DNA of 53,112 bases from a virus. Its lineage: Duplodnaviria; Caudoviricetes. The stretch is taken from positions 1 through 53,112 of IMG/VR virus record IMGVR_UViG_3300022602_003246, one strand, 5' to 3'. Shown here in pieces: positions 1-53,112 of the stretch. Each line of letters begins with the position of its first letter. Positions within the stretch are counted from its first letter, which is position 1. The notes beneath the pieces were generated by a model, which had not been told where the DNA came from, ran no database searches, and saw nothing but the letters and a program-made list of their open reading frames with translations. The translations under genes and the position numbers were made by a program.

Positions 1-1
1 A

Positions 2-364
2 TATCACGTTGCTATGGTGATTGGTGATAAGACTAATGATTATGTAAAGAGCGATTATTTCACGCTACCGTTAGATTGTATTGCAGTTAAGGGAAAGAAA
101 GAAGGCGTTAATATTCACACAGTATTAGAAATTCGAGGTAATGCATATCAATATGCTGCGGACAAAGTTCGTCATCTTAATATGATGGATGATTATCATT
201 CGCAAAAATTTAAGACTGCCGCCGCCGCGTGTAAAGCACTAATAGGTTCATTTGATGGTCAAATGGATGGATATTATGAAATGTGGATTGAACGTTGTGT
301 CGAGATGGCTGCAAATCCACCAGGCGAAGATTGGGACCAAATTTTTAGGACCAACACAAAATAA
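2..364 (+). CDS. C-terminal end of class III adenylate/guanylate cyclase (5'-truncated by window)
   Basis: LDCIAVKGKKEGVNIHTV matches the cyclase 'IxVKGK-x-P/V-x-Y' C-terminal motif, followed by a helical tail ending PPxxWDxIFRxxTK. Frame is open from the window start. Confidence 0.7.
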   Translation, partial: YHVAMVIGDKTNDYVKSDYFTLPLDCIAVKGKKEGVNIHTVLEIRGNAYQYAADKVRHLNMMDDYHSQKFKTAAAACKALIGSFDGQMDGYYEMWIERCVEMAANPPGEDWDQIFRTNTK

Positions 365-1434
365 TGGCAAATGATTTTTGTTTTTTATTGTCAAATGGAT
401 TGTTTATTAGTGACAAAGGGCATAGTAAAGAAAATATAAATTTTTCGCCTTGTTGCATTTATAAAGAGCAATCAACAAATATTGATAATAGTTGGCAAAA
501 TATTAATGCTTGGACACAGAATTGTGATAGATGTTTTATAAAAGAAAAAAGCAATAAACAAAGCAGACGCCAAGAAATTAACAAAGAATTTTCTTATGTA
601 AAAGATGCAGAACTTTCTTATCTTGAAATTGACCATAACAATGCTTGCAATGCAGCATGTGGAATGTGTAGTTCAATGAATAGTAGCAGTATTGCACAAA
701 TACTTCGTAAAGAAGGAAAAAACTTTGTTCCAGTTCCAACTGTAAAACAAAAAGAAGTATTTCAAGTCATTAATAACTTGGACTTAAGTAAAATAAAGGT
801 AATAAAATTTAGAGGTGGCGAACCTTTTTATTCTAATTTTCATCAAAAAGTTTTAGATAAAGTAGAATTTCCAAGTAACGCTACGTTAATGTATCAAACA
901 AATGGTTCAATTTATCCTAATGTTTCTTGGTGGGATAAAGCCAATAAATTTAAAGAAATACATATGTCTTTTAGCATAGACGGTGTTGGTGAAAAATATA
1001 ATTACATAAGAAGTAATTTAAATTTTGAAGCCATAAAAGAAAACATTATTAAAATTTTACAAAATAAACAAGTAAATTTTTCAGTAAGTATAGAATGCAC
1101 TTTAAATCCACTAAACGCATATTATTTTGACGATATTTTTAAGTTTACTCAAGAATTAAAAAAATATAACAAAAACATTACTTTAAATTGGCATCAATGT
1201 TGGGGCGAATGGGGTCTTGAAAATACACCACCAAATCTACGTGAACTTATTACAAAAAAGTATAAAAATATGAATTTATGTAAAGTAATTAATGATTTTG
1301 ATTTTGATGAAAGTAAATTTATTAGTTTTGTTTTATCGCTGCAACAACATGAGAAAAGATTTAATCTTGATACGATGAAAGCTTTCCCAGAAGTTTATCC
1401 ACTCATTATAGAATATTACAATAGTTTGACTTAA
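364..1434 (+). CDS. Radical SAM protein with N-terminal Cys-rich (twitch/SPASM-like) segment
   Basis: CNAACGMC (CxxxCxxC), GGEPF, QTNGS and SIDG motifs. Confidence 0.85.
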   Translation: MANDFCFLLSNGLFISDKGHSKENINFSPCCIYKEQSTNIDNSWQNINAWTQNCDRCFIKEKSNKQSRRQEINKEFSYVKDAELSYLEIDHNNACNAACGMCSSMNSSSIAQILRKEGKNFVPVPTVKQKEVFQVINNLDLSKIKVIKFRGGEPFYSNFHQKVLDKVEFPSNATLMYQTNGSIYPNVSWWDKANKFKEIHMSFSIDGVGEKYNYIRSNLNFEAIKENIIKILQNKQVNFSVSIECTLNPLNAYYFDDIFKFTQELKKYNKNITLNWHQCWGEWGLENTPPNLRELITKKYKNMNLCKVINDFDFDESKFISFVLSLQQHEKRFNLDTMKAFPEVYPLIIEYYNSLT

Positions 1435-1802
1435 CCGTTACCGCCAGCGGCTTCGTGTTTATTAACTTCTTGTGCAGCTTTCTTAAGTGTTTTTTCTGCT
1501 TCAAGTTCTACTTTTTGTGCGGCAACTGCTGCTTTAGCATCATCAAGGTGACGTTGACTTTCAATTTCTTTACCGCGCAACATAAGCACAATGTTTAACT
1601 TTTGATTAAGACGAATAAGATCATTATCTAACATACGAATACGGTCAATAAGGGCAATCAATACAGTATTAGCTTCGCTTAAAACAGGCTTGACTTCTGT
1701 TGTAGCCCATTGCCAAGTAAAAAATATCATGTAGCCAACGCCGCCAGCGGCTATAATTGGAAAGCCATATTTGTTTATTGCATCTGCTAATCCAGTTTCC
1801 AT
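1431..1802 (-). CDS. Small membrane protein, YvrJ-like N-terminus (paralog of 2132-2410)
   Basis: INKYGFPIIAAGG TM segment followed by a coiled coil. Confidence 0.6.
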   Translation of the reverse strand: METGLADAINKYGFPIIAAGGVGYMIFFTWQWATTEVKPVLSEANTVLIALIDRIRMLDNDLIRLNQKLNIVLMLRGKEIESQRHLDDAKAAVAAQKVELEAEKTLKKAAQEVNKHEAAGGNG

Positions 1803-1953
1803 TCATTGATCCCTATACCATTGTGCTTCTTTACTATTATATGTAATTAAAATTAAACGATTCGCAAAATAAACAGAATAACTTTTGCGACCAGCAAAGG
1901 TTCTTCTTTCAAGGACTAAAAAGTTATTCTGTTTAGTAGACACTGTGCATTAA

Positions 1954-2118
1954 TTACTTCTTTTTCTTTTTTGCTTTTGCTTTTGCTTTATGAACGTGCA
2001 CTACACTCTTACAAGCCTTTGGATTCTTTACAGGATCACAGCCACCTGCAAATGCTGAACTTGCAAAACCAGTTGAAGCAAATGCCATAACTGTTGCGAT
2101 TAATAATACTTTCTTCAT
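1954..2118 (-). CDS. Small secreted protein with basic tail
   Basis: MKKVLLIATVMAFAS...AFA signal peptide; AGGA SD upstream of ATG 2118. Confidence 0.55.
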   Translation of the reverse strand: MKKVLLIATVMAFASTGFASSAFAGGCDPVKNPKACKSVVHVHKAKAKAKKKKK

Positions 2119-2131
2119 TTTACTTTTCCTT

Positions 2132-2410
2132 TTAGTCCCTACGTGCGTCATTTTTACCATCAGCACGAGCAATGCGGTCTAGGTCGGGACGAACACCCAA
2201 CGCATTACTCATGAGAGTATCAATTCTAATAACATCATGGTTCATAGTCTTAACACGATTATCAAGTGCCATAATGATACCTTTAATACCATTTACGCTA
2301 CTTGTAACGCCAGCAAGAATAAATTTTAGGGTTAAAAATACAAAATAACCGCCTGCACAGGCGGCTGCTATAGGGAATCCAACTTCACCAACAAGTTTTA
2401 AAAAGTCCAT
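2132..2410 (-). CDS. Small membrane protein, YvrJ-like N-terminus
   Basis: VGEVGFPIAAACAGGYFVFL TM segment; similar to 1431-1802. Confidence 0.65.
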   Translation of the reverse strand: MDFLKLVGEVGFPIAAACAGGYFVFLTLKFILAGVTSSVNGIKGIIMALDNRVKTMNHDVIRIDTLMSNALGVRPDLDRIARADGKNDARRD

Positions 2411-2411
2411 T

Positions 2412-2552
2412 TCAATGACTCAAATAATTGATTATTACTTCCAACAACATGACACCAAGAACGGCACCAAAAATAACACCAGCATAAGTTTCATAACTGC
2501 TATAATAGCAATGCAGATGCTTTTTAAGATAACTCCACTCTTGCGTGGTCAT
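2412..2552 (-). CDS. 46-aa membrane protein (not in ORF track)
   Basis: Manual translation MTTQEWSYLKKHLHCYYSSYETYAGVIFGAVLGVMLLEVIINYLSH; GGAG SD; TAAATA upstream; abuts next gene. Confidence 0.55.
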   Translation of the reverse strand: MTTQEWSYLKKHLHCYYSSYETYAGVIFGAVLGVMLLEVIINYLSH

Positions 2553-2636
2553 GTTGGCTCCAAAAATACCTGTACTTATTTACCAATTATCGCATAAAAA
2601 TATTGACTAATATAGGAAAAATGCTATAGTTAAACA

Positions 2637-3185
2637 ATGAAACATCGTGACATAATGATTGACATTGAAACACTTGGTAACACGCCAAAAGCAACAGTTT
2701 TGACTATTGCTGGCGTTACCTTTGACCGTTATGGCGATTATAGAACAATTGCTGACCCACGTGATATGGATTATTTTTACTGTCGTGTTGAAGTAGATAA
2801 TCAAAATCGTGAAATCAATGAAGAAACTGTTCAATGGTGGGGTGAACAGGATAAAGATACACGTGATGAAGCTTTTCATCCCGATAACCGTTTACCACTT
2901 CGCGATGCTATGCTTGCGTTGAATAGTTGGGCAAGCGGTGTAGATCGTTATTGGGCAAATGGTGCTGGTTTTGATTATGTTATTTTAGAAGATATAAATC
3001 GCGAACTTGGACTACAAAGTCCATGGAAATTTTGGCAAGTATTGGATGCCAGAACAATTTATAAAATGGTTCCAGAACATTTTATACCTGGCACAAGCAA
3101 GCATCACGCTTTATGGGATTGCCTTAATCAAGTTCAGCGTTTAACTGAATGTTTTGAAATAATGGGCAGATATCCCAATAAATAA
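2637..3185 (+). CDS. DEDDh 3'-5' exo(ribo)nuclease (Rv2179c/DUF5051-like)
   Basis: IMIDIETLG, WANGAGFD and HHALWDC motifs. Confidence 0.85.
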   Translation: MKHRDIMIDIETLGNTPKATVLTIAGVTFDRYGDYRTIADPRDMDYFYCRVEVDNQNREINEETVQWWGEQDKDTRDEAFHPDNRLPLRDAMLALNSWASGVDRYWANGAGFDYVILEDINRELGLQSPWKFWQVLDARTIYKMVPEHFIPGTSKHHALWDCLNQVQRLTECFEIMGRYPNK

Positions 3186-3188
3186 TTT

Positions 3189-4247
3189 ATGCATGCTATA
3201 AAAAAATTACTAATGACCAATAAAACAGGATTAGTAAATTCATATTGCAAAATACCTTGGACAAACTTATTAATTAATGATTCAGGTTTTATGTTTGCAT
3301 GTTGGTGTGAAGGTAAAGTTAAAAAGCCAATAGGAAATATTTTAGATATAAAAAATTCTGATGAATTTTGGAATGTTTTGAATAATAATTTTATGCGTGA
3401 AAGCATTTTAAATAAATCGTATAAATTATGTCATGCATATAAATGTGAATTACTTCAAGATGCAATATTAAAAGAAAAACCATCTACAACTTTTTTTACT
3501 GATATAAAAGAAAATTTATCAAAACTTAAATTAAGATGGTTATATTTGCAAATAGACGAAAGTTGCAATTTACAATGTCCTTCATGTAGAAATGATATAA
3601 TCATACATAAAAATAATAACAAAACAAAAATTGTTAAAGACATACTTCAAAAAGTAGAAGAATATATTATAACACCAAATAATGACAGATTAACTATTAG
3701 ATTAGTTGGTAATGGTGAACTTTTTGCAAGTCATACATTAATGGCTTGGTTTTTTAATTTTGATTTTAAAAAATACGACAATGTAGATTTTTTTATTCAT
3801 ACTAATGCTACTTTACTATCAAAACATGAAGAATTTTTACTTAAAATTGCCGATAAATTAGAGGGTTTTGAAGTAAGTTTAGATGCCGCGACACCTGAAA
3901 CTTACAAAATAGTTCGCAAGGGTGGCAACTGGCAAGATGTGATCAATGGCTTACAAACAATTAAAAAACTTCGTAATATTAGTAAAAAAATAAATTTAAC
4001 AAATAGTTTTGTAGTAAGCAGTTTAAATTACAAAGATATGCCAGAGTTTATAAAATTTGCATCAGCAAATGATGCACGACTTGTTTTTTATAAAGTTCTT
4101 AGATGGCAAATAAGTGAGCAAAAATTTAAAAATTTAAATATATTTTCACCAACACATGAACTACATGAAGATTTTAATCAAATGTTAAAATCAATTAACT
4201 TTGATAATAATAAAATAGAACCAAATATTTTTAATGTAAAGATTTAA
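3189..4247 (+). CDS. Radical SAM protein with twitch/SPASM-like N-terminus
   Basis: CNLQCPSC, GNGELF, HTNA and SLDAAT; N-terminal CxxPW. Confidence 0.85.
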   Translation: MHAIKKLLMTNKTGLVNSYCKIPWTNLLINDSGFMFACWCEGKVKKPIGNILDIKNSDEFWNVLNNNFMRESILNKSYKLCHAYKCELLQDAILKEKPSTTFFTDIKENLSKLKLRWLYLQIDESCNLQCPSCRNDIIIHKNNNKTKIVKDILQKVEEYIITPNNDRLTIRLVGNGELFASHTLMAWFFNFDFKKYDNVDFFIHTNATLLSKHEEFLLKIADKLEGFEVSLDAATPETYKIVRKGGNWQDVINGLQTIKKLRNISKKINLTNSFVVSSLNYKDMPEFIKFASANDARLVFYKVLRWQISEQKFKNLNIFSPTHELHEDFNQMLKSINFDNNKIEPNIFNVKI

Positions 4248-4270
4248 TTGACAAAGACACAGATATAGTT

Positions 4271-4278
4271 TATAAATA
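4271..4278 (+). promoter_or_regulatory. T4-like late promoter TATAAATA
   Basis: Exact consensus upstream of the speD-like gene. Confidence 0.6.
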
Positions 4279-4312
4279 ATCTCTTAAATTGCTATCAACG
4301 AAGGAGACTGGC

Positions 4313-4675
4313 ATGAATAATACTTGGGGTTATCATTTGCTATTAGATTGCACAGCTGGTGATGTAAATCTTATTAGTTCAAAAGAAAATGTTTATAATT
4401 TTGTAAAAGAGTTAGTAGTTGCAATTGATATGGTTGCATTTGGTGAGCCATGGATTGAACGCTTTGCAACGCATGATCTTGGTAAGTCTGGTATTAGTTT
4501 CTGCCAAATGATTGAAACAAGTAATATCACTGGTCACTTTGTTGATGCTAATGGAAATTTCTATATTGACGTTTTCTCATGCAAACCTTTTGACAACGAT
4601 ACAGTAATCCAAACTGTTGACAAATATTTTAAACCTGAAAAGGTTCGCATGCATTACATTTCACGTGATGCTTAA
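4313..4675 (+). CDS. speD: S-adenosylmethionine decarboxylase proenzyme
   Basis: WGYHLLLDC, IETSNITGHF (self-cleavage Ser) and YIDVFSCKPFD; AAGGAG SD before ATG 4313. Confidence 0.8.
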   Translation: MNNTWGYHLLLDCTAGDVNLISSKENVYNFVKELVVAIDMVAFGEPWIERFATHDLGKSGISFCQMIETSNITGHFVDANGNFYIDVFSCKPFDNDTVIQTVDKYFKPEKVRMHYISRDA

Positions 4676-4679
4676 TTAT

Positions 4680-6038
4680 TTAAGAGGCACCCTTACCAAT
4701 ATCAAAAGTAAAGTTGCCTTTTATACCCGTGCTAAGATAAGTTTTACTGGCTTTGATTAATGCTTTGCCAGTAAACTTAGGCGGATAAACAGTTTTAAAT
4801 CCTGTAATTTTAACATCGCCACCAACTACCTTAGCATCAGTATAAACTTGAATTATACTTGCTTGATTTAAAAATGCTTGTAATGCTTTTTGGAAATCAG
4901 CATCGTTGTTTAATTTTTCTGCCACACTCTTTGCACAATTTGCAAGCAAAACATATCCAATATTATAACCTGGACTATCTTCTTTACTGCCATAAGCAAC
5001 AAATAACTTCTTTGCTGCACGGCTCATAGTTTCAGGTTTATTAACTTTGCTGTCAATATGTTTTAAAATTTCATTTTTTAACTTTTCATCAATAACACCA
5101 AGTTCAACACCAAGATTGAGTGGACTCATTTTTTGTCCGCTTGTAACCATTGTGCTTAGCACTTTTACAGCACTTGAATATTTCTTTGCAAGTTTTTTAT
5201 TTTTATCGCTAACCATTACATCGTAAATGTTTCTAACACTTGCAGTTGCACCCTTATCACCTTTAGTGCTAATACCAAGTCTTTCACCATTTGGTGCGAT
5301 AAATTCGCTATCAATGAGACTATTGTTTTTATTTTGTGGAAACCAAAAACTACAATTGCTATAACTTGTTTTTAAAATATCATTTGCAGCGTTGGAACTA
5401 TTGGCATCACTGATAACACCGCTAATCAATGCCAGAGGCGAAATAATTTCACCCAAATGGTCACGAACACTAGTTAGCTTATCGCCAAGACCAGCGAACA
5501 CCGCATCTTTTTGACCACCAGCAACCATGCGTAGTCCTTCCATAATTTCAGGACTTGCACCATTGGATTGGATTTTATTCAATAAATCATCAGCACTTTC
5601 AAAAGTGCTATCTGTTGCAATTAAATCTTGTGGAGTCATACCACTTTTTTCTTTTTCAGAAGTCTTACTTGTAAAGACCCAACCTTGTGGCAATTCTTTA
5701 TTGCTCCAACTTCCAACCACATTTGCGGGAACTGTTTTATACCAACGACCCCACATGATAATATCGCCATCTTCTGTGTTTAAGAAAACGATAGCAAAAG
5801 CATTTGCAGTTGGTGATTCACGATTTACCCAAGTAATTTCTTTGCCAGTTTTTCTTTGTATTTGACCGATTGCTTTTAGCGTTTCAGCATGGTCTTTATA
5901 AGCATTGCCTGGTTTAGTGTCAGGATACATTTCAGCTTGTTTAAAAAATGCTTTTACACCATTATCATTGATATAAGGATCGCCTAGTCTGCGTCCAAAC
6001 ATTCCCTTTGCTTCGCTAATAAACTCTGTTGCTCTCAT
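4680..6038 (-). CDS. Hypothetical protein, probable internal virion protein
   Basis: Long ORF; probable start MRATEFISE overlaps the stop of the upstream gene. Confidence 0.6.
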   Translation of the reverse strand: MRATEFISEAKGMFGRRLGDPYINDNGVKAFFKQAEMYPDTKPGNAYKDHAETLKAIGQIQRKTGKEITWVNRESPTANAFAIVFLNTEDGDIIMWGRWYKTVPANVVGSWSNKELPQGWVFTSKTSEKEKSGMTPQDLIATDSTFESADDLLNKIQSNGASPEIMEGLRMVAGGQKDAVFAGLGDKLTSVRDHLGEIISPLALISGVISDANSSNAANDILKTSYSNCSFWFPQNKNNSLIDSEFIAPNGERLGISTKGDKGATASVRNIYDVMVSDKNKKLAKKYSSAVKVLSTMVTSGQKMSPLNLGVELGVIDEKLKNEILKHIDSKVNKPETMSRAAKKLFVAYGSKEDSPGYNIGYVLLANCAKSVAEKLNNDADFQKALQAFLNQASIIQVYTDAKVVGGDVKITGFKTVYPPKFTGKALIKASKTYLSTGIKGNFTFDIGKGAS

Positions 6039-6748
6039 TTTGCTTCTTCCCAATTAGGATCAGCACGTAGATTAGTCATTAGATTATCAGCTTCTGTCTT
6101 GGGAAGTTTTCTAAGAATACTTTCTACACTACCTAAATCAGCAGCAGTTGCACCACTACCAAGTAAAACTTTGGCAACTGTTTCAATGTCATTAGTTACC
6201 ATTTCACCTTTTTTACCATCGGGTGTGCGCTTAAACAAACCTTGCCATGGACTAAACAAGTAACCTTTCATTTTTGCAAGCATAGCAATAGTTAATACTT
6301 TATTCTTGCCTTTATATGGACTGCCTTGCGGAATGGCGTGTGTATGAAATTTAGCAATAGCTTCTGCTTGTGGTGTAACCATAATGTCGGCTTGCACACC
6401 CATGCCATTTACTGGAACTAACACATGCACAATAATACCGCTTTGTGCAGTTTCAAATCCTAAGTTTCGCATATAATCAGCAAGTTTGCGACGTGCTTCT
6501 TTAGCATCATCTGTTTTAAAAAATGCTTTTACAGCATCTTCATCAGTCATAACATCAAAGTCGTTGCTGATTTTTCCTTTTACTGGATTTGCACCACTAC
6601 CAACTGGCGTTACCTTTAATCTTGCACCACTTAGTGCGTCATTTAATATCTTCAATACTTGTGGCACAACAGCCTGATCAAAGGATGTAGTGCCGATAAA
6701 CATATTGCCGCCTTCAAGAAGTATTGGTCTAAATTGTGTAAAACGCAT
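6035..6748 (-). CDS. Pol-beta superfamily nucleotidyltransferase-like protein
   Basis: VGS-x10-NDFDV (GS...DxD) and a third acidic residue in VQADIM. Confidence 0.6.
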   Translation of the reverse strand: MRFTQFRPILLEGGNMFIGTTSFDQAVVPQVLKILNDALSGARLKVTPVGSGANPVKGKISNDFDVMTDEDAVKAFFKTDDAKEARRKLADYMRNLGFETAQSGIIVHVLVPVNGMGVQADIMVTPQAEAIAKFHTHAIPQGSPYKGKNKVLTIAMLAKMKGYLFSPWQGLFKRTPDGKKGEMVTNDIETVAKVLLGSGATAADLGSVESILRKLPKTEADNLMTNLRADPNWEEAK

Positions 6749-6756
6749 ACAGATAT

Positions 6757-7971
6757 TTATTGTATCTGGATGTTTGGAAAATATCTCACAAATACATCGC
6801 CGCTATTGTTGCGAACTGCTTTAAGACGATTCACAATTTCATCAAAGAAGTTCCAAGCAAGCGGAACAAAACAAATATCTTGCCCAACATAATTTTGTAG
6901 ATGTTCAATTGGCACAACAGGAATACTCATGCCAGGCGTATATTTGTTCTGCTTAAGAGGATTATCATCAATGATAAAATCCATAATGATATTGCCAAAG
7001 TTAAGCAGTGTATTGCCTTTAGCTGGCGCACCATATCCCACAATAACACGATTATGTGCTTTGCGTTGTGCATCTAATACAATGCTTAAATCATTGACAG
7101 TTTTCTTGGCACCACTTGCCCAACGCTGATATGTTGAGTAATCATAGAGTCCTTGTATGCGTTCCCAATCCATATAACTTTTAACACGTGCAGGACATTC
7201 GGCATCAATAGAGAATACAAAGATATTACTGCCGCCATGAATAGTTCCCTTGACTACATCAATGAGATGTAAGCCAATATTGCTGGCAAGGGTATTAAGG
7301 CTACTAACGCTAAAAAAACTTCTATGCTCATGGTAAATCGTATCAAACTCGTTGTTTTGTATCATATCGCTTTGCGAGTTCTGAATAAACAACAGCGTAT
7401 TGGGATTCATTACCTGTTTGCAAAGTTCTAGGAATTGTTGTGGATTGTCTTGATGCGCAAAAACATTTTGTGCGTATATAATATCAACAGGATGCTTAAC
7501 TTTATCAATAGCATCTTGTGTTAAAAAGTCACAAATGATATTATGATTTTTGGATGAAATTGGATAGATGTTTTCAGCGGGGTCAATGCCCCACGTTTCC
7601 AATCCATACTTCTTAAAATAGTTTAACTGTGTGCCATCATTGCAGCCGATTTCTAATACACGGCGTGGCGCAACATCTTGGAAATATTCCATAACATATG
7701 CCGCAAACCACTTAAAGTATTCTTGCATGGTAAGCGATGTGCCGCTAACATAAACATAATCCTTGAAAATAATATTGGCATCAACTGCGTGAGTAAGTTG
7801 CAGATGATGACAATGCGGACAATAGTTTACCGCAAGTGGATATGACTCTTCAGGTTCTGTTGTTGTTGCCTTAAAACTATTGGCAAGTGGTTGAGAACCT
7901 AAATCTAATGTTAGCTTGAGATCGCTGCTGCCACAACATAGGCAGCGTTTAAGTGGTTTGCAATTATTCAT
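6757..7971 (-). CDS. NDP-sugar C-methyltransferase (Zn-binding N-terminus, class I SAM domain)
   Basis: CLCC...CPHC zinc motif, VLEIGCNDG, FDTIYHEH and GYGAPAKGNTLLN. Confidence 0.9.
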   Translation of the reverse strand: MNNCKPLKRCLCCGSSDLKLTLDLGSQPLANSFKATTTEPEESYPLAVNYCPHCHHLQLTHAVDANIIFKDYVYVSGTSLTMQEYFKWFAAYVMEYFQDVAPRRVLEIGCNDGTQLNYFKKYGLETWGIDPAENIYPISSKNHNIICDFLTQDAIDKVKHPVDIIYAQNVFAHQDNPQQFLELCKQVMNPNTLLFIQNSQSDMIQNNEFDTIYHEHRSFFSVSSLNTLASNIGLHLIDVVKGTIHGGSNIFVFSIDAECPARVKSYMDWERIQGLYDYSTYQRWASGAKKTVNDLSIVLDAQRKAHNRVIVGYGAPAKGNTLLNFGNIIMDFIIDDNPLKQNKYTPGMSIPVVPIEHLQNYVGQDICFVPLAWNFFDEIVNRLKAVRNNSGDVFVRYFPNIQIQ

Positions 7972-7992
7972 ACATTTAATTATCTATGGATA

Positions 7993-8211
7993 TTATAGTC
8001 CAATCATTTTTGAGTCATACTTGAAACTGCCGCGAAAATCATTACGCAGCCAATCTTCAAGAATTTCAAAACGCAGTGCGGCATCGCTGTCGCCTTCGCG
8101 TTCAAGGTCGGTGCGAGCAGACTTGCAAAAGTTTACCAAATCCGTAAGACGAATTTTATCACCATCTTGCAATGTTGCATTATGGGTTTTACCAGCACGT
8201 TGATTACTCAC
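7993..8211 (-). CDS. Hypothetical protein
   Basis: GTG start with AGGAG SD. Confidence 0.6.
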   Translation of the reverse strand: MSNQRAGKTHNATLQDGDKIRLTDLVNFCKSARTDLEREGDSDAALRFEILEDWLRNDFRGSFKYDSKMIGL

Positions 8212-8223
8212 GATAGTCTCCTA

Positions 8224-8337
8224 TTAAAACATATGCCCAAGATAGACGATTGCATCCCAAAATTTACCTGTGCTAATAGCATAGGTTAGGAAAATTAACC
8301 CAAAAAACAGAAAAGAATCCTCGTATGTAATACGCAC
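8224..8337 (-). CDS. 37-aa membrane peptide (not in ORF track)
   Basis: GTG start, AAGGAG SD; MRITYEDSFLFFGLIFLTYAISTGKFWDAIVYLGHMF. Confidence 0.5.
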   Translation of the reverse strand: MRITYEDSFLFFGLIFLTYAISTGKFWDAIVYLGHMF

Positions 8338-8367
8338 AACTGTCTCCTTTTAGGACTAATATAACTT

Positions 8368-8395
8368 ATAATAGCACATTTTAGGGCGATGTCAA
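8368..8395 (-). promoter_or_regulatory. sigma70-like promoter (divergent pair, leftward)
   Basis: TTGACA-16 nt-TATTAT with TG extended -10. Confidence 0.6.
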
Positions 8396-8409
8396 GCGAA
8401 AAATAACCC

Positions 8410-8437
8410 TTGACACGGGTAAAATATGTGCTATATT
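8410..8437 (+). promoter_or_regulatory. sigma70-like promoter
   Basis: TTGACA-16 nt-TATATT with TG extended -10. Confidence 0.65.
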
Positions 8438-8458
8438 GGGTTATAGATGGAGGCAATT

Positions 8459-8926
8459 ATGAACAAAGTTATCGTTTTTGACATTGATGGCACGATTGCC
8501 AACACTGAACATCGTAAGCATTGGGTTTCAAGCAAGCCAAAGAATTGGGCGGCTTGGAACGCTGGTATGGCTAATGACACGCCACATGCGGATATCAAAT
8601 TTATTATGGATATGTTGCGGTTTGCTAATGTAAACCATCCAGACCACGAAGATGAAATTGCTATTATTTTGTGCAGTGGTCGTGGCGAGGAAACTCGTGA
8701 AGTTACTCGTCGTTGGTTGAACGATAATGGCTTTACATATGAGCAACTGTATATGCGAAGCGAGGGCGACTATCGCAAGGATAGCATCGTTAAGGTAGAA
8801 TTGCTTGAACAAATCCGTAAGGATTGGGGACCACCGTTTTTATGGTTCGACGATAGAGAGCAAGTGGTGCAGGCGATCAGAGCAGAAGGCGTTCGTGTTC
8901 TACAAGTTGCTGACGGTAAATTTTGA
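8459..8926 (+). CDS. HAD-family polynucleotide 3'-phosphatase (PseT C-terminal-domain-like)
   Basis: FDIDGT, CSGR, LYMR...RKDSIVK, FDDREQVV and VLQVADG. Confidence 0.85.
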   Translation: MNKVIVFDIDGTIANTEHRKHWVSSKPKNWAAWNAGMANDTPHADIKFIMDMLRFANVNHPDHEDEIAIILCSGRGEETREVTRRWLNDNGFTYEQLYMRSEGDYRKDSIVKVELLEQIRKDWGPPFLWFDDREQVVQAIRAEGVRVLQVADGKF

Positions 8927-9535
8927 TTTACATTTATCGCCATGCCATCTAACAATATTTGATTTTATTGTTAGTATGCCACAATGTTCGCAATAAAATT
9001 TCGGCTGATTGTATGTTTTTCCTGTATGGGATTTAGATATTTTCAGCCGAACTTCATCTGTATGTGTTTTGCCATAAAATGGATTATTTTTTCCTGTTCT
9101 TTTTTCAGATAAATTTTTCTTAAACTTTTCGGTTCTTTTACAACCCATATTTCCTAATCTTGTTTTTTCTATACTTTCTTTTGTTCTTTTATGACCCATC
9201 AAAGTTTTTGATATCTTTTCTTTTGAATTTTGAGAAAAAATTCGACCACTTGTTCCATCACCGCCGTCAGTCATATTTCTTAAAATTCCAGTTCCTAAAT
9301 CAAGACGACCATACCAAGCAATCATACGACGCTCGATTGCTAACGCACCAATTTCTGTTAAATTGTGTTCAAGTATCATAATTTTATTTTTATTTTTTGG
9401 AACTTTTATGTTATGGTTTTTAGACCATGCTCTATCGGCTTTGCCTTTACCAATATAATATGGAGTGTTGTTTGATGCTCTTATATAAGCATATACATAA
9501 TATCCACTTGGTGGATTCGTTGGTGTAAATACCAT
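8900..9535 (-). CDS. Free-standing GIY-YIG-like homing endonuclease with NUMOD3 repeats
   Basis: YVYAY...PYYIGKG, E-rich helix, NMTDGGDG, NUMOD3-like GKTHTDEVRLKIS, C-terminal CEHC...HGDKC. Confidence 0.8.
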   Translation of the reverse strand: MVFTPTNPPSGYYVYAYIRASNNTPYYIGKGKADRAWSKNHNIKVPKNKNKIMILEHNLTEIGALAIERRMIAWYGRLDLGTGILRNMTDGGDGTSGRIFSQNSKEKISKTLMGHKRTKESIEKTRLGNMGCKRTEKFKKNLSEKRTGKNNPFYGKTHTDEVRLKISKSHTGKTYNQPKFYCEHCGILTIKSNIVRWHGDKCKSKFTVSNL

Positions 9536-9600
9536 TGCTGTTGTCCTTCACGACGATAGAGTAGGCAGGATTGCAGTCCGTGGCCTACACTATTATTTAT
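9536..9600 (-). ncRNA. Conserved structured leader, copy 1, with late promoter
   Basis: ATAAATAATAGT-GTAGGC-CAC-GGACTGCAATCC-T-GCCTAC-TCTAT-C-GTC-GTGAAG-GAC-AACAGCA-ATG; homologous to 32065-32130 and 53013-53076. Confidence 0.75.
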
Positions 9601-9630
9601 CACTGTGAATTCATTATATAATCTTTCTAC

Positions 9631-9658
9631 TTGACAACCCCATATTATATGCTATTAT
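9631..9658 (+). promoter_or_regulatory. sigma70-like promoter
   Basis: TTGACA-16 nt-TATTAT, TG extended -10. Confidence 0.6.
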
Positions 9659-9684
9659 GATGTATAAGTTAATGAAGATTTCTA

Positions 9685-9804
9685 ATGTTAGGATTTGTTG
9701 CACTTTGGTTTGTCATTTGGATTATGTGGTGGCCAGAGGATGTTGGCGAAACTATTGCCAAAATTCGCAAAGGCTATGATAAGACAATGGGGGATATGTC
9801 ATGA
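9685..9804 (+). CDS. 39-aa membrane peptide (not in ORF track)
   Basis: MLGFVALWFVIWIMWWPEDVG...; ATGA overlap with next ORF. Confidence 0.5.
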   Translation: MLGFVALWFVIWIMWWPEDVGETIAKIRKGYDKTMGDMS

Positions 9805-9968
9805 ATTTCTGGACAAGTATATTAGCAGTATTTTTTGTAGATGCAGTATGTGCGGCTATGAAATATAATCAAGGGCAAACATTTGTAATTTTAATTGCAA
9901 CTACTGTTTTGTATTTTTTAACACAGTTTGCTTTTGGAGTTATTAAAGAATGGAAGAATTTGGGATGA
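9801..9968 (+). CDS. 55-aa two-TM membrane protein (not in ORF track)
   Basis: MNFWTSILAVFFVDAVCAAM...; ATGA overlaps on both sides. Confidence 0.55.
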   Translation: MNFWTSILAVFFVDAVCAAMKYNQGQTFVILIATTVLYFLTQFAFGVIKEWKNLG

Positions 9969-10426
9969 CCACGCTTTATATGTTAGTTGGTGTGCCTGGT
10001 TCGGGCAAGTCAACTTGGATTAAGAACCAAGGTTTTAAAGATGTAATTATTGCATCAAGCGATGATTATATCGACCGTGTTGCGGCTGAAAGTGGCAAGA
10101 CTTATAACGAAATCTTTAGCCGTGCTATTGGTTATGCACAAAAGTTTTGTGATGCCCAAGTGCAGACTGCTATCAACCTTGACAAAACTCTTGTTTGGGA
10201 TCAGACTAACACAACTGCTAAGGGTCGCTGCGTCAAGTTACGTCGTATTCCTAACGATTGGCGCAAAATTTGTGTATTTTTTGAAACCCCTGAACCAGAG
10301 GAATTACAACGCCGTCTTGATAGTCGTGTAGGCAAGAGCATTCCAAAGGATGTTATGAAGTCTATGATTGATAACTTGGAAGTTCCTGATTTGAAAGAAG
10401 GTTGGGACGAGATAATTTGGGCTTGA
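9965..10426 (+). CDS. P-loop polynucleotide kinase-like protein (AAA_33)
   Basis: LVGVPGSGKSTW Walker A, SSDD and WDQTN. Confidence 0.85.
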   Translation: MTTLYMLVGVPGSGKSTWIKNQGFKDVIIASSDDYIDRVAAESGKTYNEIFSRAIGYAQKFCDAQVQTAINLDKTLVWDQTNTTAKGRCVKLRRIPNDWRKICVFFETPEPEELQRRLDSRVGKSIPKDVMKSMIDNLEVPDLKEGWDEIIWA

Positions 10427-10450
10427 CAAAGCCCAAATTTATGCTATTCT
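10423..10450 (+). promoter_or_regulatory. sigma70-like promoter
   Basis: TTGACA-16 nt-TATTCT, TG extended -10. Confidence 0.5.
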
Positions 10451-10473
10451 ATCATTGTAATTGGAGAACGGCT

Positions 10474-10902
10474 ATGTTTTTGACCATTACTGGCAAGTGT
10501 CCTTCTGTGGACCGCGCAACCCTTAAACGGGCTGTGGTTTTCTATGCAGAATATCTTAAGATTGCCAATTCAAAAGCCGATTTAGAATTAGAATTTGAGC
10601 GTAACCTGTGCAAAAATACAGGCGACGAAGGCTTTTGTGTAAACGAGGGTGATGGCAACTATAACATTACGCTTGATCCAAACTTCAGCAAAAGAAAAAT
10701 ATTAATTGCACTTGCACACGAAATGGTGCATGTTAAACAACACATCAAGCGTGAATTGTCTTGGAACGAACGCTATAAAATGCATCGTTTCAAGGGTCAA
10801 ATGTATCACGAGGATACAAACTATTGGGATTGTCCATGGGAAATTGAAGCCTTTGGTCGTGAACTTGGCTTGTATAAAATGTTTATGGAAAGCGAGAAAT
10901 AA
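10474..10902 (+). CDS. Zincin-like metallopeptidase
   Basis: LAHEMVH (HExxH) and PWEIEA; GGAG SD before ATG 10474. Confidence 0.75.
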   Translation: MFLTITGKCPSVDRATLKRAVVFYAEYLKIANSKADLELEFERNLCKNTGDEGFCVNEGDGNYNITLDPNFSKRKILIALAHEMVHVKQHIKRELSWNERYKMHRFKGQMYHEDTNYWDCPWEIEAFGRELGLYKMFMESEK

Positions 10903-10904
10903 TA

Positions 10905-11597
10905 ATGACATCTTTGGCTAATGAAACACAAAATTTAGTTCACACCTTGAATGAAATGCGTAGGTTGCGTAGCCTTCTTACGCAACCTAAGATTCGTGAA
11001 TTATACAATGCATCATATGATGTCATGTATCCATGGTATCATATGATGCCGCCTAAACAAGCTGAAAAATTTATTGAAGGTTGGGTTGCTACACAGATTG
11101 GTGGACAAAAAATTACAAGCACACAGGTTCCCGAAAAATTTCGCACAAATGATAATGGCGATATCTGGGCTGGTGATGAACTTGTTATTGGAAAAAATAA
11201 TATTGAATTAAAGTGTATATTTAAAGATGGCGCAAACATTGGTGGCGGACAGTTTCGGTTTTATGAAAATGTTCCTTACTACATGTTTTTTAAAGCATGG
11301 AATGAAAATCATTACGAAGTTTTTTTGTTGACTAAGCAACAACTCGTTGATGAGATCGTTGAACGTGCATTGAATACAAACTATACTGCTTATGGAAGCA
11401 GTCAAGGCAGCGGAGTTATTAACAAACTCACCCGTGATGAAAAAATTGTGCGATTGCATGAAAACGTCAACGGTAAATATGCTGATAAGATCGGTTGGGG
11501 TTTTAATTCAGAAACAGAAATTGCATTATACCAAAAATTCTGCAATAATTATCAAGTAAAACTAAGTGATGTAAAAAGAATTGTTAATGAAGTTTGA
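10905..11597 (+). CDS. Putative PD-(D/E)XK restriction endonuclease
   Basis: GD...IELK motif; coupled to the downstream methyltransferase. Confidence 0.5.
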   Translation: MTSLANETQNLVHTLNEMRRLRSLLTQPKIRELYNASYDVMYPWYHMMPPKQAEKFIEGWVATQIGGQKITSTQVPEKFRTNDNGDIWAGDELVIGKNNIELKCIFKDGANIGGGQFRFYENVPYYMFFKAWNENHYEVFLLTKQQLVDEIVERALNTNYTAYGSSQGSGVINKLTRDEKIVRLHENVNGKYADKIGWGFNSETEIALYQKFCNNYQVKLSDVKRIVNEV

Positions 11598-12810
11598 TTA
11601 TTGTATCAGCAATCCTGCGTTCAATATCGCAGTTGTTGACAGCAACGATAAACCAACAAATATTGCTGGAACTGGTGGAAACACCACACTGTATCGCACG
11701 GCTACGCGACATGATTTTGATACACGATTAAAGGATGGTGGAACACTTATCAATATTACCCTTAAAGGCATTATTCCAGACTTAGTTTATGGTCATTTCT
11801 CTGCGCATCAGGTTGATTATATCAATCTAATGGATGATATAGAAGCATGGGCGTATAATACTTGTTTTTTTGCAGTCACAAAAAAACCACGTAGTTATAA
11901 AACACAATTTAATGGTGGATTAGCTGCAAAGATATACAGTCCATACAGTGAAGATTGTTTTCCATTTGTTTATAACAGTGGCAGCAACAATAGCATGAAC
12001 CGTTTGTTTAATAATGCTTTTTCAAATAGAGTAGTGCGACAATTGCCAGGAAAAAATCGCGACAACTTTGTCTATAATTACACAAACGCAAATATTCCAC
12101 ATGGTCCAAAGTTTGCGTTTTATGTTATGGAAAGTAAAAAGAGTTATACCGTAACTGAAGAACCGCTATATGGTGGAACTATTTGTTATATACCAACCCA
12201 AACAATTGAAGAAGCACAGAAATTACGATTGTTTGTTGAAAAAAACGCAGTATTTAAAGAATATGTACAGCGTATGAAATTACGAGGTCATGCTTTTAGT
12301 ATGCGCAATGTTCGTAAATTTGATATTAATCAAATAGTCACTGGATATGAAAATCCTGCTGAATGGAATATTGTTGAAAGTGATTTAGAACCACCTAAAA
12401 AAATTAATAATGAGATTAGTAAGGATCGTAATCGCATAAAGGCACTTGGTGAGGTGTTTACTCCAACTGATCTTGTTAACATAGTATTAGATGATATAAA
12501 AACACAAGATTTTAATGATCCTAAAAAAACATTTATTGATTCTATGTGTGGCGATGGTCAATTTTTAACGGAGATTTTGAAACGTAAATTAAAAAATGGC
12601 ATTGACCACGAAACAGCATTGCACACAATTTTTGGTATTGACATTATGTCAGACAACGTTAAAATGTGTCAGGATCGTTTACTGTATGGTCGTGAAGATT
12701 TGCGTCATATTGTAGAAAAAAATATTGTATGCGCTGATAGTTTAGAATACAATTATCTTTGTAATGAAGACGAATTTGGTCCAAACGGCATGTTTAGAGT
12801 AGGAGAGTAA
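11587..12810 (+). CDS. Amino (N6-A/N4-C) DNA methyltransferase, permuted motif order
   Basis: N-terminal ISNPAF (motif IV); C-terminal GEVFTP, FIDSMCGDGQFL, FGIDI and NIVCADSL. Confidence 0.75.
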   Translation: MKFDYCISNPAFNIAVVDSNDKPTNIAGTGGNTTLYRTATRHDFDTRLKDGGTLINITLKGIIPDLVYGHFSAHQVDYINLMDDIEAWAYNTCFFAVTKKPRSYKTQFNGGLAAKIYSPYSEDCFPFVYNSGSNNSMNRLFNNAFSNRVVRQLPGKNRDNFVYNYTNANIPHGPKFAFYVMESKKSYTVTEEPLYGGTICYIPTQTIEEAQKLRLFVEKNAVFKEYVQRMKLRGHAFSMRNVRKFDINQIVTGYENPAEWNIVESDLEPPKKINNEISKDRNRIKALGEVFTPTDLVNIVLDDIKTQDFNDPKKTFIDSMCGDGQFLTEILKRKLKNGIDHETALHTIFGIDIMSDNVKMCQDRLLYGREDLRHIVEKNIVCADSLEYNYLCNEDEFGPNGMFRVGE

Positions 12811-12812
12811 TT

Positions 12813-13031
12813 ATGGCAAGAATACATTATGCAGAGGTAGAATATGACATTGGTGAGTTTGATGATGACGAACTCATTGAAGAATTGAAATCACGCAATC
12901 TTAATTTTAAACCAGAAAAAGATGATCCGCTACTCTATGAATTGTACTTGGCTCGCGTTGAGGGAAATACTGTGCAATTTGAAAAAGCACTGCAAAAACT
13001 TTTCCTTGACAGATTAGATAAAAGAATATAA
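12813..13031 (+). CDS. Hypothetical protein
   Basis: ORF with GGAG SD in operon context. Confidence 0.6.
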   Translation: MARIHYAEVEYDIGEFDDDELIEELKSRNLNFKPEKDDPLLYELYLARVEGNTVQFEKALQKLFLDRLDKRI

Positions 13032-13045
13032 TATATATAGATAAT

Positions 13046-13121
13046 GGGCGGTTAGCTTAGCGACTAAAGCCGGTTCCTCATAAGAATTTGATCGGGGGTT
13101 TGAGTCCCTCACTGCCCACCA
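13046..13121 (+). tRNA. tRNA with CAT anticodon (Met or Ile2)
   Basis: Acceptor GGGCGGT/ACTGCCC, anticodon arm GGTTC-CTCATAA-GAATT, encoded CCA; atypical D and T loops. Confidence 0.85.
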
Positions 13122-13139
13122 TTTTTTGAAAGGTAACAC

Positions 13140-13427
13140 ATGACAGCATATATTGAGTTTAACAACGAAGTTCAACCAAGCATTGATATGCTGCGTGATA
13201 TGTTGCGTGAGGGCGTATGCGAAGTAGCATTTACCAAAGTCAATGGCGATTTGCGCACAATGCCTTGCACTCTTAAACCTGAACTGTTGCCACCCCAAGT
13301 TGTAGCAGAAGGTGAAGAAAAACGTGAACGCAAAACGAGTGACAAATCACTTGCGGTTTTTGTAACTGATATCGGTGAATGGCGTTCTTTTAGACTTGAC
13401 AGCATACATAGTATTAGTGTAAAGTAA
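13140..13427 (+). CDS. Sm/SH3-like beta-barrel protein (DUF2693/WYL_2-like)
   Basis: VAFTKVNGDLRTMPCTL...WRSFRLDSI. Confidence 0.7.
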   Translation: MTAYIEFNNEVQPSIDMLRDMLREGVCEVAFTKVNGDLRTMPCTLKPELLPPQVVAEGEEKRERKTSDKSLAVFVTDIGEWRSFRLDSIHSISVK

Positions 13428-13435
13428 AGAATAAT

Positions 13436-13568
13436 GCGCTCTTGGTGGAATAGGTAGACACAAGAGACTTCGGAGAAAGGGTAAACGCCCACTATGGTTC
13501 AAATCCAGAATCTCCGCCGTAAAATCTCTCGCTTCGGCGTACCAGTTCGATTCTGGTAGAGCGCACCA
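13436..13568 (+). tRNA. tRNA-Leu(TAA) interrupted by a 50-nt insert in the anticodon loop
   Basis: Acceptor GCGCTCT/AGAGCGC-A-CCA, Leu-type D arm GTGGAATAGGTAGACAC, anticodon stem AGAGA/TCTCT, long variable arm, T arm ACCAG-TTCGATT-CTGGT. Removing 13471-13520 gives loop CTTAAAA and an 83-nt tRNA. Confidence 0.85.
13471..13520 (+). other. Putative tRNA intron with mini-tRNA-like fold
   Basis: CGGAGA/TCTCCG stem, GGGT-AAAC-GCCC hairpin and TGG-TTCAAAT-CCA T-arm; boundaries ambiguous by 1 nt (13470-13519). Confidence 0.7.
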
Positions 13569-13596
13569 CCTATCACAATTTTAATTAAAATACATG

Positions 13597-13625
13597 TCTC
13601 CCTGTATAAATACTATACAGGGAGA
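13597..13625 (+). promoter_or_regulatory. SD-sequestering hairpin overlapping late promoter TATAAATA (13605-13612)
   Basis: Perfect 12-bp inverted repeat TCTCCCTGTATA/TATACAGGGAGA; the 3' arm carries the SD of the HNH gene. Confidence 0.8.
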
Positions 13626-13632
13626 TTAAAAT

Positions 13633-14259
13633 ATGTTATGTGATTATGAGTGTGGCGAAGAAGCAAAATATAAATTAAAAAATGGAAAAAATTGCTGTCA
13701 ACAACATTATAGTTCATGCAGAAGTGTTAAAGAAAAAAATTCACTCGGATTAAAAAGTGCATATAAAAAAGGCACACGAAAATCAGCAAAGAACATCTAT
13801 AATGAATTGCCACAAGAAACAAAAGATAAAATGGCATGGGCAAGAGGAAAAACTTTTACCGAAAATGTAGATGTTTTTACAGATTATAGTATGCATGGTA
13901 ATATGTTTATTAAAAAAAGAATAATACAAGAAAATCTTATTGAATATAAATGCCATAGGTGCGACGTGACCGAATGGTTTGGTGAAAAAATCACCCTTGA
14001 TTTAGACCACATTAATGGAAATAATCGTGACAATAGATTAGAAAATTTAAGATTTTTATGCCCGAATTGTCACAGTTTAACATCAACATATAAAGGCAGA
14101 GGAAAAAATATTGGAACCGTAAAAGTATCTGACGAAGAATTAATTGCCGCATATAAATCCGAAGGAAATATTCGTAAAACATTATTGAAAGTAGGACTAT
14201 CCGCAAAGGGTGGAAATTATGCAAGAGTAAAACAATTAATTGCAAAGTTTAACATTTAA
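13633..14259 (+). CDS. HNH homing endonuclease
   Basis: CHRC...LDLDHINGNNRDNRLENLRFLCPNCH. Confidence 0.9.
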   Translation: MLCDYECGEEAKYKLKNGKNCCQQHYSSCRSVKEKNSLGLKSAYKKGTRKSAKNIYNELPQETKDKMAWARGKTFTENVDVFTDYSMHGNMFIKKRIIQENLIEYKCHRCDVTEWFGEKITLDLDHINGNNRDNRLENLRFLCPNCHSLTSTYKGRGKNIGTVKVSDEELIAAYKSEGNIRKTLLKVGLSAKGGNYARVKQLIAKFNI

Positions 14260-14300
14260 TACTTGACGTTATCTAACCATATTGGTATATTAAAGTAATC

Positions 14301-14552
14301 ATGGCAGAAACATTTGATATAGATATTACAATACCCGCTGTTCACTATTATGGAAAAGAGTGGTGGATTGATCAAATGGTTATTTGGTGCTTGCAAAATA
14401 GTATTGAGTATGCTATTAATCTATGGCCGTATGCTAATGAAACGCAAGATGGTTGGACTAGTCAATGGTCATTCAAACGTAGTGAAGATGCTGCGTTATT
14501 TGGATTGCGTTGGAAGCAAAATGATTGGGGCTTGCCACACTTTCCAGTTTAA
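14301..14552 (+). CDS. Hypothetical protein, 'WC...F-x-x-x-E-D-x-x-x-F-x-L-R-W' family
   Basis: Shares motif with the 21563-22569 cluster. Confidence 0.6.
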   Translation: MAETFDIDITIPAVHYYGKEWWIDQMVIWCLQNSIEYAINLWPYANETQDGWTSQWSFKRSEDAALFGLRWKQNDWGLPHFPV

Positions 14553-15430
14553 TCTGTGATATGATCAAGATTTGTTGGAATATCGGGGTCTTCTTCACCC
14601 TTGCGTAACACACGATTGCTTAGCAGTTCAACCCATAGTTTGCTGTTATCGTTATTCAATTTCCAGAAATTAAAAGTAATATTACTTTGAATAGGACGCA
14701 CAAACATAGTGAGTTCTTTTGGCACTAACATAAGTTGTGCTGTAGTGCGCATCATTTTCTTTTCGTCTGTTAAACGCAGTGCATTAAGCTGCCAGTTGTC
14801 TACATATTTCTTAGTCAGTAAATCTATCAGTTGTGCTGGCGTTTCTGCACTATCTACAACATGTTGTGCAATGATTAAACGACTGCGGCTGCTAATAGCA
14901 CTTGCAGTTTCGTTATCATCGTGGGTGTATTGATAGCCAGCCCATTTTAGCCATACACCATGATTTGTGCGAGCAACTGTGGTATCATGTAGAATTTCTT
15001 CAATTTTATATTTGTATTCTTCATCTTCATAGCCGCCTGGTGCCCATGCACCTTCAAGCATATAACAAGTTTCACGATCAAATATAAGAGTGCAACCTGG
15101 TAGCTTTTGCTTAATCAAACTCATAGCAACTGCTTTTACATCAGTAAATTGCAGTGCTTTCTTAATTTTGATACCATCTTTACTTGGTGTTTTGGTGCGA
15201 ACTGTAATTTCTTTTTCATCGTCCAATACCATAAGACTTGCGCTTAACACGCAAACGCCGCTATCGTTCATGCCTTCGCAATATTGTGTTATATCATCCC
15301 AAAAGTATAGCACTTCTGTATTTTTATTTTTCTTTTTACGAAATGACAGATCAGGAACATAGTTGCGGTCACGATTCTTCACACCAACCCAACCAACATT
15401 ATCAAAATATTTTGCAACTACTACACACAT
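14549..15430 (-). CDS. Ntn-hydrolase-like protein (N-terminal Cys nucleophile)
   Basis: MC start, KNRDR, EGMN and RTNH motifs. Confidence 0.65.
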   Translation of the reverse strand: MCVVVAKYFDNVGWVGVKNRDRNYVPDLSFRKKKNKNTEVLYFWDDITQYCEGMNDSGVCVLSASLMVLDDEKEITVRTKTPSKDGIKIKKALQFTDVKAVAMSLIKQKLPGCTLIFDRETCYMLEGAWAPGGYEDEEYKYKIEEILHDTTVARTNHGVWLKWAGYQYTHDDNETASAISSRSRLIIAQHVVDSAETPAQLIDLLTKKYVDNWQLNALRLTDEKKMMRTTAQLMLVPKELTMFVRPIQSNITFNFWKLNNDNSKLWVELLSNRVLRKGEEDPDIPTNLDHITD

Positions 15431-15495
15431 AATGATATTTATATGACTATTCTAATATGTTAAATACTCTTGTAACCCATAAAGGAAATCAAAAA

Positions 15496-16110
15496 ATGGC
15501 AAGTTTAGACCAACTAAAAGAAATTTTTCCACATGCCAAAGAAGAAAATTTAGAAAAATATTGTGATGCGCTTAATGAAGCAATGAACGAATTTCAGATT
15601 AATACAACAGGTCGTGAGGCAATGTTTCTTGCACAGTGCGCACATGAAAGTGGATTGTTTAGTGCAGTAAGTGAAAATCTAAACTATCGTGCAGAAACAC
15701 TCTCAAAAGTATTTCCAAAATACTTCCGTGATGTCAATCCAGAAGATTACGAGAAGCAACCAGAAAAGATTGCTAACCGTGTTTATGCTAACCGCATGGG
15801 TAATGGCGATGAAAACAGCGGCGACGGATATCGCTTTCGTGGTCGCGGTCTTATTCAATTGACTGGTCGTGACAACTATACAAAGTTTGGCAACGATATT
15901 GGTACTGATGTTACACAAAATGCCGATTATCTTTCAACACCAGAAGGTGCTGCTCGCAGTGCTGCATGGTTCTGGGATGAAAATGATCTTAACGATGTTG
16001 CAGACCAAAATGACATTGTTCTTTGCACCAAAAAAGTAAACGGCGGAACATTGGGGTTAGAAGAACGCACAGCTTTTTGGAAAAAAGCAGTAGAAGTTTT
16101 AGGTGGCTAA
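15496..16110 (+). CDS. Glycoside hydrolase family 19 endolysin
   Basis: FLAQCAHES, ENLNY, YRFRGRGLIQLTGRDNY, SAAWFW and VNGG. Confidence 0.92.
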   Translation: MASLDQLKEIFPHAKEENLEKYCDALNEAMNEFQINTTGREAMFLAQCAHESGLFSAVSENLNYRAETLSKVFPKYFRDVNPEDYEKQPEKIANRVYANRMGNGDENSGDGYRFRGRGLIQLTGRDNYTKFGNDIGTDVTQNADYLSTPEGAARSAAWFWDENDLNDVADQNDIVLCTKKVNGGTLGLEERTAFWKKAVEVLGG

Positions 16111-16922
16111 TGCCCATACTAATAGCAGGCGGCGATAGTTTTACTTGGGGTAGTGAATTAGGTGATGATAAGTTTGATCACATAGAACATACCCCAAGTA
16201 AAAAAACATGGTCAGCACTTTTAGCAAAACATTTTGATTATGAATACAAATGTGTTGCTAAACCAGGCGGCGCAAACAATACAATTACTCGTCGCGTTGT
16301 GCAAGCAATTAATCAATATGCAGACCAAGAAATTTATGTTGCCGTTATGTGGACATTTACACATCGCAGTGAAATAAGATTGCGCAACATGCATCCATAT
16401 AACACAATTGTGCATGATCGGGTAACTGCCGCGCGTTATGATATTGATGATTATTGGATTAACTTCAATGCATGGCACGGGTTACCATTTGATGAAAAGA
16501 TGGAATTTTTTCCACGAGGCATGGATGAATCTTCTCGCAAATTTTTCCGCGAACAACATGATAAATTGTTTGAAATTGGTGTTGTGCAAGCAAGTGATGC
16601 TTACTACAAAGTAACAGGCGATTACAGTTTTCATAACTTTAATTCATTAAAAGAAATGATGTTTTTAGAAATGTATTGTAAGCAACGAAATATACCATAC
16701 TTTTTTTGTAGTGCAAGCGATGAATTGTTTAAACCGCAACCACCCGATTTATTAGAGAGTGGATTATATAATTTAGACTGGAATCATTGGTATAAGGACA
16801 ATGGTTTCAATATTTGGAGTGAATCATTGCCAAAAAGTGGTAATCATCCAGGTCCATTGGCGCACAGCGATTGGTTTAATTTGATATTGCCTAAAGTATC
16901 AGAGTGTTATAAAACTAAATGA
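16110..16922 (+). CDS. SGNH/GDSL-like hydrolase family protein
   Basis: GDSFTWG near the N-terminus, GAxN, C-terminal HPGPLAH. Confidence 0.6.
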   Translation: MPILIAGGDSFTWGSELGDDKFDHIEHTPSKKTWSALLAKHFDYEYKCVAKPGGANNTITRRVVQAINQYADQEIYVAVMWTFTHRSEIRLRNMHPYNTIVHDRVTAARYDIDDYWINFNAWHGLPFDEKMEFFPRGMDESSRKFFREQHDKLFEIGVVQASDAYYKVTGDYSFHNFNSLKEMMFLEMYCKQRNIPYFFCSASDELFKPQPPDLLESGLYNLDWNHWYKDNGFNIWSESLPKSGNHPGPLAHSDWFNLILPKVSECYKTK

Positions 16923-18169
16923 CAGAATTTCCAATTAAAACACAAACTGCTTGTCAACTTAAGTGGTCATGGAGCACAATTTATTTAAGTCGTGGAACTA
17001 CTTCAAGTTGTCATCGCGTCAATCAAATACAATTCACACATGAAAATTTTAATGACTTTCATAATTTACCTAAAAAGATTGAAGACCGTCAACTAATGAT
17101 TGATGGCAAAAGACCAGTTGGTGGATGCGAATATTGTTATAAGATTGAAGACGCTGGTGGATTTAGTGACAGACAATATCAAATGCACGACCAAACTATA
17201 TTACCTAAAGAATTAAATGAAAATAATTTTGCTACACAAGTTACACCCACAATATTAGAAATATATTTTAGTAATATATGCAATTTAAGCTGCTTATATT
17301 GCGGTCCACATTATAGTTCAGTCTGGCAAAATGAATATAAAAAATTTGGTACAATTAAAAAAGATATTTTAGAATTAAATCGAGATGCTGAATATCGTTT
17401 GAATGAAAATTATGATGTTATGGTCGCTAAACTGTGGGAATGGATGCGTGAAAATAGTAAACATTTAAAAAGATTCCATATATTAGGCGGTGAACCATTT
17501 TTCCAAAGTGAATTCATAGATTGCTTAGACCATTTTGAAGAATATCCAAATCCAGATTGCGAATTTGTTATCATTACTAATCTTATGGTTGACGATAAAC
17601 GCATGGATTATTACATTGAACGGTTTAAAAAACTTGTAGGTAAACGCAAATTAAAAGGTTTACAAATTACTTGCAGTTTAGATTGTTGGGGACCACAAGC
17701 GCAATATATTCGCACTGGTTTAGACCTTGCTCAATGGCAACGAAACTTTGAAAAACTATTGCAAATAAAATGGATACGGCTACAAATAAATCATGCAGTA
17801 AATGTGTTAAGCATAAAGTATATGCCAGAATTATTACAAAAAATTGCAGAATGGAATACGTTTAGAAAAATTTATACCCAATATATGACTGTAATGAAAC
17901 CTGAATATATGAATCCTGATATTTTTGGTGGAGAATTATTTGCGCAAGATTTACAAAAAATTATAGAAATGATGCCGCAGAACACAGAATTTGATAATAA
18001 CATTCGTGAATATTTTATAGGCATTGGTAAACAAATCGGTGCAGCAGAACCAAATAGTTACCAAATTAATAATTTGAAAATATTCCTAACTGAAATTGAC
18101 CGCAGAAGAAACACAGATTACCGTAAATTATTTCCTTGGTTGGCGGAAATATTTGAAAATAATGCTTGA
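16919..18169 (+). CDS. Radical SAM protein with twitch-like N-terminus
   Basis: CNLSCLYC, LGGEPF, ITN and SLDCWG. Confidence 0.87.
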   Translation: MTEFPIKTQTACQLKWSWSTIYLSRGTTSSCHRVNQIQFTHENFNDFHNLPKKIEDRQLMIDGKRPVGGCEYCYKIEDAGGFSDRQYQMHDQTILPKELNENNFATQVTPTILEIYFSNICNLSCLYCGPHYSSVWQNEYKKFGTIKKDILELNRDAEYRLNENYDVMVAKLWEWMRENSKHLKRFHILGGEPFFQSEFIDCLDHFEEYPNPDCEFVIITNLMVDDKRMDYYIERFKKLVGKRKLKGLQITCSLDCWGPQAQYIRTGLDLAQWQRNFEKLLQIKWIRLQINHAVNVLSIKYMPELLQKIAEWNTFRKIYTQYMTVMKPEYMNPDIFGGELFAQDLQKIIEMMPQNTEFDNNIREYFIGIGKQIGAAEPNSYQINNLKIFLTEIDRRRNTDYRKLFPWLAEIFENNA

Positions 18170-18194
18170 CAAAAGCGGATTATATAAGTATATT
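18166..18194 (+). promoter_or_regulatory. sigma70-like promoter for tRNA-Val
   Basis: TTGACA-17 nt-TATATT. Confidence 0.6.
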
Positions 18195-18209
18195 AAGAAT
18201 ATAGACATT

Positions 18210-18283
18210 GGGCGATTAGTTTAATGGTAAAACTCCGCTTTTACACAGCGGCTACGGCAGTTCGATTCTGTCATTGCCTACCA
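18210..18283 (+). tRNA. tRNA-Val(TAC)
   Basis: Anticodon arm CCGCT-TTTACAC-AGCGG, GTTCGATTC T loop, CCA. Confidence 0.92.
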
Positions 18284-18331
18284 ATTTAGAGGTTAAAAGC
18301 ACCTTTTTAATTATTTTGTATAAATAGTTAT

Positions 18332-19063
18332 ATGACAGATTTATGTGATTATGGTTGTGGAACAGAAGCAAAATATAAACTAAAAAATGGAAAGAATTGT
18401 TGCAGTAAATCTACAAGTTCTTGTGATGGAATGAAAGAAATAAATCGTTCCAAAATAAAAAATTTAAGAAAAGATTTAGGCAATAATTATTGGAAAAATG
18501 GACACCCCAAAGGTTCATCGAAGGGAACAAGTATTAAAGGAAAAACATATGATGAAATATTTGGCGAACAAGGTGCTTTAATTCAAAAAGAAAAGTTGCG
18601 AAATGCAAATTTGGGTAAATCATTTTGGAATACTTTAAGTGAAGAAAAACAACAAAAGTTTAGAGATAAACATCGTGAAATAATTTTGAAAAGATATGAA
18701 GACGGTTGGATGCCAAAAGCTGGCAGATGTAAAAAAATTAGGTATTTTAGTCCAATAGCAGGTGAAGTATTATTAGATGGAACTTGGGAATTAAAAGCAG
18801 CACAATATATGGATGCTAAAAAATGGAATTGGAAAAGAAATACTGAAAGATTTGCATACATTAACCTATCTGGTAAAATAAGCCATTATACACCAGATTT
18901 TTATGTAGAAGAACTTGGCGGATATCTTGAAGTAAAAGGTTATGAAACAGAATTAGATCGTTGCAAGTGGAAACAATTTAAAAATAACTTGACAATATGG
19001 AAAAAAGATACTATATATAATATAACGGAGTCTGGGCAGGACGGTAATGCAGCAGCCTGCTAA
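18332..19063 (+). CDS. Free-standing PD-(D/E)XK (TnsA-like) endonuclease
   Basis: YTPDFYV...YLEVKG; Cys-rich N-terminus shared with the HNH at 13633; TATAAATA upstream. Confidence 0.75.
   Translation: MTDLCDYGCGTEAKYKLKNGKNCCSKSTSSCDGMKEINRSKIKNLRKDLGNNYWKNGHPKGSSKGTSIKGKTYDEIFGEQGALIQKEKLRNANLGKSFWNTLSEEKQQKFRDKHREIILKRYEDGWMPKAGRCKKIRYFSPIAGEVLLDGTWELKAAQYMDAKKWNWKRNTERFAYINLSGKISHYTPDFYVEELGGYLEVKGYETELDRCKWKQFKNNLTIWKKDTIYNITESGQDGNAAAC
18989..19017 (+). promoter_or_regulatory. sigma70-like promoter for tRNA-Ser, inside the endonuclease ORF
   Basis: TTGACA-17 nt-TATATA, 9 nt upstream of the tRNA. Confidence 0.5.
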
Positions 19064-19114
19064 GCTGTACTACCCGCTTGGGTAGACTGGGTTCGACTCC
19101 CAGAGGCTCCGCCA
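19027..19114 (+). tRNA. tRNA-Ser(GCT)
   Basis: GGAGTCT/AGGCTCC-G-CCA, loop CTGCTAA, long variable arm CTACCC/GGGTAG, GTTCGACTC. Confidence 0.92.
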
Positions 19115-19133
19115 TTTATTTTTTGGGTGTTAT

Positions 19134-19523
19134 ATGAAAGTATTATTTCTCGTTGAAACACCGCAGTGTGTAAAATTATTAGACGAAATTACCGATATTA
19201 AAATTATAAGTGAAAGCGAACTTGTAGAAGACACGCCATGGCAACATGGATTTTTTCAAATCGGTTATAGTAATTATGTTGTAAGTCGTGCTTCTAACTT
19301 AAGCAAGATTTATAGATTTAGTAAACCACTTGCATTTGTGTTAGATCAGCGTCATCATAATGCAATTGATAAAATTCCACACGATATAAGTATTCGTGTT
19401 GTAAATGATTTTGTTGCAAAGCGTTTGAGTGATAGCGTGTTATATAAATGTGATAAAACATATCTTGCAAATGATTTGACGCTACAAGAATTGCGTAATA
19501 TATTAGGGGTAACGGTCTCGTAG
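19134..19523 (+). CDS. Hypothetical protein
   Basis: 129-aa ORF between tRNAs; stop lies inside tRNA-Arg. Confidence 0.55.
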   Translation: MKVLFLVETPQCVKLLDEITDIKIISESELVEDTPWQHGFFQIGYSNYVVSRASNLSKIYRFSKPLAFVLDQRHHNAIDKIPHDISIRVVNDFVAKRLSDSVLYKCDKTYLANDLTLQELRNILGVTVS

Positions 19524-19590
19524 TCTAACTGGACAAGGCATCAGCCTTCTAAGCTGTCATATGCAGGTTCGAGTCCTGCCGAGATCGCCA
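19514..19590 (+). tRNA. tRNA-Arg(TCT)
   Basis: GGTCTCG/CGAGATC-G-CCA, loop CTTCTAA, GGTTCGAGTCC. Confidence 0.92.
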
Positions 19591-19601
19591 ATAAATACCC
19601 T

Positions 19602-20072
19602 ATGCGAATTGTAGATATCATAAACGAAGCAGGTGGCGAACCAATATATTATTTTGCATATGGTATGCTGACCGATCCGTCTCATATGCGTGGTGCAAAG
19701 TTTGTTGATCGTGCTGCGTTACTTAATTATAAATTTGAATTTCGCAGGTATGCAAACGTAGTTGAAACTGCTGGTAATCAAGTTGACGGTGTACTATGGG
19801 AACTACCAACTGATATGATACGTGAATTAGATCAGGTTGAAGGTTATCCAAATCTGTATGGTCGCAAAACAGTTCCTGTCTATACAGAAGATGGTCAGCG
19901 TTATGAAGCATGGGTTTACTACATGACACCAGAAACAGTCAGTAGAACAAAACGCGACCGTATGCCAAGTAATAGTTATGTAACTACAATATTAAATGGC
20001 TATCGTCATGCTGGTATTGCGTCACAACAAGTAAATGATGCCTATTATGAATTGCTTGATAATAAGCCATAA
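19602..20072 (+). CDS. Gamma-glutamylcyclotransferase (AIG2-like)
   Basis: YYFAYG, VDGVLW, LDQVEGYP and AWVYYM. Confidence 0.85.
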   Translation: MRIVDIINEAGGEPIYYFAYGMLTDPSHMRGAKFVDRAALLNYKFEFRRYANVVETAGNQVDGVLWELPTDMIRELDQVEGYPNLYGRKTVPVYTEDGQRYEAWVYYMTPETVSRTKRDRMPSNSYVTTILNGYRHAGIASQQVNDAYYELLDNKP

Positions 20073-20125
20073 ATTCCTATAAAAAAAACGGAAAAAATGT
20101 AGCAATTTCAATGCTAAAAAAACTC

Positions 20126-20153
20126 TTGACAACCCTAAAATCTGTGTTATATT
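20126..20153 (+). promoter_or_regulatory. sigma70-like promoter
   Basis: TTGACA-16 nt-TATATT, TG extended -10. Confidence 0.65.
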
Positions 20154-20183
20154 AGATTATAAGCTGATATATGGAGAAATTAA

Positions 20184-20372
20184 GTGTTTAATTCGCTGCC
20201 AAAATATTCATATAGTGCTGTGTCAAAAAGCACGGATAAGTTGCGAGTTCTTACAGAATCGCTGCAAACAATTGATCCAGAAGTTCTTGCACGAGTTAAA
20301 GAATTTAAACTAACATGGAATTTTATTGATAATACAGCAGTTCCAGAAGTAACGGTAGTTTTCAAAGATTAA
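20184..20372 (+). CDS. Hypothetical protein
   Basis: GTG start with GGAG SD. Confidence 0.6.
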   Translation: MFNSLPKYSYSAVSKSTDKLRVLTESLQTIDPEVLARVKEFKLTWNFIDNTAVPEVTVVFKD

Positions 20373-20381
20373 GGATATACA

Positions 20382-21563
20382 ATGTTTTACGATTTTCCCC
20401 GTATCACCCACCTTGACCAGGTTCGTCCTGCTATTGAAGGTCGTGATGAATTTATCATTGCAGAGCGTGATTGGGGCTATGTAGTCAATTACATGGTCAG
20501 CATGTCTGATACCTTTCCGCCTGTTGAGTCAGAGATGGATGCAATTCGTCGTGAGTGTCGTGGTATGCTGTTCCACAAGGACGGCTCTATCATGGCTCGC
20601 CGCTTGCACAAGTTCTTCAACATTGGTGAGCGTGATGAAACGCAGTTTTCTGCGATTGACTTTTCACAGCCGCATGTTATCTTGGAGAAGTTAGACGGCA
20701 GCATGGTAACTGGCGTATTCACCGATGGTGGATTGCGACTTGGCACCAAAATGGGGATTACGGAAGTCTCTATGCAAGCAGAAGAGTTTGTAGCAACACG
20801 CCCACAGTATGAACAGTTCATTCGTTGGGCAGATCAATCATGTGGTTATACTCTTATATTTGAATGGTGTTCTCGTAAGCAACAGATTGTTATTGATTAC
20901 CCAGAAGACCGTCTTGTTTTAATCGCCGCTCGCCACAAGGAAAACGGTGCTTATGCAAGCCTGCAATGGTTGCAAGAGTATGGTGATATGTTTGAAGTAG
21001 AGGTTGTAAAGACCTATGCTGGTACCGCCAAGTCTATGGTTCATCTTATGGATGAAACTCGTGATGCCGAAGGCATTGAGGGTTATATCGTTCGCTTTGA
21101 TGATGGTCACATGCTAAAAATAAAGGCGGCTGATTATCTTCGTAAGCATAAGACAAAGGATGCTATCTCGTTAGAGAAGAACATTATCTCTTTGTTAGTA
21201 AATGAACAAATGGACGATGTAAAGGCATTTATGCTTCCAGACGACCGCAAGCGGGTGGAAGATTACGAAACCGATTTTTGGATCGGTGTAAATCAAGTAG
21301 TTCAGTCATATGACCGCTACTTTGATACTGTAATCGCTCACGGACTTGACCGCAAGCGTTTTGCTTTGGAATGGCTTCCTACAATTAAAGGTCAGGATGC
21401 TTTTGCTGGCAACATTGTTTTCGGCAAATTTGATCATCGTGATACGAGAACTATGGTATTAGATATCATCAAGCGTAGCACTGGAACCCAAACTAAAATT
21501 GACGAAGTTCGTCATCTTTGGGGTTCACATCGTTGGACTTATCACTTTGAGGCTGATGCTTAA
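20382..21563 (+). CDS. T4 Rnl1-type RNA ligase
   Basis: RECRG, KFFN, EKLDGS (adenylated Lys), FEW, EGY and LKIK. Confidence 0.9.
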   Translation: MFYDFPRITHLDQVRPAIEGRDEFIIAERDWGYVVNYMVSMSDTFPPVESEMDAIRRECRGMLFHKDGSIMARRLHKFFNIGERDETQFSAIDFSQPHVILEKLDGSMVTGVFTDGGLRLGTKMGITEVSMQAEEFVATRPQYEQFIRWADQSCGYTLIFEWCSRKQQIVIDYPEDRLVLIAARHKENGAYASLQWLQEYGDMFEVEVVKTYAGTAKSMVHLMDETRDAEGIEGYIVRFDDGHMLKIKAADYLRKHKTKDAISLEKNIISLLVNEQMDDVKAFMLPDDRKRVEDYETDFWIGVNQVVQSYDRYFDTVIAHGLDRKRFALEWLPTIKGQDAFAGNIVFGKFDHRDTRTMVLDIIKRSTGTQTKIDEVRHLWGSHRWTYHFEADA

Positions 21564-21973
21564 TGTTGGTAATTGAAATACCAGATTGGGTTGTCATAAC
21601 TGATGCAATCATGGTTGTATGCTACGGTGTATGTGCCATGATTGCAGTAGGATTTGATATTCATATGGGTAATTGGCGTGATAAACTTTTATCAGTTAAA
21701 CGCAATTATTTGTTGCTATATGGTAGAGTGGTTTATAGATATAAAACAGTTGGTAGTTATAAAGAGGGAACTGATAAGGATATCGTAAGTAAAGATTATC
21801 TTGAAAAATGCGCTTGGATAAATGAAAATGTCAAATCTGGCGATGCTTGGTATGAAAGTTTTGTTCTTGAATTAGTATCACCTCGTGTTTTGCAATTATG
21901 TAAAGATCACACTTATACTTTTAGATTTAAGCGAGCAGAAGATTTAACACACTATTTGATAAGGTGGGGTTGA
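21563..21973 (+). CDS. Hypothetical protein, N-terminal TM plus 'LxRW' family domain
   Basis: Ends FKRAEDLTHYLIRWG. Confidence 0.6.
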   Translation: MLVIEIPDWVVITDAIMVVCYGVCAMIAVGFDIHMGNWRDKLLSVKRNYLLLYGRVVYRYKTVGSYKEGTDKDIVSKDYLEKCAWINENVKSGDAWYESFVLELVSPRVLQLCKDHTYTFRFKRAEDLTHYLIRWG

Positions 21974-21974
21974 T

Positions 21975-22181
21975 ATGATTGTTGATAGTGGTGTTAGGTT
22001 TGAGTTTGCAGGTAAAAAAGGTTTATATCATTATGTGCATCTTAACAAAAATTTAAGTGAAGCAGTGACTTGGTGCTTGGATAATTTTGGAGATAATAAT
22101 GATATTTGGTTTTATAGTAAAAATAAATTTATCTTTACAAAGCGTGAGGATATGACACTATTTTTAATGCGGTGGTCATGA
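21975..22181 (+). CDS. Hypothetical protein, 'FLMRWS' family
   Basis: WCLDNFG...FTKREDMTLFLMRWS. Confidence 0.65.
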   Translation: MIVDSGVRFEFAGKKGLYHYVHLNKNLSEAVTWCLDNFGDNNDIWFYSKNKFIFTKREDMTLFLMRWS

Positions 22182-22359
22182 AAACAGATAATTTGCAATG
22201 GTATCAATGGCAGTATAATGGTATCGCTCCGTTCCGAGAGATACTAATATGGTGCACGGATACCCTTCCAAAAAATTCATTTGGTTATCGTGGTTGGGAA
22301 ACTATTGACTTTTTTGATGAGTCAGCGTATGTGTTATTTTTAATGCGGTGGTCATGAAA
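22159..22359 (+). repeat. 25-bp direct repeat at two gene junctions (22159-22183; 22335-22359)
   Basis: TATTTTTAATGCGGTGGTCATGAAA is identical in both. Confidence 0.85.
22178..22357 (+). CDS. Hypothetical protein, 'FLMRWS' family
   Basis: WCTDT...FFDESAYVLFLMRWS; ATGA overlap. Confidence 0.65.
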   Translation: MKTDNLQWYQWQYNGIAPFREILIWCTDTLPKNSFGYRGWETIDFFDESAYVLFLMRWS

Positions 22360-22569
22360 CGAAAATGGGTTTATAATTCTTACATACAAACATTTTTTTG
22401 GGATCATCGACAATTTCAAAGTTTTAAGATCAAAGTGAGTGATGTGCTATCAACAGATATTGAATTATTAAAATGGTGTGCAGAAAATAATTGCAAAATA
22501 CAGCACAGTTGGGTAGAATGTCCTAATGACGAAACAGCAATGTTTTTTACAGTAAGGTGGGCAGTATGA
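22354..22569 (+). CDS. Hypothetical protein, 'FxxRW' family
   Basis: WCAEN...DETAMFFTVRWAV. Confidence 0.6.
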   Translation: MKRKWVYNSYIQTFFWDHRQFQSFKIKVSDVLSTDIELLKWCAENNCKIQHSWVECPNDETAMFFTVRWAV

Positions 22570-22853
22570 TAGGATTTCATTTGAGAATAGGCAATCCATT
22601 TGCTAAAAATTGGGTATCAACTCGTAATGTTTTTTTACGAAATTATCGCATTACCAAACATAAAAACTTGGAATTACAAGTTTCATTTTGGAGCGGTTTA
22701 GATGAGTTTTTTAGCATAAATCTTGACACTTGGTGGTTTGGTAGTGACCACGCTGGCCCACAATTTGACTTGACAATTCTGTGGTTCTATGTTAGTATTA
22801 AAATGTATGATGAACGTCATTGGAACCATGCAAATGAGTGTTGGGAAGATTGA
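22566..22853 (+). CDS. Hypothetical protein
   Basis: ATGA-coupled ORF. Confidence 0.6.
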   Translation: MIGFHLRIGNPFAKNWVSTRNVFLRNYRITKHKNLELQVSFWSGLDEFFSINLDTWWFGSDHAGPQFDLTILWFYVSIKMYDERHWNHANECWED

Positions 22854-22857
22854 AACG

Positions 22858-23043
22858 ATGAACGAGCGAATTAAAGAACTATTGAAACAATCTACAATTG
22901 ACGGCATTCCGCAGCTTGATATTGAAGACAGCATTGATTATGAAAAGTTTGCTGAACTAATTGTGCGTGAATGTGCCAATTATGCCTTTTCCGATGACCA
23001 AGATCATAAAGCAATGCTAAAACATTTTGGTATTGAACAATGA
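22858..23043 (+). CDS. Hypothetical protein, MNERIKEL...KFAELIVREC family
   Basis: Paralog of the next gene. Confidence 0.65.
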   Translation: MNERIKELLKQSTIDGIPQLDIEDSIDYEKFAELIVRECANYAFSDDQDHKAMLKHFGIEQ

Positions 23044-23183
23044 ACGAGCGAATTAAAGAACTTGCGTTAGATGCGGGACTATTGAACTATGTAGATCATG
23101 AAACACCTAGACGCTACTTCATTAGTGGCAATGCCGAACAAGAAGATGTTGTAAAGTTTGCTGAACTAATTGTGCGTGAATGT
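22858..23183 (+). repeat. Paired exact direct repeats (23 bp: 22858-22880/23040-23062; 31 bp: 22944-22974/23153-23183)
   Basis: ATGAACGAGCGAATTAAAGAACT and AAAGTTTGCTGAACTAATTGTGCGTGAATGT. Confidence 0.85.
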
Positions 23184-23270
23184 ATGGAATGGTGTGATGC
23201 TCATGCTACGATTGATGGCACTGCTCAAAAGATTCGTGATGATATAAAGAAACATTTTGGAGTTGAATAA
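23040..23270 (+). CDS. Hypothetical protein, MNERIKEL...KFAELIVREC family
   Basis: Paralog of the previous gene. Confidence 0.65.
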   Translation: MNERIKELALDAGLLNYVDHETPRRYFISGNAEQEDVVKFAELIVRECMEWCDAHATIDGTAQKIRDDIKKHFGVE

Positions 23271-23719
23271 TGAGATTAGGAACACCATTTGATGCACTGC
23301 ATGAAGCCGTAGCCGCTGCTGTGCATCGTGACTTGCCTGAAATTACTTACCAAGACCGAGACTGGGATGCTTATCGTTCTTTGAGCAAGGAACAACAAGG
23401 TGCGGCAATGAAGACCGACACTGTGCCAAAGGTTACCAAAACTCGTCGTGTTCAGGCAGATGAAGTAGAAGTAGTGATGTTCCCACAGATTTGGGGCAGC
23501 ACTGCGCTTGGTTATGGTGGCATTGGTGGCTCTGCAATGACACCTGCTTATACAGTAGTGGTCAGCTACGAAACCCACATATGCGTGTATTTTGGATATG
23601 GTCAATTGGCATACAAATTAGATTATGCTGAAATGAGTGCAGAAGGTCGTGATAACTTTCGCAAGGACTTGCATGGTCATACCTTAAAAGATATTGCTGG
23701 TTCAGGAGTGTATCGGTAA
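23270..23719 (+). CDS. Hypothetical protein
   Basis: Coupled ORF containing FPQIWGSTALGYGG. Confidence 0.65.
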   Translation: MRLGTPFDALHEAVAAAVHRDLPEITYQDRDWDAYRSLSKEQQGAAMKTDTVPKVTKTRRVQADEVEVVMFPQIWGSTALGYGGIGGSAMTPAYTVVVSYETHICVYFGYGQLAYKLDYAEMSAEGRDNFRKDLHGHTLKDIAGSGVYR

Positions 23720-23943
23720 TGGATGCGGAAATTGCAGCAATCCGTGAAAAGATTGCCAAGTTAGAAAAGTATCGTGATTTGGTATGGTTCATTGCCAATG
23801 ATTGTATTGAATTGAGTTATGAAAAAGCACAGTCGCAGCGTGATTATTGGAGCAAACGCTGTCGCAAATTGCGAGATGAATTAGAACATGATACAGGGTT
23901 TACCAGTGAAGAACTTAACCATAGATTGAGCGATGATTTCTAA
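23719..23943 (+). CDS. Hypothetical protein
   Basis: Coupled ORF with AGGAG SD. Confidence 0.6.
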   Translation: MDAEIAAIREKIAKLEKYRDLVWFIANDCIELSYEKAQSQRDYWSKRCRKLRDELEHDTGFTSEELNHRLSDDF

Positions 23944-24224
23944 TGGGATTGGACTCTTTTACAGTTAGAACATATTATTTGTCGCTTACTTGTGATGCGT
24001 GTGGTCATACACAAGAACACTCGCATGATATAAGCGACAAAGATAATCTTGCTGATGGTGTTGAACAGCGTAGTGAAAAACGCAAAGAAGAAATGCGTGG
24101 TTGGCATTATTCTTATTACAAGATAGAACCAGTATGGGATGCGTTTGCAAGATTTGAAAATCCAGAGACACAAGAAATGACACGCACTCTGTTGTGTCCA
24201 AAATGCAGTGAGGAGAATGTATAA
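23943..24224 (+). CDS. Hypothetical zinc-binding protein
   Basis: CDAC...CPKC. Confidence 0.6.
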   Translation: MGLDSFTVRTYYLSLTCDACGHTQEHSHDISDKDNLADGVEQRSEKRKEEMRGWHYSYYKIEPVWDAFARFENPETQEMTRTLLCPKCSEENV

Positions 24225-24376
24225 TGGAATATAAATGGTATTTTATTATGATGGCGGTTGTAATGTCCGCTATCATGATTGGTGCAGGCGTTGATAGTTG
24301 GCAGAAGAGCAGTTGTAAAGTAGAATATGCCAAGACCACACGCACAGTTGCAGAAATCAACGAGATTTGCAAGTGA
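24224..24376 (+). CDS. 50-aa membrane protein (not in ORF track)
   Basis: MEYKWYFIMMAVVMSAIMIGAG...; AGGAG SD. Confidence 0.55.
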   Translation: MEYKWYFIMMAVVMSAIMIGAGVDSWQKSSCKVEYAKTTRTVAEINEICK

Positions 24377-24600
24377 TCACGGCTGAAAAATCCGATACTG
24401 TTAGTGTAGGTCCAAATGATAGACAATTCAGGTTCGTTGATGGCTTTCGTCTTGTGCCTCGTGCTGAAATTAGAATACACAACGGTGTTCAAGAACATGA
24501 ACGCAAACTGATTGAAAAGTGGATTAAGTCTGGCCATATTCAAGCCTATGCTAATATGACCAGTGAAGAATATGTTTTGGCATCATTGAGGATGGGATAA
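24373..24600 (+). CDS. Hypothetical protein
   Basis: GTGA-coupled ORF. Confidence 0.55.
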   Translation: MITAEKSDTVSVGPNDRQFRFVDGFRLVPRAEIRIHNGVQEHERKLIEKWIKSGHIQAYANMTSEEYVLASLRMG

Positions 24601-24728
24601 TGAAATGCGATTACGATACTCGTAAAACTATTGTAGTAGTTGCGCTTATTGCTGGTGCCGCTTATGCTGCTGGCAATCATAGTATTGATTGCGGTTTGTT
24701 TTTGTTTTTAGCGTGGATAATTTGGTAA
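24600..24728 (+). CDS. 42-aa membrane peptide (not in ORF track)
   Basis: MKCDYDTRKTIVVVALIAGAAYAAG...; TAATG coupling on both sides. Confidence 0.5.
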   Translation: MKCDYDTRKTIVVVALIAGAAYAAGNHSIDCGLFLFLAWIIW

Positions 24729-25015
24729 TGGAAAGAGTAACGATTGAAGATATACTAACAACTTGGCAGTATATTCCACTGGCAGAATATGCTCGTGCTA
24801 TTGACTTGGCAAAAATTGGTGTTGATGCTAAACTTGTTACGAGTAAAAGTGAGTTTAATCGACTTGTAGATAGTGGCGGCATACGGCTAAACGGCACCAA
24901 AGTAAATGACCCTAATGCTTATATCTTCTTTCCACCAAATAGTGACTTGACAAATATTGGTGCAGGTGTTATTATGAGTATAGATCGTAAAAGAGCAGAG
25001 GCAGTAGGCATATGA
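24728..25015 (+). CDS. Stand-alone S4 RNA-binding domain (TyrRS C-terminal-like)
   Basis: AKLVTSKSEFNRLVDSGGIRLNGTKVND matches the S4 pattern S-K-S-E-A-R-R-L-I-x-x-G-G-V-x-I-N-G. Confidence 0.7.
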   Translation: MERVTIEDILTTWQYIPLAEYARAIDLAKIGVDAKLVTSKSEFNRLVDSGGIRLNGTKVNDPNAYIFFPPNSDLTNIGAGVIMSIDRKRAEAVGI

Positions 25016-25371
25016 CCAAAATTGTATATAATGCGTGTCACGGCGAATTTGGATTGAGCCATGAGGCTACCATGCGGTATGGCGAACTTGCCAATCTTAA
25101 CATTCTGTATGTTGAGGGCGATCATAGATGGAATAGCCATTACTACAAGGATGGCATTGAAGACGATGACCATTATTTTTCTAGTCGTGATATTGAACGC
25201 ACTGATCCGCTACTAGTGCAGGTTGTAGAAGAATTAGGTGCAGCAGCAAACGGTGATTTTGCTCGGTTGGCTATCCGTGAATTGGCACCTGGTACGCAGT
25301 ATCGTATTGATGAATATGATGGTATGGAAAGCGTAATGACCATTGATGATTATGAGTGGAGCATTGCTTGA
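25012..25371 (+). CDS. Conserved phage hypothetical protein
   Basis: KIVYNACHGEFGLS...RTDPLLVQVVEELG...IDEYDGMES. Confidence 0.65.
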   Translation: MTKIVYNACHGEFGLSHEATMRYGELANLNILYVEGDHRWNSHYYKDGIEDDDHYFSSRDIERTDPLLVQVVEELGAAANGDFARLAIRELAPGTQYRIDEYDGMESVMTIDDYEWSIA

Positions 25372-25580
25372 TAAAGTGGGTTAAAGAATTATGTGAACGT
25401 GATGCGCCACCTATGTTATGGCCGCTTGGCACCATTATTATTTGTGCTGTCACTAATTTATTTTTCTTGACACTTTACGCAATCAGTGTTATGCTGTTTA
25501 CATACGTTATGGGATTATTGGCTGGCGCTGCTGTTATGTATATGGCTATGCGTCTTTATCGTGAGAAGGGTAAGTCGTGA
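25356..25580 (+). CDS. Membrane protein (start may be TTG 25368)
   Basis: Two hydrophobic segments. Confidence 0.55.
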   Translation: MEHCLIKWVKELCERDAPPMLWPLGTIIICAVTNLFFLTLYAISVMLFTYVMGLLAGAAVMYMAMRLYREKGKS

Positions 25581-25816
25581 GAAAGTATTTTACCGTTTGG
25601 AATTTGTATATATTGCTTTGTGCTGCAATTTTTTGTTTGACATTTTATCAAATGGGGCTGCCTTATGAACCAAAAGATGACAGCGATGGTCTGCATGAAA
25701 ACAGTCACATGGAAGTTTATACTGATCATCTAACAGGTTGTCAGTATCTGTATCGTTGGTCGCTAACACCACGCATGGGTGCGGATGGCAAACAGATTTG
25801 TAAGAAAGTAAATTAA
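25577..25816 (+). CDS. Membrane-anchored hypothetical protein
   Basis: N-terminal TM; DHLTGCQYL...LTPR. Confidence 0.6.
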   Translation: MRKYFTVWNLYILLCAAIFCLTFYQMGLPYEPKDDSDGLHENSHMEVYTDHLTGCQYLYRWSLTPRMGADGKQICKKVN

Positions 25817-25817
25817 G

Positions 25818-26144
25818 ATGAAAAAGATTATACTCGCAGCAGCATTGCTGTTTGCAACACCTGTGTTGGCAGAAAAACCAGCAACATTGGTATGCGCTTT
25901 CCAAGACGGGCAAACATTTACTGCTGTTGGCACTGGTAGCAGAACTGTTATTCAGTGGGGCGATGGTTCGTTTTATAATGCCACAAGTAGCTATGTTGAT
26001 CCTTGGTTGACTATTACAGAAGCAACTGATAATGGCAATGTGTTTAAGATGGCATTTAATGTGCGAACAAAAGATGCTTATGGTATTACCACATTCACAA
26101 ATGGAACACAACGCGGTGGTCCATTGTGGTGTGTATTCAAGTAA
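25818..26144 (+). CDS. Secreted hypothetical protein
   Basis: Signal peptide MKKIILAAALLFATPVLA. Confidence 0.65.
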   Translation: MKKIILAAALLFATPVLAEKPATLVCAFQDGQTFTAVGTGSRTVIQWGDGSFYNATSSYVDPWLTITEATDNGNVFKMAFNVRTKDAYGITTFTNGTQRGGPLWCVFK

Positions 26145-26156
26145 AGGAAAATTATT

Positions 26157-26369
26157 ATGGCAAAATCAAAGGAGAAAGTAATGAAGATTAGTGATAAACT
26201 TAGTAAAGTAAATGAAGATATTACTATTAGAATGTATGACAATGGTTATATGTTCGAAATTAGTGGGCGCAACGATGACGATGATTGGAAAAATGCTAAA
26301 ATCATTGTAAGCACAGTTGAAGAACTCGTTGAACTTATCAAAGAAGCAGCGGCAATGGATCGTGACTAA
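26157..26369 (+). CDS. Hypothetical protein
   Basis: AAGGA SD. Confidence 0.6.
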   Translation: MAKSKEKVMKISDKLSKVNEDITIRMYDNGYMFEISGRNDDDDWKNAKIIVSTVEELVELIKEAAAMDRD

Positions 26370-26583
26370 ACATAAATCTAACACTAGGGGCATACAGTTA
26401 CTTTCAAGAGAACTTGATACAATAAAAGAGTGGCTTGATCGTGAGTTACTAATGTGTGCCCATAGTGTTAGGATTATTGTTCGAGATGGTAGTGGTCTTG
26501 GTTCAAGCGTAGAAGCTATTGCCCTTGATGAAAAGGGTGAAGAAATCAAACGCTTAAACGCAACAGCCTATGAGGAATGGTAA
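26362..26583 (+). CDS. Hypothetical protein
   Basis: Probable GTG start overlapping the upstream stop. Confidence 0.5.
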   Translation: MTKHKSNTRGIQLLSRELDTIKEWLDRELLMCAHSVRIIVRDGSGLGSSVEAIALDEKGEEIKRLNATAYEEW

Positions 26584-26774
26584 TGTCAAAAGATGATAGC
26601 GGTTGGTCTTATTCATACTCTTTTAACCAAAGATATATTCACAGTGATTGGGTGCCACAACTCAATGAAGCAGAATTAGAAATGCTGTTTTTATCTGTAA
26701 TGTGTGATGAACTTACAGAAGAAGATTGCAGTGAAGCTGTTCAGATGTTGGAAGACATCGGTATCAAATGCTAA
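26583..26774 (+). CDS. Hypothetical protein
   Basis: TAATG coupling, GAGG SD. Confidence 0.55.
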   Translation: MSKDDSGWSYSYSFNQRYIHSDWVPQLNEAELEMLFLSVMCDELTEEDCSEAVQMLEDIGIKC

Positions 26775-26894
26775 ATAATATTAAGGTTAACCTATTAGGC
26801 ACCTTTTTTGTATATAACTAGCTTATTGTAAACTTATATAACGTAATTAACTAGCTTAATTTAGATGTAAAAAAATAATATAATTCTAAAAAAT

Positions 26895-26927
26895 AGCACC
26901 AGTGGAGAAATCTGCTGGTGCTTTTTT
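26895..26927 (+). terminator. Rho-independent terminator
   Basis: AGCACCAGTGGA-GAAA-TCTGCTGGTGCT followed by a T tract. Confidence 0.8.
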
Positions 26928-26963
26928 ATATGGTAAATACCATATCCAACAAAGGAAACTTCT

Positions 26964-27797
26964 ATGAAGAAAATTCTATTAATTATTGCCGCACTTATGG
27001 TTCCATCATTCGCTTATGCATGGAATCAGCGTCCAAATCAACCAGATGCTGTATGCACCGCTTTCATGCCATTTGGTAAAGTTACTGATACACAAAAGCA
27101 CGATACCACACCACTCTGCCGTCAAGGTTATTATGTTCAGCATGATAATGCTGCTAAAGAACCACTATGGGCAGCTTGGGAAATTACTCCACAACATGTA
27201 AACGGTTGCGTTCCACGCAGTAATGCTTTTACTGCTGATAATGCACTGTCTGCTGACAAGCGTTCAACACCACAAGATTATGTTGGTAGCGGATATGATC
27301 AAGGTCATATTGCTAATGATGCACATCAATCTTGGGACCAACAAGTTGAATATGAATCATTCCTAATGAGTAACATGTCACCACAGTTGCCAGGTCTAAA
27401 TCGTGGTATCTGGAAGTTGTTAGAAACTTCAACTGGTGCATGGACATTCTCACGCAATCACACTTTACTCATTTATGCTGGTAACATTTATACCGTTGGT
27501 AAAGATAAAACAATCGGTGCCGACAAAGTAACTGTTCCACATCAATTATGGAAGATTGTTATTGATACACAAACCAAAGAAGTTCTTGCGTTCTTGTTCC
27601 CACAAGCAGAAAATCAAGGCAATGACTTAACTAAGGTTCAGGTTAGCGTTGCTGATGTTGAAGCCGCAAGTGGTTTAGTATTTCCACTACCACCTGGTGC
27701 TGACAAAAAAGCAAAGCCTGCTCTTTGGCCAGTTGACTTTAAAGCAGTTGCTGCTGCAAAGAAGACTCTTTGCAAGGGCATGATTGATAACGACTAA
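26964..27797 (+). CDS. Secreted DNA/RNA non-specific endonuclease (NucA/Serratia family)
   Basis: Signal peptide; YDQGHIA, SNMSPQ...LNRGIW..LE and VPHQLWK. Confidence 0.9.
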   Translation: MKKILLIIAALMVPSFAYAWNQRPNQPDAVCTAFMPFGKVTDTQKHDTTPLCRQGYYVQHDNAAKEPLWAAWEITPQHVNGCVPRSNAFTADNALSADKRSTPQDYVGSGYDQGHIANDAHQSWDQQVEYESFLMSNMSPQLPGLNRGIWKLLETSTGAWTFSRNHTLLIYAGNIYTVGKDKTIGADKVTVPHQLWKIVIDTQTKEVLAFLFPQAENQGNDLTKVQVSVADVEAASGLVFPLPPGADKKAKPALWPVDFKAVAAAKKTLCKGMIDND

Positions 27798-28378
27798 TGA
27801 ATATTTTTCCTGTGGGCAATAGCAATAACTTGTATAGAGTTACTGATGTTTTCCCACAGGAAATTATAGATTTTTGTAATAGCGCAAATTGGAATTCTTA
27901 TCTTTGGACAACACAACAAGGTCAAGAAACACTTCCAAGACTACTTTTAAATTTAAATAGTTGTCCAGAACTCGCAATTCTAAAAAATATAAGTTATAAG
28001 ATTGCAATAGAATTGCAAGAAAAATTGCATTGGAATTTTGAAAATCCTAATAGAATTGTAACAAGTGTTTGGCGTGATACGCATGGTTATGCAGCACCTA
28101 TCCACAGAGATTTTAATGAAGATGAAGTAAAAGCAAAAGGTTATTTTAATATTCCAGTTAGTATGCAAATATATTTGAGCCAGAGTAGCAGCGACATAGG
28201 AACAAAATTTTATTATGATCGTGAAAAGTCTTTACCAAAATACTTTTTTCCATATGAGATAAACACAGGTTATCTACAAGTAAACGATTATGATCAGTGG
28301 CACGAAATGATTGGCAATATTGGCAAAGATGAAGATAGAATAAGTTGCCATCTAATTTTTTCTAATCTGTTAAAATAA
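27797..28378 (+). CDS. 2OG-Fe(II) oxygenase-like protein
   Basis: HxD (IHRD), MQIYL, GTKFY and distal WH...R. Confidence 0.6.
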   Translation: MNIFPVGNSNNLYRVTDVFPQEIIDFCNSANWNSYLWTTQQGQETLPRLLLNLNSCPELAILKNISYKIAIELQEKLHWNFENPNRIVTSVWRDTHGYAAPIHRDFNEDEVKAKGYFNIPVSMQIYLSQSSSDIGTKFYYDREKSLPKYFFPYEINTGYLQVNDYDQWHEMIGNIGKDEDRISCHLIFSNLLK

Positions 28379-28386
28379 GTAATAGT

Positions 28387-28824
28387 ATGACTGATAAAAT
28401 TCTATATTTTGCTTATGGGCATAATACCAATATACCTGAATTAAAAAATCGTATTCCAAAAGCAAAACGCATTGGAGTCGCTGTTGCACCAAATCAGCAA
28501 TTAGAAATAAATCATTATACTAATATCGTAGCAAAAGACGGCGCAAAAACCTATGGTGTGTTGTGGGCAGTAGATACCGATTCGCTTAAAGTTTTAGATT
28601 GGTATGAAGGCGACGGCAAAGATTATAGCCACGCTTTTATTGAAGTGCTATATAACGGTAATTTATATAAAGTTTTAACTTATGTAATGATCACAAGCAG
28701 AAGTGATATAAACCGCGAGCCGTCGCTAAAATATTTAAAACATGTATATGATGGGTATAAGATGAATGGAATACCCGAAGACCAATTAAGCATTGCAGTC
28801 AGAAATCGTCAAGAAAATTATTGA
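28387..28824 (+). CDS. Gamma-glutamylcyclotransferase (AIG2-like), second copy
   Basis: LYFAYGHN, YGVLW and LDWYEG. Confidence 0.8.
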   Translation: MTDKILYFAYGHNTNIPELKNRIPKAKRIGVAVAPNQQLEINHYTNIVAKDGAKTYGVLWAVDTDSLKVLDWYEGDGKDYSHAFIEVLYNGNLYKVLTYVMITSRSDINREPSLKYLKHVYDGYKMNGIPEDQLSIAVRNRQENY

Positions 28825-28855
28825 CACGTCTTAACTAATAACCTATATTAGTTGT

Positions 28856-29047
28856 ATGAAGAAAATTGATCACTTACATATGACTCATAAATTGCTTGAC
28901 GACCAGATTGATGAATTGGAACGCAAGCACCAATTTCCCGATGCACAAGAAGAAAAGATGATTGCCGATTTAAAAAAGCGGCGATTGCAAATTCGTGATG
29001 ACATCAAAACATTGGAGAGCGAAGATGCCGTTCAAGCCAGACACTAG
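28856..29047 (+). CDS. YdcH/DUF465-like coiled-coil protein
   Basis: HKLLDDQI...LKKRRLQIRDDI. Confidence 0.65.
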   Translation: MKKIDHLHMTHKLLDDQIDELERKHQFPDAQEEKMIADLKKRRLQIRDDIKTLESEDAVQARH

Positions 29048-29297
29048 AGTTCTTAAAAAGTTTGCACAATATATGGTTTATGGAATTTTAATATTTGTCT
29101 TTGCATTTGGTTTGCTATTTGGACTTGAGATACTTTCATATTATTTGTTTGATAGTCCGCTACCATTTTTATTTTTTTTAATTTTTATGGGTCTTAGTGG
29201 AAGTGTTTATATGATGGCAAAAGAACGTGTGGAAAGTGAACGCTCTAATGAACAGCGTCTTGTTGATACTTTGCGACATAATAATGAAATGATATAA
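29025..29297 (+). CDS. Two-TM membrane protein
   Basis: Hydrophobic segments; GGAG SD. Confidence 0.6.
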   Translation: MPFKPDTRVLKKFAQYMVYGILIFVFAFGLLFGLEILSYYLFDSPLPFLFFLIFMGLSGSVYMMAKERVESERSNEQRLVDTLRHNNEMI

Positions 29298-29320
29298 CAT
29301 AAATTTTACATAAAATGGGC

Positions 29321-29349
29321 TTGACAACGGTACAAAACTGTGATATACT
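29321..29349 (+). promoter_or_regulatory. sigma70-like promoter
   Basis: TTGACA-17 nt-TATACT, TG extended -10. Confidence 0.6.
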
Positions 29350-29380
29350 GCTAGGCAGTTGTGAAATCAGGGGTATTCCT

Positions 29381-29776
29381 ATGACCATGCATCTACTACC
29401 AGCCTATTACACCAGCACTCGAACCGTCAAATCACAGTCTAAAACTGTCAAAAAATTGACACCCCATGATGAATGGCTTATGAAGCGCGGTTTGCACCCT
29501 TCACAAATTGCCGCTAAAAAGCTTGTGGTTGGAGAACATAAAAATGATTTACCAGATTATTCTGTGGACCGTAATAGCGGTAAACTTAGCAATGGCATCG
29601 GCAATGGTTTTGCAAGGGGCATCATGACCAACTTGCATAAGGAAAGCCCCGAAGTGCAAAAAGAAATTTTGGCAAAGGCAAGTCGCTGTATGCCACTTTT
29701 TAACAAGGGTGGCTATCAATATGCTTCGCCAGAAACAGATATGACTACAGTAGGAAGTAAGAGCAGACGAGGATGA
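29381..29776 (+). CDS. Hypothetical protein
   Basis: MTMHLLPAYY...NKGGYQY. Confidence 0.6.
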   Translation: MTMHLLPAYYTSTRTVKSQSKTVKKLTPHDEWLMKRGLHPSQIAAKKLVVGEHKNDLPDYSVDRNSGKLSNGIGNGFARGIMTNLHKESPEVQKEILAKASRCMPLFNKGGYQYASPETDMTTVGSKSRRG

Positions 29777-30024
29777 ATAACCCACAAAGTGCAAACGGTA
29801 TAAGTGGCGTTCTGCTACCATCATTTTCTGGTGGTTTGTGGATATTCCGTGTTTATCATGAAGATGGTGAATTTACTGATTATGATATTTACCATAGCGA
29901 TCTGACAATTACAATCAATGATGCAGATGCTTATTTTTATAAAACAAAAGACGGAGCATTGCTTGACCATTCTCCGCAAACTTTAGGTCGTGTAGGAAGT
30001 GGTAATGACTACTTGGATTTATGA
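29773..30024 (+). CDS. Hypothetical protein
   Basis: Coupled ORF. Confidence 0.6.
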   Translation: MNNPQSANGISGVLLPSFSGGLWIFRVYHEDGEFTDYDIYHSDLTITINDADAYFYKTKDGALLDHSPQTLGRVGSGNDYLDL

Positions 30025-30283
30025 AAGTCCAGATGGCGGGAAAACTGTGACTCGTCGTCCATTTGGAACCAACGATCCAAATGATAAAGAGATTCGTGTG
30101 CGTATCAATATGCTGCCACATAATGAACGTGAAGAAATTTGGACTACTAAAAATGCAGCAAATGATATTATAGAAAATGCTTTTATGGAAGCACTTATCC
30201 GTGAACAAAATCCAACTGTTATGGAAGCATGGGAACAATATCAAGTGTTACTAAATTTAGCAAGAGAACATCAAAAGGTATAA
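30005..30283 (+). CDS. Hypothetical protein
   Basis: IYESPDGGKTV motif. Confidence 0.6.
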   Translation: MTTWIYESPDGGKTVTRRPFGTNDPNDKEIRVRINMLPHNEREEIWTTKNAANDIIENAFMEALIREQNPTVMEAWEQYQVLLNLAREHQKV

Positions 30284-30291
30284 TTATTATC

Positions 30292-30861
30292 ATGCAAGAA
30301 ATTTTTGAAAATATAGCCGCAAACATTCATACTAACAGCCAGATGATACCATTCATTGAGTATTGTCGTCGTGTTAAAACAATTACAATAGTTGGATTTG
30401 GTGATGGATTAAGCACACTTTGTGCATTAGCCGCAAAACCAGACCGCATTACAGTATATGACCATGCTCAAGTTGACATCAGTGATTATCAGGATTTAGC
30501 TAACGAATATGGTATTCAGTTTGTATTCATCAATCAGCAAATTTTAGATGTTGAAACTATCCAAGAAACCGATATGCTATTCATTGATAGTTTCCAAGAA
30601 GGCAATTATGTGTTTACAGTATGCACTCGCTTTGCACAATTTGTAAATCGTTATATCTGTGCAAACAACTCTTACAATTTTGCTCATATGCCTAACCCAC
30701 AGGTTCAACTTGGTCAAGGCGCACAAGCAATTGGTATCGTATTTGGTCTTAATAGCTTCCTACAAAATAGTGATCCATGGCACATTGCTGAAAACATGTA
30801 TTGGGCACCAGGTTTAACTATTCTATATCGCAAAAAGGATTTGCTTGATGCTGGACACTAA
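30292..30861 (+). CDS. Methyltransferase-fold protein (divergent)
   Basis: IVGFGDGLST, TDMLFID and GLTIL. Confidence 0.5.
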   Translation: MQEIFENIAANIHTNSQMIPFIEYCRRVKTITIVGFGDGLSTLCALAAKPDRITVYDHAQVDISDYQDLANEYGIQFVFINQQILDVETIQETDMLFIDSFQEGNYVFTVCTRFAQFVNRYICANNSYNFAHMPNPQVQLGQGAQAIGIVFGLNSFLQNSDPWHIAENMYWAPGLTILYRKKDLLDAGH

Positions 30862-31273
30862 TGTTTTAGATTTGTTAAAAGGTTTAGATGCAGTTTTAGT
30901 AAGCAGAGACCCAACTGTAATTGATGCGTTTACACAAGCACTTGTGCTAAGCAAGATTGCAGAACCAAATGGTTTGCATGGTCCGTTGCAAAAAATGTAT
31001 TATGAATTGTGTTCAATTCGCCGTGAATTATACCAGTTAAAATGGGATATGGAAGCACGGCAACAAATAAACGTGGATGGTGCTAAATGGGTTAGTCCAT
31101 ATCCTTCTTATACTACTACAACTGCTGATCTATCGGGTTATTGGCGTGAACCAAATATGTATTTTGGTGGTATTAAAGATACAACCGTAGAAGCAGCATC
31201 GCCATCTGATCCAGATGCTTTTATTCTAACCGACCCTGACACTGGCGATAGCATGAGTGTAAAATATAAGTAA
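30848..31273 (+). CDS. Hypothetical protein
   Basis: ORF in operon context. Confidence 0.55.
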   Translation: MLDTNVLDLLKGLDAVLVSRDPTVIDAFTQALVLSKIAEPNGLHGPLQKMYYELCSIRRELYQLKWDMEARQQINVDGAKWVSPYPSYTTTTADLSGYWREPNMYFGGIKDTTVEAASPSDPDAFILTDPDTGDSMSVKYK

Positions 31274-31276
31274 TCT

Positions 31277-31492
31277 ATGGCAAAAGAAGAACTAATTACA
31301 TTTGAAGGTAAAGTTGTGGAAGTTTTACCAAATGGTGTATTCAGGGTAGAAATAAACGAGCACATTGTTCTTGCTTACACAAGTGGCAATATTCGTAAAA
31401 ATAAGATTAAGATTATTCAAGATGATCGTGTAAGCGTTGAATTGAGTCCTTATGATTTAACTCGTGGTCGTATAACTTATCGTTTTAAATAA
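31277..31492 (+). CDS. infA: Translation initiation factor IF-1
   Basis: [19 protein letters not shown]...[18 protein letters not shown]. Confidence 0.95.
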
Positions 31493-31503
31493 AAAAAAAA
31501 ATA

Positions 31504-32064
31504 TTAATTTTTTAATTTTTGAGAATACATTTTTTTCAAAGATTCTGATATTTTCATTTTAATTTCATCCGTCATTTTATATGTTGATTTTCCTTTTCTT
31601 ACAGCAGACATCCTCTGTTTTGTTTCTTGCGATAATTTTTTTCCAAGTTTAGAATTTTTTATTTTTTCTATGGTTTCTTGTGTTCTTGGTCCTCTCTTTT
31701 TTCCTTTAAAGTGTGACGGTCTTCCTTTGAGAGTGTTTGAAGTTTTATTTTTTGTTTCTTGACTTCTCTTATTTCCATTTGAACCTTCTCCTCCATCCGT
31801 GCGATTTAATAATATTCCAGTATTATTATCTTTACGACCATACCAAGCAATCATTCGGCGTTCTATTGCCAATGCACCGATTTCAGTTAAATTGTGTTCA
31901 AGTATAATAATTTTAGATTGATCTTTTGGTTTTGTTATATTATAATGCTTCGTATAGGCTCTTAGTTGATGCCCCTTACCAATATAATATGGAGTTAAAT
32001 CACTTGCTCTTATATAAGCATATACATAATATCCACTTGGTGGATTTTGTTTGGTAAATACCAT
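31504..32064 (-). CDS. Free-standing GIY-YIG-like homing endonuclease with NUMOD3 repeats
   Basis: True start [21 protein letters not shown]; N-terminal half closely similar to 8900-9535. Confidence 0.8.
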
Positions 32065-32130
32065 TGCTGTTGCCCTCCCAGGCGATAGAGTAGATAGGAC
32101 TGCGAATCCGTGATCTACACTATTATTTAT
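32065..32130 (-). ncRNA. Conserved structured leader, copy 2, with late promoter
   Basis: ATAAATAATAGT-GTAGAT-CAC-GGATTCGCAGTCC-T-ATCTAC-TCTAT-C-GCC-TGGGAG-GGC-AACAGCA-ATG. Confidence 0.75.
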
Positions 32131-32156
32131 ATATTTTTTACATAGGTTTAAATAAA

Positions 32157-32504
32157 ATGCAAGCAGTAACACTTACAGAAGCAGCAAGAACACATATTCG
32201 TCGCACTCTTATTGATATTGATAAACCATATCTTGTATTTGGATTACAAGGTGGCGGTTGTGCTGGTTTTGAATATTTTTGGCAACCAGCAGATGATGAA
32301 CTTTATTCTGAAAAAGGTTCACCAGATATTGATGAAATGATTAGCGTGGGTGAAGGTAAAAGTCTTATTGTAGATGGAACTTCACTTGTTTACCTAATTG
32401 GCAGTGAAATAGATTATAAAAATGATTTTATTAGCAGCCAACTTGTGGTCAACAACCCAATAGCAAAGTCTAGTTGCGGTTGCGGAACATCAATTAGTGT
32501 GTAA
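32157..32504 (+). CDS. A-type Fe-S cluster carrier (IscA/HesB family)
   Basis: GGGCAGFEY...[13 protein letters not shown]. Confidence 0.9.
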
Positions 32505-32509
32505 AAATT

Positions 32510-32541
32510 ACTCCTGCTAAATATTGTGCAGGAGTTTTTTT
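32510..32541 (+). promoter_or_regulatory. Hairpin/terminator with late promoter in the loop and SD in the 3' arm
   Basis: ACTCCTGC-TAAATATTGT-GCAGGAGT-TTTTTT-ATG. Confidence 0.7.
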
Positions 32542-34659
32542 ATGGCACAAGAGGTTATTAATGTTGGTGCATTTCCCAATGATGGCACTGGCGACCCGCT
32601 AAGAACAGCATTATTAAAAACAAATAACAATTTTAGTCGCTTGTTCAGCACAGTTGGTAGCGTTGATACGTATACCACAAATACTCCTGGCGCAAATTTA
32701 GTATTACAGCCCACTTTTAATGCAAACGTATTGATTGGCGTTGGTAGTGCACTTGTAGCCAATGCTACTTGGTTCACTGGTATGACTGCCAATAATGCTA
32801 CATTTTATGGTCAAATTACTACCAATGGTGTTTATCCAATCATTGGTAACTTGAGCGGAACTGCAAGCACTGCTACAGTTGCAACTACAGCACTTTATGC
32901 CGCTACTGCTGGAACTGCTATTAATGCACAGAATTTCACAGGTAACAACCTACCAAATGTTAATACTATTGGTAATTTGATTGCCGCAAACATTGCTATC
33001 GCAAACATTGGAACTCTTTATAGCAATAGTAACATTTATGCAAGCGGTAACCTAACTACAAGTGGATATGTTACTGGTAATGGTTATTATTTGAGTGGTC
33101 TAAATGGCATTACACCAAGTGCATATGGCAACACCAATGTTGCTGCTTACCTTACAACTTACAATGGTAAAGTCGTAGCAAGTAATGTTTATGGTTATCT
33201 TAATGGTGCCGTAGGTGCTAATGGTGCAAATAGCGGTTCATTCACAACTATTGTAACCACAGGTAATACAACAGTCGGTGGCAATCTTTATATTGGTAGT
33301 GCTTTATTATATACACCTGCTTATGCTAACCTACAATATGGTGGAAATGATAACAGCTTCTTCCAGTTTGTAGCACAAAACGCAAACAATGGCAGTCAAG
33401 CAACAACTGATTATGTTGCTGTAGCAAATAATGGTAGCGATACCGACACATTTATTGATTTTGGTATTACAAGCAGCGGATACAATCAGGCTGCATATAA
33501 TCTAACCAGTGCCAATGATGGTTATCTTTATGTTCAAGGCAACACTACAACTGGTGGTGGTAATCTTGTTCTTTCAACCTATACACTGAATGATATTGTA
33601 TTCTCACTTGCTGGTGGTGCAACTGCCAATGAAATTGGTCGTTTCCGTGCTAACACAAATAGCTTTGTAGTAAGCAGCACAACTGCTGCAACAAATCAAA
33701 CAACTGGTGCAGTAATTGTTAAGGGTGGTATGGGCGTTGCTGGCAATGTTTATGCAACATACTTTGTTGGCAATGGTGCCGCACTAACTGGTCTTTACAG
33801 CAATACACAAGCTGCAAGTTATCTGCTTGGAAATATTTCTTACGGTAACATTTCTGTAAATGGGGTGGCAGCAAGTGGAAATGTAAGCGCACTATATTAT
33901 ATTGGTAATGGTGCTGCACTAACTGGTTTATACAGTAATGTTCAAGCAAGTGCTTATCTTGGCACATACCTACCCACATATAGCGGTAATTTAACTGCTG
34001 GCAATCTTGTTGCAACTGGCAATGTTGGTGGCACATACTTTATCGGCAATGGTAGCCTATTGACTGGTATGTACGGCAATACACAAGTTGCATCTTATCT
34101 GCCAAGTTATAGTGGTAATATAAATGCAGGAAATGTTAATATAACTGGCAATGTTAGCGCAACATACTTTGTTGGTAGCGCACAATATCTAACTGGACTT
34201 TACAGCAATGCAAGTGTTGCAAATTATCTGCCAACTTATTATACAAATGCAAACATTGCAGCTAATGGCGTTAGTAGCACAAGCTATGTGTTAGGTTATA
34301 TTACTATTAACGGCTATGGATTTGCAAATCTTGCCAACACAACAAGCAATACAACAACACTTTATGGCAACGTGTCAACGCTGATTCTTGATAATACTGC
34401 TGGCGCAACAGTTGCTGTAGCAAACATTTATCTACCAGCAAATGCAAACTTAAGTGATGGAACAAGAATTACAATTGGTAGCAATATTACTGTAAGTAGC
34501 TTGCGCATTATTGCAAATGATAGTTCTGTAAGCGGTAATATATCAAGCATAACACCTACAACACCTGCAAGTTGGCATTATGTAAAATATGCTCCTTACA
34601 ATGGTAATCCTGTGCCACAACAATTGCCTGGCGGACCTCGTTGGATACGCATTGGTTAA
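32542..34659 (+). CDS. Baseplate/tail fibre protein (T4 gp9/gp10-like N-terminus)
   Basis: INVGAFPNDGTGDPLRTA; Gly/Asn-rich internal repeats. Confidence 0.75.
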   Translation: MAQEVINVGAFPNDGTGDPLRTALLKTNNNFSRLFSTVGSVDTYTTNTPGANLVLQPTFNANVLIGVGSALVANATWFTGMTANNATFYGQITTNGVYPIIGNLSGTASTATVATTALYAATAGTAINAQNFTGNNLPNVNTIGNLIAANIAIANIGTLYSNSNIYASGNLTTSGYVTGNGYYLSGLNGITPSAYGNTNVAAYLTTYNGKVVASNVYGYLNGAVGANGANSGSFTTIVTTGNTTVGGNLYIGSALLYTPAYANLQYGGNDNSFFQFVAQNANNGSQATTDYVAVANNGSDTDTFIDFGITSSGYNQAAYNLTSANDGYLYVQGNTTTGGGNLVLSTYTLNDIVFSLAGGATANEIGRFRANTNSFVVSSTTAATNQTTGAVIVKGGMGVAGNVYATYFVGNGAALTGLYSNTQAASYLLGNISYGNISVNGVAASGNVSALYYIGNGAALTGLYSNVQASAYLGTYLPTYSGNLTAGNLVATGNVGGTYFIGNGSLLTGMYGNTQVASYLPSYSGNINAGNVNITGNVSATYFVGSAQYLTGLYSNASVANYLPTYYTNANIAANGVSSTSYVLGYITINGYGFANLANTTSNTTTLYGNVSTLILDNTAGATVAVANIYLPANANLSDGTRITIGSNITVSSLRIIANDSSVSGNISSITPTTPASWHYVKYAPYNGNPVPQQLPGGPRWIRIG

Positions 34660-34690
34660 TCCATAAATATCCTTGTGGAGCAGTTACGGT

Positions 34691-37600
34691 ATGTCAGTTT
34701 ATAATGGTTTAGCCACTAATTTTCAACTTGATCGTTTGATTAATGTTAGTGATAGCTGGACATTTTTAACTGGCGTTCCTATTAACAACACCATTGCAAA
34801 TACTGTAAATTTTACTGCTACGGGTATTCCTTATCATGGCTATGGCAGCATTTACCAACATATAACACCATTAGCGCAATATTATAATCGCAGTTGGGTT
34901 GATAATAGTGGTCAAAATTTAACTGCTAACCCCCAAACAACTGGTCAGCAATTGATTGGGTTTTGGCTTAATGGTATTGCAATTTATCCAGCAGCCATTG
35001 ATGCACTGCCACCGTTTGGATTTACAACGCCTGCTGGTTTTCACTTTGACCAAACATATGCAAATGGTATTCGTCAAGGACAAATTGACAATGGCGAACA
35101 CTGGTATCTGCAGGATTATGCTGGCGGTCGTGCAACCAGTGATGGTCGTTACTTTTACAATGATTATAGCTTTGCGCCAATTTGGACCAGTGGTCAAGGT
35201 GGTCGTCCTTATAGCAGCACAGTTCATGGTTTGCCAGAAATTGAAGTAATTTCTTATCTTAATGGTGGATTATTCCATAGTGATGGTCATAGTAAAATTC
35301 TTGGTTTTAGTTTAGATGGTTTTCCAATTTATGGTCCAAGCGGCTATGTAAATCCACTTGACAATACCAGTGGTGTTAAAAATATGGCAACTGGATATTC
35401 TCTCAAACCAAGTAGCTATCGTGCTGCAACAACTGCTTATGATTTAACAACATATCCAATGGGTATGTTTATTGAAGATTACCAATTCACTGGTGGCGGA
35501 GATTTAGACACTCACAACGGTCGTTACTGCGTTACACCAGATTATCCAAATGGAACTTATGCATATTTCTGCACTGTTGATAATAGCGGTTCACCTGTTT
35601 ATCCATATGTTATAGGCAATACGCTATTCCAACAAATAGATGTTATAACACAGGAATCTTCTCAAGGTTATGCATCGGATTATCCGCAATGGATTACTCC
35701 AAGTGGAAATTTAGGTAAAATTCAAGCATTACAATTTTTCCAATTAGGATTACAAGCAGTTGACCCAACTGGCAATCCAGATGGTTCCGATGTTAATTAC
35801 AGACTTATTGCTGGTAAATTGCCTGCTGGTTTGCAAGTTGATAGCAGCGGTCAAGTTAAAGGAAATCCAAAAGATACCTATAGTATTGATGGTGTTCCAG
35901 AAAGCGTTACACAAGACCGCACCAGCACATTTACTGTTCGTGCTATTGGTGCAAGTGGTAAAATTACCGACCGCAGTTTTACAATCACTGTTACAGGAAA
36001 CTATCCACCACAACTATTAACAAGTAATTATACCACTTTAGGCGAATTTATTGATGGCAGTGTCATTAGTATTCAATTAAGTGCTATTGATTTGAATAAT
36101 GATTCACTAACATTTTCATTATTAAACGGTCAACTGCCTAATGGTGTTACTCTTAGTAGTAATGGTTTAATAAGTGGACCGCTTATTCCAACATATATTC
36201 CACCAAGTGGTTGGGATATTGATTCTGTGCCATGGGATAGTTCTCCGTGGGACCAAAGCAATATTAATCTTCCTACTGGTCAATCATATGATAATATTGG
36301 TAAGATAACATATTACTTCACTGTTGAAGTAACCGATGGAAAGAGTTTTGATACTAAAGATTACAGTATTGTCGTTATTAACCACGATAGTATTACCGCC
36401 GATAACTCTCTTGTAACTGATGATGATACAAATGTAAGCAGTGATACTTCAAACTATCGTTTGCCACTATTGTTAACAACAAGTTTGGGCGATTATGCTA
36501 CATTTATTAGTGGAAATTATTTTGCTTTCAAATTTGAAGGCATTGATTACGATAATATATCAGTTGGATATAGTATTGTTGGTGTTGCTGGCACTGGATG
36601 GGATGCTGATGGAGTTCCGTGGGATGAAAGTCCATGGGATCAAAGTAACTTTAGTTTACCGCCAGGTTTAAGTTTAGATAGCAACACAGGTTGGTTAACT
36701 GGATTTGTTCCACCACAATCATATGTAAGTCAAACTTATACTTTTGGTGTTCAAGCCTATAGCACTATTGATAGCACAGTAGTAAGTCCTTATCAAGTAT
36801 TTTCAATCACAATATTGGGCGCAATCAGTCTTGGTGTAAATTGGATTACTCCCCCACTATTAGGTTCTTTCAATGCTGGTGAAGTTAGTCAGCTTACAGT
36901 TGAAGCAGTTGCAACAAGTGGTCGCAAACTTTACTACTCACTTGCAAGTGGTAGCAAAATACCACAAGGGTTGACGCTATTAAGTGATGGTTCAATCAGT
37001 GGTCGCGTTAGTTTCCAACAATTTGATTTAGATGAAGGCACAACAACTTTTGACGTGCAGAATAGCTTAAATGGTGTGACGTTGGCACCAACTACAATTG
37101 ACAGAACTTATCAATTAATTGTAGATGCAGCAGATTATAGTCAAACTATTAGTGGACAACAAACATTTACACTTACTGTTAATAACGTAACATATACTCC
37201 ATATGACAATCTATATTTGGTTTGCTTACCAAGTGTTGAAAAACGAACTATTCTTGATGCTATTTTAACAGACACTGATTATTTTGATTACAATGATATC
37301 TATCGTCCAAATGATCCATATTGGGGAGTGCAAAATGATATTAAAATTCTTGTTGGATATGGATTAACGCCAAGTCAGGCGAGTGATTATATTGCAGCAA
37401 TGCAGCGTTGGCATTATAATAAACGTTTTTACTTTGGTGACTATCATTATGCATCAGCTACAGACAGCAGCGGAAATGCTCTTTATGATGTAATATACGT
37501 TGACCTTATAGAAGATACAAAAACATATACTAAATCAGCAACTGGTATCTTAAATGGTAACACACCAAATAGTAGTTTTACTATTCCAAGTGGACAGACA

Positions 37601-38521
37601 TTATATCCAAATGATTTAAATCTTATGATTAATGATATTACCGTTGCTATTGGTGAGACTGATAGTAATACGCTTCCACAGTGGTTAACAAGTGTTCAAG
37701 CAGATGGCAATATTTTAGGATATCATACTGTTGCAGTGTTGGCTTACTTAAAACCCGGCACAGGCGAACGAGTGCTTTTTAATTTAACGAATACACCAAA
37801 GCAAGATATTAAACTTGTTCCATTTACAGCAGATCGTTATATCTTTGATAATAACATGGATATAAACTTTGATTTAAGCACTGGCAAATATGTTACCAAA
37901 TCTTATACTACATTTGATACTGGTTATGTTTTGAGTATTACACCAAGCGCAACCATTTCTTATGCAATTGACATACCATTTGATCAAGTAAACGGCCATA
38001 CAATAAATCAAATAAATGCTATAGGCGGACTTGATGGTGATGAAAGTGGTGATTGGGATGGCGCAACCATTGTGTTTAGCACACAAGAAAATTATAATCC
38101 TACGCTATTTCCAAATGAATATAATCAGGGTTGGAATTTAAATGGAGCAATTGTTCCTGGCTATGCAGAAGTTCAAAATGGCAGTGCAACTGTTAATGAA
38201 CGTGCGGGCGTTTGGACAGTTAGTATTGTAAACAGCACTGTATATCTAACATTTACACAACAAATTACAATCAATCAGGTTGTGCTGGTTCAAGAAGGCG
38301 CAAAAGCTGGCGAAACATGGCAATATACTGCTGCACATGTTGGAATTTCAAGTCAGACTGTTCCAAAATATGAACAAGTAAATATTCAAACTGTTACACT
38401 GAAATCACCAACTACTTTTGATAGTAATAAAACACAATTTATTAATAATGAGGACCAATATCAATTGCCATTTGCTAATGACAGTTATCTGAAATTTCCC
38501 CATACGACAATACTTGATTAA
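34691..38521 (+). CDS. Large virion protein with YHYH-like and Ig/cadherin-like domains
   Basis: HSKILGFSLDGFPIYG, DLDTHNGR...TPDYPNGTYAYF; repeated LPxGLxLxxxGxIxG. Confidence 0.7.
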   Translation: MSVYNGLATNFQLDRLINVSDSWTFLTGVPINNTIANTVNFTATGIPYHGYGSIYQHITPLAQYYNRSWVDNSGQNLTANPQTTGQQLIGFWLNGIAIYPAAIDALPPFGFTTPAGFHFDQTYANGIRQGQIDNGEHWYLQDYAGGRATSDGRYFYNDYSFAPIWTSGQGGRPYSSTVHGLPEIEVISYLNGGLFHSDGHSKILGFSLDGFPIYGPSGYVNPLDNTSGVKNMATGYSLKPSSYRAATTAYDLTTYPMGMFIEDYQFTGGGDLDTHNGRYCVTPDYPNGTYAYFCTVDNSGSPVYPYVIGNTLFQQIDVITQESSQGYASDYPQWITPSGNLGKIQALQFFQLGLQAVDPTGNPDGSDVNYRLIAGKLPAGLQVDSSGQVKGNPKDTYSIDGVPESVTQDRTSTFTVRAIGASGKITDRSFTITVTGNYPPQLLTSNYTTLGEFIDGSVISIQLSAIDLNNDSLTFSLLNGQLPNGVTLSSNGLISGPLIPTYIPPSGWDIDSVPWDSSPWDQSNINLPTGQSYDNIGKITYYFTVEVTDGKSFDTKDYSIVVINHDSITADNSLVTDDDTNVSSDTSNYRLPLLLTTSLGDYATFISGNYFAFKFEGIDYDNISVGYSIVGVAGTGWDADGVPWDESPWDQSNFSLPPGLSLDSNTGWLTGFVPPQSYVSQTYTFGVQAYSTIDSTVVSPYQVFSITILGAISLGVNWITPPLLGSFNAGEVSQLTVEAVATSGRKLYYSLASGSKIPQGLTLLSDGSISGRVSFQQFDLDEGTTTFDVQNSLNGVTLAPTTIDRTYQLIVDAADYSQTISGQQTFTLTVNNVTYTPYDNLYLVCLPSVEKRTILDAILTDTDYFDYNDIYRPNDPYWGVQNDIKILVGYGLTPSQASDYIAAMQRWHYNKRFYFGDYHYASATDSSGNALYDVIYVDLIEDTKTYTKSATGILNGNTPNSSFTIPSGQTLYPNDLNLMINDITVAIGETDSNTLPQWLTSVQADGNILGYHTVAVLAYLKPGTGERVLFNLTNTPKQDIKLVPFTADRYIFDNNMDINFDLSTGKYVTKSYTTFDTGYVLSITPSATISYAIDIPFDQVNGHTINQINAIGGLDGDESGDWDGATIVFSTQENYNPTLFPNEYNQGWNLNGAIVPGYAEVQNGSATVNERAGVWTVSIVNSTVYLTFTQQITINQVVLVQEGAKAGETWQYTAAHVGISSQTVPKYEQVNIQTVTLKSPTTFDSNKTQFINNEDQYQLPFANDSYLKFPHTTILD

Positions 38522-38591
38522 TTTAAAGACTGAATTTATCTGGCAATAAATAACCTATAACAGCTAAATATTTTAGACATGGAAATCATAA

Positions 38592-39500
38592 ATGAGTAAC
38601 GTAAACCCAAATAATATCAATGGTGCATATCCAGTAGCGGGCGTTGATAACGACAGCCAAGGATTTCGTGATAACTTTACGAACATTAAAAACAATTTCA
38701 CTTATACAGCAGCAGAACTTACTGACTTGCAGAATAAGGCAATTGTTAAAAGTGCGCTAACTGGAACTACTCTTAATAACAATATGGCTGGCACATTATT
38801 AAGTAGTGCACAAATCCAAGATTTCCGTGAAACAGAGTATGATAATGGTATTATTTCTACAAACGTGACACTTGACCATACTCGCGGTCACTATCAAAAA
38901 GTTCAAACAAACGGCACAATTACACTTGCATTTGCTAACTTCCCAGCAGCAGGCACAGTTGGACGTATTCGCCTAAAACTTAATGTTACTAATAGTGCAC
39001 ATACAGTTATTCTACCTGCAAGTGTAACAATTGCAACAGGCGCAACATATATTCAAGAATATAACCAACTTACAAATACTTTAAGCTTTAATGGCAGTGG
39101 TGTTGGTATATATTGGTTTGAATTTATAAGTGATGATGCTGGCAATACTGTTTATATCCAAGACTTAATTCGTCAGCGCAATAATACAGATTATGTTTAT
39201 GCAAATATTTCAAACGGAACAGTTGCATCACCAACTTATGTTAATGTTGCAACACAACGCACATTCATTGATAATGCTGGTAATGCAATTGCAAACATCA
39301 ATGTGTTATTGCCACAAAATCCAGTAGATGGCAGCGGTATCCAGATTGCAACACAGCCATCAATTGCTAACTTGTTCCTTATTGCTAACAGCACTGCTGG
39401 CACAACTATTAACGGTAATATTACAACACTATCCGCTAACAGTCATGCAGAGTGGACATATCTTGCTACACCTAATAAGTGGTTTAGAAGTTCGCTTTAA
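38592..39500 (+). CDS. Virion structural protein
   Basis: YPVAGVDNDSQGFRDNF N-terminus; C-terminal domain resembles that of 32542-34659. Confidence 0.65.
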   Translation: MSNVNPNNINGAYPVAGVDNDSQGFRDNFTNIKNNFTYTAAELTDLQNKAIVKSALTGTTLNNNMAGTLLSSAQIQDFRETEYDNGIISTNVTLDHTRGHYQKVQTNGTITLAFANFPAAGTVGRIRLKLNVTNSAHTVILPASVTIATGATYIQEYNQLTNTLSFNGSGVGIYWFEFISDDAGNTVYIQDLIRQRNNTDYVYANISNGTVASPTYVNVATQRTFIDNAGNAIANINVLLPQNPVDGSGIQIATQPSIANLFLIANSTAGTTINGNITTLSANSHAEWTYLATPNKWFRSSL

Positions 39501-39547
39501 TATTGACTAATTAACTCTTTGACGCTATATTAGTGTAGGAGTAAATT

Positions 39548-39964
39548 ATGACAGACCTTAAACTGTATCAAGAATTTGTAAGTGCTGTAACAAGCGACCC
39601 AAGCAAGCATGAGTATGCTTTTAGCGAAAGATTTGACCAATTAAGCCAATATCAAGAAGATAAAACTAAGATTAATCCAGCATTACTTCTTACTGCTGGC
39701 ATGGGTTTAAGTGCTGAAAGTGGTGAATTTAATGAAATCATTAAGAAGATGTTTTTTCAAGGCAAGCCACTTAATGCTGAAAATGTATTTCATATGAAGC
39801 GTGAACTTGGTGACATTATGTGGTATTGGGTAAATGCTTGCACTGCTCTTGGTCTTGATCCAAATGATGTAATTAATGAAAATGTAAAGAAATTAGAATC
39901 ACGTTATCCAGGTGGAAAATTTGATGCTTGGCATAGTGAAAACCGTGTAAAAGGCGATTTATAA
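39548..39964 (+). CDS. MazG-like NTP pyrophosphohydrolase
   Basis: GLSAESGEFNEIIKK...RELGDIMWY...NVKKLESRY. Confidence 0.88.
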   Translation: MTDLKLYQEFVSAVTSDPSKHEYAFSERFDQLSQYQEDKTKINPALLLTAGMGLSAESGEFNEIIKKMFFQGKPLNAENVFHMKRELGDIMWYWVNACTALGLDPNDVINENVKKLESRYPGGKFDAWHSENRVKGDL

Positions 39965-40200
39965 TGTTTAATCCTATGATTGAAAACTTGTCTGAAAAAT
40001 CACTTGATGATTTATTAAAAGTAACCAACGATTTGAATAAAAAAATGAGTTGGGCAGCGCGAATGGGACACAATCATATGATACCACAGATGCGCAGCGT
40101 CGTATACACATATCAAGAAGAAATCAATAAACGCTATGCAGCAGAAGCGGAAGCAGCTAAAGAAAATCCAATTTTCAAGGATAGTTTGGATATCGGATGA
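39964..40200 (+). CDS. Hypothetical protein
   Basis: Coupled ORF. Confidence 0.6.
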   Translation: MFNPMIENLSEKSLDDLLKVTNDLNKKMSWAARMGHNHMIPQMRSVVYTYQEEINKRYAAEAEAAKENPIFKDSLDIG

Positions 40201-40850
40201 GTGATGTTAGTTGGCAAGCAGAATTTACCGCTATAAATTGCTATAAAGATGTTCTTGAGCCTTGTAGTTACTCAATTAGCATTGACTTTAATGACCATTC
40301 ACAAGAGGAAGAAGACCCTTATACATGTTTTGGTCGTATTCGCAATTTAATCAAAGATTTATATCAAGATTCTATATTTGTATATGTTGGTAATCCACTA
40401 CTTCCTACATTACATAAAAAACTAAGTTCACGTATTATTACGCTGCCTTATGCTCCAAGCAACTTTGTAATTGGTGTTGTTACATGGTATAAAATTTTAA
40501 GCATTACACAAGGTCGTGTTAGTCTTGAACATATTGCGGTTTCATGTGATAAAAGCGACGACATGACACTGCATGTTGATGAAGATATTGCAACAAACGA
40601 TGAAGTAATGAATGATTTGGCTTTTAAGAATTGGGATAGACCAGCATGGTGGTTTAGAAACACACCAACTACGTGGGATATTCCAATTAAAAAAAATAAA
40701 GAAATCACTATGGACTATGACTATGCTGAATGGCCAGAATATTTGCAATGGGAAAAGAAACCTGTTACAATAGAAAAAAAGAAAGCAAAGAGCAATATCA
40801 TTCCACTCAAGAAATGGAAACCAGAGGTTATCAAAGGTGATAAAAACTGA
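40197..40850 (+). CDS. Hypothetical protein
   Basis: Coupled 217-aa ORF. Confidence 0.6.
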   Translation: MSDVSWQAEFTAINCYKDVLEPCSYSISIDFNDHSQEEEDPYTCFGRIRNLIKDLYQDSIFVYVGNPLLPTLHKKLSSRIITLPYAPSNFVIGVVTWYKILSITQGRVSLEHIAVSCDKSDDMTLHVDEDIATNDEVMNDLAFKNWDRPAWWFRNTPTTWDIPIKKNKEITMDYDYAEWPEYLQWEKKPVTIEKKKAKSNIIPLKKWKPEVIKGDKN

Positions 40851-41352
40851 CGAGTATGGTCGTAGCGTAATCAGTGATAGTGAATTGGCTGAATTACTTT
40901 ATGTAAATCCACAGCTTTCTTTTGATGATATTGCTATTGTTGATCCAGAAAAATACAATTCTGCTATCAAAAGTTTGTATATTGATTATCACCCATTAAA
41001 AAAATTAGCAACACTTAATGGAACTGCACACGATTTTCATACCCAAAACCAACAAGAATGGTTTATGCCAGATGAATATAAAAACATGGATATTGCCAAG
41101 TGGGTGTTGGACCAGTGTGCAGACCAAAATGAATTGCAACGTGCTGGTCAAGAACTAATGGAATATGCTGAAAGAAACTTATTGCCACTATTACAATACT
41201 TAAAATATCTTGTTGACACGATGCGGCAGAATAATGTAGTATGGGGAGTAGGTCGTGGCAGTAGTGTAGCAAGTTTTGTGCTATACTTAATTGGTGTCCA
41301 CAGAATACACAGTCTAAAACAAAATTTAGACTTCGGGGAATTTATGCGGTAA
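40837..41352 (+). CDS. DNA polymerase III alpha (DnaE) palm-region fragment
   Basis: WGVGRGSSVASFVLYLIGV...LDFGEFM. Confidence 0.8.
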   Translation: MIKTDEYGRSVISDSELAELLYVNPQLSFDDIAIVDPEKYNSAIKSLYIDYHPLKKLATLNGTAHDFHTQNQQEWFMPDEYKNMDIAKWVLDQCADQNELQRAGQELMEYAERNLLPLLQYLKYLVDTMRQNNVVWGVGRGSSVASFVLYLIGVHRIHSLKQNLDFGEFMR

Positions 41353-41373
41353 ATACCGTAGGAGTAATAATAA

Positions 41374-41790
41374 ATGCATCGGACTGCAAATGGTAAATTC
41401 TTAGATATGAACGCGCTAAGAATTAAAAGTGAAAGAACTATCGCTGTTGGTAACAGCAAACAAAATGCTCGTGGCGATATATTAGGACAAGGGGGTCAAA
41501 TTGTGAAGACTCGTGACCAAATTATGAATGAATATTATAACGCTCAAAAAGGTTCGCCACTGAGTGATAATACTGTATATAATAATACAGATGAAGTCAA
41601 TGCAGCAGCAGTTGCAGATATTTTTGCTGATCCTATGCCAAATGGTTTGGAAGATATTATTACTTCTCAACAAGATACAGTGTCAGTTGAACCGCTTACA
41701 CCAGTATCACAAACAGGTGGCATTGCAGATGCAACCGCTCGCAGTGAAGAATTAGCAGAACGTTTAAGAAGCCAGAGACGCAGAATATGA
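41374..41790 (+). CDS. Hypothetical protein
   Basis: AVGN..NARGD.LG.GG motif; AGGAG SD. Confidence 0.6.
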   Translation: MHRTANGKFLDMNALRIKSERTIAVGNSKQNARGDILGQGGQIVKTRDQIMNEYYNAQKGSPLSDNTVYNNTDEVNAAAVADIFADPMPNGLEDIITSQQDTVSVEPLTPVSQTGGIADATARSEELAERLRSQRRRI

Positions 41791-42173
41791 TAGAACTCAA
41801 CAAAGCAAAAAGTAGCCTACATCACGTACACGAAGATTATCGTAAAATTACTCCAACCAAAAACAATGTTCTTGTAAAGGATATGGATTTTGGTGAACGC
41901 ATGACACTTGGTGGCATTATCATTATTGATGATGACAAGAAAGGTCAAGGTATTCGTCCTCGTTGGGCACAAGTTGTTGCTGTTGGACGACTACAAGAAG
42001 ATGTTAAGCCAGGTGAATATATTCTTGTTGCACATGGTCGTTGGACTCGTGGTCTTGATATGACAGATGAAAATGGTGAAACAACTACAGTTCGTCTCGT
42101 TGACCCTAAAGATATTCTATTATCCAGCGACGAGCCACCAAAGGAAGATTTGACCTTTGGCGATTATCTTTGA
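41787..42173 (+). CDS. groES: GroES-like co-chaperonin
   Basis: TLGGIII, AQVVAVG and VKPGEYIL. Confidence 0.75.
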   Translation: MIELNKAKSSLHHVHEDYRKITPTKNNVLVKDMDFGERMTLGGIIIIDDDKKGQGIRPRWAQVVAVGRLQEDVKPGEYILVAHGRWTRGLDMTDENGETTTVRLVDPKDILLSSDEPPKEDLTFGDYL

Positions 42174-42204
42174 CATTCCCCTAATATTATGTTAGTATAA
42201 TAAT

Positions 42205-43134
42205 ATGATTACAAATTATCTTTGGACAGAAAAACACCGCCCACGCACGGTAAACGATTATGTTTGGCGTGATGAACAGCAAGAAACCCAAGTTCGTCAG
42301 TGGGTAAGTGAAAAGAATATTCCACATCTGCTATTCAGTGGCGGACCTGGAACAGGCAAAACCACGCTTGCTAAGGTTCTTATGAACGATCTTGGCATTG
42401 AAGATTATGATGTGATGCAAATCAATGCTTCCAGAGATAACGGCGTTGATTTTATTCGTGAACGCATTGAAGGATTTGTGTCTACGATGCCATTTGGTGA
42501 ATTTAAGGTAGTGCTGTTGGATGAGGCAGATTATCTGTCGCCTAACGCACAAGCAGTGTTGCGTGGGCTGATGGAGACCTACAGCAGCACTGCTCGTTTT
42601 ATTATGACATGCAATTATCCTAACAAGATTATTCCAGCGTTGCATAGTCGTTGTCAAGGTTTCCATATTGAAAAACTTGATAAAACAGAATTTACTGCAC
42701 GAGCAGCTACAATTCTTGTTGAAGAAAATATACTCTTTGAACTGGATGTTTTAGATACCTATGTTAGCGCACAGTATCCAGATTTGCGCAAGTGTATCAA
42801 TTCACTGCAGAGTGGCAGTAGTAATGGTGTTCTACAAACTATATCACAAGGTTCACAGAATAGCAGTGATTATAGATTGCAAGCAGTTGAATTGTTTAAG
42901 GCAAAGAAAATTCGTGAAGCACGTAAGCTAATTTGTAGTCAAGTTCGTCCCGATGAAATGGAAGAAGTATTTCGTTGGATGTATGATAATCTTGATTTAT
43001 TTGCAAGTAGTGACGAAGCGCAAGACCGTGCTATTATTATCATCCGCAATGGATTAGTAAATCATAGCATGGTTGCTGATGCTGAAATCAATTTAAGTGC
43101 TACATTTTGTGAGTTGGCAGAACTAAATGAGTAA
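42205..43134 (+). CDS. Clamp loader AAA+ subunit (RFC small/gp44-like)
   Basis: WTEKHRP, GGPGTGKTT, NAS, LDEAD and SRC. Confidence 0.92.
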   Translation: MITNYLWTEKHRPRTVNDYVWRDEQQETQVRQWVSEKNIPHLLFSGGPGTGKTTLAKVLMNDLGIEDYDVMQINASRDNGVDFIRERIEGFVSTMPFGEFKVVLLDEADYLSPNAQAVLRGLMETYSSTARFIMTCNYPNKIIPALHSRCQGFHIEKLDKTEFTARAATILVEENILFELDVLDTYVSAQYPDLRKCINSLQSGSSNGVLQTISQGSQNSSDYRLQAVELFKAKKIREARKLICSQVRPDEMEEVFRWMYDNLDLFASSDEAQDRAIIIIRNGLVNHSMVADAEINLSATFCELAELNE

Positions 43135-43495
43135 AGCCATGAGTCAAAAAGACCCAGAATCTTTTTTGCATTGGTTTTGGCAAAATCACAATCAAAAGCT
43201 TAGACGTCGAAAGTTTACAGATAGTGAAAAAGAATTACTGCGACCAATAGCCGAAGTCATGGCTATAATGGATGGTAACGCTTTCTTTGGAATGACTCGC
43301 AACGATCAAGGCGAAGATACTTGGTATGAGCAATATCTACCAGAAGCATGGGCAGTATACAATGCGCAAGGAAAAGACGGCGGCTGGATCAATGAAACAA
43401 GTTGGGCTAAAAACCTGCAACATGAAAACGTCGCCGTCAAAGATGCCTATGAACAATGGCGTTTGCTAAAATTACTCAGTCGTAAAATTATCTAA
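43127..43495 (+). CDS. Hypothetical protein
   Basis: Coupled ORF. Confidence 0.6.
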   Translation: MSKAMSQKDPESFLHWFWQNHNQKLRRRKFTDSEKELLRPIAEVMAIMDGNAFFGMTRNDQGEDTWYEQYLPEAWAVYNAQGKDGGWINETSWAKNLQHENVAVKDAYEQWRLLKLLSRKII

Positions 43496-44246
43496 TATCA
43501 CCATATATTCGCAACACTTCTTCTACTGCTGGATGTCGTTCAATATCTTTTCCAGTAAATTCAATAGTTCCTACATGTTCACTATCGCGGAAACTATTGA
43601 TTAGTTTGCTAAAATCTAACAAACCATTTTCACCTTCTGTTCTATCAGTTTGACGAACGTCACCTGTTACAATAATGCGACTACCTTCGCCAATGCGCGT
43701 TAGCAACATCTTCATTTGATTAGGTGTAGCATTTTGCATTTCATCGGCAATGATAAGTGCATTTTTAAATGTGCGACCACGCATAAAAGCAAGTGGGCAA
43801 ATTTCAATAACACCGTTTTCAATCATAGAAAGAGTATCACGCGGTGTATAATATTCATGAAGAACATCAAATAGTGGTTTTGTCCATGGTTCCATCTTTT
43901 GAACTAAATCACCTGGTAAAAAGCCATGACGTTCACCTTCAACACCAACTGCTGGTCTTGTCATAACAATTTTATCAATTTCACGTTCTTTCAGAAATTT
44001 AATTGCTGCTTGCATAGCAAGTAGCGTTTTACCTGTGCCTGCTGGTCCGCTTGCAATAATAATACTCACAGCAGGGTCCATTAGCAGTGATAGGTAATTT
44101 TCTTGGTTTAAATTTCTTGGGATGATTTCTACAGTTCGTTTTTTCTGTGGAAGGAACTGTTCTATTTGTGTAACATTGTAATAATTTTTAGATTGTGATG
44201 CGTTGTTTGGGTTCATATGGTCTTTTAGTCTCTGTTTACGCTTCAT
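43488..44246 (-). CDS. phoH: PhoH-like ATPase
   Basis: GPAGTGKT, GFLPG, AFMRGRTF, DEMQN, LTRIG and GDVRQTD. Confidence 0.93.
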   Translation of the reverse strand: MKRKQRLKDHMNPNNASQSKNYYNVTQIEQFLPQKKRTVEIIPRNLNQENYLSLLMDPAVSIIIASGPAGTGKTLLAMQAAIKFLKEREIDKIVMTRPAVGVEGERHGFLPGDLVQKMEPWTKPLFDVLHEYYTPRDTLSMIENGVIEICPLAFMRGRTFKNALIIADEMQNATPNQMKMLLTRIGEGSRIIVTGDVRQTDRTEGENGLLDFSKLINSFRDSEHVGTIEFTGKDIERHPAVEEVLRIYGDIR

Positions 44247-44364
44247 GAATTATTATCTCTCCGTGCTGGTTGTAGCACAAAAGTATTTAAGATTGAGTAT
44301 ATGACATTATCATGTAATAGTTGTATGTGCCTTTTAGATATAAATATCATAGGATTGTCTCACA

Positions 44365-44910
44365 ATGGATATTAAACAGAATTTAAAAACTATCAAGCAG
44401 ATTTATATGAGCGATGCTTCTATAAGCATGCTTTGCGATTTTGAACGTGTGTTAGATAGTATGGACTTTTATACTTTTCCAAACTGGCGTATTGGTGAAT
44501 TGGTTGAAGGTCCAATCGTTAGTCGTTATTGGGTAAAGTGCACTTTTATGTGGCCACTTGATCGTATGCCAGATCCAGCCGCTGCAAAGCGACTGCTTCC
44601 ATATGGTGCGAAGATTGTTTATAAAAAAGATAAAGTTCAAATGCCAGTGAGTATCCGCAGTCCAGCAGATATTCGACCAGGCAGCCATAAAGGAAAGTTG
44701 GTTGATTTTCCAATTTGGTATGTAGAAATGTTGTTACCTAAAAAATTGCTTGGTGATATTAAGCAAGGCAGTGTGGATATTGCTGGTGAAGAAGTTGATT
44801 TAGCAGATTTACAAGCAAGCATTGAAAAAGGATTGACTGATCAATCATCTAAAGACAATGGTGCAGAAGAGCCAGAAACACAGGAACAAGAAAATGAACA
44901 AACAGCTTAA
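44365..44910 (+). CDS. Conserved jumbo-phage hypothetical protein
   Basis: DFERVLD...NW..GELVEGP...MPDP; TATAAATA upstream. Confidence 0.65.
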   Translation: MDIKQNLKTIKQIYMSDASISMLCDFERVLDSMDFYTFPNWRIGELVEGPIVSRYWVKCTFMWPLDRMPDPAAAKRLLPYGAKIVYKKDKVQMPVSIRSPADIRPGSHKGKLVDFPIWYVEMLLPKKLLGDIKQGSVDIAGEEVDLADLQASIEKGLTDQSSKDNGAEEPETQEQENEQTA

Positions 44911-45415
44911 CGAAGGTTTACAAGCTGAAGACCTAAAGTATTTGGTAGCTGATACTATTCACATTGATGAATATAACAGCAAAATGGGTGAACCAAGTGA
45001 TGTTGTGACTTTAAGTTTTAAAGTTAAAGATTTAATGCCAGCGAATGATTTGGTAAGTTTTCTTGAAAATGGTTATGATTTTGTTTTAGATGCTGATGTA
45101 AGCAGTGGTGAAATTCGTGATAATGAACGTGTAGTATTCGTGGAAGTTCAACGTAGACCAGGCATTTACAAATATGTAAGCGAAATGTTAGATGACCTAA
45201 ATCACCTTACTGGTATTAAAAGAGATGATTGGAAATTTCGTTGGTATAAAAGCGACGATTATGTGCAGATGAATGAGGAAAACTTTGATAAGTTTGTACC
45301 ATTGACTGCTGAAAATTATGACAAAAGCATAGAATCCTTTAACAGTGTAAAATCAAATACCCAAAAACTAAATAGCGACATAGAGGCAATCAAAAAACTA
45401 AGCGGGATCATCTAA
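44894..45415 (+). CDS. Hypothetical protein
   Basis: Probable start MNKQLNEG with AGGA SD. Confidence 0.6.
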   Translation: MNKQLNEGLQAEDLKYLVADTIHIDEYNSKMGEPSDVVTLSFKVKDLMPANDLVSFLENGYDFVLDADVSSGEIRDNERVVFVEVQRRPGIYKYVSEMLDDLNHLTGIKRDDWKFRWYKSDDYVQMNEENFDKFVPLTAENYDKSIESFNSVKSNTQKLNSDIEAIKKLSGII

Positions 45416-45813
45416 TGTTTGGATTTGCAATTTACAGAATATTCATTGTTGTAGCAGTCATAGGTGCGTTGGGTGGTTATTATTATTACACCCAAAACAA
45501 AATTGATGCGCTTAACCAACAAGTTGCCACAAAAGATTTTGCGCTAAAATCTGCAACTGCTACAATTGCCCAACAGCAAGCAGACATTGCAAAACAAGCA
45601 GAATTGTTAAACAAGGCAAATGCTGATTATCAGGCAGCACGTGACCAAGTTGCAGACTTACAAGATAAATTTAATAAAGATGGGCGTGATTTCAGCACCT
45701 TTGTTGCTGGCAACCCAGAAAAAGCTATTCAACATATCAACGATGCCAGTAAAAAAAGCTGGAGATGTATTGAAAATACAGTCAACAAGGAACAAAACGA
45801 TGGGAATTGCTAA
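45415..45813 (+). CDS. Putative i-spanin (Rz-like)
   Basis: N-terminal TM plus periplasmic coiled coil; followed by a lipoprotein gene. Confidence 0.55.
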   Translation: MFGFAIYRIFIVVAVIGALGGYYYYTQNKIDALNQQVATKDFALKSATATIAQQQADIAKQAELLNKANADYQAARDQVADLQDKFNKDGRDFSTFVAGNPEKAIQHINDASKKSWRCIENTVNKEQNDGNC

Positions 45814-46192
45814 ATTATCAGCAGTTGCTTTTTTAGGTTTAATGCTTGCAGCTTGCCAAACGGCACAACCAACCACCGCAGTAGTTACAGTAACTAAACC
45901 GCCTTTAATGATTCCAAGTGTTGATAACATTAAGATTCAGGATGTAGATTGGTATGTCATTAATAAAAATGCTAAAGCAGGTTCAGAGTCTAGCCCAGAT
46001 GCAGTCTTTGGAAAAACCCATAGTGATAGCTTACTTGCAATTACACCAAAAGGCTATGAAAGCATGGCCACTAATCAAGAAAACTTGGTCAAAGTCATCC
46101 GTCAATACCAAGCACAAGTTAAAGCGTACAAAGACTATTATAGTCAGCAGCCTATTATCAACAAGGAAGATGCAAATGGCAGTAGTAATTGA
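45800..46192 (+). CDS. Lipoprotein, putative o-spanin (Rz1-like)
   Basis: Lipobox LAAC; overlaps the i-spanin candidate. Confidence 0.55.
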   Translation: MGIAKLSAVAFLGLMLAACQTAQPTTAVVTVTKPPLMIPSVDNIKIQDVDWYVINKNAKAGSESSPDAVFGKTHSDSLLAITPKGYESMATNQENLVKVIRQYQAQVKAYKDYYSQQPIINKEDANGSSN

Positions 46193-46856
46193 TGAAGAAG
46201 AACCAATTGGTCCTCGTCGTATATTAGATGATGAGCGTGATGGCGAAACCGTGCTACAACGCAAAGATAGAGCATCGGGCACTATTGCTCCTTTAGTACC
46301 AGCACCCACACCTGTAACTGCTCCTGTTGCCTCTCCTGTTGCCGTTCCTGTTGCACCTGTTGCTGCTCCTCAACCTACTCCTGTTGCACAACCTCCAGTT
46401 GCAGCCGCGCCAGTTGCCGCACCGCCTGTTACAGTTATTGATGTAAATGGCGGCAATAATGCTGGCAATGCTATTATGGCACAACAAACTGTGCAAATGC
46501 AAAGCATTCAAGCAACTGCGCAGGCACAAGCAAGTGTTGGTTTAGCACAAACTAATATTGATGATGAAGTTGTTAAAGAACAGTTAAAGAAAGAAGAAGA
46601 ACATTGGGTAAAAGCTTATTGGCGTCCAGCAATGGGTTGGCTGTATATGCTTATATGCCTATGTGATTTTATCATATTCCCTGTTGTTGCAATGTTCTTG
46701 CCAGTAATTTATAAAGGATTTGGTTTACAAGCAAACTATGTTGCTTGGCAAAGCTTAACGCTAAGCAATGGCGGTCTTATCCATCTTGCATTTGGTGCAA
46801 TTCTCGGTGTAAGTGCTTGGACTCGTGGTCAAGAAAAACTTGCAAAGATGAACTAA
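46176..46856 (+). CDS. Putative holin (3TM/GTA-holin-like) with Pro/Ala-rich N-terminus
   Basis: WRPAMGW...GAILGVSAWTRGQEK. Confidence 0.6.
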   Translation: MAVVIDEEEPIGPRRILDDERDGETVLQRKDRASGTIAPLVPAPTPVTAPVASPVAVPVAPVAAPQPTPVAQPPVAAAPVAAPPVTVIDVNGGNNAGNAIMAQQTVQMQSIQATAQAQASVGLAQTNIDDEVVKEQLKKEEEHWVKAYWRPAMGWLYMLICLCDFIIFPVVAMFLPVIYKGFGLQANYVAWQSLTLSNGGLIHLAFGAILGVSAWTRGQEKLAKMN

Positions 46857-46874
46857 TATGCTATAATTACTATT

Positions 46875-47753
46875 ATGGCAACCCATTATGAAACATTGGG
46901 CGTGGCAGAAAATGCCACCCCAGAAGAATTAAAGTCTGCATTTAGACGACTTGCTAAGCAACACCATCCAGATGTGGGTGGCGATGTTGCAAAATTTCAA
47001 CAGATAAATGAAGCATATAACACGCTAAGTGATTCAAACAGTCGTGCGCATTATGACCATACACTGCGTAATCCACAGCCACAATTTCACCAACAGCACC
47101 AAGCCTATCGCAATGCTGGCAATCCATTTGAATTTCATTTTAACTTTGGCGGTGGACCTGATCCAATGGCAGCGTTCCATGACCAATTTTTTAGCCAATT
47201 TGGATTTCATACTCGCCAACAACCACGAAACAGAAATTTGCGTATTCAAATAGATTTGCAATTTCTGGAAACACTTGACAAACTTAATAAAGTTATTGAA
47301 TTTAAAACATCAAATAATACAGAACACTTGAATATAGAAATACCCGCTGGCATTGAAGATGGTTATGTATTCACCGTGCCTGGTCGTGGTGATGACGCCA
47401 ATCCTGGTATTCCTCGTGGTAATTTAGAAGTTCAAATTCGTGTCCATCGTCATGAGCGTTTTATAAAAAATAATGAAAATATTATGGAAGATATTACAAT
47501 TGATGCCTTCCAAGCAATGACAGGCTGCAATATTCCAGTGCAGCTTCCCAGTGGCAAAACCATAGAATTGCATATTCCAGCAGGCACACAACATCAAAGC
47601 CAGTTCGGTATAACGGACGAAGGGTTTCCCAGACAGAACGGCAGTCGTGGCAAGTATATTGCTCGAATTAGCATAAAAATACCTACAATTTTGACCACAG
47701 AACAGCTAAATTTAATTAGAAAAATTCAAGAATTGCGACCTATAAATACTTGA
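46875..47753 (+). CDS. DnaJ/CbpA-type co-chaperone (no zinc finger)
   Basis: J-domain with HPD, G/F region, C-terminal IPAG repeats. Confidence 0.9.
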   Translation: MATHYETLGVAENATPEELKSAFRRLAKQHHPDVGGDVAKFQQINEAYNTLSDSNSRAHYDHTLRNPQPQFHQQHQAYRNAGNPFEFHFNFGGGPDPMAAFHDQFFSQFGFHTRQQPRNRNLRIQIDLQFLETLDKLNKVIEFKTSNNTEHLNIEIPAGIEDGYVFTVPGRGDDANPGIPRGNLEVQIRVHRHERFIKNNENIMEDITIDAFQAMTGCNIPVQLPSGKTIELHIPAGTQHQSQFGITDEGFPRQNGSRGKYIARISIKIPTILTTEQLNLIRKIQELRPINT

Positions 47754-47777
47754 CAAGTCTGGAATCTGTGTTATATT
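47741..47777 (+). promoter_or_regulatory. Tandem late (TATAAATA) and sigma70-like promoters for clpA
   Basis: TATAAATA 47741-47748; TTGACA-16 nt-TATATT 47750-47777. Confidence 0.6.
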
Positions 47778-47783
47778 AGTATT

Positions 47784-50015
47784 ATGACAAATTTTAACAG
47801 CAACGGCGACCTTGAAAAAGTAGTTAAGATAGCAAAGCAGTTTGCTATTGATAACAATCACCAATATTATACAGTGGAACATCTGCTTGTCAGTATGCTC
47901 CATGAACGTGGATTTAGTCGTCTTCTTACACAAATAGGCATTGATGTTGAAAGCCTTGTGCAAGATTTGGAAAATTATATTTTTGATAATATTCCACAAG
48001 GCAAAGATTCAGTAGAACCTAAAAAGACACAAACACTTGAGCGTGTCTTTAACCGTGCTTTTACACAAGTTATACTACTTGGTCGTCAAACTATCAATAT
48101 TACTGATCTTTATCTTAGTATCAGTAAAGAAACACAAAGTCATGCTGCTTACTTCCTAAAGAAATATGGTGTTGAACCTGAAAAGGTAATGGAAGTATTT
48201 GCAAATGAGCGCAAGAAACACAGTGGCTTTAATACTGGCAGTGCGCTTGATGAATATTGTACTAATCTTAATGAATTAGTCGTTGATGGCAAGATTGATC
48301 CTGTTATTGGTCGTGCAACTGAAATTGCAGACATGACACAAATTCTTGCCCGTAAGAATAAATGCAATGTTATTCTTGTTGGTGATCCAGGCGTAGGTAA
48401 AACTGCAATTGCCGAAGGTCTTGCATATAACATTGTACATAATGAAGTTCCAAAGTTCTTGCGTGGTCACGATGTTTATAGCTTAAACATTGGTTCGCTG
48501 TTAGCAGGCACCAAGTATCGTGGTGATTTTGAAGAACGATTGCAAGAGATTATGAATGCAGCCACAGAGCGTGGTAATGTTATTCTGTTTATTGACGAAG
48601 CACATCAAATGAATGGTGCTGGCGCTGGTAGCCAAAGCAATGTTGATTTTGGCAACATGATTAAACCAGCATTGGCACGTGGCGATTTTAAAGTTATTGC
48701 TTCTACTACGTGGGAAGAGTACACCAAGCATTTTGAAAAAGACCGTGCGCTTATGCGCCGCTTTAACAAAGTAAATGTTGGCGAACCAAGTATTGAAGAT
48801 TGTAAAACAATTATGCTTGGTATCAAAACAAATTATGAAGCATTTCATAATGTTAAAATTACAGATGCTGCTGTTATTGAAGCAGTTATGTTGAGTCATC
48901 GTTATCAAGCAGATAAGAAGCTGCCAGATAAAGCAATTGATCTAATTGACAGTGCTGCTGCACTTCGCCGCACACAATCACGTGGTTCACGCACTATTGA
49001 CGTAAATCAAATCCGCCGTGAGTTGAGTCGTATTACTGGTATTCCAGAGTCACAGCTTGGTGCAGAGAATACACAGAAACTTATGCCAAATCTTGATAAA
49101 GACATTAAGGCAAAAGTTTATAACCAAGATGCCGCTGTTGATGCTGTTCTTGACCGTGTATGGGTAAGTCAAGCTGGCTTAAAGGCTGATAATAAACCCG
49201 TTGGTTCCTTCTTGTTCCTTGGACCAACTGGCACAGGTAAGACAGAACTTGCAAAGCAATTAAGTGAAAAACTTAGTATGAAGTTGTTGCGCTTTGATAT
49301 GAGTGAATATCAAGAACGGCATAGTATTTCACGGTTGATTGGTGCGCCTCCTGGCTATGTTGGATATGAAGATGCTAACCTTGCTGGCGGATTGCTTATT
49401 AGTGAAGTTGCTAAAAACCCACATTGTATCATTCTGTTTGACGAGATTGAAAAAGCACATCCAGATGTTGCACAAGTGTTGTTGCAAGTTATGGATGAAG
49501 GTTTCATCACTGGCACCAATGGTAAACGTGCTGACTGTCGCCAATCACTACTGATTATGACCAGTAATCTTGGTGCCGCTGACAGTGAACGTCTTGTTAT
49601 TGGTTTTGGTAATCAAGATCGTAGTGATGCGGTTGATGCTGCTGTTAAAGAGCATTTCCGTCCAGAGTTCCGCAATCGTGTAGATGCGATTGTTACATTC
49701 AACAAACTGGATAGCAAAACTATCCGTAAGATTGCTGAAAAGTTCATTGCCGAACTTCAAGCACAAATGTCAGGTAAAAACATCACACTTGATGTTACTG
49801 ACGCTGCTTATGATTGGCTTGTCAAGAAGGGTTATAGTCCGCTTCTTGGTGCAAGACCAATGAGCCGCACAATTCATGAACATATTAAGACTCCGCTTGC
49901 AAAGAAAATACTGTTTGACAAATCACAGAACAGTGTTACAATTAAGGTAGACTTGCTTGATGACAAGTTAGAATTGGTGGCAGAAAATGACAGTAACAGA
50001 ACAAACGCTGATTGA
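47784..50015 (+). CDS. clpA: ATP-dependent Clp protease ATP-binding subunit ClpA
   Basis: Clp N domain, two AAA+ modules (GDPGVGKT, GPTGTGKT), IGF loop, no middle domain. Confidence 0.9.
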   Translation: MTNFNSNGDLEKVVKIAKQFAIDNNHQYYTVEHLLVSMLHERGFSRLLTQIGIDVESLVQDLENYIFDNIPQGKDSVEPKKTQTLERVFNRAFTQVILLGRQTINITDLYLSISKETQSHAAYFLKKYGVEPEKVMEVFANERKKHSGFNTGSALDEYCTNLNELVVDGKIDPVIGRATEIADMTQILARKNKCNVILVGDPGVGKTAIAEGLAYNIVHNEVPKFLRGHDVYSLNIGSLLAGTKYRGDFEERLQEIMNAATERGNVILFIDEAHQMNGAGAGSQSNVDFGNMIKPALARGDFKVIASTTWEEYTKHFEKDRALMRRFNKVNVGEPSIEDCKTIMLGIKTNYEAFHNVKITDAAVIEAVMLSHRYQADKKLPDKAIDLIDSAAALRRTQSRGSRTIDVNQIRRELSRITGIPESQLGAENTQKLMPNLDKDIKAKVYNQDAAVDAVLDRVWVSQAGLKADNKPVGSFLFLGPTGTGKTELAKQLSEKLSMKLLRFDMSEYQERHSISRLIGAPPGYVGYEDANLAGGLLISEVAKNPHCIILFDEIEKAHPDVAQVLLQVMDEGFITGTNGKRADCRQSLLIMTSNLGAADSERLVIGFGNQDRSDAVDAAVKEHFRPEFRNRVDAIVTFNKLDSKTIRKIAEKFIAELQAQMSGKNITLDVTDAAYDWLVKKGYSPLLGARPMSRTIHEHIKTPLAKKILFDKSQNSVTIKVDLLDDKLELVAENDSNRTNAD

Positions 50016-50703
50016 ATATCAGGACAAGTTCAAAAACATAATTCCAGCTTGGCGTGTAAGCACCGAGGCCAAAACTTGGTATAAGCAAAAGTATAGATTC
50101 CGTTTGGAATTGGGTTGTAATGGTACTTGGCAACAAGTGCGCAGTTGGATGTGGTCTCATTCAAAGACTATTTTAGATAAAGTGCGTGACATTGATCCAC
50201 ATGCACGTGTGCGTCGAGAAGGTTATCTGCGTATTTTTACAAACAACACAGCATTGCTTGATGCGTTTCTTGACGACCCAGAAATGCGTGTTCATGTCTA
50301 CGGTTTAACAACAAGTAACACGCAGTATATTGACGAGTTGAATAATCTTGATAATATTGCGGTTGATGTAAAACTTATCCCTGAAAAGAAATATGATCCA
50401 GAAATCCAATATCAGGTTGATTTTAATACCTATTGGGGTTGGGTAGGTGGTGGACAAGGTAGTAGCAAACAATCACAAAGACAACACTTGCTTGAATTAC
50501 ATAAATTTGTAACTGATAATAACGATGATTTATTCATGCCATATCATTTGAACAATTGGTGCGAGAGTTTTAATACAAGTTATTACTATGGTGCTGTTCG
50601 TGTATTTTGTAAAAGCAGTGATAATATTCCGCTTATGTATATGATGTTCCAAAATGGCATCCACAAGATTTATAAACATGTTAAAAAGGAAAATAAAAAA
50701 TGA
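49987..50703 (+). CDS. Hypothetical protein
   Basis: 238-aa coupled ORF. Confidence 0.6.
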   Translation: MTVTEQTLIEYQDKFKNIIPAWRVSTEAKTWYKQKYRFRLELGCNGTWQQVRSWMWSHSKTILDKVRDIDPHARVRREGYLRIFTNNTALLDAFLDDPEMRVHVYGLTTSNTQYIDELNNLDNIAVDVKLIPEKKYDPEIQYQVDFNTYWGWVGGGQGSSKQSQRQHLLELHKFVTDNNDDLFMPYHLNNWCESFNTSYYYGAVRVFCKSSDNIPLMYMMFQNGIHKIYKHVKKENKK

Positions 50704-51050
50704 ATAGCAATCTTGCAAAAGCACTTATTGATCGTGGTATTATAAATCGTAGAACACGAATACTTGCTAAATGTCCAGTTCAAGCATTTGGTGGTATGCC
50801 TACCGAAGAATTGATGTTTCTAAATGTTGACCGTGTTCATCATGAAGATGGCATTTATAAGTTCATTGCAAGTCACAGAAATGGTCGCAAATACAGCGTT
50901 CCCAATGATAAAATTATTGAAATTGATGGTATGGAGCCAGTTCGTCTTGGTCTGGCGTTTGATATTAAAGCTGATGGACTCAAGAAAGGTGCTGGCAAAA
51001 AGCGTGGACGTAAGCCACGAATAAATACATTGGAGAATATCAATGGCTAA
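50700..51050 (+). CDS. Hypothetical protein
   Basis: IDGMEP.RL motif; basic KRGRKP tail. Confidence 0.6.
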   Translation: MNSNLAKALIDRGIINRRTRILAKCPVQAFGGMPTEELMFLNVDRVHHEDGIYKFIASHRNGRKYSVPNDKIIEIDGMEPVRLGLAFDIKADGLKKGAGKKRGRKPRINTLENING

Positions 51051-51213
51051 AATCTACGAAGAAGTATTAGTTATCAAAGTAAGCAAACTTGTTGCTGATA
51101 AAAGTTCAAACAATTCCAGTATCATCCGCGATGATATTGTTGAAAGTATTGAAGCAGTTGTTCAGGAATTGGTTGGCGATAGCGTAATTGTTGAAATTGA
51201 AAAAGCGGAATAA
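51043..51213 (+). CDS. 56-aa hypothetical protein (not in ORF track)
   Basis: MAKIYEEVLVIKVSKLV...VIVEIEKAE; GGAG SD; TAAATA upstream. Confidence 0.6.
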   Translation: MAKIYEEVLVIKVSKLVADKSSNNSSIIRDDIVESIEAVVQELVGDSVIVEIEKAE

Positions 51214-51215
51214 TA

Positions 51216-51587
51216 ATGGGAACTATACCACAAGTTGTATTAAGTGAAATTGATCATGGTCAAGTATATCCACCATATGATGGTGTTAGCACTACTTGGA
51301 GCAGTAATCAATTTAAAGGCAACGGTTACTATGGTTATACCGATGGTTTGCACACTGTAAGTTATAAACTTACAAACTTTATTGGTATTATTAAATTTCA
51401 AGCAACGCTACTGCAAAATCCAACTGACAGTGATTGGTTTGATATACCTTCCACCACTGTTGGTGATGGTGTAAATGGATTTACTGGTAATTATTTCTTT
51501 AACTTTAGCGGTAATTTTGTATGGTGTCGCGCACACATTACTAATTTTACCAGTGGTCAAATCAATCAAGTTCTTTACAATACATAA
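51216..51587 (+). CDS. Probable virion protein
   Basis: KGNGYYG..DGLHTV...NFSGNFVWCRA. Confidence 0.55.
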   Translation: MGTIPQVVLSEIDHGQVYPPYDGVSTTWSSNQFKGNGYYGYTDGLHTVSYKLTNFIGIIKFQATLLQNPTDSDWFDIPSTTVGDGVNGFTGNYFFNFSGNFVWCRAHITNFTSGQINQVLYNT

Positions 51588-51636
51588 AAATTCTGTCATA
51601 GTGTTCTAAGCAGATATATATTAATATCTGCAGTTA

Positions 51637-52524
51637 ATGGAAAGATCAATGACAGAACAAATTAATCAACAACAACCACCTAATCAAGATACTTTTGGTT
51701 TGCCTCCAGAGGCATTAGATTTTCTACGTAAACAACATATTCATTTCTGTCTACCAATGTATGGTGGACTTTGTAATGAAGCAACCTTTATCGCAATGAT
51801 CAAGTTTGGTATTATTGCTGGCAAGATGGGACTCAACTATAGTATTGATACAATGGTTAATGAATCACTTATTACTCGTGGTCGTAATAACCTTGTTGCA
51901 AAGTTCTTGTTTAATCAAGCTGCAACTCATCTAATGTTTATTGACGTTGATCTTGGATTTGATCCAGAAGCAATCATTCGTCTTCTTCTCGCTAATCAGG
52001 ATGTCGTCGGTGGCGTATATCCAATGAAGCGTATTCCAATTCGTTATGTTATTAACACGGTTCCAAATCCAGTTACTATGGGCGATCTTGTTGAAGTTTC
52101 TACTTTGGGAACTGGTTTCATGATGGTAAAGCGTCATGTTATTGAACAGTTAATTTCACTGCACCCAGAACTAAAGTATCGTGATAATATTGGCATCGGT
52201 GCACAATATGAGCCACTTATGTATGGACTCTTTGATACTATGATTGATAAGGATGACAATTATCTTTCCGAAGATTGGACATTCTGTTATCTATGGCGCA
52301 TGGCTGGTGGTAAGATTTTTGCTGATACTGGCATTAAACTTGACCATACTGGTTATCACAAATATGAAGGTAACGTTGAAGAACTTAAAAAAGTTCTAAC
52401 AAATCAAGTTTCAAACGGTGGACCACATCATCTTGATCCACAACAGCCACAACCACAAGCTGCCCCACAGCCACAAGCTGTTCAACCAATTAAGCTAAAT
52501 CTTAAAAAGAAGGCAAATAAATGA
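51637..52524 (+). CDS. GT-A fold glycosyltransferase-like protein
   Basis: ESLITRGRN, FIDVD (DxD), GTGFM, SEDWTFC and H-x-G. Confidence 0.75.
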   Translation: MERSMTEQINQQQPPNQDTFGLPPEALDFLRKQHIHFCLPMYGGLCNEATFIAMIKFGIIAGKMGLNYSIDTMVNESLITRGRNNLVAKFLFNQAATHLMFIDVDLGFDPEAIIRLLLANQDVVGGVYPMKRIPIRYVINTVPNPVTMGDLVEVSTLGTGFMMVKRHVIEQLISLHPELKYRDNIGIGAQYEPLMYGLFDTMIDKDDNYLSEDWTFCYLWRMAGGKIFADTGIKLDHTGYHKYEGNVEELKKVLTNQVSNGGPHHLDPQQPQPQAAPQPQAVQPIKLNLKKKANK

Positions 52525-53000
52525 GTGAAAGCACCGAATCTGTAGAGTTTAAAGTAATATTAGATAGTGTTTGGCATAATGAACCGCCAAAATTTGAAGT
52601 ATTGCTTAATGATGAACTTATAGAATACGGTGTTGTCGCTGAAAAAGAAGAAAATAATGAAGAAAAAGTAATTGCTTTTACACGCGATTTAGAAGAAGGC
52701 GAATACACTTTAAAAATTCGCCTTCTTGAAAAAAAACCAAAACACACTGTAGTTGATGAAAGCGGAAATATTCTTGCTGACCAATTATTAAACATTAAAC
52801 AAATTGAAATTGATGAAATTGAACTTGATTACTTATTCTATGCTTTAAGCAAGTTTCACAAGCAAACAAAATCAGATTCAAAAAATCCACAATTTGATGA
52901 AACACCATTAACAGATAATTATGTAAATTTAGGTTGGAATGGCGAATGGCGTTTGACATTCTCTGTTCCTACCTATATTTGGTTTTTAGAAAATTTGTAA
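52521..53000 (+). CDS. Hypothetical protein
   Basis: Coupled ORF ending GWNG.W...F..P.Y.W.LENL. Confidence 0.6.
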   Translation: MSESTESVEFKVILDSVWHNEPPKFEVLLNDELIEYGVVAEKEENNEEKVIAFTRDLEEGEYTLKIRLLEKKPKHTVVDESGNILADQLLNIKQIEIDEIELDYLFYALSKFHKQTKSDSKNPQFDETPLTDNYVNLGWNGEWRLTFSVPTYIWFLENL

Positions 53001-53012
53001 TATAATTAAATT

Positions 53013-53076
53013 ATAAATAATAGTGTAGGTCACGGGTTGCAGCCCTACCTACTCTATGTTTATAGGGAACACAGCA
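53013..53076 (+). ncRNA. Conserved structured leader, copy 3, with late promoter
   Basis: ATAAATAATAGT-GTAGGT-CAC-GGGTTGCAGCCC-T-ACCTAC-TCTAT-GTT-TATAGGG-AAC-ACAGCA-ATG. Confidence 0.75.
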
Positions 53077-53112
53077 ATGGTATTTACCAGCACTAATCCG
53101 CCAAGCGGATAT
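53077..53112 (+). CDS. 5' end of third GIY-YIG-like endonuclease (truncated by window)
   Basis: MVFTSTNPPSGY, matching the starts of the other two copies. Confidence 0.75.
   Translation, partial: MVFTSTNPPSGY

Follow-up and report, generated by a model that had tools for sequence, protein, structure and literature searches.

A covarying leader element of homing endonuclease genes in uncultured phages, with structure that appears to be selected on the opposite strand

Three genes for GIY-YIG-like nucleases in the window (the whole 53,112-nt stretch of phage DNA analysed here) begin behind copies of one short leader element, at the positions that an earlier note had reported: 9536-9600 and 32065-32130 on the minus strand and 53013-53076 on the plus strand (copies A, B and C; Table 1). 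Shuffles predict 0.23 occurrences of the 14-base core of the element, ATAGTGTAGNNCACGG, and the window has exactly three, the one further site that resembles it having two mismatches and being unrelated. A covariance model run over the window gives only the three copies as sense-oriented matches, at 85-95 bits. The third nuclease ORF is cut by the end of the window; its counterpart in a relative, G001, is complete and encodes 213 aa. Pfam searches of the GIY-YIG-like ORFs detect NUMOD3 only, and not PF01541. Residues Y13, Y15, Y27, G29, R35, E68 and N87 are invariant in 36 relatives, and a profile of the ORFs matches PDB 9u75_A, a 'GIY-YIG domain-containing protein', with E = 8.8e-5; as judged from their sequence, the ORFs belong to the GIY-YIG nuclease superfamily.

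A T4-type late-promoter box, [ACGT]TAAATA, lies upstream of each nuclease ORF, 64-65 nt before the ATG in the three copies. Cyanophage late promoters have been described as NATAAATA (PMC2984593). TAAATA is under-represented in the window (40 occurrences observed, 90.7 +/- 9.6 expected) and many of its sites lie 17-30 nt upstream of ORFs, large structural genes included; it behaves as a functional signal. The cassette reaches into the coding sequence, codons 2-4 of the ORF containing the reverse complement of the late-promoter box as a second promoter-like box. The string that forms this second box in copy A, GTAAATACC, also precedes ORFs at 26964 and 41374. A scan for sigma-70-like sites called none at the element. 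Three large relatives contain matches to Gp23 (PF07068) and to gp55-like proteins, the latter strong in one relative and weak in two, and the phages that carry the cassette are T4-like.

Table 1. Positions of the features of the three copies in the window
Feature	Position	Strand	Remark
Copy A late-promoter-like box ATAAATA	9594..9600	-	Complement is the U-tract of the predicted antisense RNA
Copy A hairpin B	9561..9588		Outer and inner helices of the earlier note
Copy A hairpin A, antisense to the gene	9538..9559	+	
Copy A second promoter-like box GTAAATA	9525..9531	+	Within codons 2-4 of the nuclease ORF
Copy A predicted cis-antisense RNA	9537..9600	+	Inferred ends
Copy A GIY-YIG-like + NUMOD3 homing endonuclease ORF	8900..9535	-	211 aa
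Copy B late-promoter-like box ATAAATA	32124..32130	-	
Copy B hairpin B	32090..32118		
Copy B hairpin A, antisense strand	32067..32088	+	
Copy B antisense promoter-like box GTAAATA	32054..32060	+	Codons 2-4
Copy B predicted cis-antisense RNA	32066..32130	+	Inferred ends; MFE -18.2 kcal/mol, z = -2.3
Copy B GIY-YIG-like + NUMOD3 homing endonuclease ORF	31504..32064	-	186 aa from the ATG at 32064
Copy C late-promoter-like box ATAAATA	53013..53019	+	
Copy C hairpin B	53025..53052		
Copy C hairpin A, antisense strand	53054..53074	-	
Copy C antisense promoter-like box GTAAATA	53081..53087	-	Codons 2-4
Copy C predicted cis-antisense RNA	53013..53075	-	Inferred ends; MFE -17.1 kcal/mol, z = -2.0
Copy C third GIY-YIG-like ORF	53077..53112	+	Start only, cut by window end

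The element is located inside inserted DNA, in agreement with the earlier proposal that it travels with the nuclease cassette. The cassette of copy B is inserted between IF-1-like and Fe-S-assembly-like genes, which directly abut each other in G001, a relative that is nuclease-free at this site (the insertion boundary was set by eye against G001). At site A the intergenic DNA is divergent from that of G001. Copies A and B run antisense between plus-strand genes and copy C is co-oriented. Across 136 loci, with rough ORF picking, the upstream neighbour lies on the opposite strand at 76, on the same strand at 47 and is absent at 13, and the corresponding counts for the downstream neighbour are 84, 47 and 5. 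Among 117 upstream neighbours, the best 25 of 65 matched Pfam families are T4 core genes; the split-intein 'fractured genes' of Dassa et al. were considered for these loci and set aside, no intein being found among those 25 families.

The element belongs to a family present in at least 200 IMG/VR stretches, of which 130 distinct versions were analysed. A 15-base pattern from the 5' part retrieved 65 IMG/VR stretches; four of them, from a contig nearly identical to the window, were left out, and 49 of the 61 given to the covariance model were positive. A 3' pattern that constrains no stem retrieved at least 120 IMG/VR stretches, and all 80 loci that were fetched were model-positive. When the 3' pattern was used on prokaryote genomes, 3 of 80 loci were model-positive, all on 2-3 kb contigs in MAGs. 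The model has matches in five IMG/VR genomes, copy number within one genome reaches nine, and the model finds no element in five cultured T4-like phages (T4, S-PM2, the Synechococcus phages B3 and RN05-S, and the Pseudoalteromonas phage XG4). The earlier note recognised no named family in the element, and Rfam 15 bears this out with no match there: at the gathering threshold the whole window yields four tRNAs only, a permissive search of 9450-9700 gives one chance match of 13.9 bits, and permissive searches of three other element-bearing loci return nothing at the element. A blastn search of GenBank phages with two leaders gave only two 28-nt chance matches, in a Gordonia phage. The bulged hairpin was also considered as a kink-turn, a CsrA site or a riboswitch; these readings were rejected because the required G·A pairs are absent from the non-bulged strand, GGA is not conserved and there is no Rfam match.

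The earlier note had tied the leader to GIY-YIG-like genes, an association that proved too narrow. The leader also precedes HNH, canonical GIY-YIG, Vsr/PD-(D/E)XK-like and NUMOD3-only ORFs; at locus L088, for example, it stands before a Vsr/MTES_1575-like ORF, and an identical leader is found before different ORFs in copy A and at locus L150. Because one element precedes several nuclease families, the suggestion of a nuclease-specific operator or of an RNA cofactor of the nuclease is disfavoured. The leader is not a constant companion of this nuclease family either: at 24 of 78 loci found by protein alone it is absent, and there the ORF follows another structured leader, a plain promoter or no promoter at all; the nuclease family therefore does not need the element.

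The GTAGNN/NNCTAC and GGN/NCC helices and the small hairpin around the Shine-Dalgarno (SD) sequence were first read from the three copies, and larger samples confirm them with strong covariation. In 88 distinct sequences picked without reference to the stems, the three helices are paired in 97.5%, 97.2% and 95.5% of cases; double-change cells number 348 against 89.6 +/- 10 in shuffles, and the covariation score is 0.652 against 0.183 when shuffled, with slid controls at or below 0.095. When 130 distinct elements are aligned with MAFFT as their antisense strands, with 17 modelled pairs, 97.5% of cells are paired (75.7% in shuffles), 497 cells are double-change (133 +/- 15 in shuffles) and the covariation score is 0.650 (0.217 shuffled; slid controls at most 0.091), although the significance from shuffle controls and Wilcoxon tests is overstated because the sequences are related. 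The non-coding leader is conserved at least as well as the DNA coding for the catalytic domain (median identity 0.70 vs 0.65, with the leader higher in 519 of 600 pairs). The element is thus conserved, covarying and structured.

Two details of the original folding needed revision. The ATAG/CTAT extension of the outer helix holds in the three window copies and fails across the family, where it is 69.6% paired and its changes are one-sided. The CAC bulge, TCTAT and ACAGCA, which had been listed as invariant, are not all unpaired. The middle base of the bulge pairs with a single 3' pyrimidine (CGC/C 72, CAC/T 21, CAC/C 34, CGC/T 0), and TCTAT pairs with ACAGC in a further helix, which forms on the opposite strand only. 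A pairing of the conserved CUCU with the SD, picked out by eye, was discarded as impossible in copy A and in many AAGGA-type SDs.

The earlier note placed the structure inside the late sense transcript, and here the wobble pattern points the other way. Read on the antisense strand, the 17 pairs comprise 1858 Watson-Crick, 275 G·U and 11 A·C cells, with 66 others or gaps. All but one of the 130 sequences contain one particular G·U pair. At the R-Y pair, 75 sequences have G-C, 22 A-U, 33 G·U and none A·C, and the 33 G·U cases are spread over 12 different stem contexts. Across the 130 elements, the segment from +1 to the start codon has a mean MFE of -17.5 kcal/mol antisense and -12.8 kcal/mol sense, the antisense fold being the more stable in 123; a comparison of the P3 segment without its outer arms, which gave no strand difference in folding, is superseded by this whole-segment comparison. 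Exactly two hairpins form on the antisense strand in 125 of 130 elements, and RNAalifold predicts two hairpins from the antisense alignment and one from its reverse complement. Because G·U so outnumbers A·C on the antisense strand, and because that strand folds better in nearly all elements, the comparison indicates that selection for the covarying pairs acts on the strand opposite to that of the nuclease gene.

The antisense strand of copy A folds into two hairpins and a U tail (MFE -22 kcal/mol, z = -3.1); the sense UTR folds have z = -1.9, -1.8 and -1.0 in copies A, B and C. Hairpin A of copy A has an 8-bp helix with two G·U pairs and an anti-SD in its loop, and its inner 3 bp are what had been described as a third hairpin. 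Hairpin B of copy A consists of helices of 6 bp and 3-5 bp, separated by the R-Y pair with a bulged base on either side. On the antisense strand 98.7% of hairpin B cells are paired, with compensatory changes in 11 of 11 pairs. Hairpin B has a mean energy of -10.5 kcal/mol and is followed on the antisense strand by ACUUUUAUUUAU-like tails, whose U-richness is not independent evidence because the U-tract is indistinguishable from the complement of the sense promoter. It was not called in a scan for intrinsic terminators that models uninterrupted stems only.

The two promoter-like boxes share a 5-nt spacing to a G. In two samples not selected on the box, 42 of 48 elements have exactly 5 nt between the antisense box and GCTG (in copy A, GTAAATA is 5 nt before the conserved G at 9537), and the spacing from the forward box to the invariant G of hairpin B is likewise 5 nt. 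The antisense box reads ATAAGTA in 9 of the 48 elements of these unbiased samples, about a fifth, a change that never occurs in the forward box. As a T4-type late promoter, ATAAGTA may be weaker than ATAAATA, whereas nothing would be lost by the change if the box only had to pair, as G·U, with the U-tract within an antisense transcript of greater length. The TAYTTAY motif after the ATG is conserved as a nucleotide sequence across different reading frames, with proteins starting MVFT, MxIY or MYLR, and is retained in unrelated nuclease families, and even where the start codon has moved.

We propose, with confidence a little short of even, that the element specifies a cis-antisense RNA of 65-70 nt that covers the whole 5' UTR in the manner of IS10 RNA-OUT/RNA-IN; its transcription, its termination and its repressive action are what we infer. 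Among the sequencing runs listed for the sequence, none was of RNA. In an uncultured group of T4-like phages, the element would be a mobile expression cassette of ~85 bp that makes up the 5' end of free-standing homing endonuclease genes. The gene strand would supply a NATAAATA-like late-promoter box, a 5' UTR of ~57 nt, a Shine-Dalgarno sequence and the start codon, and the opposite strand would be transcribed from the second late-promoter-like box in codons 2-4, provided that both boxes fire. The predicted RNA, ~65-70 nt long, would begin at the conserved G (GCUG...) and form hairpin A, a helix of 8-9 bp in which G·U pairs are conserved and whose loop contains the anti-SD CUCC(U), then, one nucleotide further on, hairpin B, with a 6-bp helix, the R-Y pair between two bulged G and a 4-5-bp helix. 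Its 3' end would fall in the U-tract, which is complementary to the promoter box of the nuclease gene itself, hairpin B and the U-tract together resembling an intrinsic terminator. As predicted, this RNA has two covarying hairpins and is complementary to the ribosome-binding region and, indeed, to the entire 5' UTR of the late nuclease mRNA. By pairing with that UTR, probably loop to loop from the SD, it would keep translation of a potentially harmful nuclease low, following the same logic as IS10 RNA-OUT/RNA-IN and type I antitoxins. Because both promoters would be of the late class, with no temporal separation of the RNA and its target, repression could be quantitative only. A wider generalization is possible but on balance doubtful: a universal 'governor' in which a cis-antisense RNA from a hidden late promoter masks the 5' UTR, and in which the RNAs might cross-talk and produce copy-number-dependent damping of every homing endonuclease in the genome.

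The antisense-strand structure could instead work within longer opposite-strand transcripts, as a terminator or insulator or as the 5' UTR or stabiliser of a neighbouring gene, with the intragenic box driving the neighbour as a replacement promoter or pairing with the U-tract as a closing helix. The cassettes do lie opposite to their neighbours more often than co-oriented with them (76 vs 47 upstream and 84 vs 47 downstream), copies A and B being antisense between plus-strand genes; a U-rich tract follows hairpin B, seen on the sense side as 6.9 A of 12; and the T/C variation of TAYTTAY is that expected of a pairing partner of the U-tract, with G·U on the antisense strand. We nevertheless consider this explanation unlikely. 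Conserved bulges, an invariant G·U, an anti-SD loop and a constant distance of 5 nt from box to G are not required of a terminator or a stabiliser, co-orientation of the cassette, as in copy C, leaves the element unaltered, and a strong terminator at site B would cut off the Fe-S-assembly-like gene.

Strand asymmetry also bears on two other explanations. If the element acted in the 5' UTR of the late sense transcript, as a stabilising hairpin at +1 with an SD-presenting hairpin and/or as a shared site for a trans-acting protein, its pairing would include 275 A·C mismatches among 2210 cells and no more than 11 G·U, hairpin A would lack its outer helix, and the fold would be the weaker one in 123 of 130 elements; SD and AUG accessibility also barely changes, leaving no evident I-TevI-type switch. 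We regard such a role as decidedly improbable, even though the predicted late +1 is the invariant G at the helix base, most pairs are Watson-Crick and the main hairpin forms in the sense RNA too (mean -9.3 kcal/mol). It has precedents in the T4-type homing endonuclease hairpins known upstream of ribosome-binding sites, of which seg43(25) is non-sequestering (PMC2988022), and in the interpretation of similar hairpins by Dassa et al. as 5'-UTR regulators (PMC2677866). The element might also act as DNA, either as a single-stranded or cruciform hairpin or as shared homology that promotes the swapping of nuclease ORFs, as in the PeSL cassettes, whose promoter/terminator motifs drive modular shuffling in T4-like phages (PMC4122927; PMC2839356). 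The joining of one leader and its first codons to at least four unrelated nuclease families, the identity of leaders in front of different ORFs (copy A and L150) and the inverted repeats of the promoter box at the ends of the element are all in keeping with this idea. Recognition of double-stranded DNA, or homology, would however conserve sequence and not complementarity, and a cruciform would treat the strands alike, yet G·U and A·C stand at 275 and 11. G·T wobbles in single-stranded DNA of one strand could produce such a pattern, although there is no obvious process that would select them, and we hold a DNA-level role to be very unlikely.

Homing endonuclease genes need enough expression to spread and little enough to spare the carrier phage, and the known T4 solutions are gene-specific hairpins and autorepression. 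The element described here would provide portable control that does not depend on the nuclease family and is carried along with the ORF; if the antisense reading is true, this control is exerted by a small RNA instead of a switch in the 5' UTR. It would constitute a well-supported new structured-RNA family, with 130 distinct members, strong covariation and no Rfam counterpart, and is a clear case in which wobble-pair asymmetry moves the structure of a 'leader' to the opposite strand. It also offers a compact bidirectional promoter/terminator design from T4-like phages that is testable in T4 and Escherichia coli. Should the 'governor' reading be true, this would be the first RNA-OUT-like system described for homing endonucleases.

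Late-promoter/RBS-sequestering hairpins have been described for I-TevI, I-TevII, I-TevIII, segB and Aeh1 mobE (Edgell, Gibb and Belfort 2010; PMC2988022). The present element shares with these T4-type hairpins a T4-type late-promoter box directly upstream of a homing endonuclease gene, an RNA structure between promoter and start codon and, presumably, the restraint of a selfish nuclease. Unlike them, it does not sequester the SD in a promoter-containing helix, and it forms a conserved family across nuclease families with pairing apparently selected on the opposite strand. The contrast with I-TevI-type hairpins drawn in the earlier note is fair, predicted SD accessibility being nearly equal in read-through and late transcripts: unpaired probabilities over 130 elements are 0.47 vs 0.51 for the SD and 0.38 vs 0.43 for the AUG. 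A closing helix between the promoter box and TATTTAY leaves positions +4 to +13 more paired in the read-through transcript (unpaired probability 0.48 vs 0.64); an I-TevI-type switch was rejected as the main mechanism, because this helix hardly alters SD or AUG accessibility.

Dassa et al. (2009) described conserved 5'-UTR hairpins of metagenomic free-standing homing endonuclease genes at 'fractured gene' loci, placed upstream of GIY-YIG and Vsr-like nuclease ORFs in marine and freshwater metagenomic T4-like loci (PMC2677866). They report TATAAATA in 10 of 16 cases, two conserved motifs that are mutually complementary in the stem, and a hairpin kept at one locus after loss of the nuclease gene (PMC2677866). 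Compared by its text description, that set may correspond to the present element, which likewise precedes GIY-YIG and, at L088, Vsr/MTES_1575-like ORFs; in the text compared, the hairpins are treated as sense-strand translational elements, without covariation or strand analysis (PMC2677866). In the T4-like cyanophage S-PM2, too, a free-standing homing endonuclease gene faces an antisense RNA, CfrI (Millard et al. 2010, as cited in PMC2984593), but that RNA is ~225 nt long and spans both the nuclease gene and psbA (PMC2984593), and S-PM2 is among the phages in which our model finds nothing. PeSL modules are, as described, similarly small conserved stem-loops with a promoter that recur in a genome and flank swappable ORFs; they differ in having early promoters and in flanking ORFs of hyperplastic regions (PMC4122927; PMC2839356). 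The present element, unlike PeSL, has late-type boxes on both strands, a link to nuclease genes and strand-specific covariation. The PeSL combination of a terminator and an early sigma-70-type promoter was not found at the element; interchangeable nuclease ORFs were.

In the literature searched, nothing was found that describes these leaders as forming a covarying RNA family or as having an antisense RNA. In IS10, convergent overlapping promoters stand at the 5' end of the selfish element's gene, and RNA-OUT is a stable, structured antisense RNA of ~70 nt that is complementary to the 5' end of the mRNA, ribosome-binding site included. The element resembles this arrangement in its overlapping, convergent promoter-like boxes and in a structured antisense RNA of ~70 nt, which is here a prediction. 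It differs in that the gene encodes a homing endonuclease of a lytic phage, in that both boxes look like T4-type late promoters, and in that the putative terminator U-tract is the complement of the promoter of the target.

Each of the three leaders in the window has the layout described in the earlier note, with an ATAAATA box followed by a bulged hairpin, a small SD-containing hairpin and the ATG of an MVFT ORF. The window, a 53-kb piece of an IMG/VR virus record with a completeness of ~16%, contains their 14-base core at exactly three places, against 0.23 expected. NUMOD3 was found in the ORFs, and their PHROG matches are annotated 'homing endonuclease'. Pfam's own GIY-YIG model does not match them; the Tyr, Tyr, Arg, Glu and Asn characteristic of GIY-YIG enzymes are invariant in a profile of 36 relatives, which matches a PDB 'GIY-YIG domain-containing protein' (E = 8.8e-5). 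Codons 7–12 of the MVFT ORFs (NPPSGY) contain a perfect 6-bp palindrome, ATCCAC CAA GTGGAT, flagged on both strands by a terminator scan; relatives have ATCCGC CAA GCGGAT, in which two synonymous changes keep the pairing. The window comes from a jumbo T4-like phage whose accessory set is unusual.

Coordinates of the leaders and of associated features
Feature	Location	Position	Strand	Remark
Leader copy A	window	9536-9600	-	
Leader copy B	window	32065-32130	-	
Leader copy C	window	53013-53076	+	
Coding palindrome	window	9502-9516; 32031-32045	-	also L096, L107 and others
PNKP-type phosphatase domain (PF25109)	window	8447-8926		flanks nuclease A
P-loop kinase-like (AAA_33)	window	9950-10426		flanks nuclease A
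IF-1-like (PF01176)	window	31277-31492		with next row, 265.6-267 kb of the nuclease-free relative (G001)
Fe-S cluster assembly, IscA-like (PF01521)	window	32157-32504		
M..CDY.CG ORFs	window	13633-14259; 18332-19063	+	paralogous
tRNA genes	window	13046; 18210; 19027; 19514		adjoin M..CDY.CG ORFs
Clp/Lon-like ATP-dependent protease (phrog_4871)	window	47784-50015		accessory
T4 RnlA-like RNA ligase	window	20382-21563		accessory
Two radical-SAM proteins	window	364-1434; 16919-18169		accessory
Tandem cassettes	L072; L078	127-223 (first); 1398-1498 (second)		~1.2 kb apart
Leaders of shortened ORFs	L133; L140	4429-4523; 1070-1231		39 and 54 codons

The leader belongs to a large family without a name in Rfam, where no family matched at gathering or permissive thresholds, and a covariance-model search finds many further copies in IMG/VR. 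Searching there with a 15-base pattern taken from the element's 5′ half identified 65 stretches, of which 61 were given to the model (the four omitted lie on a contig almost the same as the window); the model, built from 30 sequences, found the whole element in 49, and the remaining 12 are chance matches. The 3′-half pattern constrains no stem, thus giving a stem-independent sample, and occurs in at least 120 IMG/VR stretches; all 80 loci retrieved from the matches listed were model-positive, as against 3 of 80 among the matches listed in a control search of 596 Gb of prokaryote genomes, all three on 2–3 kb contigs in MAGs. Blastn of the leaders against GenBank phages returned nothing relevant, and the model has no match in any of five cultured T4-like phages (T4, S-PM2, Synechococcus phages B3 and RN05-S, and Pseudoalteromonas phage XG4). 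Three large relatives, a complete 338-kb genome, a 259-kb record and a 197-kb genome, carry one, nine and two copies, respectively. All three encode a T4-type major capsid protein and have gp55-like matches, one of them strong and the other two weak, and cassette neighbours are T4 core genes (for example UvsY, DNA polymerase, clamp loader, UvsW, RegA and thymidylate synthase).

The three helices of the earlier note covary. In a stem-independent sample of 88 distinct sequences, in an alignment fitted to the covariance model, the 6-bp helix is paired in 97.5%, the inner helix in 97.2% and the SD hairpin in 95.5%, and double-change cells number 348, compared with 89.6 ± 10 after shuffling. The proposed ATAG/CTAT extension holds in the window copies but not in the family (69.6% paired in the same sample). 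Because that alignment was fitted to the model, the count was repeated in antisense orientation on 130 distinct elements aligned with plain MAFFT, with a structure taken from RNAalifold on the same sequences, which favours the count somewhat: 97.5% of cells pair (75.7% in shuffles), double-change cells number 497 (133 ± 15), and the covariation score is 0.650, compared with 0.217 shuffled and at most 0.091 in slid controls.

The main new result is that pairing is selected on the strand antisense to the nuclease gene. Read on the sense strand, the hairpin lacks G·U pairs and has recurrent A·C 'mismatches'. The supposed CAC bulge is in fact paired through its middle base to a lone 3′ pyrimidine (CGC/C 72, CAC/T 21, CAC/C 34, CGC/T 0), and the 'invariant' TCTAT and ACAGC prove to be the two sides of a helix possible only on the opposite strand, where G·U pairs close it. 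Across 17 antisense pairs in the 130 elements there are 1,858 Watson–Crick, 275 G·U, 11 A·C and 66 other or gapped cases; one G·U is found in 129 of 130 sequences, and the 33 G·U cases at the R–Y pair are spread over 12 different stem contexts. Between the predicted +1 and the start codon, the antisense strand folds with a mean MFE of −17.5 kcal/mol and the sense strand with one of −12.8 kcal/mol; the antisense fold is the better in 123/130, and 125/130 antisense sequences form exactly two hairpins. Predicted folds of antisense RNAs A, B and C have −22, −18.2 and −17.1 kcal/mol (z = −3.1, −2.3 and −2.0), with z = −1.9, −1.8 and −1.0 for the sense UTRs. P-values are inflated because the sequences are related, but an asymmetry of this direction and size is hard to account for in any other way.

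The element is also longer than previously described, reaching past the ATG into the ORF. Here TAYTTAY, which is the promoter box in reverse complement, is kept across three reading frames (MVFT, MxIY and MYLR), across unrelated nuclease families and in two loci (L160 and L164) whose start codon moved upstream; in samples not chosen on this motif, 42 of 48 elements have it at a distance of exactly 5 nt from the conserved CAGC. In this genome TAAATA seems to be a genuine signal: it is under-represented in the window (40 copies, 90.7 ± 9.6 expected), and many copies are placed 17–30 nt upstream of an ORF, with large structural genes among those ORFs. The GTAAATACC form, which the nuclease ORFs contain on their opposite strand, lies upstream of two ordinary ORFs as well. 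In order, the antisense strand reads: a box ([AGT]TAAATA or ATAAGTA); a 5-nt spacer; G and hairpin A (C–G, U–A, G·U and five or six more pairs), with a loop carrying CUCC(U), an anti-SD; a single A; hairpin B, with a 6-bp helix, an R–Y pair between two bulged G and a 4–5-bp helix; and A, two to four pyrimidines and UAUUUAU, which complements the promoter box of the nuclease gene. The alignments show both this geometry and selection on the structure.

ORFs downstream of the element belong to several families: the GIY-YIG-like family of the window, canonical GIY-YIG (PF01541), several kinds of HNH, a 532-aa Vsr/MTES_1575-like protein (phrog_3339, homing endonuclease), a NUMOD3-only protein and a Seg-like group without Pfam matches. 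Because of this variety of partners, the earlier suggestions of an operator for one nuclease or an RNA cofactor are unlikely. Nor does the element always precede the GIY-YIG-like family: among 78 loci found via the protein alone 54 have it, and the 24 others lack a promoter, have a plain one before a short leader, or carry a different leader with a long helix and two promoter boxes. At four loci (L045, L055, L058 and L066) this other leader, ~110 nt upstream of an ORF of the same family, contains a pair of TAAATA boxes; the arms of its long helix lie on either side of the second box and an inner G+C-rich hairpin, so that it more closely resembles the classical promoter-in-hairpin arrangement. 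The M..CDY.CG ORFs of the window have a plain ATAAATA box and short leader, and one matches HNH_3 weakly, at 23.1 bits and below the cut-off; should these ORFs be nucleases, the structured cassette is not used by every nuclease gene of this genome.

That the element travels with the nuclease is borne out by the 338-kb relative, which lacks nucleases at the loci of copies A and B: the cassette is part of the inserted DNA. At site B of this relative the IF-1-like gene directly abuts the Fe-S-assembly-like gene; in the window the promoter box is at most ~15 nt from the start of the insert, and the insertion has at its flank a short duplicate of the target end, the last part of the IF-1-like gene (GGTTTAAATAA-like). 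Nuclease A lies between separate genes for the phosphatase-domain and kinase-like proteins, which are also separate in the nuclease-free relative; T4 PseT has these two activities in a single protein. In the tandem cassettes the first precedes an HNH ORF and the second a GIY-YIG-like ORF, and the two shortened ORFs with intact leaders are decaying nuclease genes that still have the cassette. About 62% of cassettes (136 loci) are opposite to both neighbours rather than co-oriented, a crude figure with the longest nearby ORF taken as neighbour; the T4 free-standing nucleases differ, being almost all co-oriented according to a review (PMC2988022).

We tentatively propose, at a little under an even chance, that the cassette encodes a cis-antisense RNA of ~65–70 nt covering the whole nuclease 5′ UTR. 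Two convergent late-type promoters ~70 bp apart would give two RNAs: the nuclease mRNA, with its 5′ end at the base of hairpin B, and an antisense RNA of ~65–70 nt, complementary to the entire 5′ UTR and ending at hairpin B and a U-tract. Because the anti-SD loop is opposite the SD, itself in the loop of the small sense hairpin, pairing could start loop to loop, and the duplex would block ribosome binding or trigger cleavage, keeping nuclease synthesis low. Transcription from either box, termination and repression are what we infer.

It is rather unlikely that the antisense structure instead serves longer opposite-strand transcripts, as a terminator, insulator or neighbour's 5′ UTR. Cassettes are more often opposite their neighbours (76 versus 47 upstream and 84 versus 47 downstream at 136 loci, with rough ORF picking), and the ATAAGTA variant fits pairing better than promoter function, but this reading is at odds with the conserved bulges in hairpin B, the anti-SD loop, the fixed spacing from box to G and the unchanged element in co-oriented copy C. 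Action in the sense leader, as first suggested, is less probable again: the main hairpin would form in the mRNA too, since most pairs are Watson–Crick, and would start at the predicted +1, a stabilising configuration, yet the wobble pattern is wrong for the sense strand and no I-TevI-type switch is evident. A PeSL-like DNA-level recombination module, which would suit the swapping of ORFs behind a common leader, leaves the strand-specific complementarity unexplained and is very improbable.

The nearest logic to the proposed antisense control is that of IS10 RNA-OUT/RNA-IN. Cyanophage S-PM2 has an antisense RNA, CfrI, opposite a homing endonuclease gene (PMC2984593); it and the predicted cassette RNA are different molecules. 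In Dassa et al. 2009 (PMC2677866), hairpins are reported for 15/16 free-standing nuclease genes (GIY-YIG and Vsr-like) from metagenomes, in the 5′ UTR, with TATAAATA in ten and two mutually complementary conserved motifs, and are interpreted as translational hairpins; compared by text description, they may well be the present element. Edgell, Gibb and Belfort 2010 (PMC2988022) review T4 hairpins, including one without RBS sequestering. Our literature search found no paper describing covariation, an intragenic mirror box or an antisense reading of these leaders. The proposed system would be of a known kind, combining regulated homing endonuclease cassettes with cis-antisense control of selfish genes; its structural family is well supported and its mechanism putative.

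What the first reader, a model, noticed from the sequence alone, without database searches (positions are those of the whole stretch)
13436..13568. tRNA-Leu(UAA) with a 50-nt mini-tRNA-shaped intron in its anticodon
Seen: an otherwise canonical tRNA-Leu is split between U34 and A35 (or U33/U34) by 50 nt. The insert reads CGGAGA-AA-GGGT(AAAC)GCCC-ACTA-TGG(TTCAAAT)CCA-GAA-TCTCCG-CCG-T. It has an acceptor-like stem, a small hairpin and a true 7-nt T-loop arm, and its ends (GGAG...CTCCGCC) resemble those of the tRNA-Ser at 19027. Established: U34/A35 of tRNA-Leu(UAA) is the site of the cyanobacterial/plastid group I intron, but 50 nt is far too short for a group I ribozyme, and bacteria lack the archaeal/eukaryal splicing endonuclease. 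Inference: this may be a distinct intron class, excised because tRNA-processing nucleases (RNase P at the 5' end, a 3' processing nuclease) read it as a tRNA. Phage RNA ligase would then join the exons.
Basis: partly seen in the sequence, partly recalled or inferred. Interest (0 to 1): 0.9.

Follow-up and report, generated by a model that had tools for sequence, protein, structure and literature searches.

The report
Mini-tRNA-shaped intron in phage tRNA-Leu
A leucine tRNA gene of an uncultured giant bacteriophage is interrupted in its anticodon loop by a strongly conserved 50-base insert that fits no known bacterial intron type, so it probably has to be cut out and the tRNA rejoined by enzymes, a route not yet shown in bacteria or their viruses.

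Summary
Observation confirmed. Window 13436-13568 (+) is a tRNA-Leu(UAA) gene split in its anticodon loop by a 50-nt insert (13471-13520; boundary ambiguous by one T). A related phage has the same gene with identical exons and no insert. The filled allele occurs in 10 contigs (7 lineages). Their neighbouring gene is 76-95% identical in DNA, yet the insert differs at 0-2 of 50 positions, all unpaired. It is the only tRNA-Leu in a 130-kb relative.

It is not a group I intron, has no bulge-helix-bulge and matches no Rfam ribozyme. The phage genomes searched lack a splicing endonuclease and RtcB. A T4-type Rnl1 ligase and a split Pnkp lie in the same tRNA cluster.

Most likely it is an RNA-level intron cut out by protein nucleases and resealed by Rnl1. 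Splicing is unproven because no RNA data could be obtained.

It has a precedent: "enigmatic" conserved tRNA introns were reported in Lak megaphages. One Lak-C1 intron has the same D-arm-less mini-tRNA layout. In related phages a tRNA-Gly carries a 24-nt hairpin insert with compensatory changes. The resemblance to tRNA-Ser is not above chance once the T-arm is controlled for.

The parts
13436..13470 (+). 5' exon of tRNA-Leu(UAA): acceptor strand, D-arm, 5' anticodon stem and loop bases C-U-U
   Evidence: Sequence read. Rfam tRNA alignment. Identical to the first 35 nt of the uninterrupted gene in L215/L149.
13471..13520 (+). 50-nt insert (candidate intron). The boundary may shift by one T, to 13470-13519.
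   Evidence: Absent from the identical-exon allele. Differs at 0-2 of 50 positions among 7 lineages. No Rfam family at E <= 10.
13471..13476 (+). 5' strand of the 6-bp closing stem (pairs with 13511-13516)
   Evidence: Minimum-free-energy and centroid folds. Invariant in all copies.
13479..13490 (+). small hairpin: 4 bp with a 4-nt loop
   Evidence: Fold. Invariant.
13495..13507 (+). T-arm-like hairpin: 3-bp stem closed by G-C, 7-nt loop UUCAAAU (UUCAAGU in L018 and L231)
   Evidence: Fold. Motif scan. The variant is seen.
13511..13516 (+). 3' strand of the closing stem
   Evidence: Fold.
13517..13520 (+). 4-nt single-stranded tail of the insert, just before the 3' exon
   Evidence: Folds.
13521..13568 (+). 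3' exon: loop A-A-A-A, 3' anticodon stem, long variable arm, T-arm, acceptor strand, A73 and encoded CCA
13140..13427 (+). WYL_2-domain gene directly upstream. It serves as the syntenic anchor and the yardstick for divergence.
   Evidence: Pfam PF10902, E = 2e-12. Used to fetch relatives. 76-95% DNA identity among lineages.
13633..14259 (+). free-standing HNH endonuclease gene 65 nt downstream
   Evidence: PHROG HNH families, E = 1e-34. Weak Pfam HNH hits. At this exact position only in the window and L210.
8447..8926 (+). polynucleotide kinase-phosphatase, phosphatase half (HAD; motif DIDGT)
   Evidence: Pfam HAD_PNKP, E = 4e-27. PHROG polynucleotide kinase, E = 5e-35. Matches T4 Pnkp structures. 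Translation.
9950..10426 (+). polynucleotide 5'-kinase half (P-loop GVPGSGKST)
   Evidence: Pfam AAA_33, E = 2e-16. PHROG 505. Aligns to the T4 polynucleotide kinase structure 1LY1.
20382..21563 (+). T4 Rnl1-type RNA ligase, with the C-terminal domain of T4 RNA ligase 1
   Evidence: Pfam RNA_lig_T4_1, E = 2e-25, and T4_Rnl1_C, E = 3.5e-6. Aligns to T4 Rnl1 structure 2C5U, E = 2e-23, with the motif I lysine kept.

Best explanation
The 50 nt are a genuine intervening sequence in a working phage tRNA-Leu(UAA) gene. They are transcribed with the tRNA, fold as a separate small three-way junction on top of the anticodon stem, and are removed from the RNA by proteins, not by self-splicing.

**Proposed route**
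1. Endonucleases shared by the whole phage clade or supplied by the host cut at the two edges of the insert.
2. The tRNA body holds the two halves together.
3. The phage's Rnl1 ligase joins U to A (or U to U) in the anticodon loop.
4. The phosphatase and kinase halves of Pnkp first repair the ends if the cuts leave a cyclic phosphate and a 5'-OH.
5. The T-arm-like hairpin and closing stem probably place the 3' cut, which lies at the distance from the T-loop where a tRNA's 3' end would be.

**Shown**
- The interrupted gene, the empty allele, strong conservation, and absence of all known intron or ribozyme signatures.
- The repair genes are present and have intact motifs.

**Inferred**
- That splicing happens at all.
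- Which nuclease cuts.
- The chemistry of the ends.
- The role of the T-arm.

**My odds**

| Claim | Probability |
|---|---|
| Real RNA-level element under selection | about 0.95 |
| It is spliced out | about 0.65 |
| Protein nucleases plus Rnl1 do it | about 0.45 |
| RNase P or RNase Z specifically | about 0.2 |
For: **1. Precise filled and empty alleles.** L215/L149 has identical exons and a normal 7-nt loop at the same syntenic site.

**2. Selection.**
- Among 7 lineages the upstream coding gene is 76-95% identical in DNA. The insert differs at 0-2 of 50 positions and the exons at 0-1 of 83.
- The conserved block ends exactly at the tRNA gene's ends.
- The 3 variable insert positions are all unpaired; 0 of 26 paired positions vary.

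**3. The tRNA should be needed.**
- It is the only tRNA-Leu among 8 tRNAs in the 130-kb intron-bearing contig.
- UUA is the most used Leu codon (30%), and UUA plus UUG make up 47-49% of Leu codons.

**4. Self-splicing of known kinds is excluded.** The insert is 50 nt, and no Rfam family other than tRNA matches in 13400-13620 at E <= 10.

**5. Heal-and-seal genes sit in the same tRNA cluster with catalytic motifs intact**.

**6. No window gene is specific to intron-bearing genomes**. This fits a nuclease that is general to the clade or host-encoded.

**7. The phenomenon recurs.**
- A 24-nt hairpin insert sits in tRNA-Gly(GCC) of 3 related contigs, with an empty allele in L153.
- It shows 3 fully compensated base-pair changes in 9 pairs; slid controls show 0, and 8 of 500 shuffles reach the observed values.
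- A hairpin that simple is unlikely to be a ribozyme.
- The phage carrying it has phosphatase, kinase and Rnl1 side by side.

**8. Lak-C1 has the same layout.**
- Its 87-nt tRNA insert has the same closing-stem, hairpin and T-arm arrangement.
- The 3' exon starts 14-15 nt after the insert's T-loop, against 15-16 nt in the window.
- Lak-C1 has 4 above-threshold Rnl2-type ligase matches.
Against: - There is no RNA evidence at all. No RNA run holding the locus was listed.
- No candidate endonuclease was identified.
- Rnl1, the kinase and the phosphatase are just as present in intron-less relatives. The literature explains them as defence against host anticodon nucleases (PMC7824862, section 3.4.9, passages read). 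Their presence is therefore permissive, not specific.
- Stem structure in the Leu insert is not supported by covariation or by fold energy.
- The splice geometries differ. In Leu the 5' cut lies at a helix junction and the 3' cut in a 5-nt bulge. In Gly the 5' cut follows a 2-nt bulge and the 3' cut lies within a helix. One enzyme with one rule is not obvious.
- The near-identity of the 133-nt block across diverged phages could partly reflect recent exchange of the tRNA cassette and not long-term selection. Other relatives carry quite different tRNAs with the UAA anticodon at this site.
- Lak-C1 lacks Rnl1 and RtcB, so no single ligase family is tied to such introns.
Confidence: 0.45

Rival explanations
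1. The insert is never removed. The 133-nt RNA, or pieces of it, has another job. It could be a stable tRNA-scaffolded small RNA or a decoy or regulator that presents a T-loop, with the tRNA body serving only as a carrier. The phage would then get tRNA-Leu(UAA) function from the host.
For: - The insert is as conserved as the exons and carries a true T-loop motif.
- No nuclease and no spliced product are known.
- No gene co-varies with the insert.
- Relatives freely swap the tRNA at this site, so the slot tolerates change.
Against: - The exons are letter-for-letter those of an intact tRNA-Leu in a relative, and they stay invariant, including A73 and CCA. That is expected if the tRNA itself is used.
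- It is the only tRNA-Leu in 130 kb, and UUA is the top Leu codon.
- Two different tRNAs (Leu, Gly) in related phages, and more in Lak phages, carry unrelated inserts at the anticodon loop. That looks like introns in working genes more than like one special RNA.
Confidence: 0.2
2. The insert is a new, very small self-cleaving or self-splicing RNA. Its three-way junction with the T-loop catalyses both cuts, leaving cyclic phosphate and 5'-OH. Pnkp and Rnl1 then finish the job, or the RNA itself rejoins the exons.
For: - There is extreme conservation of every stem and junction base.
- A heal-and-seal set suited to ribozyme-type ends lies nearby.
- No protein nuclease candidate was found.
- In the 33/34 reading the 5' exon ends in U and the insert ends in G, as at group I splice sites (read).
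Against: - No match to any of the Rfam ribozyme families at E <= 10.
- 50 nt would have to perform two site-specific cuts.
- The companion tRNA-Gly insert is a plain 9-bp hairpin with a tetraloop. The Lak-C1 insert shares only architecture with this one, not sequence.
Confidence: 0.1
3. The cuts are made by an anticodon nuclease of the PrrC type, host- or phage-encoded, that normally cuts between U33 and U34. In the 33/34 reading the 5' junction keeps the upstream half of that site (C-U, then the cut). The 3' junction keeps the downstream half (the cut, then U-A-A-A-A). The nuclease would then excise the insert, and Pnkp with Rnl1 would seal it as in T4.
For: - The junction sequences are read.
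- A complete T4-type repair set is present.
- The PrrC/Pnkp/Rnl1 logic is established for T4: my own knowledge, plus PMC4090602 and PMC7824862 passages.
Against: - No such nuclease was looked for or found.
- The tRNA-Gly insert sits at 36/37, not 33/34.
- The idea rests on one of the two possible boundary readings.
Confidence: 0.08
4. The insert is a neutral or selfish DNA insertion that killed the gene. The filled allele persists only because it is young or hitch-hikes, for example by blocking cleavage of the anticodon-arm DNA by one of the neighbouring free-standing homing endonucleases.
For: - There is a single insert type in one phage group.
- It has 6-bp terminal inverted repeats.
- An HNH endonuclease gene lies 65 nt downstream in 2 lineages, and two more homing-type nuclease genes lie in the cluster.
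- One clade of intron-bearing phages is not rejected (AU p = 0.41).
Against: - The 7 lineages have diverged to 76-95% identity in the adjacent coding gene, yet the 133-nt block has decayed at 3 positions or fewer. A dead gene would not stay intact.
- There is no second tRNA-Leu in 130 kb.
- There is no other copy of the element in about 1.04 Mb searched with a covariance model. That does not fit a transposing element.
- The HNH gene is absent from this position in 5 of the 7 lineages.
Confidence: 0.1

Closest known systems
'Enigmatic' conserved tRNA introns of Lak megaphages (bioRxiv 10.1101/356790; passages of the abstract, the tRNA-intron section, the methods and the legends read)
   Same: - Inserts in the anticodon region of tRNA genes of huge phages.
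- The sequence is almost invariant between phage variants.
- Filled and empty alleles exist.
- There is no Rfam class.
- One intron was predicted to look like a tRNA.
- My own look at Lak-C1 (MK250029.1) shows an 87-nt insert with a closing stem, a hairpin and a canonical T-arm. Its 3' exon starts 14-15 nt after that T-loop, against 15-16 nt here.
   Different: - The phage lineage and host differ. Here the closest cultured Rnl1 homologues, at 34-42% identity, are in phages of Synechococcus, Roseobacter, Caulobacter and Sinorhizobium.
- The tRNA is different (Leu UAA).
- The insert is much shorter (50 against 87 nt). Its 5' edge is the 5' edge of the closing stem, whereas the Lak insert has about 30 extra nt in front.
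- There is no sequence kinship.
- Lak-C1 has Rnl2-type ligase matches but no Rnl1.
- The Lak intron sequences are in a supplementary table that I could not open.
Group I intron of cyanobacterial and plastid tRNA-Leu(UAA) (own knowledge; general statement in PMC4090602, passages read)
   Same: The same tRNA and the same or the adjacent position in the anticodon (U34/A35). Filled and empty alleles occur among relatives.
   Different: Group I introns are ribozymes of a few hundred nt with a conserved core. This insert is 50 nt and gives no Rfam group I match at E <= 10.
Archaeal and eukaryotic protein-spliced tRNA introns (bulge-helix-bulge, EndA/Sen endonuclease, RtcB or Trl1 ligase; PMC4090602)
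   Same: A short, non-catalytic insert in the anticodon loop that extends the anticodon stem. The expected route is cut, then ligate.
   Different: - No bulge-helix-bulge can be drawn: 0 of 32 geometries for either boundary reading.
- The position is 33/34 or 34/35, not 37/38.
- There is no EndA or RtcB family match in the 3 phage records searched.
- According to the review, bacteria are not known to have this machinery.
T4 anticodon-loop repair: PrrC cut, Pnkp healing, Rnl1 sealing (own knowledge; PMC7824862 section 3.4.9, passages read)
   Same: The same enzyme families are encoded here, in the tRNA cluster, with catalytic motifs kept. The natural substrate is a tRNA broken next to the wobble base, the very place where the exons must be joined here.
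   Different: In T4 the pathway repairs damage and no sequence is removed. Here Pnkp is split into two ORFs in the order phosphatase then kinase, with a homing-endonuclease gene between them.
tRNA-like structures cut out of longer RNAs by RNase P and RNase Z (for example mascRNA from MALAT1; recalled, not checked in any call)
   Same: A T-arm plus a closing stem inside a longer transcript, which could be taken for a tRNA by end-processing enzymes.
   Different: Those cases release the tRNA-like piece and do not rejoin the flanks. Here the textbook cut positions would not give the 7-nt loop seen in the empty allele (my reading).

Membership tests
tRNA (host gene), type II tRNA-Leu(UAA) | Cloverleaf that scores above the Rfam tRNA threshold | tested here: met
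   40.9 bits against a gathering score of 29, covering model positions 1-71, with the insert treated as a loop insertion.
tRNA (host gene), type II tRNA-Leu(UAA) | Long variable arm, A73, and anticodon UAA after removal of the insert | tested here: met
   Read. The exons equal the intact 83-nt tRNA-Leu(taa) of L215/L149.
Group I intron | Conserved catalytic core, with a length of a few hundred nt | tested here: not met
   The insert is 50 nt. No Rfam match other than tRNA at E <= 10 over 13400-13620.
Group I intron | The 5' exon ends in U and the intron ends in G | tested here: inconclusive
   True in the 33/34 reading and false in the 34/35 reading. The two readings cannot be told apart.
Bulge-helix-bulge (archaeal/eukaryotic) tRNA intron | Two 3-nt bulges holding the splice sites, separated by a 4-bp helix | tested here: not met
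   0 of 32 enumerated geometries give 4 central pairs, for either boundary reading. No positive control on a known BHB was run.
Bulge-helix-bulge (archaeal/eukaryotic) tRNA intron | A splicing endonuclease of the EndA/Sen family is available | tested here: not met
   PF01974 is absent from the window, G001 (130 kb) and G002 (338 kb, complete). The control rang in 4 archaea. The host genome is unknown, so the host side is not testable.
Known small self-cleaving ribozymes (hammerhead, twister, pistol, hatchet, HDV-like and others in Rfam 15) | Match to the family covariance model | tested here: not met
   No such family at E <= 10 in the permissive scan of 221 nt.
Huge-phage 'enigmatic' tRNA introns (Lak type) | Insert in the anticodon loop of a phage tRNA, nearly invariant among variants, with filled and empty alleles | tested here: met
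   compared with the description in 10.1101/356790.
Huge-phage 'enigmatic' tRNA introns (Lak type) | Insert with a tRNA-like module (closing stem, hairpin, T-arm) | tested here: met
   Same order of elements in the window insert and in the Lak-C1 87-nt insert. Neither insert alone is called a tRNA by ARAGORN at default settings.
Huge-phage 'enigmatic' tRNA introns (Lak type) | Common descent or sequence kinship with the Lak introns | tested here: not met
   The covariance model of the window insert gives no hit on the Lak-C1 insert at E <= 10 with filters off.
T4-type tRNA repair set (Rnl1 + Pnkp) | Rnl1 nucleotidyl-transferase domain with the motif I lysine, plus the Rnl1 C-terminal domain | tested here: met
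   PF09511 at 2e-25 and PF20819 at 3.5e-6. The alignment to 2C5U keeps K-x-D-G-S.
T4-type tRNA repair set (Rnl1 + Pnkp) | 5'-kinase P-loop and HAD phosphatase DxDxT | tested here: met
   GVPGSGKST aligned to the T4 Pnk P-loop. DIDGT in the HAD_PNKP ORF. Enzyme activity was not tested.
Transposable miniature element (MITE-like) | Multiple copies per genome or in other contexts | tested here: not met
   - One copy in the window.
- Only the known copies in about 1.04 Mb searched with the covariance model.
- All database hits lie in this one tRNA.
- None in the prokaryote genome collection.

The most novel reading that the evidence does not exclude
Bacteriophages have their own, third kind of tRNA splicing. 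A miniature tRNA mimic placed in the anticodon loop (closing stem plus T-arm) makes the cell's ordinary tRNA end-processing enzymes cut at the insert's edges. RNase P or a relative would cut at the 5' side. A 3'-end nuclease would measure about 15 nt from the T-loop. The phage's RNA-repair enzymes (Rnl1, with Pnkp if needed) would then join the exons. That would give T4-type RNA ligase and Pnkp a constitutive splicing role besides damage repair, and would explain the 'enigmatic' introns of Lak and other huge phages.
Probability: 0.25. Interest if true: 0.9.

Novelty: new variant of a known kind. Interest (0 to 1): 0.7.

Why it matters
Textbook knowledge, restated in PMC4090602, is that bacterial tRNA introns are self-splicing group I introns and that protein-spliced tRNA introns belong to archaea and eukaryotes. 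Conserved short tRNA inserts in huge phages were noticed in 2018 and called enigmatic. My 10 literature searches found no mechanism for them.

This locus is a compact and tractable example:
- The precursor is only 133 nt.
- An exact empty allele exists for comparison.
- A ligase, a kinase and a phosphatase are encoded a few kb away.

It also yields a structural rule shared with a Lak intron: a T-arm 14-16 nt upstream of the 3' splice site. That rule turns a vague observation into bench-testable predictions.

If splicing is confirmed, it would be the first enzyme-dependent tRNA splicing route in the bacterial world. It would also be a physiological substrate for phage RNA-repair enzymes that are laboratory workhorses. 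If splicing is not confirmed, the locus is still a strongly selected structured RNA of unknown function embedded in a tRNA.

Tried and rejected
**RNA evidence.** The look-up of sequencing runs (kind rna) on 12800-14400 listed no RNA holder, so read laying could not be used. This says nothing about expression.

**Close relatives among cultured phages.**
- Megablast of 12800-14400 found none.
- blastn of the 133 nt matched only exon halves of tRNA-Leu genes in 3 records, none covering 80% or more of the query.

**Gapped exon pattern**. It gave 22 stretches: 5 are the true gene and 17 are chance matches in unrelated sequence.

**Searches for diverged or relocated copies.**
- Core pattern: 5 viral, 8 metagenome and 0 genome contigs.
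- Boundary-anchored free-interior pattern: the same 5 contigs.
- Covariance model over about 1.04 Mb: only the known copies.
- No covariation could therefore be obtained for the Leu insert.

**Origin from a tRNA.** Simple shuffles suggested likeness to the window's tRNA-Ser and to the 77-nt tRNA(UAA) of G002. With the T-arm 11-mer held fixed, 40 of 100 controls do as well, and the 5' and 3' parts alone are ordinary (65 and 68 of 100). I rejected this idea.

**Mobility or patchy distribution.**
- My first AU test (p = 5e-56) was unfair. It held 4 intron rows against 26 rows that included phages whose allele is unknown. I discard it.
- The fair test (4 intron rows against 6 known intron-less rows) gives p = 0.41. 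A single clade is not rejected.
- L167 was left out of the tree because its Rnl1 is partial.

**Intron-specific genes.**
- The 19 ORFs of 8.4-22 kb were compared across 8 intron-bearing and 15 other loci.
- 82 window ORFs were compared with G001 and G002.
- L154 was compared with L153.
- Nothing tracks the inserts except two AMP-binding enzyme genes shared by the tRNA-Gly-intron phages. These are not nucleases.

**Other rejected ideas.**
- RNase III: rejected by reading. The stagger of the two cuts does not fit a 2-nt 3' overhang on the predicted helix.
- tRNA-Gly pattern in prokaryote genomes: one hit, a chance match in a coding gene with no tRNA.

**Literature searches.** Searches found no paper giving a mechanism for short phage tRNA introns. 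PMC7162821 has no 'intron' in its main text. PMC10879173 concerns ribozymes beside tRNAs, not introns.

**Not held.** The records behind L002, L231, L149, L173, L150 and L147 were not held and so were not searched.
Full report
**1. What is there**

- The window is a 53,112-bp viral contig that CheckV rates 16% complete, that is, a fragment of a genome of roughly 300 kb or more.
- At 13436-13568 on the + strand lies a 133-nt gene:
  - 35 nt that form the 5' part of a type II tRNA, up to loop bases C-U-U;
  - a 50-nt insert (13471-13520);
  - 48 nt that supply A-A-A-A, the 3' anticodon stem, a long variable arm, the T-arm, the acceptor strand, A73 and an encoded CCA.
- Default ARAGORN and Rfam at gathering threshold skip the gene.
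- ARAGORN with introns allowed finds it but forces a 38/39 cut and calls it Arg(tcg).
- Rfam in permissive mode aligns the whole stretch to the tRNA model at 40.9 bits, with the insert as a loop insertion. It reports no other credible family at E <= 10.

**2. Identity and boundaries**

- I used the upstream WYL_2 gene and the downstream Rnl1 gene as anchors to fetch syntenic regions of related viral contigs.
- One contig (loci L215 and L149) has, at the same place, an 83-nt tRNA-Leu(taa). Its sequence equals the window's exons joined, with the normal loop CUUAAAA.
- This fixes the gene as tRNA-Leu(UAA) and the insert as exactly 50 nt.
- The insert lies between U33/U34 or U34/A35. The two readings cannot be told apart because a T flanks both ends.
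- Other relatives have different tRNAs with a UAA anticodon at this spot. Some are type II; some are 77-nt tRNAs without a long variable arm.

**3. Not an artefact, and conserved**

- The filled gene is in 5 further viral contigs.
- It is also in 8 metagenome contigs. Four have the lengths of viral contigs already found and four are new.
- That is 10 contigs with the window, falling into 7 lineages by their flanks.
- Between lineages, over the 296 nt upstream (a protein-coding gene, itself constrained), DNA identity is 76-95%. The insert differs at 0-2 of 50 positions and the exons at 0-1 of 83.
- By my arithmetic, at 80% identity 50 unchanged bases have a chance of about 1e-5.
- Conservation stops at the ends of the tRNA gene.
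- The three variable insert positions are two linker bases and one T-loop base. None of the 26 predicted paired bases varies.
- That pattern fits selection on the RNA, but it gives no covariation.
- The insert's fold energy is unremarkable: z = -1.53, and 19 of 200 shuffles fold as well.

**4. Is the tRNA needed?**

- In the 130-kb intron-bearing contig G001 the interrupted gene is the only tRNA-Leu among 8 tRNAs.
- UUA is the commonest Leu codon (30%). UUA plus UUG make up 47-49% of Leu codons in both the window and G001.
- A dead gene would be costly, and it would not stay intact across these lineages.

**5. What it is not**

- Group I intron: 50 nt is far too short, and there is no Rfam match.
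- Bulge-helix-bulge intron: none of 32 enumerated geometries per boundary reading gives a 4-bp central helix between 3-nt bulges holding the cuts (no positive control was run).
- The EndA family and RtcB are absent from the window, G001 and the complete 338-kb relative G002, while the controls rang.
- Known small ribozymes: no match at E <= 10.
- Multi-copy element: there is one copy in the window. A covariance model of the insert finds only the known copies in about 1.04 Mb. The prokaryote genome collection has none.
- A recognisable tRNA on its own: ARAGORN does not call the insert on its own strand.
- A derivative of the tRNA-Ser: the apparent likeness to the tRNA-Ser and to a 77-nt tRNA(UAA) disappears when the T-arm 11-mer is kept fixed in the controls. 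Then 40 of 100 controls do as well.

**6. Context**

The tRNA cluster (Met, Leu, Val, Ser, Arg) is interleaved with RNA-repair genes:

| Gene | Coordinates | Evidence |
|---|---|---|
| HAD_PNKP phosphatase | 8447-8926 | motif DIDGT |
| Polynucleotide kinase | 9950-10426 | P-loop as in T4 Pnk |
| T4 Rnl1-type ligase with the Rnl1 C-terminal domain | 20382-21563 | motif I lysine kept |

- Free-standing homing-type nuclease genes sit between them: NUMOD3 at 8900-9535, HNH at 13633-14259, and an HNH-related ORF at 18332-19063.
- The repair genes also occur in intron-less relatives, and no ORF tracks the insert.
- The jumbo-phage overview explains such repair sets as a counter to host anticodon nucleases (PMC7824862, passages read).
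- The closest cultured Rnl1 homologues (34-42% identity) are in phages of bacteria.
- A tree of Rnl1 does not reject a single intron-bearing clade: AU p = 0.41 for 4 rows against 6. An earlier test was unfair and is discarded.

**7. The phenomenon recurs**

- I scanned 237 held loci (2.49 Mb, 1138 tRNAs) with ARAGORN in intron mode. It gave 27 intron calls: 23 are this gene in redundant fetches and 4 are others.
- One of those four is solid. A tRNA-Gly(GCC) in L154 has a 24-nt insert between C36 and A37.
  - It recurs in 3 viral contigs, and the related L153 has the empty allele.
  - It forms a 9-bp hairpin stacked on an extended anticodon stem. The pre-tRNA has z = -4.9, and 0 of 200 shuffles fold as well.
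  - The L265 copy differs at 7 of 24 positions. Six of those changes make three compensated pairs, and L266 adds a G.U to G-C change.
  - Pair counting gives 100% paired cells and 3 double changes in the insert helix. Slid controls give 0, and 8 of 500 shuffles reach the observed values, with only three sequences.
  - That phage has phosphatase, kinase and Rnl1 side by side.
  - Cultured phages hold only uninterrupted homologues.

**8. Prior art**

- The Lak megaphage preprint (10.1101/356790; passages read) reports tRNAs with 'highly conserved', 'enigmatic' introns and filled and empty alleles. [quoted passage not shown]
- The tRNA-intron review states that bacterial tRNA introns are group I and that protein-spliced ones are archaeal or eukaryotic (PMC4090602, passages).
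- I located the tRNAs of Lak-C1 (MK250029.1) with the Rfam model and examined the 160-nt one.
  - Read as Gly(TCC), it has an 87-nt insert at 36/37 or 37/38.
  - The insert contains an 8-bp closing stem, 2 nt, a 6-bp hairpin with a 7-nt loop, 5 nt, and a canonical T-arm that runs straight into the closing stem. The 3' exon follows 1-2 nt later.
  - That is the same order of parts as in the window's insert.
- Each of these two precursors has exactly two T-loop motifs, one in the exon and one in the insert.
- The 3' exon begins 15-16 nt (window) or 14-15 nt (Lak-C1) after the insert's T-loop. By established tRNA numbering, the CCA end of a tRNA lies 16 nt after its T-loop.
- There is no sequence kinship.
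- Lak-C1 lacks Rnl1 (search validated on the window), RtcB and EndA. It has 7 Rnl2-family matches, 4 above threshold.

**9. Reading**

- The best-supported view is that this is an RNA-level intron of the still unexplained huge-phage kind. Proteins remove it, and an ATP-dependent RNA ligase rejoins the exons (here Rnl1, with Pnkp if the ends need healing).
- The shared T-arm spacing suggests that tRNA mimicry sets the 3' cut.
- The tRNA-Gly hairpin insert shows that mimicry is not universal.
- Nothing here shows that splicing occurs. That is the main gap, and it is directly testable.

Noticed in passing
L154:525-623 (also L267, L266:4450-4548 minus strand, L265:1120-1218); empty allele at L153:2256-2330: A tRNA-Gly(GCC) has a 24-nt hairpin insert between C36 and A37 in 3 related viral contigs. 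Three base pairs changed on both sides and one on one side. The relative L153 has the uninterrupted gene in the same Asn-Gly-Leu-Ser-Pro-Gln cluster.
   Followed up: yes
L209:4297-4373, L172:1401-1477, L152:4340-4416, L147:2811-2887, L211:1130-1206; G002 291844-291920 (minus strand): At the site that holds the interrupted tRNA-Leu, other relatives carry a 77-nt tRNA with anticodon UAA but no long variable arm. This is a type I body with a leucine anticodon, and which amino acid it carries is open.
   Followed up: partly
window 8447-10426: The polynucleotide kinase-phosphatase is split into two ORFs in the order phosphatase then kinase. A NUMOD3 homing-endonuclease-type gene lies on the opposite strand (8900-9535), overlapping the end of the phosphatase ORF.
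   Followed up: partly
window 18332-19063: A 243-aa ORF related to the HNH gene at 13633-14259 and to PHROG 'endonuclease' families lies between tRNA-Val and tRNA-Ser. It overlaps the first 37 nt of the tRNA-Ser gene. It is present in some relatives only. A further NUMOD3 ORF lies at 31504-32172.
   Followed up: partly
L270:3572-3676 and 3686-3806; Lak-C1 record 174723-174823: Lak-C1 has further tRNA-model hits of 101-121 nt. ARAGORN's intron placement in them looks wrong: one seems to be a tRNA-Phe(GAA) with extra sequence before the anticodon arm. I did not resolve them.
   Followed up: partly
L154:4885-7832 (also in L266): Two adjacent ORFs of about 490 aa for AMP-binding (adenylate-forming) enzymes sit inside the tRNA cluster of the tRNA-Gly-intron phages. 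They are absent from L153, the window, G001 and G002.
   Followed up: partly
window 364-8000 and 16919-18169: There is a dense set of modification-type enzymes: three radical SAM proteins (364-1434, 3189-4247, 16919-18169), an AdoMet decarboxylase (4289-4675), a C-methyltransferase (6757-7971) and two gamma-glutamyl cyclotransferase-like genes (19602-20072, 28387-28824).
   Followed up: no
window 2637-3185, 24689-25015, 26964-27797: Other RNA-related genes are present: an Rv2179c-like 3'-5' exoribonuclease, a small S4-domain protein resembling the C-terminal domain of TyrRS, and a non-specific DNA/RNA endonuclease. None was tested as a splicing factor.
   Followed up: no
L112:8428-8548 (minus strand), L029:4576-4754, L116:1624-1722 (minus strand): Three further ARAGORN intron calls (26, 88 and 4 nt) occur in unrelated viral contigs. 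They look doubtful and were not evaluated.
   Followed up: no
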